Assembly: GCA_964360995.1 (NCBI GenBank)
Contig: CAYHYZ010000001.1
Location: forward strand, 31,548-65,821
Direction of reading: 5' to 3'
DNA from: an uncultured Candidatus Saccharibacteria bacterium
Lineage (GTDB): Bacteria > Patescibacteriota > Minisyncoccia > Ryanbacterales > HO2-45-13
DNA: 34,274 nt
Part shown: piece by piece, positions 1 to 34,274 of the stretch
How the letters are laid out: every line of letters starts with the position of its first letter
Position numbering within the stretch: the stretch's first letter is position 1
Position numbers and translations under genes: made by a program
Notes under the pieces: generated by a model
The model's input: the letters and a program-made list of their open reading frames with translations, nothing else
The model's database searches: none
Told to the model about the DNA's origin: nothing

Positions 1-3000
1 TCAAGCGCAGCCAACGGCCTCAATCTCACCGCCGGCTGCTATGCAATCAGTGGGAGCTGTGTGACGAACAATGGAGGAGATGCTAACACGTTGGACACAT
101 TAGACTCTCTGCAATTCTTGCGATCTGATGCGGATGATTCGTTTACCGGAAGTAATACACTCACCATCGCGAGCGCCGCCACACTTAGTATCGATGGTGG
201 TCTGCAGATCGCAGACACCGGCATTGATTTCACTGGAGTAAACACGAACTTTGCAGTGACTGGAGACTTCACGATTAATTCCACGGAGTTTGTCATTGAT
301 GATGGCACCAACAACGTTGGTATTGGAGATGCTACTCCTGACAGCGCGCTCGAGGTAGTGGGAGGGCTTATGCTCAGCTCCGCAGCTGCGGCGGACGGAG
401 ATCGTTTCGTTGTTACGACAGGCGGGAATGTCGGTATTGGAACCTCAAGCCCATATGCACCCCTTTCAGTGTTAGGACAAGCGGTTGCTTCTTACTTCAC
501 TGCAACCACTTCTGCCACCTCCACCTTCGCCGGAGGCATACACACCAACTTGCTCAACATTACTTCCACCACCGCAACCTCAAGCGCAGCCAACGGCCTC
601 AATCTCACTGGTGGGTGCTTTGCAATCAACGGAGGGTGTGTTGCCGGAGGATCCACCAACTATGTTAAAACAGGAACCGCAAACCGACTCGCATACTACG
701 ACACCACAGGCACCATTACTTCAGAAAATGTGTTTGCAGTGGACGCAGTAAATGATCGTGTCGGATTTGGTACCACCTCACCACTCGCCACGCTCTCTGC
801 GTCCTCAACGGATGCAGTCACTGCACTCTTTGATCAACGGGGTACTTCAGACATCCTCCAACTCCAAGACAGTGGAGTGAGTGTGTTTGTGGTGAAGGAT
901 GGGGGGAATGTGGGGATTGGGACAACGACGCCCGCGGGGAAACTAGGCATTGTGGGGTCCCAATATCTCAAGCAATCTGCAGCAACACAAGGAAGCGGAA
1001 TTCGCCTGGAAAGTAGTGGCACAGGATATGGAGATATCTATCTCACCACAAACGGAGCGCTCATCATGAATACTCTTAACAGCCCAGGTACTTCAAACTT
1101 TATTGGAGCGCAGTCAGCGGATAATGATTATGGTTTTATCACCTATTCTTCGGATGCGGCGACATGGCTTAATACGTACGTTACAAATACCACCGTTGAT
1201 TATGCAAACTTGGTAGTAGGTGACACACAAAGTACAACCGGACTCGTTATTACTGCAAACGAAACCGTGGGAGTAGGTTCGACAACACCCTGGGCCAAAC
1301 TTTCGGTCGAACAAGGCGCCACCGGACCAGTGTTTGTGGTCGCGGATCAGGGAACGAGCACGCCGCACTTACTTGTGGATGGAAGAGGATACGTAGGTAG
1401 CGGTACTTCCACGCCATGGGCGCAGTTCTCGGTTGAGCAAGGATCCTCTACTCCAGTGTTTGTCGTCTCGGATCAAGGAACGAGCACTCCATCTTTTATG
1501 GTAACCGGCCAAGGAAGGACCGGAATCAATGTAACAGAATCTCAACTTAGCAGTACAAATAGTGCAGTAATCGGAGTGTCAGACGCAACCGCATATGGAG
1601 GAATTTCACAGACTCCACTCGGACTTATTAATACCAACACAACCAACAATAACTTTGCAGGGTTAGCATTTCAGACGCTCGATACGAATTCAGCAATTGT
1701 GGGGGGAGCTCGCATTGACAGTATATTTACAGATCACACACCAAGTAGTGTCGATGCGGAGATTGCGATTCAAACAACCCAGAATGGTTCTCGTACCGAA
1801 AAACTCCGCATCACCGCAGCAGGGAGTGTAGGGGTTGGATCTTCCACGCCATGGGGAACGTTATCGGTTGAGGCGACATCAACGGGGCCAATGTTTGTCG
1901 TCTCGGATCAAGGAACGAGCACTCCATTCCTATACATAGGAGGGAATGGCAGAGTAAGCATAGGTACGACTACTACAAATAGCACACTCACCGTGTTTAA
2001 TTCGACTACGGCTGACGTTACCGAAATACTCATAGATACAGGACTTGCACAAGCAAGCGTACAAACGACATACGCGCTTCGTGGGGTGGATCAGTTTAGT
2101 GTTGGAGTGCACGATGGAGACCTTGATAAATTCAAAATTTCTGCAGGAGGAACACTTGGCACTACTGACCGTTTCGTAATAGACAGTAGTGGCAATGTTG
2201 GTATCGGGACTTCAAGTCCGTACTTACCACTCTCTGTTGCTGGATCGGGAGTATTTGGAGGAACGAGTACCGCAAGTGCATTTGTCGCAACTTCAACTAC
2301 CGCTTCTTCAACATTCGCGAACGGGCTGAACTTAACTGGCGGATGTTTTGCATTAAGTGGGACGTGTATTTCTGCGGCCGGATCAAATATTTGGCAGGAT
2401 ACAAGTGGTGTCGTAAATCTCGTTACTTCATCAAACAACGTCACTATTGGTGGATCGTCCAATTTCGCAAAACTAGCAGTTGATGGAGATGCCGATGAAA
2501 TTCAATTTTTGGTTCAAGGTCACAGTGTTCAAAATTTAGATCTATTAGTAGTTGAAAATTCTGGGCTTACCGATTTGTTTGTGGTGAATTCCAGTGGCCA
2601 AGTTGGGATAGGCACTGGTGGGCCTGCCAATGATCTTGAGGTAGATACCGGATTATCTGGAGGTATTGATATCGAGTATGATAACGGGGCACTTAATTTC
2701 GGAGAACTCACCTTCAAGGATGCGGGAGGAGATCTGTGGTCTATTATTTCATGGCCGCATTCATCTAATTTAGCTGGTTCAACTCAGAATGCGGGAGATT
2801 TAACTTTTGGAACAACATCGCCATATTCGCTGGTTCTTGATCGGTCGGGAAGTGTGGGTGTAGGCTCGACAACTCCATGGGGCACGCTTTCGGTTGAAGC
2901 AACTTCCACTGGTCCAATGTTTGTGGTTTCGGATGAAGGAACGAGCACTCCATTCTTGATTGTAGACGGGAGAGGATATATTGGCATCGGAACTTCTACG

Positions 3001-4845
3001 CCTAGTGAGAAACTCACCATTGATGGAAATATTTTATTTGGAAGCACTGCTGCGCGAACCATCAGCATACAAAAGACAGCAAGTGGCGCAGGCCAGAGTC
3101 TTTCCCTTACTGCGGGCGCAGCGAATGGTGGTAATACTGTCGGAGGTGCGGTGGTGATTACCGGAGGAGGAGGGGCAGGACTTGCTGCCGGTGGCGCGGT
3201 TACTGTCGTAGCCGGCGCAGGTTTTAATGGTGGTTCTGTGACAATAAATCCTACTGGAGGATTCACGACTGCCCTTAACGGATATATTGCACTCGGTAAT
3301 ACCATAGGCAATGTGGGAGTGGGGATGACTTCTCCTCTCTATAAATTAGAAGTACAAACAAGTAGTTCTACTTCATACGCTGCTCGGGTGTATAACACAA
3401 ATACTGGTACTGACGCAGATGGACTACTGATCAGTTTAGGTGTGGCAAACGCGAGTAGAACAACCGGGAATTATTTTGTCGGATTTTCAACCGCTGATGG
3501 AACCGTTGCTGGAAAGATCCAAGGAGGTGCAAGTGCTGTGGCCTATACAACTACGGGCGCGGACCTCGCGGAATATTTTCGGTTTGAAGGATTTGCGAAT
3601 ACACCAACATCCGGCGATGTTGTTATGCTTGATGCCTCGCAGCGTAAAACTGTGGTGCGGGCCGTATCTGGTTCTGGCGTTGCAATTGGCGTTGTTTCCA
3701 CAAATCCCGGATTTATTGGAAATGGACCGATCTGTGAAGTGAACGATAAAGATTGTGATGTAAATTATGAAAAATATAACGTACTCGTTGCGCTCTCCGG
3801 ACAAGTGCCCGTAAAAATCTCAAATGCGGATGGTAGCGTAGCTCCCGGGGACTCACTTACACCATCGGACATTGCTGGATATGCGAGAAAAGCAAAACGA
3901 GGCGACCAAGTTATTGGTATTGCGCTTGAGTCTTCAGGTGCCACGGCAACTTCAACCGTGGCAATGCTGGTAAATTTGGGTCACGCGAATCTCGATGAAG
4001 GAGTTTCTCACATCGCTACCGGTGAGAGTGGATGGACGGTGGACACAAACGGACGCATGACTGCGCGCGCGGACGTCGATATGAATAGCCAATCGATTCT
4101 TGGTGTGGCGGGGATCGTTTCTGCAACGGGAGATTGGTCTATTACTGCTGACGGAAGATTTAAGACTAAGCAGATAGTTGCCGAAACCATTGATGCCGAT
4201 CGTATTACCGCCAAGCGGTTTAGCATTTTGAACGTCGCGGACGCAAGTGAAAACACGATTGGTGCGGGAAGAATTCTGCGAGGGGACACCTCAACCACGA
4301 TTTATTCAAAATACATTTCGGCGAATTCAAAGATATTTGTCACGTTCACGAACGATCTCGGCGGGCGCTCGTGGTATATTGCCGAAAAACAGGGGCCAAC
4401 AGAGACTGGTACCACAGAAGGAATGTTCCGCATCGCAATTTCATCTGCGTCTCCAGACGACCTCAACTTTGACTGGTGGGTCGTAGATACCGCAGGAGAC
4501 GGAGCGACGAGTACCTCAATAAGTACCGATGGAAATGCTGGAAATGGACGAACGTCTGGCGGTGGGAATGGAGGACAGCGCGATGCAAGAGGAGGCACAG
4601 AAGTGCCTACACCGCCTGCGACAGAAAATACACCTGTCACCGAGCCAGCAAGCGATCCAATCTCGGCGCCAACTGCAGATCCTACTCCAGGTCCCGAGGA
4701 GTCTCCGACAGTCGAATCAAGTTCACTAGAACCTTCGACGACAATCGAGGAGCCTCCGGTGAATACTGACACCACTCCACCCGAAGCGCCCGTTACTGAT
4801 CCCGCACCAATCCCTGATGTACCAGTTGAACCAATAGCACCATGA
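1..4845 (+). CDS. Giant repetitive tail-fibre-like surface adhesin with Peptidase_G2-like intramolecular chaperone domain and Pro/Glu/Thr-rich tail (5'-truncated)
   Basis: Frame is open from base 1 (SSAANGLNLTAGCYAISGSC..., a repeat of 580-640), so the gene starts upstream. Many GNVGIGTxxP beta-repeats. GADLAEYF...IGVVSTNPG...VALSGQVPVKI...PGDSLT...VIGIALE at ~3556-3990 fits the G2-type autocleavage domain. Confidence 0.8.
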   Translation, partial: SSAANGLNLTAGCYAISGSCVTNNGGDANTLDTLDSLQFLRSDADDSFTGSNTLTIASAATLSIDGGLQIADTGIDFTGVNTNFAVTGDFTINSTEFVIDDGTNNVGIGDATPDSALEVVGGLMLSSAAAADGDRFVVTTGGNVGIGTSSPYAPLSVLGQAVASYFTATTSATSTFAGGIHTNLLNITSTTATSSAANGLNLTGGCFAINGGCVAGGSTNYVKTGTANRLAYYDTTGTITSENVFAVDAVNDRVGFGTTSPLATLSASSTDAVTALFDQRGTSDILQLQDSGVSVFVVKDGGNVGIGTTTPAGKLGIVGSQYLKQSAATQGSGIRLESSGTGYGDIYLTTNGALIMNTLNSPGTSNFIGAQSADNDYGFITYSSDAATWLNTYVTNTTVDYANLVVGDTQSTTGLVITANETVGVGSTTPWAKLSVEQGATGPVFVVADQGTSTPHLLVDGRGYVGSGTSTPWAQFSVEQGSSTPVFVVSDQGTSTPSFMVTGQGRTGINVTESQLSSTNSAVIGVSDATAYGGISQTPLGLINTNTTNNNFAGLAFQTLDTNSAIVGGARIDSIFTDHTPSSVDAEIAIQTTQNGSRTEKLRITAAGSVGVGSSTPWGTLSVEATSTGPMFVVSDQGTSTPFLYIGGNGRVSIGTTTTNSTLTVFNSTTADVTEILIDTGLAQASVQTTYALRGVDQFSVGVHDGDLDKFKISAGGTLGTTDRFVIDSSGNVGIGTSSPYLPLSVAGSGVFGGTSTASAFVATSTTASSTFANGLNLTGGCFALSGTCISAAGSNIWQDTSGVVNLVTSSNNVTIGGSSNFAKLAVDGDADEIQFLVQGHSVQNLDLLVVENSGLTDLFVVNSSGQVGIGTGGPANDLEVDTGLSGGIDIEYDNGALNFGELTFKDAGGDLWSIISWPHSSNLAGSTQNAGDLTFGTTSPYSLVLDRSGSVGVGSTTPWGTLSVEATSTGPMFVVSDEGTSTPFLIVDGRGYIGIGTSTPSEKLTIDGNILFGSTAARTISIQKTASGAGQSLSLTAGAANGGNTVGGAVVITGGGGAGLAAGGAVTVVAGAGFNGGSVTINPTGGFTTALNGYIALGNTIGNVGVGMTSPLYKLEVQTSSSTSYAARVYNTNTGTDADGLLISLGVANASRTTGNYFVGFSTADGTVAGKIQGGASAVAYTTTGADLAEYFRFEGFANTPTSGDVVMLDASQRKTVVRAVSGSGVAIGVVSTNPGFIGNGPICEVNDKDCDVNYEKYNVLVALSGQVPVKISNADGSVAPGDSLTPSDIAGYARKAKRGDQVIGIALESSGATATSTVAMLVNLGHANLDEGVSHIATGESGWTVDTNGRMTARADVDMNSQSILGVAGIVSATGDWSITADGRFKTKQIVAETIDADRITAKRFSILNVADASENTIGAGRILRGDTSTTIYSKYISANSKIFVTFTNDLGGRSWYIAEKQGPTETGTTEGMFRIAISSASPDDLNFDWWVVDTAGDGATSTSISTDGNAGNGRTSGGGNGGQRDARGGTEVPTPPATENTPVTEPASDPISAPTADPTPGPEESPTVESSSLEPSTTIEEPPVNTDTTPPEAPVTDPAPIPDVPVEPIAP

Positions 4846-5071
4846 GTAACACACGATATCAAGCCCCGTGGGATACTCTCATTACTCACGGGGCGGGGAA
4901 GGGTAAAATCCCACACCACTTTGTCGATAAGAGTGCGCGATTATATGACTTACCGGCAGCATATTACGGGCATCGTAGTGGACACACATATGTACGATCG
5001 ACAAAGTGGTGTGGGATAAAACTATTGCCAAATAACGGTTTTTCAGGATATTATTCACAAATAACACTAAT

Positions 5072-7507
5072 ATGAATACATACGCAGGATACGGCGTGAG
5101 CGAGGTATATCCGCCAGCTGGCGGAGAAGAGATCCCAGTTGTTTCGGAAGATTCCGGAGGAGTGTTTCAGAAGATTGCGCGGTTTGCACTATATGCATTG
5201 ATTTTTTTGTTGCCGATTTGGTACTTGCCGCTTACCACACTTCCAGTGGAGGCAAATAAAGCGTTTCTCACTTCCGTGCTTGCTCTCGTCGCGCTGATTG
5301 CATGGATTGGCTCGGGTCTTCAGGAAGGAAAAATTACTCTCAATCGTTCTTGGGCGCTCTTCGCACTTGGCGCGTTTCTCGTAGTCATAGTGGTGTCTGC
5401 AGTGCTTGGAATACAGTCGCATGCCTCACTGATTGGGAGCCTTGGAGATCCACGAAGCGTGATGACATTGCTTGCTGGTGCAATTGTCGCGTTTCTCATC
5501 CCGTCGGTATTGCATCGTAAAGAGGATGTGATGAAGAGCGTTGTACTACTTATGTTCGCTTCGGTTCTCGTACTCGTTGCGTTCCTTATCAGGAGCGTAC
5601 TGAACATTGAGTATATGGGATCCAGGGGGTTTAACCTGATCGGTTCGTGGAATGGGCTCGGCGTATTTTTTGGACTGATGGCTGCATTTACATTCCCGAT
5701 GCTTGGTGTGCCGTCGGAATCTCGAGCGTGGAAAGCAGCGCTACTCCTGCTTGTTTCGGGTCTCGTGGGAGCATTTTTGGTGAACTACAAAGTAGTATGG
5801 ATTGCTATTGCCGCGATTGCGCTGGTGTTCTTCGCACTTTACTTTTCAGCGAACAAACGCAAGTCCGTGCTGTTTACGCTGACGTTTTTTCTCATCATTC
5901 TCTCGGTGCTCCTCGCGCTACTCAATCCACAGCTTAGTGGAATCGCCGCTCGTTTTGGGAGTGTTGCCGAGGTAACTCCTGCGTGGCAATCAACATTAGA
6001 AATTGGAAAGCAGGTTATTGCTGATCGTCCAATAGTAGGAGCCGGCCCTAACACATTCGGGTATCTCTGGGAATCATTCCGACCCGAAGGTATTAGTCAG
6101 ACACAATTTTGGCGAGTGCGATTTAATAGTGGCGTAGGATTTACTCCATCACTGATGGTTGAAACTGGTATTTTAGGAACCGCCTCAATCGTTGCACTCC
6201 TGTTGTTGCTTGGATGGATGGTCATTCGCACCATGGTTTCTGCTGCGTATCGTACTGCGGATGCATGGGAAGCGGCTACTGCACTCGCCTCTGCGTCTGG
6301 ATTTGTTTTCCTTGCCGCAATGTCATTTTTCTACGCATTCAACTCGACGCTCGCGCTACTTATGTTCTTGATGCTTGGGATTTTCTTCTCCGCAAGTGCT
6401 CGTGTGGGAGTAGGAAAAACAACCACAATCGATTTATTTGCGAGCGCACAAACTGGTTTCGTGGCATCGCTCGTGATGATTGTTGCAGTGATTACAAGTG
6501 TATTTGGGCTGTATTTGGGCAGTACCCGTTTTGCTGCTGACGTTGCATATGCCGAGGGAGTGAGACTCTTCAATGATGATCAAAAATTGGATGCTGCCAT
6601 CAGCGAAGTTGAGCGTGCTACCAATATGTACAGTGATGATGACGGATATTGGAGGACGCTTACCGAGTTGCAGCGATTAAAATTACAACAGATTGCGCAG
6701 GATCAATCGATTAGTCAACAAGACAGGGAAGTGCGTATTCAAGCGGAACTCGCGCGCGCTATTCGATTTGGTGAGCGTACCACAGATCTGAATGCGGTTG
6801 ACGCTGAAAATTGGCGAACGCGTGGACGTGTATATGAAAGCGTAATTCCACTCACAGGGGCTGCTGATGTTGCGCTTGAACATTACAATAAAGCGAGTGA
6901 ACTTTCTCCGCATGATCCATTAATTGTGGGAGAGCTCGCAAGACTGCGCAATACTCGCGCACTTGTTGCCGCGCAGACAAAAAATCAACCACTTGCAGAA
7001 ATCGAACGAGCAGAAGCAGTGAAATTACTTGAACGAGCCATTGAAATAAAGTCCGATTATGCGCCTGCACATTTTACGCTCGCACAGTATTACAGTGCCG
7101 CAGGCAAGCAGGATCAAGCACTCCAGCGCGCAGTCACCGCATATCAACTTGAGCCAAGTGATGTGGGAGCCGCATTTCAACTGGGAGTACTTGCGTATCA
7201 GTTAGAGAGAAAAGATATTGCCCGTATTGCACTGGAGCGTGCAGTATCGCTACGCGAAAACTATTCAAACGCTCGCTATTTCCTTGGATTAATTTATGAC
7301 GAAGCAAATGCAAAAGAACTCGCAATCCAGCAGTTTGTGCGCATTCAAGAATTAAATCCAACAAATGCCGAAGTGATGAAAATTCTTGAAAATCTCCGTT
7401 CCGGAAAGAAAGCGCTTGATGGTATCACCCCTCCTCCGGAGGAACGTGATGCACCACCCATTACCGAAGAGGGAACTAATTCAAATTCCACTGCTCCGAA
7501 ACAATGA
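5072..7507 (+). CDS. Polytopic membrane protein: O-antigen ligase/Wzy_C-like domain plus C-terminal TPR repeats
   Basis: More than 10 hydrophobic helices; RPIVGAGPNTFG motif typical of O-antigen ligase-like proteins; TPR-like repeats (YAPAHFTLAQYY, YSNARYFLGLIY). Confidence 0.75.
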   Translation: MNTYAGYGVSEVYPPAGGEEIPVVSEDSGGVFQKIARFALYALIFLLPIWYLPLTTLPVEANKAFLTSVLALVALIAWIGSGLQEGKITLNRSWALFALGAFLVVIVVSAVLGIQSHASLIGSLGDPRSVMTLLAGAIVAFLIPSVLHRKEDVMKSVVLLMFASVLVLVAFLIRSVLNIEYMGSRGFNLIGSWNGLGVFFGLMAAFTFPMLGVPSESRAWKAALLLLVSGLVGAFLVNYKVVWIAIAAIALVFFALYFSANKRKSVLFTLTFFLIILSVLLALLNPQLSGIAARFGSVAEVTPAWQSTLEIGKQVIADRPIVGAGPNTFGYLWESFRPEGISQTQFWRVRFNSGVGFTPSLMVETGILGTASIVALLLLLGWMVIRTMVSAAYRTADAWEAATALASASGFVFLAAMSFFYAFNSTLALLMFLMLGIFFSASARVGVGKTTTIDLFASAQTGFVASLVMIVAVITSVFGLYLGSTRFAADVAYAEGVRLFNDDQKLDAAISEVERATNMYSDDDGYWRTLTELQRLKLQQIAQDQSISQQDREVRIQAELARAIRFGERTTDLNAVDAENWRTRGRVYESVIPLTGAADVALEHYNKASELSPHDPLIVGELARLRNTRALVAAQTKNQPLAEIERAEAVKLLERAIEIKSDYAPAHFTLAQYYSAAGKQDQALQRAVTAYQLEPSDVGAAFQLGVLAYQLERKDIARIALERAVSLRENYSNARYFLGLIYDEANAKELAIQQFVRIQELNPTNAEVMKILENLRSGKKALDGITPPPEERDAPPITEEGTNSNSTAPKQ

Positions 7508-9195
7508 TGAAGAGAGTGTTTAATCTCGTGAGTGGGGAGCAAAAAGGAGTACTGGGCGCCGCACTCATGCTGGCGTTTATATCGGTGTTAAATGCTCTGC
7601 TTGCGCTTTATCGTGACCGACTCCTTGCGGGAGCGTACGGGGTATCTGCGGATCTTGATATGTATTTCGCGGCATTTCGCGTTCCTGATTTTCTGTTTGC
7701 CATTGGTCTGCTATTTGTTGCGACCACCGCATTCATACCAGTATTCACTGAACGGAATGCGCGTGGCGTAACAGAGGGGAGAGCACTCATGAACGCTGTG
7801 CTCACCACCTTTCTATTTCTTTTTGGTGGAGTGTTGGCGCTTGCCGCAATCGGTATGCCACTACTCATTAATATTGCAGTACCGGGGTTTACGATAGAGG
7901 CGCAACAATATGTTACGCATCTTGCGCGCATATTACTCATTTCTCCGCTGTTACTGGGAGTTTCAAATCTCATTTCTGGTGTGATACAAGCGTCACGGAG
8001 ATTCTTTATTTTTGCGCTCTCACCAGTCATGTATAATCTCGGGATTATTTCGGGTATTGTATTTTTAGCGCCAACATTTGGGATACAAGGAATCGCGTAC
8101 GGCGCGGTACTTGGGGCACTACTACATTTGCTCGTGCAGGTGCCAACGCTCATTTCATTGGGATATGCTCCGTCTTTGCGATTGCGTGTTGACGCCGATG
8201 TGAAACGTATTCTCACACTTTCTTTTCCGCGCACACTTGCCCTTTCATTTCACCAACTGTCTTTTTTGGTATTAGTGGGAGTTGCGTCTACTGCGGGCGA
8301 GGGAGCAGTGTCGGTGTACAATCTTGCATTCAACTTGCAAGGAGTGCCGCTCTTAATGATTGGTCTTTCATTCAGCGTGGCAACATTTCCATTACTCACA
8401 TCGCTCGCGCAGTCGGGAGCAACGGGTGCATTTCGAGACGCGTATCTTTCTGCGCTTCGACATGTGCTCTTATGGACGGTACCTGCTTCGGTGCTGTTTA
8501 TTACGCTACGCGCACATATCGTACGCGTGATTCTTGGAACCGGATCATTTGCGTGGGCAGATACACAGCTCACCGCCGCGAGTTTGATGATTTTTAGTTT
8601 TGGTGTGGTTGCCTCGAGTGTGATGCTCATGTCCGCACGTGCATTTTACGCAATGGGGCGTACGCGCGAACCTGTACTCTATAACTTCATTGGTTTTCTT
8701 TCGGTGCTTGCGACAATCCTTCTGACGTGGGAGATTACGAGCGCTCTGCCATTCGTAGAGCCGTGGGTGCTCAGCGCGCTTGATCTTGAGGCGTTCTCTG
8801 GTACTCGGATGTACTTACTTCCATTTGCGTTTGTCGTAGGGCAATCGGTGACTGCGGTGTTGTTGCTACTGAGATTTACTCGCGAGTTTGGGCGCCGCGT
8901 GATGTGGGAAAGTCTCAAGGACGCACTCGTGCAAATACTCGCCGCCGGGGCAATACTTGGCGTGGTAGTGCTTGCGCTTCTGAAAGGATTAAATGAATTT
9001 GCAGATCCCCGCACCGCAGGAGGGGTGTTTGTGCAAGGACTACTTGCGGGGATCGGTGGAGCAATCAGTTATTTTGGAGCGCTCTGGGTGTTTCGGAATC
9101 GGGAGGTGCGAGAAATGCTCGATGAGCTGCGGCGTACGCTCTCGAGTTCGCCGACCGTACAACCGGTTGCGGAAGATATGAATCCTCAAACATGA
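7504..9195 (+). CDS. murJ: Lipid II flippase MurJ (MviN)
   Basis: RDRLLAGAYG...DMYFAAFRVPD, AFIPVF, ALSPVMYNLGII and RAFYAMGRTREP motifs; overlaps the upstream stop. Confidence 0.9.
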   Translation: MMKRVFNLVSGEQKGVLGAALMLAFISVLNALLALYRDRLLAGAYGVSADLDMYFAAFRVPDFLFAIGLLFVATTAFIPVFTERNARGVTEGRALMNAVLTTFLFLFGGVLALAAIGMPLLINIAVPGFTIEAQQYVTHLARILLISPLLLGVSNLISGVIQASRRFFIFALSPVMYNLGIISGIVFLAPTFGIQGIAYGAVLGALLHLLVQVPTLISLGYAPSLRLRVDADVKRILTLSFPRTLALSFHQLSFLVLVGVASTAGEGAVSVYNLAFNLQGVPLLMIGLSFSVATFPLLTSLAQSGATGAFRDAYLSALRHVLLWTVPASVLFITLRAHIVRVILGTGSFAWADTQLTAASLMIFSFGVVASSVMLMSARAFYAMGRTREPVLYNFIGFLSVLATILLTWEITSALPFVEPWVLSALDLEAFSGTRMYLLPFAFVVGQSVTAVLLLLRFTREFGRRVMWESLKDALVQILAAGAILGVVVLALLKGLNEFADPRTAGGVFVQGLLAGIGGAISYFGALWVFRNREVREMLDELRRTLSSSPTVQPVAEDMNPQT

Positions 9196-10967
9196 AGAAC
9201 ATCAGAAATTTTTCTATTATTGCGCACATTGATCACGGAAAGAGCACCCTTGCGGATCGTTTTTTACAGCTGACACATACGATTGAAGTACGACGCTTTC
9301 ATGACCAAATGCTCGACATGATGGATCTCGAGCAGGAACGGGGCATTACGATTAAGATGCAGCCAGTGCGTATGGTGTATACATATAATGGAAGCGAGTA
9401 TCTGTTTAATCTGATTGATACGCCGGGCCATATTGATTTTTCATATGAAGTCTCGCGCGCGCTTGCGGCGTGCGAAGGAGCGCTACTGCTGGTGGACGCG
9501 TCGCAGGGCGTGCAGGCACAAACACTTTCGCATCTTACGACCGCGCAAAAATTGGGGCTGAAAATTATTCCCGTCATCAACAAAATTGATTTGCCGCATG
9601 CAGATGTTCCACGCACGCTCGCGGAGTTACAACACTTGGGATTTGCTGAATCAGAGGTGTTACAGGTGTCGGGAAAATCCGGCGTAGGTGTAGCGGAGCT
9701 CTTGCAGGCGGTCATTGAACATATTCCTGCCCCCACACTCACCGAGCAAAAACTCCGGGCACTCGTATTTGATTCCGAATACAGCGAGCATGGTGGGGTA
9801 ATTGCATATGTGCGATTATTTGGAGGTAGTGTACGTCCGCGCGAGCGGTTGCAGTTTTTTGCAACCGAGTCTGTGTTTGAGGCAAAAGATGTCGGATTTT
9901 TTGCGCCGGTGAAAACAACTACGAAAGAATTGGAAAGTGGCATGATTGGATACGTGGTAACGGGGCTCAAGTTCCCCGACGCGGTGCGTATTGGAGATAC
10001 GCTTGTCACACAAGGAGAGCGTCAAGTGACCGCACTTCCGGGATATCGCGAACCGTCTCCCGTGGTGTGGGCAAGTTTTTTTCCGGAGGATCAAAAAGAT
10101 TTCTTTAGTCTTGGAGACGCACTTTCGCGACTTCGGTTAAACGATTCATCCCTTTCATACAAAGAATCCGGAACGGCGTTTTTGGGGCGTGGATATGCAT
10201 GTGGATTTTTAGGAACACTGCATCTTGAAATTGTTGCGGAACGTTTAAAGCGCGAGTTTGAACTCGATTTTATTGTCACTGCGCCTTCCGTCGCGTATCG
10301 TATTACGCATGGTGGAGTGGTCACCGAACTTTCTGCGCCACACCTCTATCCAAAAAAGGGAGATGCAGATCTCGTGGAAGAGCCAATGATTGCGGTAGAG
10401 CTGATACTTCCGGAAGAACATTTATCCGGTATCTATAAACTACAAGAACAATTTGAACTGACTATTGAAAAAACAAACTTATTTGGACCCGGAAGACTTG
10501 TAGTGATTGGTAGTATGCCACTACGTGCATTTGTAAGGGATTTCTTTGAGACATTACATCGTGTGACGTCGGGGTACGCTTCTATTAGTTATACTGACGC
10601 CGGATGGCGCGTGGCGGATTTACGTCGCATTGATGTCCAAGTGGCTGGCGAGCCAGTAGAAGCGCTTGCGCGTGTTGTGCATCCGGAACAGGTGGAACGA
10701 GAAGCGAGACAGCTGGTGGAGGCGCTGAAGAGTGCGTTGCCGCGTGAGCAATTTGAAGTACGCATTCAAGCGCTTACCGAAGGGCGTATTATTGCGTCTG
10801 AGCGTATTACACCCATGAAAAAAGATGTCACGGGGCATTTATACGGAGGGGACAGAACACGAAAAATGAAGCTTTGGGCAAAGCAGAAAAAAGGAAAAGC
10901 ACGCATGAAAGCAACAGGGAAAGTATCCATCCCCACAGAAACGTTTTTGAAGTTGCTCCGAAAATGA
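9192..10967 (+). CDS. lepA: Translation elongation factor 4 (LepA)
   Basis: IRNFSIIAHIDHGKSTLADR, ERGITIK, LIDTPGHIDF, NKIDL, GFLGTLHLEI and C-terminal YGGDRTRKMKL. Confidence 0.97.
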   Translation: MKNIRNFSIIAHIDHGKSTLADRFLQLTHTIEVRRFHDQMLDMMDLEQERGITIKMQPVRMVYTYNGSEYLFNLIDTPGHIDFSYEVSRALAACEGALLLVDASQGVQAQTLSHLTTAQKLGLKIIPVINKIDLPHADVPRTLAELQHLGFAESEVLQVSGKSGVGVAELLQAVIEHIPAPTLTEQKLRALVFDSEYSEHGGVIAYVRLFGGSVRPRERLQFFATESVFEAKDVGFFAPVKTTTKELESGMIGYVVTGLKFPDAVRIGDTLVTQGERQVTALPGYREPSPVVWASFFPEDQKDFFSLGDALSRLRLNDSSLSYKESGTAFLGRGYACGFLGTLHLEIVAERLKREFELDFIVTAPSVAYRITHGGVVTELSAPHLYPKKGDADLVEEPMIAVELILPEEHLSGIYKLQEQFELTIEKTNLFGPGRLVVIGSMPLRAFVRDFFETLHRVTSGYASISYTDAGWRVADLRRIDVQVAGEPVEALARVVHPEQVEREARQLVEALKSALPREQFEVRIQALTEGRIIASERITPMKKDVTGHLYGGDRTRKMKLWAKQKKGKARMKATGKVSIPTETFLKLLRK

Positions 10968-10970
10968 AGC

Positions 10971-11129
10971 GAGCTACATGCGGCGAGCGAAGCCGCGCAC
11001 TTGCGGGCATCGATGGCACACTGATGTACGGCAGCTTGTGTAGTGATTACCACTCCCCGCACAGGGCGCACATGCAAGTGCGCTGGTGAAGTATATTAGA
11101 GCTGCATGCGGCGAGCGGAACCCCGCACT
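10971..11129. repeat. Imperfect 31-bp direct repeat pair with stem-loops downstream of lepA
   Basis: GAGCTACATGCGGCGAGCGAAGCCGCGCACT (10971-11001) vs GAGCTGCATGCGGCGAGCGGAACCCCGCACT (11099-11129), 27/31 identical; GCGCACTTGC (10995-11004) pairs with GCAAGTGCGC (11074-11083). Confidence 0.7.
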
Positions 11130-11223
11130 CTCTCACGAAGCATATTGAGTGTGCCTAACAATTCGCACGTTTGTGAAAAAATATGCCTTTATGGCCTAAA
11201 GATTGAGTAGTGCGTGGGTAGCA

Positions 11224-11337
11224 TTAGCGCCCTCCTGCCGAGAGTAGTGGGAGCAGGGTGAATCCAATCATGCTGAGAATTGCAAATATAGAGACAATCA
11301 CCCAGATGATTTCGTGACGTCGTTTTTTGTTCTGCAT
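11224..11337 (-). CDS. Small single-pass membrane protein (37 aa, DUF4044-like), absent from the ORF track
   Basis: Hand translation MQNKKRRHEIIWVIVSIFAILSMIGFTLLPLLSAGGR*: basic N-terminus followed by one TM helix. Confidence 0.65.
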   Translation of the reverse strand: MQNKKRRHEIIWVIVSIFAILSMIGFTLLPLLSAGGR

Positions 11338-11358
11338 GGTGTGTAGTATGATGCAGGC

Positions 11359-11742
11359 ATGCGCGAGAGACAAGAGTATTCACTCGCACTCGCTATATTT
11401 AATTCTCGATTTATTCGCGCGGTGCTCGTGCTTGTATTGCTGACGCTCGGATGGAAAGTAACGGGCAGCGTAGGGGCGTATATGGAGTGGCAGAAAGAGG
11501 AGCGCGAAGCAATGGCTGTACAGGCGCAGTTGCTGAAACGTAAGGAAGACGTGCAAAAAAAACTTGATATGCTCGCGTCCCCCACAGAAAAAGAAATTGT
11601 GGTGAGGCAAGAATTTGTACTCAAAGAGCCTGGGGAGGAAACGGTAGTAATTATTGATGAAGGTATTGAGAGTGCGGCAACGATTACACAAGTATTGCCG
11701 TGGTATAAGCGTATGTGGTTATGGATGCATTTCGGAAAGTGA
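11359..11742 (+). CDS. Septum formation initiator family protein (FtsB/DivIC-like)
   Basis: TM helix, coiled coil, then EIVVRQEFVLKEPGEETVVII, matching the DivIC-type E..AR..L...KPGE motif. Confidence 0.75.
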   Translation: MRERQEYSLALAIFNSRFIRAVLVLVLLTLGWKVTGSVGAYMEWQKEEREAMAVQAQLLKRKEDVQKKLDMLASPTEKEIVVRQEFVLKEPGEETVVIIDEGIESAATITQVLPWYKRMWLWMHFGK

Positions 11743-12431
11743 AGCGCTCCCTTGGCGTAGGCCTTGGCGACGCACAATCTTATGAATTTGGAGCACAAAA
11801 TCCCGCACCAAACGCGGAGTTTAATGCCAACCGTCAGGGAAACAAAAGTGACTGGCGTTTTGGTGCGCGGATAAAAGGAGTCATTTTGCTCGTCCTTGTG
11901 GTGGTTGGGCTGGGATTTTTCTTCGTGGACCGTATTTCTTCACGTTATGCGTTAGCCACAGTCAATGGGCAGGAAATTAGTTACGCGGATTGGCAAATTT
12001 TTAGAGATGCATTTGAATCGTATCGCGCTACGCTTTCGAAACAGGGAGGAAATACTGAAGCATCAAAAGCGTTGGAGCAACTTTCAGCGGGAGATATTGA
12101 CCGCATGACGCTTGAGCAAATGATTGGACAGGTGATATTGCACGAGCATCTCACGCAAGAATTCGGACTTCGCGCAGAAGACATGGTACGCTCTGGGCTC
12201 AAAAAAGCGCGCGCCACGAGCGGAGATTCTGCGGAGAGATCGGACGCTCCGCTGTCTACATTTGAACAATTGGTGCTTGTGCCGCAAATCGAACGCGCGG
12301 TCGCAAGTGAACTCGTGCGTAGTAATGGTGGAGATTTTTCCAAGTGGACTTTAGGGCATCTTGCCGAGGCAACGGTGAGTGTGAGATGGTATACGTATAA
12401 ATGGGAGAATGGTACGCTCAAAAAGAAATAA
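11715..12431 (+). CDS. Membrane-anchored SurA N-terminal domain (foldase-like) protein
   Basis: TM helix then ALATVNGQEIS...TLEQMIGQVIL. Start uncertain (GTG 11739 overlaps the upstream stop). Confidence 0.6.
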   Translation: MVMDAFRKVKRSLGVGLGDAQSYEFGAQNPAPNAEFNANRQGNKSDWRFGARIKGVILLVLVVVGLGFFFVDRISSRYALATVNGQEISYADWQIFRDAFESYRATLSKQGGNTEASKALEQLSAGDIDRMTLEQMIGQVILHEHLTQEFGLRAEDMVRSGLKKARATSGDSAERSDAPLSTFEQLVLVPQIERAVASELVRSNGGDFSKWTLGHLAEATVSVRWYTYKWENGTLKKK

Positions 12432-12432
12432 T

Positions 12433-12503
12433 GCGGAATTGGTTTAGTGGTAGGACGCGACCTTCCCAAGGTTGAGGCGCGGGTTCGATTCCCGCATTCC
12501 GCA
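12433..12503 (+). tRNA. tRNA-Gly (CCC), CCA not encoded
   Basis: GCGGAAT/ATTCCGC acceptor stem; anticodon arm CGACC-TTCCCAA-GGTTG; T arm GCGGG-TTCGATT-CCCGC. Confidence 0.96.
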
Positions 12504-12547
12504 CAGCATATAAATACCGTCTGACATCAGGCGGTATTTATATGCTG
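12504..12547. repeat. Long inverted repeat directly after tRNA-Gly
   Basis: CAGCATATAAATACCG (12504-12519) and CGGTATTTATATGCTG (12532-12547) are perfectly complementary; the stem extends to ~20 bp with one G.T pair. Confidence 0.85.
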
Positions 12548-12552
12548 ATATA

Positions 12553-12680
12553 TGGTGAACGGGAATCGAACGGAACTTTTGTGCTGCCGGTGGCAGATGA
12601 AGCAAAAGTCAGTGGCTCCGGATGAGCGCCGACTCGTAGAGGGAAGGCGCGAAGGAGGAGGATTCCCGCATTCCGCACCA
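12553..12680 (+). repeat. tRNA-end unit 1: inverted tRNA T-arm copy, structured core, direct copy of the tRNA 3' end with CCA (att-like)
   Basis: CGGGAATCGAAC (12560-12571) is the reverse complement of tRNA 12483-12494; GATTCCCGCATTCCGCACCA at 12661-12680. Confidence 0.8.
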
Positions 12681-12693
12681 ATGTTGCCCAAAT

Positions 12694-12713
12694 AACACCG
12701 AAAGGTGTTTTTT
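12694..12713 (+). terminator. Intrinsic terminator-like hairpin
   Basis: AACACC-GAAA-GGTGTT followed by a T run. Confidence 0.55.
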
Positions 12714-12792
12714 GGTTCGCAACATTGAGTGCCCCGACAACACGTCGGGGCTTTGTTGAAAGTAAGAGCAAACAAATTGCTTTGTTTGCGTC

Positions 12793-12915
12793 GAGAATCG
12801 AAGGCCGGAGTATCTCGCCGCAGGCGAGCACGAGGAGGGGTCGAGAGTACTTAGCGAAGAAGGAGTGTAGCGACTGATGAGTTTAGTAACTCGTGACCGA
12901 TTCCCACATTTCGCA
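12793..12915 (+). repeat. tRNA-end unit 2 (same layout, different core)
   Basis: GAGAATCGAA (12793-12802) ... CGATTCCCACATTTCGCA (12898-12915, 16/18 match to the tRNA 3' end); internal hairpins such as CTCGCC-GCA-GGCGAG. Confidence 0.65.
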
Positions 12916-12951
12916 AAGAAAAAAATACTTAATATACTATGTATATATATT

Positions 12952-13572
12952 ATGCAGTGTCCGAACGACAACATTAAGATGCACCCAGTGAGGTTGGAAT
13001 CACACTATGGGCTTCGAGTTGATCTTGATCAGTGCGCCTTGTGTGGTGGCATTTGGTTTGATAAGTCAGAATTACATAGAATCAAACAAGGTGAAACAAA
13101 AAAAATTGATTTGCTGGACAGTAGAATATTTAGAGAAATTACTCATATTAAACGTGAAAAACTTTTGTGCCCACGGGATAACTCTAAACTTGTGAAGTTC
13201 GAGGATCGTTATTTTCTCAAGGATATTATTCTAGTGCGTTGCACGGCATGTGATGGGCAATGGCTAAATCGTGGTGAATTTACTAAATATCAAAAGGCTC
13301 GGCAAGAATCACCGAAGCCTAAAGAAAAAAATGCAGAGGATAAAATATTTGACGCTAGAATTGAGCGCATACTTGCGCGGCACAGCACTAGAGGAGCAGC
13401 CGATGTCATGGGAAAAGTTGGAAAATTTTTATCTACACCTATTACCCGTTATCCAATCGGCACACCACTTTCCGCTCTGTACGGAGCGAGCGTATCTGAA
13501 AGGCAGGAGCTGAACTATACCACTAATATCATAGTTGCCATTTTAAGCTCCGTGATTAGAAAAAGACCGTGA
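12952..13572 (+). CDS. Protein with two zf-TFIIB-type zinc ribbons
   Basis: MQCPND...DQCALCGGIWFDKSEL and LLCPRD...RCTACDGQWLNRGEF. Start placed at ATG 12952 because the longer ORF begins inside the repeat. Confidence 0.8.
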   Translation: MQCPNDNIKMHPVRLESHYGLRVDLDQCALCGGIWFDKSELHRIKQGETKKIDLLDSRIFREITHIKREKLLCPRDNSKLVKFEDRYFLKDIILVRCTACDGQWLNRGEFTKYQKARQESPKPKEKNAEDKIFDARIERILARHSTRGAADVMGKVGKFLSTPITRYPIGTPLSALYGASVSERQELNYTTNIIVAILSSVIRKRP

Positions 13573-13601
13573 TACTATCGCCGTCGACGCTTTGATGTGA
13601 C

Positions 13602-13706
13602 CAGATGAAGCAAAAGTCAGTGGCTCCGGATGTACACCGACTCGAAGAGGGAAGGAGGGAAGGAGGGAGGAGGATTCCCCTGCCGGCAGGTAGGCGCATT
13701 CCGCAC
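13602..13706 (+). repeat. tRNA-end unit 3: direct repeat of unit 1 (12594-12678) with a 16-bp insertion in the tRNA fragment
   Basis: CAGATGAAGCAAAAGTCAGTGGCTCCGGATG is identical at 12594-12624 and 13602-13632; the unit ends GATTCC[CCTGCCGGCAGGTAGG]CGCATTCCGCAC. Confidence 0.85.
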
Positions 13707-13759
13707 ACATTAATTGCTCGTTTTCTACGGTACCCACATTCATGGGTTATTTATTCATC

Positions 13760-13768
13760 TGCTATAAT
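13760..13768 (+). promoter_or_regulatory. Extended -10 promoter (TGcTATAAT), probably leaderless transcript
   Basis: TGCTATAAT ends 6 nt before ATG 13775. Confidence 0.6.
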
Positions 13769-13774
13769 GCTTCT

Positions 13775-15538
13775 ATGAACATGGGGTATTTCATTCCCTC
13801 TTTTTCGGTTAAAAAGTACGCGACAAAAGGCGTTGCGCTGCTTATGTCTATCGTTGTGGTCGCTCTGGTCCTTCTCCATCGGGTGGGCCCAGTAAGCGCA
13901 GACGTAGCTACGTTTTTTCCAGAAACGTGTCTGGGGGGATGGCAGAATCCGCAGTACGCCGCGAACACACCTAATGTTGTGGCAGGATTAGCGGAAGAAT
14001 TTACTGAAAATAACTCGGCAACGATCGTTGATACTATTTCGCAATTATTTTGCGGCGAATTTTCCGGCGAAATCCCCGAAAACGCAATTCACAAGAAGGT
14101 AACGTTAAAATTTTCCTGGGCGTTAGCAAGTCCTGAAAGTGAAGCTACTGACACGGCATCGACGACCCCAGCATTTGAGTCGAGCACGTCAACGAATGCC
14201 ACAAATGGATCGCCAGACTATACCGGCGCTCCAGCCGCAGTATCTGTGCCCCTGCTGTCTGAAGCGCTAGCAACGTCCACGGAGACGAGCGTGGAAAATT
14301 CTATCGTTGAGCAAGTGGTGGTCGCAACGTCGACCATTTCCGATGGAGATACCGTTTCCGCGCCGAGTGAGGCTGACCTAGACTCTTCCGAAGTTCCGTC
14401 AACAGCAGATGACATGGCTGAGTCCGCCGAACCGGGGTCCCCAGAGTTCACGTCCACCACCGAGTCAGCACCCGCAGAACCAGCGTCTGCGGAACCTGTG
14501 CCGGACGTATCTTTTTTTCAACAATATATTTTTAGGAGCGCACACGCGCAGGAAACGGAAAGCGGACAGCAAGAGAATATTAATGTGGTTGCTACGCCAA
14601 GTGCCGACACTGCATCATCCACTGCCGCCACCGCGAGCACTTCAGTTTCAGAAATTCCTGCGGGCTCGATTTTGGAAGTACGCTATACCGTTGATGGAGA
14701 GCACTGGGAGTCGCTTGGATACGTCTCACGCCTCGGGCCTGATGTAAGTTTTGAAATACCAGTTTCGGTGGTGAACTCTATTGCCACACTCTCAAATGTC
14801 CAAATTGCACTGCACACGCTTTCGTCGATTGATACGGTCCCGATGATATACGTAGACGCGATGTGGCTTGATATTGAGTACGAGGTCCCGAGAGAAGTGC
14901 CAACATATTCTGATGAGGGTGTCGCGTCGGTATCCTTGAGCGTGCGCCCTGCCGAAGGGGTGATTGAGATTATTGAACCGGAGTATCTGTCGGATGTGAG
15001 CTCGACTACTCCTCCCGCATCTACGACTGAAGGCACGTTCAATGGCAGTAGTGGCGGTGGAGGCACTACAAATAGTAGTGGTATCAGCGGTGGGAATGGA
15101 GGAGGGGAGGCAAATGTGTATGACGAGGATGTGCGCGCAACGTCCTCGACGTTCACATTATTTTCAGATGCTCCCGCATCTCGCGTGTTTAGCGCCGCCC
15201 TCACCGTTGATGCGAATGCGGAGCATTCGTGCGCAATGGCGCGGTACCATATTGATATATCGGCAGTATCGCAAGCAGAAACGCGCGTGATTTTGCGTCC
15301 GGATGGCGCGGGGCCATATACGTTAACAATAGGAAGTTTGCCGGGAGGTATTGATTTGCGATTTATTGAAGGAGATCCGTACCAATATCAACCACGCACT
15401 GAAGAATTTGCCCTAAATATGATGGTGTATAAATCCGAGCACGCACGTATAGGAGATTTTAACGTGCCGATTATCTACACGAAAAAAGGGGCACAAGACT
15501 CATCAGTCATTTGCAAGCTAAATATCATCAATCAATGA
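13775..15538 (+). CDS. Secreted or membrane-anchored acidic Ser/Thr-rich surface protein, first gene of the surface cluster
   Basis: N-terminal hydrophobic segment; beta-rich domains separated by long S/T/A/E low-complexity linkers; ATGA overlap with the next gene. Start chosen from the promoter position. Confidence 0.7.
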   Translation: MNMGYFIPSFSVKKYATKGVALLMSIVVVALVLLHRVGPVSADVATFFPETCLGGWQNPQYAANTPNVVAGLAEEFTENNSATIVDTISQLFCGEFSGEIPENAIHKKVTLKFSWALASPESEATDTASTTPAFESSTSTNATNGSPDYTGAPAAVSVPLLSEALATSTETSVENSIVEQVVVATSTISDGDTVSAPSEADLDSSEVPSTADDMAESAEPGSPEFTSTTESAPAEPASAEPVPDVSFFQQYIFRSAHAQETESGQQENINVVATPSADTASSTAATASTSVSEIPAGSILEVRYTVDGEHWESLGYVSRLGPDVSFEIPVSVVNSIATLSNVQIALHTLSSIDTVPMIYVDAMWLDIEYEVPREVPTYSDEGVASVSLSVRPAEGVIEIIEPEYLSDVSSTTPPASTTEGTFNGSSGGGGTTNSSGISGGNGGGEANVYDEDVRATSSTFTLFSDAPASRVFSAALTVDANAEHSCAMARYHIDISAVSQAETRVILRPDGAGPYTLTIGSLPGGIDLRFIEGDPYQYQPRTEEFALNMMVYKSEHARIGDFNVPIIYTKKGAQDSSVICKLNIINQ

Positions 15539-17421
15539 GTCTGAAGGTTTTTCTAAGGTACCTATTCATGAGTGTATTTGTATTCGTGTGGATATTTTCA
15601 GGATGGCCGCAATTTTTCCGCCTTCCTCCGAGTGTTTCGAATGTCGAAGCGGCGATCTCCGGAGTAACCGCGCGCGGATCAAACACGGTCGGAACCGGAT
15701 CAAATGCATCACTTGCTGTTTCTCCTTCTGGAAACGTGGTCACCGATAAGTTACTTTTTGTGGCAGTGACGGCGGACAATATTGGTACGGCAGATGGGTG
15801 TGGTGGATCAGAACATTCGCTGAAAGATACCGATAATCACGCATGGGTAAAAATATTTGAGTGTATCGAAACTGACGGGTCTGCTGATGACGGAAATACC
15901 ACTTCACTGTTTGTCACAAAAGCGACCACGACCATTAGTACGACCGATGTGATTACCGTCACATTTAGTTCAGCACGTACAGACGCCATCATCAGTTTAG
16001 TGGAGGTAACCTTTGGAGCCGGGAAAACATTCGCTATTGCGCAGACTGGCGTGGGGCAAAACGCGCTTTCTGCAACGATTTCGGTCACGTCACGCGAATA
16101 TTTACTGTTTGGGCTGTTGGGTGCGGAAGGTGAGGACACCGCAAAGACCCCAGACGCGGGAGGCGTGTACGGAGAAAATCACGATCTCATCTCCACAAGT
16201 AGCGGGCTTCCTGCGGTGAATGTACAGCAACACGTACAGACCAATATCGCGACACTCACTGGAGACACGGTAGATACGGCAGACATTACCTATACGAATG
16301 CCCTGCAAACACTCACTGCCGTGTACGAGGTGGACGATCCCACATATGCGCAGTCCAACTATCGGTTTTTCAATAACGCAGACTCTACCGATGTCGGCTC
16401 TGTGCTCGCGGGTGAAGGCGCGTCCGCCACGCTTGCTACGGCAGGGGCTGCGTTTCGCTTGCGACTACTCTTGCATGTGGGGGGGACAGGAAGCATTTTG
16501 TACCAAAGCGGCCAATATTTTAAGCTGCAATTTGCCGCGCGTTCCGGAGATTGTGACACAGGGTTTTCTGGAGAAACATATGCGGACGTTACGGCGGCAA
16601 CGGTGCTTGCATATAACGATAACGCAACACCAACAGATGGATCCAATTTGACGTCTAACGGGAACGATCCTACTCATACGGGGCACAACGTCAACAATCA
16701 GACATATGAAGAAGCAAATGATTTTACTAATTCACGCTTTAATGTTCCCACTGGGGATGATAGTCAGTGGGATTTTTCACTCAAAGATAATGGAGCTCCT
16801 CCGGGCACGACATACTGTTTTCGTGTGGTAAAATCCAATGGTACACAGATTACGACGTACACCGTGATTCCGGAAATTGCTACTGCAGCTTCATCATTGA
16901 CGTTCGTGGTCTCGACCAATGTATTCCAAAATTTTGCTCCCGGTACACCAGTATTTGCAACCACAACATTGAGCGTGGAGACAAACAACGCTGCGGGGTG
17001 GAATGTGACAGTCGTGCGAGATGATGGAGATACTACGCTCGATCTTGACTCGGACGCAACAACGAATATTACTGATCAAACAGCGTGGTCGCCCGGAGCC
17101 GCAACCACATCAGCTGGAAACTCGGTGCGCATTGCTACGTTCGATAACTCGGGGGATATACTTGCATTTCGTGTGATGACCGCGAGCGGATCCGTGCCAT
17201 TTCGCGCATCCACGTGGTGGGGGGCGATTGATGAGTATATTGATAATGCGAGCTCCTTGTGGGCGGGGCTACCAAGTACCGCAAAACAAATAGGGAATAC
17301 AAATGTGACTTCTGGCGGCGCTCCGATGCTTAACACCGTTCTCTATTATCTGGACGTACCAGTCTCACAAAAAGCAGGAGCATATTCAGGAACCATTACG
17401 TATACGGCGACAGCAAATTAA
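15535..17421 (+). CDS. Large secreted multidomain protein with C-terminal WxL-like domain
   Basis: Signal-like N-terminus; C-terminal ~175 aa (ATTTLSVETNNAAGWNVTV...AGAYSGTITYTATAN) paralogous to the next gene and ending in the WxL/pilin-type Y..TITYT strand. Confidence 0.7.
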   Translation: MSLKVFLRYLFMSVFVFVWIFSGWPQFFRLPPSVSNVEAAISGVTARGSNTVGTGSNASLAVSPSGNVVTDKLLFVAVTADNIGTADGCGGSEHSLKDTDNHAWVKIFECIETDGSADDGNTTSLFVTKATTTISTTDVITVTFSSARTDAIISLVEVTFGAGKTFAIAQTGVGQNALSATISVTSREYLLFGLLGAEGEDTAKTPDAGGVYGENHDLISTSSGLPAVNVQQHVQTNIATLTGDTVDTADITYTNALQTLTAVYEVDDPTYAQSNYRFFNNADSTDVGSVLAGEGASATLATAGAAFRLRLLLHVGGTGSILYQSGQYFKLQFAARSGDCDTGFSGETYADVTAATVLAYNDNATPTDGSNLTSNGNDPTHTGHNVNNQTYEEANDFTNSRFNVPTGDDSQWDFSLKDNGAPPGTTYCFRVVKSNGTQITTYTVIPEIATAASSLTFVVSTNVFQNFAPGTPVFATTTLSVETNNAAGWNVTVVRDDGDTTLDLDSDATTNITDQTAWSPGAATTSAGNSVRIATFDNSGDILAFRVMTASGSVPFRASTWWGAIDEYIDNASSLWAGLPSTAKQIGNTNVTSGGAPMLNTVLYYLDVPVSQKAGAYSGTITYTATAN

Positions 17422-17500
17422 CAAGCAATGATATCCACACGTAATCACGATCGTATCAACATAGCGGTGCGTACCATGATACAATAAAAAACAACGAGTT

Positions 17501-18196
17501 ATGAGTTACTTTCGATCATTGGTTTACATACACAATGAAGATCGCGCGCAGTTGTTTGTTGCTATTGCGTTAGTGATGGCACTGCTGTTTGGACTATATG
17601 GAACGTATGCCTATGGAGAGGCGGTGAGTTTGACCGTGACTGTACAAACCGCGCTGTCGTTTACGACATCTTCAGATTATTTTGGGAACTTCACTCCGGG
17701 TACCGCAAAATTTGCGACAACCACGCTTTCGGTGACCACCAACAACGTCGCAGGATGGAATATTATTCTCTCTGGAGATGACCAAAGCCCAACGAATACC
17801 GTCTGCGATCTGAATAGTGATGCATCCGTTGGTCTTACGGATCAATTAGAGTGGATCGCCGGTGCCGCCACCACATCAGCGGGGAATGCGGTACGAATTG
17901 CGACGCTTGATTCGAGCGCGGACGTACTTGCATTTCGTGTGATGACCGCGAGCGGATCCGTGCCATTTCGCGCTGGGACTTGGTGGGGGACCACCGACGA
18001 CTACGCCGACGCCGCAACCACGCTGTGGGCAGGTATTGCGAGTTCGACAGGGTCCCGACAAATTGGAAATGCGGGTACCGGATCATATAGCGCTTCTACA
18101 CACTTAAATACGGTACTCTACTATCTCGACGCACCGTCAACGCAGCAATCCGGAGCCTATACCTGCCCCTTGACCTATACTGCAACTGGCAACTAA
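17501..18196 (+). CDS. Small secreted WxL-like protein (candidate major subunit)
   Basis: Signal peptide ending AYG-EA; ATTTLSVTTNNVAGWNIIL...SGAYTCPLTYTATGN; own TGaTACAAT box at 17477-17485. Confidence 0.7.
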   Translation: MSYFRSLVYIHNEDRAQLFVAIALVMALLFGLYGTYAYGEAVSLTVTVQTALSFTTSSDYFGNFTPGTAKFATTTLSVTTNNVAGWNIILSGDDQSPTNTVCDLNSDASVGLTDQLEWIAGAATTSAGNAVRIATLDSSADVLAFRVMTASGSVPFRAGTWWGTTDDYADAATTLWAGIASSTGSRQIGNAGTGSYSASTHLNTVLYYLDAPSTQQSGAYTCPLTYTATGN

Positions 18197-18249
18197 TATT
18201 GAGCTTGCCGGGGCAGCTTCCTTTCCGATTAGGGGATTCACTCTCTTGA

Positions 18250-19164
18250 ATGAATATTCGCGCAACTGGGCTTATCATCGCTGTGCTTACCACTGTTTTT
18301 TTTGCGCCCACGTTTCAATGGGTACATGCAGACGCGGGGTTGAGTATTCAACCAATTAAAGTATCACAAACATTGAGGCCCGGTGATGAGGTCACTGGAT
18401 TTTTTTCGCTGACAAATGCGGGGAGTGAGCGAGTAGAAGTGACGCTCACGGTTGAAGATTTTGTACCGACGGCCGGAACACCTAATATCAATTTTATCGG
18501 TCGAGCCGAGGGCGTCACCACGGTTCGGGACTGGATTACACTGGGAAACGAATTGGTGTTTCAATTTGATCCGGGGGCATCACGGCAAATTCCGTTTACC
18601 ATTACAGCGCCTCCCACTGCAGAGCCCGGAAGTCACTTTGGCGTGGTATTTTTTAAGGCAACACAGATTGACGCCGCGGGACAGATAAAAGTAGGAACCC
18701 GAGTGGGATCTTTGATATTTATTACTGTTCCGGGGAATCAATTACAAAAAGGGAAGATTATAGACTTTTCTGCGCCAGTATTTTCCCAGCGCGCCCCTGT
18801 GCCATTTAAAATCAAATTTGAAAATACGGGCACCGTGCACTATGAGCCGAAAGGAGAAGTGGTAGTGAAAAATATTTTTGGGCGCGAAGTAGGTGTGGTT
18901 CCAGTTGCGGGGTACGCGGTGCTTCCCACGGGCGTGAGGGATTTGGACGTTGCGTGGGATCCTGAAAAAATAGCCATTGGCCGCTACACTGCGTCCGCAG
19001 CCATTTACGACGGGGAGGGCAACGCACTCACGACGCAAGAACTTTCATTTTATGTTATTCCGGTGTACTTGATACTCGGAATCATTGCGGGTGTATTTGT
19101 TATTTTTCGCATACTGCTATTCATCAAGCGACGCATTCGCATACAAGTGGTGCCGAATAGTTGA
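18250..19164 (+). CDS. DUF916/DUF3324-like WxL-interacting membrane protein
   Basis: Signal peptide; LSIQPIKV..LRPGD...LTNAG, IPFTITAPPTAEPGSHFGVVFF, FENTGTVHYEPKG, VLPTGVR; C-terminal TM helix plus basic tail. Confidence 0.75.
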   Translation: MNIRATGLIIAVLTTVFFAPTFQWVHADAGLSIQPIKVSQTLRPGDEVTGFFSLTNAGSERVEVTLTVEDFVPTAGTPNINFIGRAEGVTTVRDWITLGNELVFQFDPGASRQIPFTITAPPTAEPGSHFGVVFFKATQIDAAGQIKVGTRVGSLIFITVPGNQLQKGKIIDFSAPVFSQRAPVPFKIKFENTGTVHYEPKGEVVVKNIFGREVGVVPVAGYAVLPTGVRDLDVAWDPEKIAIGRYTASAAIYDGEGNALTTQELSFYVIPVYLILGIIAGVFVIFRILLFIKRRIRIQVVPNS

Positions 19165-19167
19165 TGC

Positions 19168-20244
19168 ATGTCGTTGATAGACAAAGTGTCCTGGGCGGCA
19201 ACACTCCCTCGCTTACTCGGTAGTCAGATTTCTCTACCGTATATTGGAATTACCACGGTTTTTTTTATTTTCCCGTTCATATTATGGTCGCTCGCACAGG
19301 TTGTAGGAGTCGTGAATGATGCACGCGCAACGACTATCCAAGTGACGATCATCGGAAGTTACACATGCAATGATACGATAGATAATGACGGAGATTCACT
19401 GGTTGATTATCCTGCAGACACCGGCTGTGAATCTACGACAGATACAGATGAGTATAATGCACCGCCACCAAGTGGTGGTGGTGGTGGGGGGGGTGGTGGT
19501 GGTAGTGGGAGCGGATTTACACTTCCTACCGGTGTTATTTTTCGCGGAAAAGCATATCCCGGAAGTTACGTCGCACTGTTAAAAGATTCGCAGTCCGTTG
19601 CGGTTTCAAAAGCGGGACCAGATGCGAATTTTGAAATTGCGCTTACCGGGCTTTCCGGAGGAGTGTACTCATTTAGTATATGGTCCGCGGATGCAAACAA
19701 TCTCCGATCCACGAACCAAACATTTAGCGTTACAATTACTTCGGGCGTGACCACGGTGATCAGCGGCATATTTATTCCGCCCACCATTGCTGTCGATAAA
19801 TCAGAAGTCAAACATGGCGATGTCATTACGTTTTTTGGTGCTTCTGCGCCAAGCGCAGGGATCACATTGATAGTAAATTCAGAACCCGAAATTATGAAAA
19901 ACACCACCGCAGGGAGCGATGGACTCTGGTCGCACCAGTTCGATACGTTAGCGCTCACTAAAGGCGCACATAGTGGAAAATCACGAGCGAACAAAGATGG
20001 TCTCATCACAGATTTTTCTGCATCGGTTGGGTTTATTGTTGGCGTGGAAAATGTCATCGCCGAACCACCAAAAGACATCACAAAAGGCGAAGTAAATAAT
20101 GATGGTCGCGTGAATATTGTTGATTTTTCAATCGCCGCATATTGGTTTGGTCGCCCCAACCCACCCACAAACGTGGATTTGAATAAAGATGGAAAATTAA
20201 ATTTGGTTGATTTTTCTATTATGGCGTTTTATTGGACTGGATAG
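19168..20244 (+). CDS. Surface protein with Ca-binding CxDxxDNDGD motif, Gly linker, Ig-like domains and C-terminal dockerin-like domain
   Basis: CNDTIDNDGDSLVDYPADTGC; tandem EF-hand-like repeats GEVNNDGRVNIVDFSI and VDLNKDGKLNLVDFSI. Confidence 0.75.
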   Translation: MSLIDKVSWAATLPRLLGSQISLPYIGITTVFFIFPFILWSLAQVVGVVNDARATTIQVTIIGSYTCNDTIDNDGDSLVDYPADTGCESTTDTDEYNAPPPSGGGGGGGGGGSGSGFTLPTGVIFRGKAYPGSYVALLKDSQSVAVSKAGPDANFEIALTGLSGGVYSFSIWSADANNLRSTNQTFSVTITSGVTTVISGIFIPPTIAVDKSEVKHGDVITFFGASAPSAGITLIVNSEPEIMKNTTAGSDGLWSHQFDTLALTKGAHSGKSRANKDGLITDFSASVGFIVGVENVIAEPPKDITKGEVNNDGRVNIVDFSIAAYWFGRPNPPTNVDLNKDGKLNLVDFSIMAFYWTG

Positions 20245-20245
20245 T

Positions 20246-21205
20246 ATGCGGCGCACACATACGGACGGGAGCACTATTTCACACCGAGCGCATCTCATGT
20301 TGCGAATCATTGGAGCGATTGTTTTTTTGCTCGTATTTGGTACAGAAGCGCACGCGGCTACGATTTTTTTTGAACCGCCTACAGCGGATTTTCGTGTGTT
20401 CGATTCGGTGCGCGTGGACGTGTATGTAGAAACGGAAGGAGAAACTATCAATGCAGTCGAGGGAACGCTCATATATCCGAGTGACACATTGCGACTGACG
20501 GGCATCTCCGACGGCGATTCCGTGATTTCATTGTGGGTGGAACGTCCGCGCGAAGTCCGGCCGGGCGAGATACGTTTTTCCGGCATTATTCCCGGAGGGT
20601 TTTCAGGGGTGTTGCAACCGGACAGCCCCATCGTGAAAGGGGGGAAGTTGTTGCGTCTTGAGTTTGTCACTGAATCAACCGGGGACGTGATTATCAACGG
20701 CGTAGATGTTCACGTACTGCTCAATGATGGTAATGGCACGCGCGCGTTTGTGACGATGCTACCATTTGATGGAGCGGTGGTAAGCAACGTGCCGCATGTG
20801 ATCATTCCCCCATCCGACGAAGATGCTCCAGAGCCGTTTCTTGTGAGCCTACACTCCGAACAAGCGGTATATGACGGAAAGTTTTTTATCATTTTTTCGA
20901 CGACTGATAAAGACTCTGGCGTGGATCACTATGAGGTATGTGAAGAAAAAAATATACTCATTTCCAAATGGTGCGTGAATGGGTGGACGACAGCGACGTC
21001 CCCCCACCTGATTGCGGATCAAGCGCTGGAGAGCACGATCAAGGTGAAAGCGATTGACCGCAGTGGTAATGAACAAATCGCCGTACTGCCAGCGGAAGTG
21101 CAAACAATTGATTGGTGGTTGGCAGGAGTAGTGGTCTTTAGTATCTGTGTGTTTGCGCTGATCCTGCTCATCGTTGCTCGCAAGAGATATTTCTCTCGCG
21201 CATGA
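20246..21205 (+). CDS. Membrane-anchored cohesin-domain protein
   Basis: Signal AHA-A; VRVDVYVETEGETINAVEGTLIYP...SVISLWVERP...IRFSGIIPGG...VLLNDGNGT; C-terminal TM helix. Alternative start at 20297. Confidence 0.7.
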   Translation: MRRTHTDGSTISHRAHLMLRIIGAIVFLLVFGTEAHAATIFFEPPTADFRVFDSVRVDVYVETEGETINAVEGTLIYPSDTLRLTGISDGDSVISLWVERPREVRPGEIRFSGIIPGGFSGVLQPDSPIVKGGKLLRLEFVTESTGDVIINGVDVHVLLNDGNGTRAFVTMLPFDGAVVSNVPHVIIPPSDEDAPEPFLVSLHSEQAVYDGKFFIIFSTTDKDSGVDHYEVCEEKNILISKWCVNGWTTATSPHLIADQALESTIKVKAIDRSGNEQIAVLPAEVQTIDWWLAGVVVFSICVFALILLIVARKRYFSRA

Positions 21206-21220
21206 TATAATATACTTCGT

Positions 21221-22741
21221 ATGGACGCCTCGCTCGTTCTTTCACTGTTTCGCGTGCTGCGGACCGGGTTTGTTGCGCTCGTCTTAGCGATACTTGTTTC
21301 CGCTCACTTCGCGGTTGCGGCAGATCTCACTATTTCACCCACCACCGGATCGTATGCTGTTGGTCAACAAATGACTGCGACCATTGTGGTGAACAGCGCC
21401 GATCAGGCCATGAACGCTGCGTCCGGAGTTATTTTGTTTCCAAAAGACACAGTAGAAGTCGTTGCACTCTCTAAAGTGGGCAGTATCATTTCGTTGTGGG
21501 TGCAAGAGCCATTTTTTTCCAATACCGATGGTGTTGTGCGGTTTGAGGGCGTCGTACTCAACCCGGGGTATACGGGCGCAAACGGCAAAATTCTTTCAAT
21601 TACTTTTCGCGCAAAAGCTGCAGGAAATGCTATGCTCTCCATCGATACAAGCTTCGTGCTCGCAAACGATGGCAAGGGTACTAATATTTTAATCAAATCT
21701 GTACCGGCATCCTATACCATCGGTGGAGCATCGTCTCCTGCTCCAACGTCACCGAGTGCCGGCATCCCGGTACCGGAAGTCGTCTCAACGTCTCACCCCG
21801 ATCAGCAATCCTGGTATGCACTACCAGACGTGCGGGTGTCTTGGCAGAATCCTTCGGGGGTGACGGCGGTACGTGTTTGGACCAACCAAGATCCGAACAC
21901 CATCCCAACCAATACGTACGCTCCTCCGATTTCGGAAAAAACACTTACGGATATACCTGACGGAGTACGGTATTTTCATGCGCAGTTTCGCACGTCGGCA
22001 GGGTGGGGACCATCAACTCACTTTCGATATCAAATTGATACGGCAAAACCGACTAACATTACTGCGGAGCAACAAGTGGACGGGCTGGAAGCCGGAACGG
22101 TTCGATTAGCTATTACGGCGCTTGATGATCGCTCTGGTATCCAGAAATATATTGTTGAAGAGAATGGTAAGATACTCACGGAAAAAAGTGCAACGGCGAG
22201 CACTACGATTGATATTCAAGGACTTTCCGCAGGAGCGCATACGCTACGTGTTCGCGCACTCGATGGCGCAGGGAACGCAATAGAAAAAGATATTGAAGTA
22301 ATCGCAACGGCAGCTCCGATTAAGGAAGTTCCGGTTGCTCCTATTCCTACAGAGACTACGCCACCACGTACCGCCTTCAATTACCTGTGGGCACTTTGGA
22401 TAGTTATCGGCGTAATCGTAATACTATTGTTTAGTGTCGGATTATGGTTTTTGCGAGGCAAGCCGCGTACGCGCACGCCGCAACCCCCAAAGAAGGCTGA
22501 TACTTCTGATATGTATTCCGATACGCGCACTATTCGAGAACTACAAGAAGTCATTTCCGCATTTCATCATCGAGTCGACGCGCTCGAAAACAACACAATG
22601 AAGGGAAATGTGTATCAGGATGAACTTGTGCAAATACAAAAAATGAAAACCGACATAGATACCATGCAACTGAGGCTCAAGGGGAGAATCGACGAACTGG
22701 AGCGAAAAATGAGTTTAAAGAAAGAGCCTCCTCGCGTATAG
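21221..22741 (+). CDS. Membrane-anchored cohesin-domain protein with Ig-like domains and cytoplasmic coiled coil
   Basis: ATIVVNSADQAMNAASGVILFP...SIISLWVQEP...VRFEGVV...VLANDGKGT (paralogous to the previous gene); IDTAKP and GAHTLRVRALDGAGN Ig-like motifs; TM helix; coiled-coil tail. Confidence 0.75.
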   Translation: MDASLVLSLFRVLRTGFVALVLAILVSAHFAVAADLTISPTTGSYAVGQQMTATIVVNSADQAMNAASGVILFPKDTVEVVALSKVGSIISLWVQEPFFSNTDGVVRFEGVVLNPGYTGANGKILSITFRAKAAGNAMLSIDTSFVLANDGKGTNILIKSVPASYTIGGASSPAPTSPSAGIPVPEVVSTSHPDQQSWYALPDVRVSWQNPSGVTAVRVWTNQDPNTIPTNTYAPPISEKTLTDIPDGVRYFHAQFRTSAGWGPSTHFRYQIDTAKPTNITAEQQVDGLEAGTVRLAITALDDRSGIQKYIVEENGKILTEKSATASTTIDIQGLSAGAHTLRVRALDGAGNAIEKDIEVIATAAPIKEVPVAPIPTETTPPRTAFNYLWALWIVIGVIVILLFSVGLWFLRGKPRTRTPQPPKKADTSDMYSDTRTIRELQEVISAFHHRVDALENNTMKGNVYQDELVQIQKMKTDIDTMQLRLKGRIDELERKMSLKKEPPRV

Positions 22742-22757
22742 GTATTGGGCACATGCC

Positions 22758-22798
22758 GCACACACATAAGCGCCCCTACGGGGCGCTTATGTGTGTGC
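22758..22798. terminator. Perfect 19-bp inverted repeat between the convergent cohesin gene and tRNA-Thr
   Basis: GCACACACATAAGCGCCCC-TAC-GGGGCGCTTATGTGTGTGC. Confidence 0.6.
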
Positions 22799-22829
22799 CA
22801 GAATTCCAAGCGAACAAATAATTTACATC

Positions 22830-22903
22830 TGGAGCCGAGAGTGGGAATCGAACCCACATTCCTACTTTACGAAAGTAGTGTTCTGCCATTGAACTATATC
22901 GGC
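22830..22903 (-). tRNA. tRNA-Thr (CGT), CCA encoded
   Basis: Reverse complement GCCGATATAGTTCAATGGCAGAACACTACTTTCGTAAAGTAGGAATGTGGGTTCGATTCCCACTCTCGGCTCCA. Confidence 0.95.
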
Positions 22904-23032
22904 AATATATCTCCTGATCCTATCGCAATCGTCGTTATGTTGCAATGTTTTTTACCATTCGTTGCATCTGTGCTACCATAAGCAGGCTACTGTAGCAAAG
23001 GTCTTGTTATTATTCCGTTAATACGCATATAT

Positions 23033-23137
23033 ATGGTTTTTACATTCGATGACCCGCCGATGCCAACAGGCGATGGCAACAATGGTGAGGAGAAGAAAGA
23101 AGAAGGTGTAAAAGAAGCAGAGGCTTCCACTCAGTAA
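23033..23137 (+). CDS. Small acidic peptide (34 aa)
   Basis: MVFTFDDPPMPTGDGNNGEEKKEEGVKEAEASTQ*, followed immediately by a terminator. Confidence 0.45.
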   Translation: MVFTFDDPPMPTGDGNNGEEKKEEGVKEAEASTQ

Positions 23138-23148
23138 TTTGACTCTAT

Positions 23149-23171
23149 AAAAGCCCCCGAGGGGGCTTTTT
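23149..23171 (+). terminator. Intrinsic terminator
   Basis: AAAAGCCCC-CGAG-GGGGCTTTTT. Confidence 0.75.
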
Positions 23172-23202
23172 GATTGGCGCTCGAATTGGTATACTGCAGG
23201 TA

Positions 23203-24295
23203 ATGAACGAACCAATCGCGCTTTCAGAACTATACGAACAAATCCGTCGCGAGACGGACCGTCTTTGACTTATCTCGCAAAGAACAGGAACTCGCAGACG
23301 TAGAAGCGAGCACGCAAGTGCCCAATTTTTGGTCAGACGGGGAACGTGCACGAGAAATTTCTGCAGATATTAGTCGGCGCAAGGCTGACATCGCGCGTTG
23401 GCAGGATCTGTTGCGTGAGGCCGATATGCTTACAGAATTTGAAAAGCTCGGAGACCTTGCGATGACTCATGAACTTGCAGAGCGCACATGGGCGTTGCAC
23501 AAAGCGTACCAAGAGGCGACGAGAGCATTATTTCTTTCCGGACCATATGACGCTCGCAACGCGATCCTTTCTTTTTTTGGAGGAGCGGGAGGCGTAGAGG
23601 CCGAGGATTGGGCATACATGCTGTTACGCATGTATGAAAAATACGCGGAAGTGAAAAATTGGCGCGTATCCGTGCTCCATAGACATGAGAACGAACATGG
23701 AGGGCTCAAGAATGCAACAATAGAAATTGCAGGGCCGTATGCATACGGGTTACTCAAAGGCGAACGTGGCGTGCATCGCTTGGTGCGCATCTCTCCATTT
23801 TCATCAAAAAGTTTGAGACATACCAGTTTTGCGTTTGTGGATGTGCTCCCCGAGCTTCCAAAAGGACAAGTGCTCGATATTAAAGAAGATGATATTGAAA
23901 CCACGTTTGCACGTGCAGGGGGACCCGGAGGGCAAAATGTAAACAAGCGCTCTACTGCGGTGCACATGGTGCACAAGCCAACCGGCATTCATATTCACGT
24001 CACCAGTGAGCGATCACAACTACAGAATCGTGAAAAAGCACGCGCAATCCTTGAGGCAAAATTGATGCAAATTATGGAGGAGAACCAGAAGAAGCAACTC
24101 GAAGATTTAAAAGGAACGCAGTACATTAAAATTGAGTGGGGGAATCAAATCCGTTCATACGTATTTCATCCCTATCAAATGGTGAAAGATCATCGTACGG
24201 GCGTGGAAACCTCGAATATTGCAGCGGTGATGGACGGGGCACTCGATGAATTTATCGACGAGGAACTCCGTATGCCGAGGAACATTAAATCATAA
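23203..24295 (+). CDS. prfB: Peptide chain release factor 2 with programmed +1 frameshift
   Basis: ATG 23203 reads 21 codons to CTT-TGA-C (23263-23269); the +1 frame continues DLSRKEQEL...PNFWSD; SPF and GGQ motifs present. Confidence 0.96.
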
Positions 24296-24468
24296 AATCA
24301 GTACGCCATGAAATCACTGGATCACAGGAGCGTCCAGTGTGGGCGTGATGCTTGGTATTCCTTACTTTTTGTGGTTTAATGGTCTGGTAATGAGTACAAC
24401 AAAACATCTGTTCCAGCGTGTTTTTATGATTAAGTGATCTCGTGATTAAATGACATTGTAATTGACCT

Positions 24469-25149
24469 ATGATTTTTTTCGAGAATGTCTCCAAGATCTA
24501 TAACCCCATTGCACCTGCACTCGAAGGGGTGAATATTACCATTCATCCGCGTGAGTTTGTTTCGGTGGTGGGACAGTCGGGAGCCGGAAAAACAACACTT
24601 ATTAAACTGCTTCTCGCTGAAGAGCGGCCAACCGAGGGGAGTGTGTATTTCCAGTCTATCAATCTCAAGGATATGCGTCGTGATGACGTGCTCTCTCTGC
24701 GGCGTCGTATTGGCACCGTATTTCAAGATTTTAAGCTCCTTCCATCAAAGACCGCATACGAAAACATCGCATTTGCAATGGAAGCCGCGGGGCGCCCCGA
24801 CGAAGAGATTGTTGCCGACGTTCCACAAATTTTGGAACTAGTAGGTCTTTCCGACAAGGAGGACAATTTTCCGCACGAACTTTCGGGAGGCGAAAAACAG
24901 CGCGTGGCCATTGCACGAGCCATTATTAATCGCCCCGATGTGATTATTGCCGATGAACCTACCGGAAATCTTGATCCATTGAATTCATGGGAAATTGTGC
25001 GGTTGCTCGGCAAAATCAATGAAATGGGAACCACCGTCATTTTAGCGACGCATGATCGTGATATTATCAATGCACTAGGAAAACGTGTGATTACTCTTGA
25101 AAAAGGGCAAGTCATTCGTGACGAAGAGCGTGGAAAATATATACTCTAA
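24469..25149 (+). CDS. ftsE: Cell division ATP-binding protein FtsE
   Basis: [47 protein letters not shown]; lies between prfB and ftsX. Confidence 0.93.
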
Positions 25150-25153
25150 ACAT

Positions 25154-26062
25154 ATGATTGGTACACACATTCGCAGAGTCCTTCGGGCGGGCATTACGAG
25201 CTTTTGGAGAAATGGGTCTGTTTCCATCGCATCTATCTCCATTGTGGTACTTGCACTCTTTATGATAGGGAGCGTGCTATTTGCAAATGTGCTGCTCACC
25301 GCAACGCTCGTGCAGGTAGAATCAAAGGTGGACGTGAGTGTGTATTTTAAACCTGACGCAACAGAATTTGACATTGACGCAATCCAGAAGTCGCTTGAGC
25401 AACTTCCTGAAATTGCCGCTGTTGAATATATTTCGCGCGAACAAACACTCGCAGAGTTTCGTGAACGGCACCGCGACAATGCGCTCATTTCCAATTCGCT
25501 CATTGAGCTTGGAGATAACCCATTTGGAGCTACATTGAATGTGCGCGCCAAGAGTCCATCAGATTACGAAAGTGTGGCTTTGTTTTTTGAACAGGGCAAG
25601 TTTGAGAGTATCGATAAAATAAACTATCGAAAAAATAAGGTTGTTATTGATAGACTTGCCGCACTCATTGAAAGTTCGAGGCAAATTGGGATTGCGGTAG
25701 CGGCGGTTTTCTCCGCAGTAGCAATGCTTGTGGTGTTCAATACCATTCGCCTTGCAATATTTAGTGCCAAAGAGGAGATTGGTGTCATGAAGCTTGTGGG
25801 CGCGTCGCGCAATTTCATCCGCTCTCCATTTCTCGTTATTGGGGCGCTCTACGGGATAAGTGCGAGCTTAATCACGATGTTTATCTTTTGGGGACTTACA
25901 TTTTGGTTGGGCCCTAAGTCAGAGTCATTTTTTGCGGGCATCAATCTCTACCAGTATTTTATGGAGCATTTTCTTCAAGTATTCGCTATTTTCCTCATCG
26001 GTGGTGTGCTACTTGGGGTGGTCTCTAGTTACATCGCGGTGAGGAAGTATCTCAGAGTGTAA
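25154..26062 (+). CDS. ftsX: Cell division permease FtsX
   Basis: SFWRNGSVSIASI, VSVYFK, NTIRLAIFSAKEEIGVMKLVGASRNFIRSPF; four TM helices. Confidence 0.92.
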   Translation: MIGTHIRRVLRAGITSFWRNGSVSIASISIVVLALFMIGSVLFANVLLTATLVQVESKVDVSVYFKPDATEFDIDAIQKSLEQLPEIAAVEYISREQTLAEFRERHRDNALISNSLIELGDNPFGATLNVRAKSPSDYESVALFFEQGKFESIDKINYRKNKVVIDRLAALIESSRQIGIAVAAVFSAVAMLVVFNTIRLAIFSAKEEIGVMKLVGASRNFIRSPFLVIGALYGISASLITMFIFWGLTFWLGPKSESFFAGINLYQYFMEHFLQVFAIFLIGGVLLGVVSSYIAVRKYLRV

Positions 26063-26064
26063 GA

Positions 26065-26200
26065 GAGCTGATAGCTGTTAGCTTATAGGGGGCGCACACC
26101 AAGTACGACGCTTTGAACTTAGGTTGTTTTTGTGATTTAATGCTCTCGTGCAAACGGGCGCATTAGTCTCCATCAGCTCACAGCTACAAGCTTAAAGCTA
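26065..26200. repeat. Two oppositely oriented tracts of 7-nt-periodic AGCT repeats flanking a GNRA hairpin
   Basis: AGCT at 26066/26073/26080 and 26175/26182/26189/26196; GAGCTGAT (26065-26072) is complementary to ATCAGCTC (26172-26179). Confidence 0.7.
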
Positions 26201-26203
26201 TCT

Positions 26204-26274
26204 TGCGGGATCATCTAGCGGTAGGATGCGACTCTCTGAAAGTCGTCACCTTGGTTCGAATCCAAGTCCCGCAG
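26204..26274 (+). tRNA. tRNA-Gln (CTG), CCA not encoded
   Basis: TGCGGGA/TCCCGCA acceptor stem; anticodon arm CGACT-CTCTGAA-AGTCG; T arm CTTGG-TTCGAAT-CCAAG. Confidence 0.95.
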
Positions 26275-26276
26275 CA

Positions 26277-27602
26277 ATGAATACATTTACTTGCACAACT
26301 CATAGCATCAATAACAAGGGGTTATTGATATTTTTTGTGTGCGCACTTTGTGGGGTGTTGTTTGCATCTGTTGCGCTTGCGCAATCGGGAGACGTGCCAA
26401 CAGGCGATAGTACTGGAGGAACAATCCCACAGGAAAATCCGGCTCTCAATGAGGCTCAGATGATCCCTGCCGTTGAGGTTCCTATTGGGGATCTTACAGG
26501 GACTAATCAAGGCGTGCCCGTCAGTGTCGATGTCCCGGTGAGAGCAACTACGTCAGATGTGGTAAACCCCGCAACAAATGTTTCTACTCCACCATCTTCC
26601 GTACCTTCGACTGATATTTCCGAAACGCCCGCCGTTGAAGTGCCCATTGGTGATCTTACAGGGACAGATCAAGTGGCGCCTGCAGTTGAGGGGGGAGAGT
26701 CGAGTGCGACGGGAAATAATAGCGTCGGCATGATCGTGCTCGTTGGGGTAGCGCTCGGCGCAATGTTTGGAGGAATCGGAATATATAGGATTCGTTCAAA
26801 AAATAGCAAAAAGGAACACACCACTGATCGTTGTCAGCAGATCGCGGAAGCGCTCACACAAAAGAAACAAGTGCTTGCGGGTGCGAGGGGAAAGTTTTCA
26901 ATTCAAGAAGCAATTATTAAGGCGTTGAAGAAAAAACTTTCTGAAGTAAAAAGCAAAATTCAGGGAGCTGTAAAAGATAAAGTAAAAGACAGTGTCGTAG
27001 CACTTGATACGTCGGGTACCACAAAGAAAGTTGTTGATGCTATTGATGAGGCGCAAAAAGCATATGATGATATCCTCAAAAAAATAGATCAGGCACACAA
27101 GATTCTCAATATCTTGCGCTCTCAAGTGAATCAACTCAACTCCGACATCAGCACGCTTGAATCTACGTACAACGCTTGTGTTCTTGCGGTGACCGGCAAA
27201 GAAATTATTCGCTCATCAGGGAAAGGGAAAGAGATCCCACTCCCTAATGTACCCAAGGGGAAAATTCTTAAATTTAGTAACCATCTTGTTCCGCTCATTC
27301 TCTCCAGCGAGAAGCAATCCACGATTCGGTTTTTTGATGACAAGGATTTGAAGCGCGGAGACAAGTTGTCACTCGTGAATAAAAACACCGACGAGCAGTT
27401 CGGTGAGGCGACCATCACGCATCTATATGAGAAAAAATTTATTGATCTCACCGGTTCTGACTATGAAAAAAATGAAAAACATGAGAGCGCAGAACGTATG
27501 CGTGAAGCATATCAAGGATATTATGATGGCAAAATCACTCCAGACACCATCGCAAAAATCATCACGTTTGAACTCAAACATATATCTCATAAGGAAAAGT
27601 AA
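26277..27602 (+). CDS. Single-pass membrane protein: low-complexity ectodomain, coiled coil, C-terminal ASCH domain
   Basis: Signal ALA-Q; P/T/S-rich region; TM at ~26727-26792; Lys-rich coiled coil; LKFSNHLVPLILSSEKQSTIRFFDDKDLKRGD...FGEATIT ASCH-like motif. Confidence 0.7.
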   Translation: MNTFTCTTHSINNKGLLIFFVCALCGVLFASVALAQSGDVPTGDSTGGTIPQENPALNEAQMIPAVEVPIGDLTGTNQGVPVSVDVPVRATTSDVVNPATNVSTPPSSVPSTDISETPAVEVPIGDLTGTDQVAPAVEGGESSATGNNSVGMIVLVGVALGAMFGGIGIYRIRSKNSKKEHTTDRCQQIAEALTQKKQVLAGARGKFSIQEAIIKALKKKLSEVKSKIQGAVKDKVKDSVVALDTSGTTKKVVDAIDEAQKAYDDILKKIDQAHKILNILRSQVNQLNSDISTLESTYNACVLAVTGKEIIRSSGKGKEIPLPNVPKGKILKFSNHLVPLILSSEKQSTIRFFDDKDLKRGDKLSLVNKNTDEQFGEATITHLYEKKFIDLTGSDYEKNEKHESAERMREAYQGYYDGKITPDTIAKIITFELKHISHKEK

Positions 27603-27715
27603 GTATTTTTCCCCGTAGGTAATGCATGTGAAGCACGTATTGCCAATTAACGTTCTGCGTGGCAATCTTGTGGGCGTTATAGACAGAATGTGGGACTCCT
27701 ATAGAATAGAAGCAT

Positions 27716-28492
27716 ATGAAAATTTCACTCCGTTTTACTGGTCTTTTTGTTGTCACACTCTTGGTATCTATAGGGGCGTTTGCCACTACTGCACATGCAA
27801 ATCACGCATGGGGTGAATATCATTGGGCTCGCAGTGCAAATCCATTCACACTGAAGCTAGGCGATAATATGAGCTCGACGTGGGATCCGTATCTTGCCGT
27901 CGCATCGTCCGATTGGAGCGCCTCTGCGGTGCTCGACACCTCAATCGTGCCAGGACAGGGTTTTGCTCGGCTGTGCCGCGCAGTGAATGGGCGCGTGGAA
28001 GTATGTAATAGCAAATATGGGAACAACGGCTGGTTAGGAATCGCAACGATCTGGGCGAGTGGAAATCACATCACTCAAGGAACGGTAAAAATGAACGATA
28101 CGTATTTCAACACTTCAAAATACAACTCACCAGCATGGAGGCAATTTGTGACCTGCCAAGAAATCGGACATGCGTTCGGGCTGAATCATCAGGACGAAGA
28201 ATTTGGTAACCAAAACCTTGGTACCTGCATGGACTACACGAGTGATCCTTCGACAAACCAGCACCCAAACCAACACGACTACGATATGCTCGAATCAATT
28301 TACGCACATCTCGATGACTTCACCACAATCGTAAGTAGTACGTTCCTCAAAGGATTTTCCGTGATTGATACTGATAATCCTTCAGAGTGGGGCAAATCAC
28401 TACGGGAGTCTCGTGACGGACGCAGCTCACTCTATGAGCGCAATCTCGGGTTTGGACAAAAGATGTTCACCTTCGTTATCTGGGCAGACTAA
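27716..28492 (+). CDS. Secreted metzincin-like (matrixin/M10-like) metallopeptidase homolog
   Basis: Signal AHA-N; CQEIGHAFGLNH zinc-motif variant; Met-turn-like TCMDY. Confidence 0.7.
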   Translation: MKISLRFTGLFVVTLLVSIGAFATTAHANHAWGEYHWARSANPFTLKLGDNMSSTWDPYLAVASSDWSASAVLDTSIVPGQGFARLCRAVNGRVEVCNSKYGNNGWLGIATIWASGNHITQGTVKMNDTYFNTSKYNSPAWRQFVTCQEIGHAFGLNHQDEEFGNQNLGTCMDYTSDPSTNQHPNQHDYDMLESIYAHLDDFTTIVSSTFLKGFSVIDTDNPSEWGKSLRESRDGRSSLYERNLGFGQKMFTFVIWAD

Positions 28493-28752
28493 GACAATAT
28501 AAGTGTCACACAGCGTAACTGAACACCGTTTTGTTGCGCGTATCTGGCTTTGAACGATTACAATGAGCAGCTCACCTGCAGGCCCCTGTCGGATGGAGTG
28601 CGGTGGGCGCGGAGATTCCGTACACCCAGCAATGTTTCCCGCGACTACGCTGGACTTCATGGTCAACACGAATAACTCGCGGGTGGTGCAGTTTTCTTTC
28701 GACGCGTGTGCGGGGGCGTTTTTTTGAATTCCACACTATGCAAACATATGCA

Positions 28753-30555
28753 ATGAAAAAGAAAGAGGCAATTCTTGCAAACATCTCTGTTCGGCAGGTG
28801 CTGCGTTCCTATTGGCAGGTGATAGGAAAATATCGGCTCCTCATGGGCACGATGATTTTTCTCAGTATTTCGGGAAATGTGCTGGGACTTGTCACTCCGC
28901 TGTATTACAAAAAGTTTTTTGATGTGGTGACTACCGCATCCGATCCGTCACTCGCGATTGGAACATTACTGCATATTATTACGGTGATATTGGGACTCGC
29001 ATTTGCCGGATGGACGGCATTTCGCACAATGAATTTCATCAATAACTATTACCAAGCGTATGTGATGGCCGAACTCAAACAGCAGGCGCTGGAGTACATG
29101 ACGGATCACTCGTATCGATTTTTCTCGAACAACTTTACGGGATCGCTGACACAGCGTATCAGTCGCTATAGTAGGTCGTTTGAGCGCCTTGGGGATCAAT
29201 TAATCTTCAATATGATTCCACTTGCGACGAAGATTATCGGTGTCATCGTGGTCCTCCTGTTTGTATCTCCCCCAATTGCTGGGATTCTGCTTGGGCTTAT
29301 TGTATTTTTTGTGTCATTTAACTATTTTTTTTCTCAGTGGAAACTCAAATACAATATTGAGCGCGCAGCAATGGACTCTCACGCGACCGGTGTGCTTTCC
29401 GATATGATTACCAACCATACGACGATTCAGCTATTTACGGGAGCGGAGACGGAAAAACAACGCTACCGCGACGTGACGTACGAACAGGGGAGGATTACCA
29501 AATTTACGTGGGATCTTGATTCGCTCACCGACGGATTACAGTCCGGCATTATGGTATTTGCGGAATTCTTGTTGTTTTACTACGCGCTGAAATATTGGGA
29601 AGCAGGAGCACTGACGGTAGGAACGTTTGTGCTCATTCAAATATATTTTCTCAATGTCTGGGGACAGCTTTGGGGATTTAGCAGAATCATCCGTGATATT
29701 TATGAAAGTATGGCGGACGCAAAAGAGATGGTAGAAATTCTTGTCACGCCACATGAAGTTCGTGATCTTTCGAATGCGGGCACTCTGGTAGTTTCGAAGG
29801 GGGATATTCAATTTACGGACGTGGACTTTGCGTTTAATCAGACGCGTATGGTGCTGGAAACGTTCAATCTCCACATTCGCGCTGGAGAGAAGGTGGCGCT
29901 CGTTGGGCCATCGGGTGCTGGGAAATCAACAATTGTGCGCTTATTACTGCGCATGTATGACGTGAGTGCAGGAAAAATACTCATTGATGGACAAAATATT
30001 CATCAGGTGACACAACAGAGCTTGCGAGAGCAGATCAGCTTGGTTCCACAAGATCCCATTCTTTTTCACCGGACTCTCATGGAAAATATTCGCTATGGAC
30101 GACGCGACGCAAGCGATCAGGAGGTCATCACAGCGGCAAAGCTCGCACATTGTCATGAATTTATAGACACACTGCCGCACCAGTATGATACCTTCGTCGG
30201 AGAGCGTGGCATCAAGCTTTCTGGAGGAGAACGTCAACGTGTGGCGATTGCACGCGCCATTCTTCGCAATGCGCCAATTCTTATTTTAGACGAGGCAACA
30301 TCCAGCCTCGATTCGCACTCCGAAGCGCTGATTCAAGATGCGCTCGCGATTCTTATGAAAGGAAAGACCACGATCGCGATTGCGCACCGACTTTCCACTA
30401 TTAAAGAAATGGATCGCATTATTGTGATTGATGATGGTAAGGTGATTGAGGATGGTTCACATGGGGAATTAATAGTAAAGCAGGGGAGCTTGTATCAATC
30501 TCTCTGGAACTTGCAGGCCGGTGGCTTTTTGAAAGACGAGGAGAGTGATGAGTAA
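28753..30555 (+). CDS. ABC exporter, fused TMD-NBD (MsbA/multidrug type)
   Basis: Six-TM domain; [41 protein letters not shown]. Start is 28738 or 28753. Confidence 0.92.
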   Translation: MKKKEAILANISVRQVLRSYWQVIGKYRLLMGTMIFLSISGNVLGLVTPLYYKKFFDVVTTASDPSLAIGTLLHIITVILGLAFAGWTAFRTMNFINNYYQAYVMAELKQQALEYMTDHSYRFFSNNFTGSLTQRISRYSRSFERLGDQLIFNMIPLATKIIGVIVVLLFVSPPIAGILLGLIVFFVSFNYFFSQWKLKYNIERAAMDSHATGVLSDMITNHTTIQLFTGAETEKQRYRDVTYEQGRITKFTWDLDSLTDGLQSGIMVFAEFLLFYYALKYWEAGALTVGTFVLIQIYFLNVWGQLWGFSRIIRDIYESMADAKEMVEILVTPHEVRDLSNAGTLVVSKGDIQFTDVDFAFNQTRMVLETFNLHIRAGEKVALVGPSGAGKSTIVRLLLRMYDVSAGKILIDGQNIHQVTQQSLREQISLVPQDPILFHRTLMENIRYGRRDASDQEVITAAKLAHCHEFIDTLPHQYDTFVGERGIKLSGGERQRVAIARAILRNAPILILDEATSSLDSHSEALIQDALAILMKGKTTIAIAHRLSTIKEMDRIIVIDDGKVIEDGSHGELIVKQGSLYQSLWNLQAGGFLKDEESDE

Positions 30556-30638
30556 TATGTGAATTTACCGCGCTCGACATTTGCGTATTATGTCAATACG
30601 TGTCATAGTGTGCTCACTGCACGTACTCGTGAAGAAAT

Positions 30639-31841
30639 ATGGATCCAAAACACACCTCATCTGAAAGTTTTCATGGGCTTGGTATTGCACCGGCCCTTTT
30701 GGATATTCTCGCGAAACAAAATTTTATTACTCCCACGCCAATCCAGTCACAAGCGATTCCTATTGCTACACAAGGGAAAGACGTGATGGGTGTTGCACAA
30801 ACAGGAACCGGCAAAACGCTTGCGTTTGGTATTCCGATGATTCAGCGACTTGCGGAAACTGGTGGCATTGGTCTTGTGGTGCTTCCTACCCGCGAACTCG
30901 CACTTCAAGTGGATGAGGTGCTTCGTCGTATTGGAGAGAGCTTGAAAATTCGCACCGCAGTGCTCATTGGGGGAGCGCCATTTCCTGCGCAGGTGAAGTC
31001 TATTCATCGAAAACCCCATATTATTATAGGTACACCGGGACGGATTATTGATCACATCAAACAGCGAACACTCAAGTTAGATCTTGCGAAAATTGTGGTG
31101 CTTGATGAAGCGGATCGCATGCTGGATATGGGTTTTCTCCCACAAATCAGGGATATTTTCAAAGTGCTCCCAACACAACGGCAAACGATGCTTTTTTCGG
31201 CGACGATGCCTCGCGATATTGTACATATGGCAACTTCGTATATGAAACTACCAATTCGCGTTGAAATTGCTTCGTCTGGAACCACTGCAGAGCGTGTAGT
31301 ACAAGAATTGTTGATTGTAGACAAATCTGCGAAGCCCTATGTACTCAAAAGCGTGCTCGAACGATTCCAAAGTTCTACATTAGTATTTACCCGCACAAAA
31401 TTTGGCGCGAAGCGACTTGCCCATGAACTGCAAGAAATGGGATACACCGCCTCAGAAATTCACTCTAACCGTTCACTCGCACAGCGTAGGGAAGCGCTTG
31501 ATGGATTTAAGAAAGGGAAGTACCGCGTACTCGTAGCCACTGATATTGCCGCACGCGGAATTGATGTAAAAAATATTGAGCTTGTGGTGAACTATGACCT
31601 GCCATCCACGGCGGAAGATTATGTGCATCGTATTGGACGTACCGCACGCGCAGGAGCAGGGGGGCATGCAATCTCGTTTGCAATGCCAGATGAGCGCAAA
31701 GACATTCGCGACATTGAGCGTCTCATTAATATGCAAATTGCACTTTCGGAGCATTCTCCACTTGCGGATTTTTCCGCGTATCGCCCCGCAATGCGTACCG
31801 GAAAACGCATGCATTTTTCGAGTAGACGATTTCGCAGGTAG
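30639..31841 (+). CDS. DEAD-box RNA helicase (RhlE-like)
   Basis: Q motif PTPIQ, AQTGTGKT, PTRELA, TPGR, DEAD, SAT, ARGID, HRIGRTAR. Confidence 0.95.
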   Translation: MDPKHTSSESFHGLGIAPALLDILAKQNFITPTPIQSQAIPIATQGKDVMGVAQTGTGKTLAFGIPMIQRLAETGGIGLVVLPTRELALQVDEVLRRIGESLKIRTAVLIGGAPFPAQVKSIHRKPHIIIGTPGRIIDHIKQRTLKLDLAKIVVLDEADRMLDMGFLPQIRDIFKVLPTQRQTMLFSATMPRDIVHMATSYMKLPIRVEIASSGTTAERVVQELLIVDKSAKPYVLKSVLERFQSSTLVFTRTKFGAKRLAHELQEMGYTASEIHSNRSLAQRREALDGFKKGKYRVLVATDIAARGIDVKNIELVVNYDLPSTAEDYVHRIGRTARAGAGGHAISFAMPDERKDIRDIERLINMQIALSEHSPLADFSAYRPAMRTGKRMHFSSRRFRR

Positions 31842-31913
31842 TATTCGGGGGTATCCTCGCTATACTACACAGAGGCATTGGTTCCTATCCGCTATTGTGG
31901 AAGGAGTGTTCGT

Positions 31914-32126
31914 ATGAGTATTAACGCGAAAGACTTTCTCGAAAAACCCCAGCAGTTTTCTGAAAGAACTACTGCGAAATGCAGATGTGGAGACCCATTG
32001 AAAGAGCCAGGCGAACGACCTGACAGATTACATGGCGTTGAGGTGTGTGGCGCATGCTACAGCGCAGCCTACGGCAGCGCTTTGGACGAACACCTGATAA
32101 CAACTGCAAGGATACGAAGAGGGTAA
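31914..32126 (+). CDS. Small Cys-containing (CxC...CxxC) putative zinc-binding protein
   Basis: AAGGAG before ATG 31914; KCRCG...VCGAC; followed by a strong hairpin. Confidence 0.55.
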   Translation: MSINAKDFLEKPQQFSERTTAKCRCGDPLKEPGERPDRLHGVEVCGACYSAAYGSALDEHLITTARIRRG

Positions 32127-32128
32127 TA

Positions 32129-32158
32129 AAACCCCCGCCACGGTAGTGGCGGGGGTTT
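32129..32158. terminator. Bidirectional intrinsic terminator
   Basis: AAACCCCCGCCAC-GGTA-GTGGCGGGGGTTT between convergent genes. Confidence 0.8.
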
Positions 32159-32172
32159 AAACGCCCTGCTAT

Positions 32173-32439
32173 CTATAGGATCTTGTCAGAATACTTTCCG
32201 ATCAACGGCAGATATGCATGTCTCCCACTCAGGTGTGACTGCAACCACAGCGCTACTTCATAGACAAGGAATACTCGAATAGCCCACATGAATGGGTATA
32301 CCAGGATACCAAGAAGCGGAAAGGGAAATATCCAATGTGTACTCCAATATCCGATCAAGGAAAGAATGCCCTGGAGAGAGAGCGCAGTAATAATAAGCCC
32401 AATGAGCTGTTTTTTATGAAAATGATTGATAGTCGTCAT
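32173..32439 (-). CDS. Small membrane protein (DUF4870-like)
   Basis: FHKKQLIGL, two hydrophobic helices, C-terminal YLPLIGKYSDKI. Confidence 0.55.
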   Translation of the reverse strand: MTTINHFHKKQLIGLIITALSLQGILSLIGYWSTHWIFPFPLLGILVYPFMWAIRVFLVYEVALWLQSHLSGRHAYLPLIGKYSDKIL

Positions 32440-32566
32440 AACTATATAGTGCCAGAAATATGTGCGGCTGTCTCATGAGACACATTGCACATGACCCTTA
32501 TATTAAACTTATAGGACAAAGTGAATTCGTGTCCCATAGAAAAATGTGTCAAGTTTACGTGATCTA

Positions 32567-32595
32567 TTGACAAGGAACAGTTTTTACGGTAAAAT
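32567..32595 (+). promoter_or_regulatory. Sigma70-type promoter
   Basis: TTGACA (32567-32572), 17-nt spacer, TAAAAT (32590-32595), upstream of ATG 32628. Confidence 0.75.
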
Positions 32596-32627
32596 CCGGC
32601 CATTAATAAGGTAGCGTCAACATCCGT

Positions 32628-34274
32628 ATGAATACAGACATCCGTGTTGGTCGAAAAACTGCAACAAGAATCCTTGTGGGATTTGTGGCGCTTTCGACCG
32701 TGATCGCAGGAGTTGGCACGAGCGTGCTCTTTGCTTCTCAAAGCGTGAGCGCAACGGCGTGCACCACTCTGTCGTTTCATGAGGACGCCAGCGGGAATCC
32801 TATTCTTGCAGGTCAAATCATAGACGGTGAATACAGTGCGTGGGGAGTAACTATTAGTACAAATAATCATCATGGAGGTCACCCGGACCTCGGTATTGCA
32901 TTTGATACTGCACATCCGACGGGAGGGGATACTGACCTGGGAACGCCAAATGAAGATTTTGGTGGACCGGGCATTGGAGAAGGTGGCGAGCAGGGTGAGG
33001 AAGGAGAAAATGCCGATAGTCTTGGCATGGCTCTTATCATTGCCGAAAACGATACCGATGCCGACGACAACGATCTCATTGATGTGCCGGACGATGAAGC
33101 AAACGGCGGAACCGTGACCTTTACGTTTGCTGCTCCCGTATCTGTCTGCAGTCTTGTGCTCATTGATAACGACTCAGGCGGTTCCAACGTGAAGGTCTAT
33201 CACGATGGGGACACAAATCCATTTTCGGTCATCACTCCAGAAAACTGGAAGGACAATTCAACTCAGAAGGTTACCATCAATAAAAACGACGTGTCAAAGA
33301 TGGAAGTAAAACTTTCCGGATCTGGCGCAATTGACGATGTGCATTTTAAGGCAGCGCCAGTCAATGAGAAGCCAGTAGTGACACTCATTGGGGACGCAGA
33401 TATGACGATCACGCAGGGTGATACGTTTACTGATCCCGGAGCTACCGCATCTGATCCTGAAGACGGCGATATTACGGATGATATCGAAGTCAGTGGGGAT
33501 ACGGTAAACACGAATGTGCCTGGTACCTACGTCATTAAGTACCGAGTGACCGATTCTGACGGGCTCTGTTCTGAATTCGTAACGCGCACCGTGCATGTGG
33601 TGGAAGCAGACAATCAGCCACCGGTTTGGAGCGGACCAACTGTGGCGACGACTACCGTAAACGATCTCTTGGATCTCACCATTACGGTGACCGATCCCGA
33701 CAACGATCCACTGACTATTACGACGGATCTTCCAGCAGGATCTACATACTCAACAACGACCTCTGCATTTACTTGGACGCCAACAGCAACTGGCACCTAT
33801 AGCGCGCTCTTCGAGGCGTTTGATGGTGAGGCGACAAGTACGCACATTCTTACTATTCACGTTGTATCATTCCTTCCGGATATTTCTGAGAAAGAATGCA
33901 CGACGGGGGATCTCTACGGATGGTTCTATAACTTTCCAAAAACGCATCCCGAAATGAATGCACCAATTACCGGAGTAGTAACAGGTGATGCGCCGTTCAA
34001 TCACGATTGGTACGATAGTCAGTACTTGAGTTCGGCAGATAATGTTGCACTCAGCTCACTCACCTATACGTCCAATTATTTCCCAGTTGACGATGGACTT
34101 GCGGGAGACCCTCAGCACTTCGCTGTGCATCTCAATGGATTTGTGAACGTAGCAACAACGACTGACATTAAAGTACAACTTGGTACTGATGACGATGGTT
34201 GGTTCTATCTCAATGGCGTAAAGAAAATTGATAACGGAGGTGTGCATGGATACGTGCTCAAGTCTGCCACTACG
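32628..34274 (+). CDS. Secreted multidomain surface protein with DUF5011/Ig-like and PA14-like domains (3'-truncated; absent from the ORF track because there is no stop)
   Basis: Hand translation: MNTDIRVGRKTATRILVGFVALSTVIAG...; KPVVTLIGDADMTITQGDTFTDPGATASDPEDGDIT (DUF5011-like); NQPP...VTDPDNDPLT...FTWTP (Ig-like); GTDDDGWFYLNGVKKIDNGGVHG (PA14-like). Confidence 0.85.
   Translation, partial: MNTDIRVGRKTATRILVGFVALSTVIAGVGTSVLFASQSVSATACTTLSFHEDASGNPILAGQIIDGEYSAWGVTISTNNHHGGHPDLGIAFDTAHPTGGDTDLGTPNEDFGGPGIGEGGEQGEEGENADSLGMALIIAENDTDADDNDLIDVPDDEANGGTVTFTFAAPVSVCSLVLIDNDSGGSNVKVYHDGDTNPFSVITPENWKDNSTQKVTINKNDVSKMEVKLSGSGAIDDVHFKAAPVNEKPVVTLIGDADMTITQGDTFTDPGATASDPEDGDITDDIEVSGDTVNTNVPGTYVIKYRVTDSDGLCSEFVTRTVHVVEADNQPPVWSGPTVATTTVNDLLDLTITVTDPDNDPLTITTDLPAGSTYSTTTSAFTWTPTATGTYSALFEAFDGEATSTHILTIHVVSFLPDISEKECTTGDLYGWFYNFPKTHPEMNAPITGVVTGDAPFNHDWYDSQYLSSADNVALSSLTYTSNYFPVDDGLAGDPQHFAVHLNGFVNVATTTDIKVQLGTDDDGWFYLNGVKKIDNGGVHGYVLKSATT

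Follow-up and report, generated by a model that had tools for sequence, protein, structure and literature searches.

We propose, with a probability of about 0.55, that the tRNA-Gly(CCC) gene in a 34,274-nucleotide stretch of DNA (hereafter the window) carries in its T-loop a tandem stack of three miniature, enzyme-less mobile insertions, which would have entered by site-specific strand exchange with the help of an enzyme acting in trans. This class of folded tRNA inserts is widespread and apparently undescribed; a literature search found no publication describing it.

The tRNA-Gly(CCC) gene of the window has no encoded CCA, and its 3' end from G57 (12487) onwards forms the proximal copy of a direct repeat (Table 1). 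The last 17 nt recur exactly at 12661-12677, there followed by CCA (12661-12680). A second copy lies at 12898-12915 (16 of 18 positions identical, with 12899-12915 showing two mismatches to the last 17 nt), and a third at 13673-13707, in which GATTCCC (13673-13679) is separated from a 13-nt exact match (13695-13707) by a 14-nt insert (13680-13693) that includes an 11-nt palindrome. A search for the tail with up to three mismatches gave these three matches against 0.12 expected, a number reached in none of 100 shuffles. The resulting inserts measure 174 bp (insert 1, 12487-12660), about 238 bp (insert 2) and about 775 bp (insert 3); as judged from comparison with the end of unit 2 in G001, distal copy 2 from 12906 on is probably the 3'-end copy introduced by insert 3. 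Across the source genome (G000), nine of 37 tRNAs have a sense copy of their own tail (at least 10 nt) within 450 nt downstream, and the upstream matches are neighbouring tRNAs only.

Table 1. Features of the tRNA-Gly(CCC) locus in window coordinates (G001, a congeneric genome; G002, a genome of the same family).
Feature	Position	Strand	Basis or remark
tRNA-Gly(CCC), intact	12433-12504	+	ARAGORN; Rfam tRNA 67 bits; acceptor stem pairs 7/7
Perfect hairpin, 21-bp arms, directly behind tRNA-Gly, part of insert 1	12504-12547	+	Inverted repeat; not in G001 locus
Anti-T-arm strand of unit 1	12553-12571	+	Inverted repeat; MFE fold
Family A core copy 1, junction-proximal segment of insert 1	12594-12660	+	Direct repeat; alignment; third copy on contig C21 of G000
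Distal copy 1, ancestral tRNA-Gly 3' end with encoded CCA, displaced by insert 1	12661-12680	+	Exact 17-nt repeat; G001 match; CCA encoded in G002 tRNA-Gly
Trailer common to G001, two terminator-like hairpins (12694-12709, 12731-12751)	12681-12765	+	G001 locus; terminator scan
Family B unit (unit 2): hairpin H0 (12768-12789) and three-way junction, P1 = 12793-12800 with 12898-12905	12766-12905	+	Alignment; structure counts; model R1; G001 ortholog
Distal copy 2, tRNA-Gly-like 3' end (16/18)	12898-12915	+	Repeat search; G001 unit 2 end comparison
Cargo gene of insert 3, 206-aa protein with two Zn_ribbon_TFIIB domains	12952-13572	+	Pfam E 2.3e-19; AT-rich
Family A core copy 2 (unit 3), ends in GATTCCC	13602-13679	+	91% direct repeat; no anti-T-arm strand upstream
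Distal copy 3 of tRNA-Gly 3' end, interrupted at 13680-13693	13673-13707	+	Direct repeat; similar palindrome at equivalent place in G001 unit 2
Seven-ORF block, large mostly unannotated proteins	13742-22741	+	Weak dockerin/cohesin/Ig matches; located after unit 3 and before tRNA-Thr; this locus lacks it in G001 and G002
tRNA-Thr(CGT), ancestral convergent neighbour of tRNA-Gly(CCC)	22830-22903	-	G002: tRNAs 64 nt apart; G001: tRNA-Thr after unit 2
prfB, after tRNA-Thr(CGT)	23318-24295		PCRF and RF-1 domains

Comparison with relatives indicated that the array is accreted DNA, because in G002 the tRNA-Gly(CCC) gene, which encodes its CCA, lies only 64 nt from the convergent tRNA-Thr(CGT); the spacing in the window is 10.3 kb. 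The tRNA-Gly locus of G001 has the same flank, a 30-nt match of 100% identity running from the tail of distal copy 1 into it, and an orthologous unit 2 followed by tRNA-Thr. Its proximal insert, however, is another one, likewise with the right junction at C56. A 636-aa ORF of the seven-ORF block, used as query, was not found in G001 or G002. Two other sites, at tRNA-Glu(CTC) and tRNA-Ser(CGA), are empty in G000 and filled in G001, and in both filled sites the native flank hairpin comes after the distal copy. Furthermore, the G001 insert at tRNA-Ser(CGA) is by eye nearly identical, trailer included, to the one that G000 carries at a non-orthologous gene, tRNA-Ser(TGA), with about nine in ten bases the same, and the presence of units varies between isoacceptors as well as between congeneric genomes. 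These loci show the units to be insertions that are gained and lost among congeneric genomes, with the same element at different tRNAs.

Units 1 and 3 (family A) share a 65-nt core of 91% identity (12594-12658 and 13602-13666), within which one stretch of 31 nt matches perfectly. In unit 1, positions 12560-12571 are the exact reverse complement of tRNA-Gly 12483-12494 and are preceded by a TGGTG stretch, complementary to the CACCA end; the MFE fold (-50 kcal/mol, z -2.98) pairs the anti-T-arm strand with 12661-12680. The fold of the unit 3 region (13560-13710) was not more stable than shuffles (z +0.92). A third core copy, 87-89% identical, is located on contig C21 of G000 downstream of tRNA-Pro(CGG) and terminates with 10 nt of tRNA-Pro sequence; the anti-T-arm strand is missing from two of the three copies. 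BLASTN of unit 1 against 60 relatives found core copies nowhere but in G000, and pattern scans for the core gave none in the genome contig collection and none in the metagenome contig collection. A single match in viral contigs sits within a GC-rich coding region and is a chance match.

Unit 2 represents a different and far more widespread family (family B), a distinction that the first-pass annotation of this DNA had missed. It follows the ancestral tRNA-Gly end and trailer on the same strand. In the closing helix P1 of family B, an anti-T-arm strand is base-paired to a stretch that repeats the local tRNA from C56 on, the 5' strand following each local T-loop sequence, and the junction is a conserved GUGAC followed by the tRNA-specific sequence from C56. 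In each unit the closing helix consists of two copies of the tRNA T-arm, one inverted and one direct, a point again overlooked at first (upstream of unit 3 the anti-T-arm strand is absent). Unit 2 scored 98.2 bits (E 1.8e-23) against the covariance model R1, in part by construction because it is one of the 18 sequences behind the model; beyond it, the family is backed by the G001 ortholog and more than 120 independent R1 matches. Of 101 related Patescibacteria genomes, 39 contained such matches, with a maximum of 12 in one genome and some arranged as tandem pairs with a period of 157-175 nt. Since R1 detects family B only, genomes counted as unit-free may contain other families. Units 1 and 3 gave no R1 match at 12548-12680 or 13560-13710 with E up to 1; they have only the general layout in common with family B, namely anti-T-arm strand, branched fold and tRNA tail.

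A covariance-model search, which had been suggested as a check, placed a tRNA or tmRNA directly upstream of the family B unit in 28 of 29 loci, and in 26 of 28 the unit ends in at least 10 nt of the 3' end of that tRNA, from C56. A motif search gave 24 matches, 17 of which are real family B units, all in CPR-type MAGs; the other seven (L015, L017, L027-L030, L033) lack the unit layout, lie in non-CPR MAGs and are chance matches. Unit sizes are uniform (about 110-190 nt), and some units form tandem pairs with a period of 157-181 nt. CCA is encoded in the distal copy at nine of 41 loci and in the proximal copy at none. The proximal acceptor stem pairs 7/7 in all 42 loci, and the distal copy has mismatches in ten of the 42. 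The direct duplication spans 7 to more than 50 nt with a variable right side, and in several loci extends into the trailer and H0.

The cargo zinc-ribbon gene of insert 3 has a GC content of 0.36-0.38 against about 0.49-0.52 in its surroundings, and a promoter scan placed a promoter-like site (12910-12938) ahead of it. Its homologs occur in ten of 101 genomes and in none within its own order; in seven of nine relatives' loci they sit just upstream of tRNA-Ser(GGA) without a nearby R1 unit, so the gene is not a regular passenger. Another cargo protein gene lies within locus L019.

The observations of the first-pass annotation are borne out by these results, and its interpretation in part. It had described the three downstream recurrences of the tail, non-tRNA sequence with a 31-bp perfect match shared by units 1 and 3, and an AT-richer zf-TFIIB gene between units 2 and 3, all of which we recovered. 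Its reading of the shared sequence as an element-side segment beside the junction agrees with the homolog that ends in a tRNA-Pro fragment behind tRNA-Pro, and its serial stack of very small non-autonomous inserts, one with a gene, agrees with the G001 and G002 loci and the empty and filled sites. It had named as fatal an invariant locus in relatives, a core without homologs at other tRNAs, or an assembly artefact; the locus is variable, the core has its tRNA-Pro copy, and the sequence is reproduced in independent runs.

In line with that annotation, which had noted no integrase or transposase in the window, Pfam detected no recombinase or transposase domain in 20 window ORFs (the 1614-aa partial ORF at 1-4845 and lepA left out), and no long inverted repeats lie in 12300-13900. 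The layout of large-serine-recombinase elements at tRNA ends, a serine recombinase with cargo between inverted repeats of roughly 100 bp, is absent from this locus. The single PF00589 match of G000 is an Xer-like tyrosine recombinase gene on contig C21, not on the window contig, and a whole-genome search of G000 gave no serine recombinase (PF00239, PF07508) and no reverse transcriptase. By hand tally, 28 of the 39 unit-bearing genomes have exactly one tyrosine recombinase, and serine recombinases occur in 17 of 39 unit-bearing versus 31 of 62 unit-free genomes. The near-complete genomes G030, G041 and G063 have 7-8 units each but only a single tyrosine recombinase and no serine recombinase. 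The distance between units and xer is 150-1400 nt in G030, G047 and G066 and 2.2 kb in G000, a closeness that reflects shared synteny because tRNA-Arg lies between in each case. A recombinase acting in trans, as postulated at first, was not identified; neither tyrosine nor serine recombinases co-occur with the units among the R1-searched relatives, and the resident enzymes do not track the elements. The contigs of the sequencing runs showed neither excision products nor empty-site alleles nor circle junctions, and no autonomous relative was found among the loci inspected.

The mobile-insertion model that we favour can be outlined as follows. Each insert would bring a replacement tRNA 3' end and a hairpin trailer at its upstream end, and a folded module at its downstream end. 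The tRNA would stay intact because the insert supplies this replacement, and its tail would recur after each unit because the old 3' end is displaced downstream. The folded module is a three-way junction in which the anti-T-arm strand pairs with the T-loop/T-stem copy, with the branch point at the insertion junction, and its closing helix would offer the target sequence as a duplex. The tRNA gene and the element, the latter folded or as a circle, may then undergo site-specific strand exchange, by an enzyme presumed to act in trans. A tentative extension is that the elements are self-guided and protein-less: the anti-T-arm strand may be a re-writable guide to the T-loop/T-stem of a chosen tRNA or tmRNA, with a host housekeeping enzyme, putatively the single Xer recombinase or a structure-specific nuclease, resolving the three-way junction, whose branch point lies exactly at T55/C56, into an insertion.

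Alternatively, the units may be deletion remnants of integrase-borne islands or prophages that integrated serially at the tRNA-Gly T-loop, with only attL, attP arms and attR left, similar to CIMEs. Integrated tDNA islands are recognised by tail repeats that start in the T-loop, together with a restored target gene and a displaced fragment (PMC4383910; PMC1762012). The array with its single cargo gene fits accretion, and relatives do have large serine-recombinase elements at the ends of tRNA genes, one of them lying between the tRNA and the unit (L060). However, no integrase-bearing version of the module was found among 29 R1 loci and 17 motif loci, the unit sizes are uniform rather than scattered, and three genomes with 7-8 units have one tyrosine recombinase and no serine recombinase. 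The module is moreover kept as a fold with compensatory changes, and its 5' strand matches each local tRNA, which attP arms are not known to do. We thus consider this origin unlikely.

The fold itself bears on another alternative, namely that the units have a function as non-coding RNAs linked to their tRNA, such as a role in tRNA maturation or mimicry of its 3' half, so that the tail would be part of the RNA and not a scar. In family B, 89.3% of cells are paired against 77.3% in shuffles (none of 500 reached it) and 27-45% when the structure is slid, and 17 of 29 pairs have changed on both sides; these compensatory changes show that the fold is kept. The three-way junction, its strong covariation, the invariant G.U pair, the purine-rich internal loop and the excess of GU/UG over AC/CA pairs on the tRNA-sense strand (39 versus 17) all suit an RNA, and stand as a counterpoint to the insertion-element reading. 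Unit L074 retains the P1 pairing although its sequence differs from its tRNA, so the pairing itself is under selection, again as expected of an RNA. Nevertheless, terminator-like hairpins separate the tRNA from the units, the distal acceptor part is decayed in ten of 42 loci, presence differs among congeneric genomes and isoacceptors, and protein-coding cargo can lie inside (insert 3 of the window; L019). No Rfam family matched the units: in 11500-14500 no non-tRNA family reached threshold (with E up to 10, tRNA and noise), and 14 unit-bearing loci gave only tRNA and tmRNA at threshold. An RNA function of this kind seems improbable. By eye, the CUGAUGAG stretch of unit 2 has a hammerhead-like look, which is not conserved in G001 and matches no ribozyme family; a likeness of the cores to tmRNA or RNase P, also by eye, found no counterpart in ARAGORN or Rfam.

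An origin without mobility, through local tandem duplication, replication slippage or gene conversion involving the T-loop and a similar sequence downstream of it, is already disfavoured and very improbable. Tandem pairs and the duplication of trailer and H0 along with the tail would agree with it, but the proximal trailer is unlike the native one, native flank lies behind the distal copy in the empty and filled sites, CCA is distal only (nine loci versus none), and one and the same element is found at tRNAs that are not orthologous, as well as on separate contigs with a different tRNA fragment attached in each case. Duplication into the trailer and H0 also fits homologous recombination, a further counterpoint to the insertion-element reading.

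The host is an ultra-small groundwater bacterium, and G000 is a 57-contig MAG. Contig pieces with no differences span the whole stretch in four runs of three studies. As expected for a true repeat, the run contigs break at the 31-nt repeat, and none of them therefore connects the two core contexts in their order. Contig joints connect 12475 to 12661 (unknown letters between), 12518 to 12837, and 12810 to 12872, the last being a G001-like allele of unit 2. A mis-joined repeat can practically be dismissed despite the fragmented MAG and these breaks, given the identical pieces from independent studies and the same architecture in dozens of independent genomes.

Among known systems, genomic islands and prophages that tyrosine integrases insert into tRNA or tmRNA genes by a T-loop crossover (Islander-type islands; mycobacteriophage Ms6) are similar in their tRNA or tmRNA 3' target, the restored gene end, the displaced far-end fragment, the repeat that starts in the T-loop and the possible stacking of several inserts. 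The window shows the split and restored target with its displaced 3' fragment, but no integrase among the 20 scanned ORFs. Compared with these islands, the present inserts are of 110-800 bp and lack an integrase gene, no cognate integrase was found in most host genomes, and the junction has a conserved folded module with one strand reverse-complementary to the target T-arm. CIMEs are decayed ICEs of kb size that depend on a known related ICE for their mobilisation. CIMEs and tandem ICE accretions resemble the units in being integrase-less, bounded by att repeats and stacked beside the target site, whereas the units have no known parent element and possess a compact selected fold.

Integron cassettes have a fixed anchor and a structured end site of varying sequence and kept fold; the cassettes are mostly tiny, and paired ends repeat the sequence of the insertion point. 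The attC site consists of one imperfect hairpin that contains R''/L''-L'/R' boxes and the core GTTRRRY. In both attC sites and the attP hairpin of CTX phage, the folded strand presents a duplex copy of the target. The integron likeness drawn by the first-pass annotation holds for the layout, a tandem array of three units, each ending in a structured site and one with an ORF. It fails for the defining parts: no IntI lies near the array, the anchor is a tRNA T-loop and not attI, the core is specific to each tRNA, and instead of an attC-type hairpin the unit has a three-way junction with a leading hairpin and GUGAC followed by C56. CTX phage and IMEX use the host XerCD via a folded single-stranded attP, with dif as target. 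They are alike in idea only, having no recombinase of their own and a folded strand that recreates the target duplex, whereas the units target a tRNA rather than dif and nothing ties them to Xer. MITEs, REP, ERIC and RPE are small, multi-copy, non-coding and hairpin-rich, as are the units; however, the units lack the combination of terminal inverted repeats with a fixed short target duplication. Their duplication is of variable length, their inverted pair consists of an element strand and a target copy, and their position behind a tRNA is strict (28 of 29 loci).

The genomes of Patescibacteria (CPR) are tiny and encode few of the classical enzymes of mobile elements. In one genome, the present class of inserts fills up to a quarter of the tRNA genes, and insert 3 of the window indicates that cargo genes can ride along. 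Even on a conservative reading, repeated tRNA tails in these genomes should not be annotated as markers of prophages or islands. The target-matched helix suggests that the target is chosen by pairing, which, if confirmed, would be reprogrammable. Should the elements be mobile without having their own enzyme, they would represent a new route of gene flow and genome plasticity across a very large share of bacterial diversity, and if they are self-guided, ultra-small bacteria without integrases would own an integron-like platform for gene capture at their tRNA genes.

The last 17 nt of the tRNA-Gly(CCC) gene recur exactly downstream, followed by CCA, and recur again with two mismatches. A third copy is split, its GATTCCC heptamer and a 13-nt exact match being separated by a 14-nt insert with an 11-nt palindrome. 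Allowing at most three mismatches, three tail matches stand against 0.12 expected, a number reached in 0/100 shuffles. Units 1 and 3 of the three stacked small insertions have 65 nt in common at 91% identity, including a perfect 31-nt run, and the zf gene, the zinc-ribbon cargo gene of insert 3, has a GC content of 0.36-0.38 against a background of 0.49-0.52. The whole stretch is covered by zero-difference contig pieces from four runs of three studies, and pieces from these runs end at the 31-nt repeat. Given the repeats, core, gene and contig pieces as found, the first-pass annotation had accurately described a tRNA-Gly 3' end occurring three times downstream, a non-tRNA sequence with a 31-bp perfect match shared by units 1 and 3, and an AT-richer zf-TFIIB gene between units 2 and 3.

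Features of the tRNA-Gly locus, in window coordinates
Feature	Position	Remark
tRNA-Gly(CCC)	12433-12504	
Insert 1	12487-12660	family A
Unit 1 5' strand	12553-12571	inverted repeat I5
Tail copy 1	12661-12677	exact, then CCA
Insert 2	~12661-12898	family B
Tail copy 2	12899-12915	two mismatches
Insert 3	~12906-13679	zf gene and family A core
zf gene	12952-13572	between units 2 and 3; two Zn_ribbon_TFIIB domains
Tail copy 3, heptamer	13673-13679	GATTCCC
GC-rich palindrome site	13680-13693	
Tail copy 3, remainder	13695-13707	13-nt exact match
Seven-ORF block	13742-22741	between unit 3 and tRNA-Thr
tRNA-Thr	22830-22903	same as in G002
prfB	23318 (start)	

Comparative analysis revealed that the units are insertions, and mobile. 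In the window's own genome (G000; a 755-kb assembly in 57 contigs, 96% complete) tRNA-Glu(CTC) is plain, and in a congeneric genome (G001) it carries a ~210-nt insert between 18-nt repeats; the flank hairpin follows the tRNA in G000 and the distal tail copy in G001. The same empty/filled pattern is seen between the two genomes at tRNA-Ser(CGA), whose G001 insert agrees by eye, trailer included, in about nine of ten bases with that at the non-orthologous tRNA-Ser(TGA) of G000. Units are common to G000 and G001 at four tRNAs and different at nine. Furthermore, the copy of the tRNA 3' end proximal to the tRNA completes the acceptor stem 7/7 in all 42 loci, with the distal copy mismatched in 10, and CCA is encoded after the distal copy at 9/41 loci and after the proximal copy at 0/41. 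This is the asymmetry to be expected of a distal copy that represents the displaced original.

The window tRNA-Gly locus is accreted DNA. In a same-family relative (G002), whose tRNA-Gly(CCC) encodes CCA at its end, 64 nt with a single hairpin separate this gene from a convergent tRNA-Thr(CGT) and prfB; given the positions of tRNA-Thr and prfB in the window, 10.3 kb lie between tRNA-Gly and tRNA-Thr there. From distal copy 1 on, which matches at 100% over 30 nt, G001 and the window share the tail with CCA, unit 2 and, between them, a trailer containing two terminator-like hairpins. Upstream of the shared part the inserts differ: that of G001 (L008 = G001:C9, minus strand, ~2345-1510) is ~790 bp long, splits the old tRNA-Gly(CCC) after position 44, brings a complete, different tRNA-Gly(CCC) with CCA plus a membrane ORF, and ends on its right exactly before C56 of the old tail. 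An invariant locus in relatives would have spoken against the serial capture proposed in the first-pass annotation, and the locus proved variable, with a different insert in G001 and only 64 nt in G002.

In G001, tRNA-Thr lies directly behind unit 2, without the zf gene, unit 3 or the 9-kb block in between. Insert 1, missing from G001, is the youngest, and insert 2 is older than the G000/G001 split. For insert 3, the simplest account is an entry into the GATTCCC of the tail copy that follows unit 2: this heptamer stands on both flanks of the insert, and the palindrome-bearing rest of the tail copy is found directly behind unit 2 in G001 and behind unit 3 in the window. The zf gene has its sole G000 copy in this array; homologs of its protein are encoded immediately upstream of tRNA-Ser(GGA) in 7/9 relatives' loci (L097-L105). 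The seven ORFs of the block encode large, mostly unannotated proteins with weak dockerin, cohesin and Ig-domain matches, and a search with the 636-aa ORF as query found none in G001 or G002. As the block is missing at this locus in both genomes, it seems to be another island at this hot spot.

Scanning the 5' motif of unit 2, which represents family B, over one genome per species yielded 24 loci, of which 17 are real units, all from CPR-type MAGs (two labelled Gammaproteobacteria); the other seven lack the unit layout and appear to be chance matches. Upstream of 15 of the 17, within the DNA fetched, lies a same-strand tRNA (Cys, His, Met, Arg, Leu, Pro, Glu or Gly) or tmRNA (three loci). An alignment of 18 units revealed a leading hairpin, H0, with compensatory changes at 9/9 pairs, a closing helix P1, and two arms, P2 having a purine-rich internal loop and P3 an invariant G.U pair. 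Both sides change at 17/29 pairs of the structure, and 89.3% of its cells are paired, versus 77.3% on shuffling (0/500) and 27-45% with slid partners. The covariance model of family B, R1, matches 39/101 genomes of the class at up to 12 sites each (10 in G000); several genomes contain tandem pairs with a period of 157-175 nt. A linkage of such matches to tRNAs, suggested in the first-pass annotation, was confirmed for the unit 2 family: of 29 R1 loci retrieved from genomes other than G000, 28 directly follow a tRNA or tmRNA, and at the exception a serine-recombinase element is interposed. At 26/28 loci, a conserved GUGAC of the unit is joined directly to the tail of the local tRNA, of which 10 nt or more from C56 on are present. 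The P1 5' strand varies with the local T-loop and T-stem, pairing being kept for a dozen T-loop sequences; one unit keeps the pairing with a sequence unrelated to its tRNA.

At L060 (G084:C16), a 289-aa membrane-protein gene framed by ~85-bp inverted repeats has a tail-bearing family B unit on one side and, close by on the other, a serine recombinase gene with one in-frame TGA; a serine-recombinase element has thus inserted upstream of an older unit. Two family B units of G000 are each immediately preceded by an Rfam group I intron match (L091, G000:C26:2800-3800, 622-902 minus, 86.7 bits; L092, G000:C5:7500-8600, 275-505 plus, 69.2 bits), with no ARAGORN tRNA there; a tRNA gene split by a group I intron is the probable explanation in both cases.

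The 5' strand of unit 1 is reverse-complementary to the T-loop and T-stem of the tRNA; pairing of this anti-T-arm strand with the tail copy closes the predicted branched fold of the unit (-50 kcal/mol, z -2.98). Other G000 tRNAs display the same order of tRNA, hairpin, anti-T-arm strand, GC-rich hairpins and sense tail copy. Of the 37 G000 tRNAs, nine are followed within 450 nt by 10 nt or more of their own tail in sense orientation; a tenth downstream match and every upstream match are merely neighbouring tRNAs. The core of units 1 and 3, family A, has a third copy (87-89% identical) on G000 contig C21 behind tRNA-Pro(CGG), with 10 nt from the T-stem and acceptor of tRNA-Pro at its end in place of the tRNA-Gly tail, so that the core does occur at another tRNA with that tRNA's fragment, as the first reading had envisaged. 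Counting against a common build, the unit 3 and C21 copies lack the anti-T-arm strand, and the fold of the unit 3 region is no more stable than shuffles (z +0.92). Family A is a genome-specific second family and has jumped between tRNA-Gly and tRNA-Pro.

Other peculiarities accompany these tRNA loci. Two related kinds of short GC-rich palindrome (CTGCCGGCAGG-like and CCGCCAGCTGGCGG-like) are found repeatedly, in the window, at L008, L039 (G000:C11) and L044 (G000:C13, behind tRNA-Asp), and at L084 and L086 of G001. Their place is often inside displaced tail copies between T-stem and acceptor strand, and they may represent an additional inserting element of still smaller size. At L040 (G000:C21, ~2700-3000), a small ORF, GIY-YIG-like by eye, lies between tRNA-Pro(TGG) and tRNA-Pro(CGG), flanked by two copies of one tRNA-Pro trailer and adjoining a duplicated 5' fragment of tRNA-Pro; G001 has 160 nt between these two tRNAs and no such gene there. 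Behind tRNA-Val(TAC) (L043, G000:C5) and tRNA-Cys (L039), the duplication takes in the whole tRNA 3' half, starting at the anticodon loop (42 nt at tRNA-Val), and the two copies are separated by a degenerate tRNA-like 5' part; such duplications form a class distinct from the T-loop units. ARAGORN reported 37 tRNAs and zero tmRNA in the 96%-complete G000.

G000 encodes one tyrosine recombinase, Xer-like and adjoining rpsO; searches across this genome found neither a serine recombinase nor a reverse transcriptase. By hand tally, exactly one tyrosine recombinase is present in 28/39 unit-bearing genomes, and serine recombinases occur in 17/39 of them versus 31/62 other genomes; in three near-complete genomes, 7-8 units coexist with a single tyrosine recombinase and zero serine recombinases. 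The proximity of xer to units in four genomes was rejected as a link, being shared synteny with tRNA-Arg. Terminator-like hairpins between tRNA and units argue against simple co-transcription, and the excess of GU/UG over AC/CA on the tRNA-sense strand (39 vs 17) leaves room for an RNA, or a top-strand DNA fold. We favour a putative mechanism in which strands would be exchanged at the T-loop between the tRNA gene and a folded or circular form of the element, by an enzyme that would be supplied in trans.

According to PMC4383910, tDNA-targeting integrative elements restore their target and displace a fragment; the window units are alike in both respects, but carry no integrase gene. The likeness to an integron drawn in the first-pass annotation stands for the layout of the array, whereas the defining parts, an integrase gene and an attC-type hairpin, are missing. 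Full-text literature searches found no description of such units, and Rfam holds no family of this kind. New in this study are a cargo-bearing array of three units, its ancestral empty state, within-genus comparisons of empty and filled sites, the CCA asymmetry, and a second, genome-specific family at tRNA-Gly and tRNA-Pro.

Follow-up and report, generated by a model that had tools for sequence, protein, structure and literature searches.

The closest described systems are the integrative elements and genomic islands of tRNA and tmRNA genes, with their gene-less cis-mobilisable derivatives (CIMEs). These insert into the 3′ part of the gene, restore the tRNA with an element-borne copy, carry a direct repeat that begins in the T loop and stack in tandem at a hot spot. 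The att sites of tRNA-targeting integrases are classically laid out in this way, as a direct repeat that starts in the T loop and finishes at the tRNA 3′ end. The locus behind tRNA-Gly(CCC), in the 34,274-nt stretch of DNA analysed here (the window; all coordinates are positions within it, position 1 being its first letter), is alike in each of these respects. We read 12487-12915 together with 13602-13705 as a stack of three insertion elements at this tRNA's 3′ end, each small, structured and protein-less, a reading that we hold somewhat better than even. With a similarly slight preference, we take the youngest element to be the one that adjoins the tRNA, and we lean towards assigning the stacked elements to two core types, U1 and U2, of one family. 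The parts of the array are collected in Table 1.

Table 1. Features of the array behind tRNA-Gly(CCC), in window coordinates.
Feature	Position	Strand	Description and basis
tRNA-Gly(CCC)	12433-12504	+	No encoded CCA; ARAGORN; Rfam RF00005, 67 bits
Proximal copy a	12487-12505	+	First (left) copy of the 18-nt direct repeat: tRNA nt 57-73, then C
Palindrome H	12504-12547	+	21-nt arms, 95% complementarity; left part of unit 1
Unit 1 antisense arm a′	12553-12571	+	TGGTG, AA, then CGGGAATCGAAC; inverted repeat 12/12
Unit 1 core, type U1	12572-12660	+	Hairpin 12575-12610; purine-rich irregular hairpin 12617-12659; fold
Unit 1 distal copy a_d	12661-12680	+	GATTCCCGCATTCCGCA plus CCA; 17/17 identity to tRNA
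Two terminator-like hairpins with T runs	12694-12709, 12731-12751 (within 12694-12757)	+	Terminator scan; conserved in G001
Unit 2 P0 hairpin	12768-12789	+	Inverted repeat, 9-nt arms; homologous hairpins in relatives
Unit 2 antisense arm a′	12792-12802	+	CGAGAATCGAA; 10/11 complementary to tRNA; family-alignment columns 5-10
Unit 2 core, type U2	12803-12897	+	J(GAAGG), P2 hairpin, GG, long irregular P3 hairpin ending GTGACC
Unit 2 distal copy a_d	12898-12915	+	CGATTCCCACATTTCGCA; 2 mismatches in 17; no CCA; third direct-repeat copy (12899-12915)
Unit 1b, 5′-truncated U1-type copy	13602-13705	+	BLAST 87% over 78 nt; sequence

tRNA-Gly(CCC) is the target and anchor of the unit array, and its 3′ part recurs as an 18-nt direct repeat (12487-12505 and 12661-12678). 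Based on this repeat and on the comparison with a genome of the same genus (G001) given below, the proximal copy can be read as a replacement 3′ end that probably arrived with unit 1. The same comparison marks the unit 1 a_d as the putative ancestral tRNA-Gly 3′ end with its encoded CCA, and the unit 2 a_d is an older displaced tRNA 3′ end. At the start of unit 1, TGGTG (12553-12557) is complementary to the CACCA at 12676-12680, and CGGGAATCGAAC (12560-12571) is the complement of tRNA nt 53-64, matching 12483-12494 of the gene at 12 of 12 positions; the arm skips the 7-nt acceptor strand of the tRNA. These inverted T-arm copies and direct 3′-end copies, first seen in a first-pass annotation of the locus, are all where it had placed them and far above chance. 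We counted three occurrences of the 17-mer direct copy in the window (0.01 expected) and four of the inverted 11-mer with at most one mismatch, the tRNA itself on the other strand and the tRNA-Thr T arm included (0.66 expected); none of 100 shuffles reached 3 and 4, respectively. Also present are the long palindromes that it described before the two units, H and P0. Palindrome H has a G+C-rich centre and A/T-rich flanking arms and looks like a two-way terminator hairpin; the T-run terminator scan did not call it, and hairpins resembling it also follow the tRNA in other family copies. P0 is a conserved U2-type module, with a covarying stem and a loop near ACUGCU in relatives. The hairpins of 12694-12757, the first of which is enclosed by an inverted repeat (12679-12687 / 12719-12727), can be taken either for the terminators that the ancestral tRNA gene had or for the left part of unit 2.

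Farther downstream, unit 1b, which is absent from the first-pass annotation, is composed of a core fragment (13602-13671), GGATTCCC (13672-13679), a 17-nt hairpin insert (13680-13696) and CATTCCGCA (13697-13705); the terminator scan placed a terminator-like hairpin downstream of it at 13732-13747. The window neighbours of the units are LepA, a SurA-like protein and a Zn-ribbon protein, and the units themselves are without an ORF. ARAGORN and Rfam found only three true tRNAs in the window and recognized the units as neither tRNA, tmRNA nor tRNA-like. The proposal that each unit folds on itself held for unit 1, whose plus strand reaches a minimum free energy (MFE) of -49.7 kcal/mol with paired termini (z = -2.33; 4 of 200 shuffles equal it). 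Unit 2 alone is unexceptional (-37.3 kcal/mol, z = -0.60), with termini unpaired in the MFE fold; the support for its predicted closing stem comes entirely from the family alignment, in which the junction covaries.

We think the units are better regarded as insertions from a family of many copies and patchy distribution than as a feature special to tRNA-Gly(CCC). Covariance model R1 matches unit 2 at 12788-12910 with 79.2 bits (E = 3.4e-22), and this unit has what defines the family: a place next to a tRNA on the same strand, an antisense arm with a sense copy, and helices P1-P2-P3. Unit 1 shares the placement, the arms and the three-helix topology, and its core is a separate, rare type. The 755-kb genome that carries the locus (G000), that of an ultra-small Patescibacteria bacterium, holds nine R1 matches at E <= 1, which are unit-2-type, as well as three U1-type copies and one fragment; the other U1 cores are 87-91% (window 13602-13679) and 89% (contig C21) identical. 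BLAST with the U1-type core against 401 genomes of the class returned G000 and none of the 400 others, and a pattern scan of metagenomes for this type gave only three chance matches in high-GC coding DNA. In a phylum sample the family was found in 7 of 151 genomes, six of which hold 5-8 copies each. An exact 16-mer scan of species genomes yielded at least 120 loci, and most of the 80 matches listed belong to Patescibacteria lineages; on balance, we are inclined to regard the family as Patescibacteria-specific.

The pattern matched 121 times; 95 of the matches are apparently genuine units, and a same-strand tRNA lies upstream, within short flanks, in 69 of these 95. The family sits just behind tRNA genes, of at least 17 identities. 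Units measure 110-240 nt, with a conserved core of about 70-130 nt and no ORF; a single tRNA can be followed by several copies in tandem, the older of which are decayed, and truncated and internally deleted copies occur. Carriage by phages was considered and rejected, since only 1 of 24 candidate viral-contig loci held real units and these lay on the host side of a prophage-host junction. Rfam 15 returned only tRNAs and chance-level matches for the window (E <= 10) and four pristine loci (E <= 1). A full-text literature search, judged by title and abstract, gave no description of such tRNA-tail elements. No catalogued RNA or mobile element matches the family.

The arms of the family are cut to the neighbouring tRNA. 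The arm a′ and the direct copy change with the tRNA they adjoin, as seen at Gly(GCC), at an intron-bearing tRNA on contig C26, at Leu(CAA) in G022 and in 30 further cases, and contiguous antisense runs reach 17-21 nt. The first-pass annotation had staked its reading on an inverted copy that is conserved in homologues and tracks the adjacent tRNA, and this is how the arm behaves: it is kept in place and changes with its neighbour. In the pristine copies of G069, G096, G118 and G164, some 21 nt of the tRNA, running from nt 56/57 to the CCA, are repeated exactly. Identity ends at the CCA or a few bases beyond; the spacer starts directly after the CCA of the tRNA and is homologous between units at different tRNAs. 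Cores at different tRNAs in G118 are 79-93% identical with wholly different arms, and the same is true of G118 versus G164, which belong to different families (91% core identity). In G000, U1 stands behind both tRNA-Gly and tRNA-Pro with 89% core identity. We know of no mechanism that explains the re-fitting of a′ to a new tRNA.

Resident copies decay neutrally, both arms about equally. Over 66 rows, a set in which some loci occur more than once and a few upstream tRNAs are misassigned, so that its counts are approximate, a_d departs from the tRNA at 54 positions, where a′ fits the tRNA in 39, a_d in 11 and neither in 4; a′ alone departs at 57 positions, with G.U as the outcome at 12 and A.C at 11. 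The idea that a′ is better kept than a_d was rejected, as its T part was better at 14 loci, worse at 10 and tied at 12, and its acceptor part better at 14, worse at 14 and tied at 8. The CCA of unit 1 was also dismissed as a sign of mature-tRNA (RNA) origin: in G001 the ancestral gene ends in this same CCA-bearing piece, and tRNA genes without CCA usually have an a_d without CCA as well.

Covariation supports a conserved three-way-junction fold. In alignment A1, columns 18/72 are AU in 18 sequences, CG in 12, GC in 11 and UA in 2, with none of the 43 broken. Alignment A2, made of 36 model matches that were not chosen by the 16-mer and fitted to the model, which favours structure, has 92.0% of its cells paired versus 70.4% in shuffles and 30-47% in slid controls, with both-sided changes in 22 of 24 pairs. 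The self-folding described in the first-pass annotation corresponds to this junction with its compensatory changes. A G.U pair at the base of P3 is found in 30 of 34 scorable sequences. P3 as a whole contains 39 G.U versus 5 A.C, an excess that identifies the tRNA-sense strand as the folding strand. Besides the invariant pair, the two are near parity (P1, 8 versus 14; P2, 7 versus 6), which is of no help in choosing between RNA and DNA.

One insertion polymorphism is available. At the equivalent locus, G001 has TC plus GATTCCCGCATTCCGCACCA, the same terminators and unit 2, without unit 1, and BLAST found no U1-type core in that genome. Because the ancestral tRNA end, the distal copy with CCA followed by a terminator, is seen in G001, unit 1 appears as a lineage-specific insertion, in a comparison of one genus pair with the direction set by two bases (T55, C56). 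The surroundings vary too: G001 has 0.8 kb of inserted DNA in which another tRNA-Gly and an ORF lie, 9.9 kb of G000 are missing from G001 and G002, and elsewhere one prophage-host junction adjoins a unit array. Contig joints over the locus (12810 to 12872 with 22 other letters; 12475 to 12661) fit a G001-like strain and not an empty site. The second of them fits a G001-type rearrangement, and no transposition, circle or excision product was seen among the joints.

No protein is associated with the units. A recurrent neighbouring ORF was not found in 30 loci of about 3 kb. Neither the Y1 (HUH) transposase PF01797 nor the IS110 DEDD recombinase PF01548 was detected in the five element-bearing genomes, each search being positive in 6 of 14 reference genomes. 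Reverse transcriptase (PF00078) was found in three of the five and in neither G000 (96% complete) nor G069 (99% complete), a distribution that does not fit a retroelement with a tRNA primer-binding site. G000 encodes a single tyrosine recombinase (PF00589), on another contig and not beside the units. Integron attC sites carry the boxes RYYYAAC/GTTRRRY; such R″/R′ boxes were not seen by eye in the conserved A1 columns.

Then, what kind of entity would place such units behind so many tRNAs? We mildly favour non-autonomous insertion elements aimed at the tRNA T loop and 3′ end. The 5′ end of such an element would be a copy of the tRNA from nt 57 to the 3′ end, which would keep the tRNA gene whole. 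A spacer with a terminator-type hairpin would follow, with or without the P0 hairpin, and then a′, an arm that is the antisense counterpart of the T loop and T stem and sometimes of the acceptor strand too; the conserved three-way-junction core would come next, with the displaced original tRNA 3′ end (a_d) after the element. Since the two tRNA-end copies are identical, the insertion point can with equal right be placed in the T loop, between nt 56 and 57, or just past the last base of the tRNA. We infer that mobility caused the spread of the family, that the active form is single-stranded and that the arms are re-tailored on a template. On the tRNA-sense strand, a′ would pair with a_d and close the junction; this folded single strand would be the form that is recognized and moved, and each new target tRNA would serve to make both arms afresh. 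As to the strand, we think first of DNA that replication or DNA uptake would expose and, as less likely, of read-through RNA; movement might rely on enzymes supplied in trans or on general host recombination or replication functions. After insertion, no function would be maintained and the copies would decay.

A host-serving non-coding RNA is a different matter. The unit would be transcribed with or after the tRNA and act via a tRNA-like end, a T-arm/acceptor closing helix whose 3′ tail stops at the discriminator or CCA, serving as a minihelix mimic or decoy for tRNA-3′-end enzymes or toxins, or as an antisense regulator of pre-tRNA maturation. The tRNA-sense fold, the strong covariation and the invariant G.U agree with an RNA, the last of these, together with the purine-rich internal loops, being more typical of functional RNAs than of DNA sites. 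A true terminator stands after a_d in many copies, and pristine copies end in the exact 21-nt tRNA tail with CCA followed by such a terminator. Several units also have the acceptor-strand complement 5′ of P0, giving an acceptor-like helix, and the orthologous units of G000 and G001 (contigs C26, C31) keep the P2 hairpin despite different sequence. However, resident arms drift from the tRNA about equally (57 versus 54 positions) with few compensated changes, and a standing regulatory pairing with the tRNA, such as the co-transcribed RNA suggested in the first-pass annotation might form, is not supported. Many copies are truncated or deleted, 144 of the 151 sampled phylum genomes show none, and in tandem stacks at one tRNA the older copies have decayed. 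Terminator hairpins usually stand between the tRNA and the unit, and no promoter-like site precedes the units in the window. Such a host role seems unlikely to us.

Rather unlikely, too, is a mobile element made of nucleic acid only, in which pairing finds the target, copying of the target re-programs the arms, and the junction itself, as RNA or single-stranded DNA, directs or catalyses insertion at T-loop 56|57 of any tRNA. The arms would be rebuilt by templated synthesis, for example by template switching that perfects an imperfect inverted repeat seeded on the near-universal T loop. If true, insertion would here be programmed by a guide and need no protein dedicated to it.

A catalytic RNA is a distinctly doubtful explanation. 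The junction would be a small ribozyme and a′ its internal guide, like P1/P10 of group I or EBS of group II introns, cutting and joining at T-loop 56|57, either by self-splicing from a read-through pre-tRNA or by reverse-splicing into the tRNA. The guide of the main subfamily is the complement of nt 57 onwards followed by the complement of nt 54-56 and so reaches across the junction that the target has when uninterrupted. L048 (T loop TCC) is the only informative case, and its triplet is the expected GGA; the two candidate sites, UUC|G57 and ACC|G57, are equivalently placed relative to a′, and the junction nucleotides are highly conserved. Against this, one subfamily leaves nt 57-59 unpaired, and with a single informative case the guide spanning the insertion point was set aside. 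Splicing is unnecessary because the proximal tRNA is intact, G000 and G069 lack a reverse transcriptase, and the distal copies behind CCA-less tRNA genes point away from an RNA as well. Neither Rfam ribozyme models, those of small self-cleaving ribozymes included, nor intron models match the window (E <= 10) or the pristine units (E <= 1). The group I model RF00028, which does not match the units, finds a true group I intron in the tRNA upstream of the contig C26 unit, so the group I test works in the same genome. A hammerhead, hinted at by CUGAUGAG...GUGAC in unit 2, was rejected, as the motif is missing from most members and CUGAUGAG, present only in some copies, is not conserved in the family. 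An RNase P-like RNA, hinted at by AAAGTCCGTGGCTCC in the contig C21 copy, was rejected as well, that motif not being common to other units; the RNase P RNA of the genome stands elsewhere (96 bits).

Least probable, and largely contradicted, is that the units are ordinary integrase-island remnants, their direct repeats being attL/attR scars of deleted integrative elements or prophages and the arm and hairpins incidental: the T-loop-to-3′-end repeat, the hot-spot character of the locus (the 0.8-kb and 9.9-kb segments) and the prophage-host junction beside a unit array agree with it, but such scars, which as the first-pass annotation noted need only a direct repeat, account neither for an antisense arm that co-varies with the tRNA nor for a conserved core with compensatory changes, found across many lineages behind no fewer than 17 tRNA identities in ORF-less units of 110-240 nt, with the single tyrosine recombinase of G000 not beside them and the one real viral-contig locus of 24 host-side.

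If the units are mobile, as the preferred reading has it, they would be a kind of element not yet described, gene-less and structure-defined, aimed at the most conserved part of tRNA genes, with the ends of each copy cut to fit its own tRNA. The re-fitting of the arms could reveal a new target-templated recombination, whether a catalytic nucleic acid or the replication and repair of the host carries it out. The elements would also account for a recurrent source of duplicated tRNA tails and small insertions in Patescibacteria, with their tiny genomes. Cataloguing the family, which is absent from Rfam 15, would stop pipelines from calling its tRNA-like ends pseudo-tRNAs or att sites, and the many pristine copies are ready substrates for bench tests.

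Among known systems, integron attC and the attP(+) hairpin of CTX-type IMEX phages resemble the units in having a strand-specific imperfect inverted repeat that mimics a double-stranded site and in forming arrays, and recognition would follow structure more than sequence. Whereas those have a fixed core site and an IntI or phage context, the stem of a unit copies the target tRNA and its "loop" is a conserved junction with two more helices; the single-stranded DNA form, one of the two options of the first-pass annotation, is here a proposal. The internal guides of self-splicing introns, the IGS (P1/P10) of group I and EBS/IBS of group II, likewise are segments complementary to both sides of the insertion point and target a conserved RNA gene. 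The core of a unit, however, is far smaller, without an Rfam match or an intron-encoded protein, and the unit starts with a duplicate of the "3′ exon" in a tRNA that needs no splicing. IS200/IS605 elements (a guide beside subterminal hairpins; REP/RAYT) and the IS110 bridge RNA are alike in that they fold strand-specifically, recognize the target by pairing through a short guide in small hairpin-bearing ends or a non-coding RNA, and have non-autonomous hairpin repeats behind genes; in contrast, the guide of the units is 6-21 nt long and matched by a sense copy of the target, and the corresponding transposases were seen in none of the five genomes. BOX, ERIC, Correia/NEMIS and other MITEs are also about 100-200 nt long, gene-less, multi-copy, foldable and often decaying. 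Their terminal repeats are element-specific and their target duplications short and fixed, whereas the arms of the units copy the adjacent tRNA and the units are placed exclusively behind tRNA genes. Compared with the tRNA-targeting integrative elements and CIMEs, finally, the units are without an integrase in or near them, in a genome with only one tyrosine recombinase, and are 110-240 nt long; they have a three-way-junction core and an internal arm antisense to the target, and one core family serves at least 17 tRNA identities.

All the features that the first-pass annotation had described for units 1 and 2, including the T-arm complements, the tail copies and both palindromes, are present downstream of tRNA-Gly(CCC), and a third element, unit 1b, is stacked behind them. 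The source genome comprises 755 kb in 57 contigs at about 96% completeness, a size typical of Patescibacteria (CPR). The direct 17-mer occurs three times in the window as compared with 0.01 expected and the inverted 11-mer four times as compared with 0.66, counts so far over expectation that chance is no explanation. Folding gave mixed support to the layout: the termini of unit 1 are predicted to pair (-49.7 kcal/mol, z = -2.33), and unit 2 folded alone is unremarkable (z = -0.60). Genes for LepA, a SurA-like protein and a zinc-ribbon protein neighbour the units in the window.

Coordinates of features in the tRNA-linked arrays (window positions unless a contig or locus is named; G000, own genome; G001, same genus; C, contig; L, individual locus)
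Feature	Location	Strand	Remark
tRNA-Gly(CCC)	12433-12504	+	without encoded CCA
Palindrome	12504-12547		21-nt arms
TGGTG	12553-12557		complement of CACCA 12676-12680
CGGGAATCGAAC	12560-12571		12/12 complementary to T arm 12483-12494
Exact repeat of last 17 nt of tRNA	12661-12677		followed by CCA
True terminators	12694-12709 and 12731-12751		
Palindrome	12768-12789		9-nt arms
CGAGAATCGAA	12792-12802		complementary to T arm at 10/11
Second repeat of last 17 nt of tRNA	12899-12915		two mismatches
Unit 1b, copy of U1-type core	13602-13671		BLAST match 13602-13679
Tail hairpin inserts	13680-13696; G000:C11 ~11345-11375; G001:C7 and C9 (L013, L005)		
Interrupted tRNA-Gly(CCC) locus of G001	L135, G001:C9 ~2750-3570	minus	
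Intron-interrupted tRNA	L140 1742-2022 (G000:C26)	minus	RF00028
Unit behind tRNA-Arg(TCG)	L154, G000:C21:6307-6407	minus	
tRNA-Ser-tail-specific unit array	L185 2740-3340		viral-contig collection

BLAST of the unit region against the own genome and 40 relatives recovered unit 1b, further copies on contigs C26, C11, C5, C6 and C21 of the own genome, copies in G001 and one in G022, a genome of another family. Read in context, all of them lie directly 3' of a tRNA gene, and in every copy read both tRNA-derived pieces fit the local tRNA and not tRNA-Gly(CCC). The C26 copy has the arms TAGGATTCGAA ... CGAATCCTACCCGCGGAGCA, and the G022 copy, behind tRNA-Leu(CAA), has GGTGGGAGTTGAA ... CAACTCCCACCTCGGGCA. 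That the inverted arm tracks the adjacent tRNA, which had been put forward as the decisive test, held in these and the other copies read. The longest contiguous antisense runs are 17-21 nt. The acceptor-strand complement of some copies sits 5' of P0, the hairpin 5' of the core, apart from the T-arm complement. Behind tRNA-Arg and tRNA-Trp there is a subclass whose antisense arm spans the last tRNA bases and 4-6 nt of trailer; this arm is simply the outer portion of a long palindrome enclosing the terminator hairpin.

Several individual copies deserve description. The unit behind tRNA-Arg(TCG) has GAGTC in both arms where the tRNA has GAATC, and the acceptor part of its tail is Arg-specific; its arms may be a hybrid, the remnant of a target change. 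Some distal tRNA-tail copies contain a 17-33-nt hairpin at the exact boundary of T-stem strand and acceptor strand, and orthologous inserts of this kind in the own genome (C11) and G001 (C7) show compensatory differences (CTCA/TGAG vs CTCGC/GCGAG). A group I intron (RF00028, 86.7 bits) splits the tRNA gene upstream of the C26 unit. A second intron-bearing tRNA on C5 (~7900-8090) is suggested solely by similar sequence, and ARAGORN called neither of these interrupted genes.

Unit 2 is a good member of the common core type, matching the covariance model R1 at 12788-12910 with 79.2 bits. Unit 1 follows the same plan of antisense arm, two hairpin domains and sense tail. Its U1 core sequence is confined to three copies in the own genome, at 12572-12660, in unit 1b and behind tRNA-Pro(CGG) on C21; none was found among 400 other genomes of the class, and all three matches in the metagenome scan were due to chance. 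Since the plan is the same and the core of unit 1 is different, the logic of tRNA-tailored arms is independent of any single core sequence.

The age of the units could be judged by comparison with G001, in which an insert of about 0.8 kb, containing a second, different tRNA-Gly(CCC) with encoded CCA and an ORF of about 200 aa, interrupts the orthologous tRNA-Gly(CCC) behind nt 44. On the 3' side of the insert, TC + GATTCCCGCATTCCGCACCA precedes the two terminators known from the window, with unit 2 behind them. This layout identifies the ancestral end of the tRNA gene: it is the distal copy at 12661-12680 together with its CCA and the true terminators. In front of G57 stand T55-C56 in G001 and the end of the unit-1 core in the own genome; the ancestor therefore lacked unit 1, which was gained (174 bp) in the lineage of the own genome. 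The ancestral end also accounts for the match of TGGTG of unit 1 to a CCA absent from the present gene. By the same logic, the decayed arms of unit 2 (10/11 and 15/17) make it an older insertion, and the truncation and 17-nt tail hairpin insert of unit 1b make it older than unit 2. The unit nearest to the tRNA is the youngest. The hexamer GTGACC at 13594-13599, usually the last six bases of a U2-type core, adjoins the truncated start of unit 1b, which suggests a nested older insertion. Because of an 18-nt repeat, the insertion has two equivalent descriptions that the data do not distinguish: a proximal tRNA-end copy, hairpin, antisense arm and core entering the T loop at 56|57, or hairpin, antisense arm, core and tRNA-end copy entering after the last tRNA base. 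About 9.9 kb (12916-22830) lie between the array and tRNA-Thr(CGT); in G001 the unit-2 tail and tRNA-Thr are about 60 nt apart. This DNA has no match at E <= 1e-6 in G001 or in G002, of the same family, its ORFs at 13742-19164 have no Pfam match, and it looks like a strain-specific island at a tRNA hot spot.

Minimal units with cores of about 70 nt were found in four genomes of other families of the phylum (G069, G096, G118 and G164). In these pristine copies the distal sense copy reproduces the tRNA without a mismatch over about 21 nt, starting at nt 56/57 and running through the encoded CCA, and its identity to the tRNA ends at the CCA or a few A-rich bases beyond. The antisense arm, of 6-10 nt, spans the T loop and the T stem in part. 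Many of the spacers, which are about 48 nt long, have a terminator hairpin, and the real terminator stands 3' of the distal copy. Spacers at different tRNAs and in different genomes are homologous from the first base after the CCA of the tRNA (L150 vs L157), so the spacer is part of the element; tandem repeats of proximal copy, terminator, antisense arm and core are also present (L161). Cores behind different tRNAs within G118 are 79-93% identical, and those of G118 (Arg) and G164 (Gln), from different families, are 91% identical with wholly different arms. Such identity indicates that transfer of the core between tRNA types and lineages outpaces its divergence, the arms being replaced at each move.

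A species-genome collection was scanned with an exact 16-mer taken from the 3' strand of the unit-2 core, yielding at least 120 loci. By record title, the 80 matches listed belong mostly to Patescibacteria lineages (Saccharibacteria, Paceibacterota/Parcubacteria, Nomura-, Yonath-, Kaiser-, Zambryskii- and Lloydbacteria, Peribacteria), and about 10 of the matches listed are chance occurrences inside genes of unrelated bacteria. Upstream core motifs are found in 95 of 121 pattern matches, 69 of which have a same-strand tRNA in the 300-400-nt flanks examined. The tRNAs are those for Ala, Arg, Asn, Cys, Gln, Glu, Gly, His, Ile, Leu, Lys, Phe, Pro, Ser, Thr, Trp and Tyr, to which a wider genome search added Met and Val. 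R1 detects 9 copies in the own genome and has matches in 7 of 151 genomes sampled over the phylum, six of them with 5-8 copies each.

The consensus of 43 aligned units is a three-way junction. Helix P1 pairs the antisense arm with the distal sense copy. P2, joined to P1 by GAAAG, has an outer stem G-N-C/G-N'-C, an internal loop and an inner stem; GG leads to P3, in which a long irregular stem continues from the base GGUCG/UGACC. In outer P2 the middle pair is AU in 18 units, CG in 12, GC in 11 and UA in 2, and is broken in 0 of 43. This alignment is no test of P3 because the search pattern was the P3 3' strand. In a pattern-free alignment of 36 R1 matches from genomes sampled without the 16-mer, itself fitted to the R1 model, 92.0% of cells are paired vs 70.4% in shuffles (0/500 reach 92.0%), both-side changes occur in 22 of 24 pairs, and sliding the partners by 1-3 columns leaves 30-47% paired. 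The base of P3 has a G.U pair in 30 of 34 scorable sequences, making this pair nearly invariant, and with P3 totals of 39 G.U vs 5 A.C the folding strand is the tRNA-sense strand. Besides the invariant pair, G.U and A.C are near parity (P1 8/14, P2 7/6), a pattern that resembles drift in dead copies and does not discriminate between RNA and DNA. Even permissive thresholds gave no Rfam 15 match to the units. Many units have GAGCGAAGCGAA or a close variant at the P3 tip (e.g. L066, L106, L109). It contains GCGAAGC, which in DNA is known to form an unusually stable mini-hairpin and which may bear on the RNA-or-DNA question.

The first-pass interpretation is upheld in part, in its fold and its tracking of the tRNA; a regulatory antisense role is unsupported. 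In 66 tRNA/unit rows, among them some duplicated loci and a few with a mis-paired tRNA, the distal copy differs from the tRNA at 54 positions within nt 57-64; at these the antisense arm fits the tRNA in 39, the distal copy in 11 (mostly artefacts) and neither in 4. The antisense arm alone differs at 57 positions (12 G.U, 11 A.C, 34 other). Both arms thus drift about equally with little compensation, and their paired comparison shows zero asymmetry. Such drift and the presence of truncated and internally deleted copies are characteristic of dead insertions and would not be expected of host-kept RNAs.

Phage carriage of the units is negligible, with real units in 1 of 24 viral-contig candidate loci, and that array follows a displaced tRNA-Ser tail and is located on the host side of the junction with a prophage. 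Standing after a bare tRNA-Ser 3' fragment, it lies where phage-like genes (lysozyme, tail chaperone, a piece of NrdD) meet host-like genes, and it resembles the attR end of a prophage that integrated into tRNA-Ser. No recurrent ORF family was found near the units in 30 loci of about 3 kb. Among five element-bearing genomes, Y1 transposase and IS110 recombinase are each found in none, reverse transcriptase in three (absent from G000 and G069) and tyrosine recombinase in all five, the own genome having a single one on another contig.

What was inserted at the 3' end of the tRNA gene, and gained within a genus, is a gene-less folded element that leaves the tRNA intact and carries an antisense arm matched to its target. 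Its family is multi-copy and patchy, changes tRNA type with replacement of its arms and decays after insertion. The active form would be a folded tRNA-sense single strand, possibly DNA from the lagging-strand template or taken up from outside. We lean to DNA over RNA because terminators stand between tRNA and core, no promoter-like site was found before the units in the window and the own genome lacks reverse transcriptase; given the invariant G.U pair and the purine-rich loops, it may instead be RNA. Template switching during replication is established in bacteria as a process that perfects imperfect inverted repeats. One route of re-fitting the arms without a dedicated enzyme could be seeding on the near-universal T loop, after which such switching would perfect the repeat. 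This proposed route would fit arms that are always anchored at the T-loop end beside the core and extend outward by 6-21 nt.

Most probably the units are small non-autonomous insertion elements of a new kind that target the tails of tRNA genes, and the literature reached by our full-text searches held no description of the family. Integrative elements that target tRNAs are alike in site, tRNA restoration, repeat and stacking, but are defined by an integrase, a test that this element fails. With attC and CTX-type hairpin sites it has a strand-specific fold in common, whereas its stem is a copy of the target. Target pairing is shared with intron guide sequences, IS200/IS605 and IS110, but the catalytic RNA of introns and the proteins of IS200/IS605 and IS110 have no counterpart in the element.
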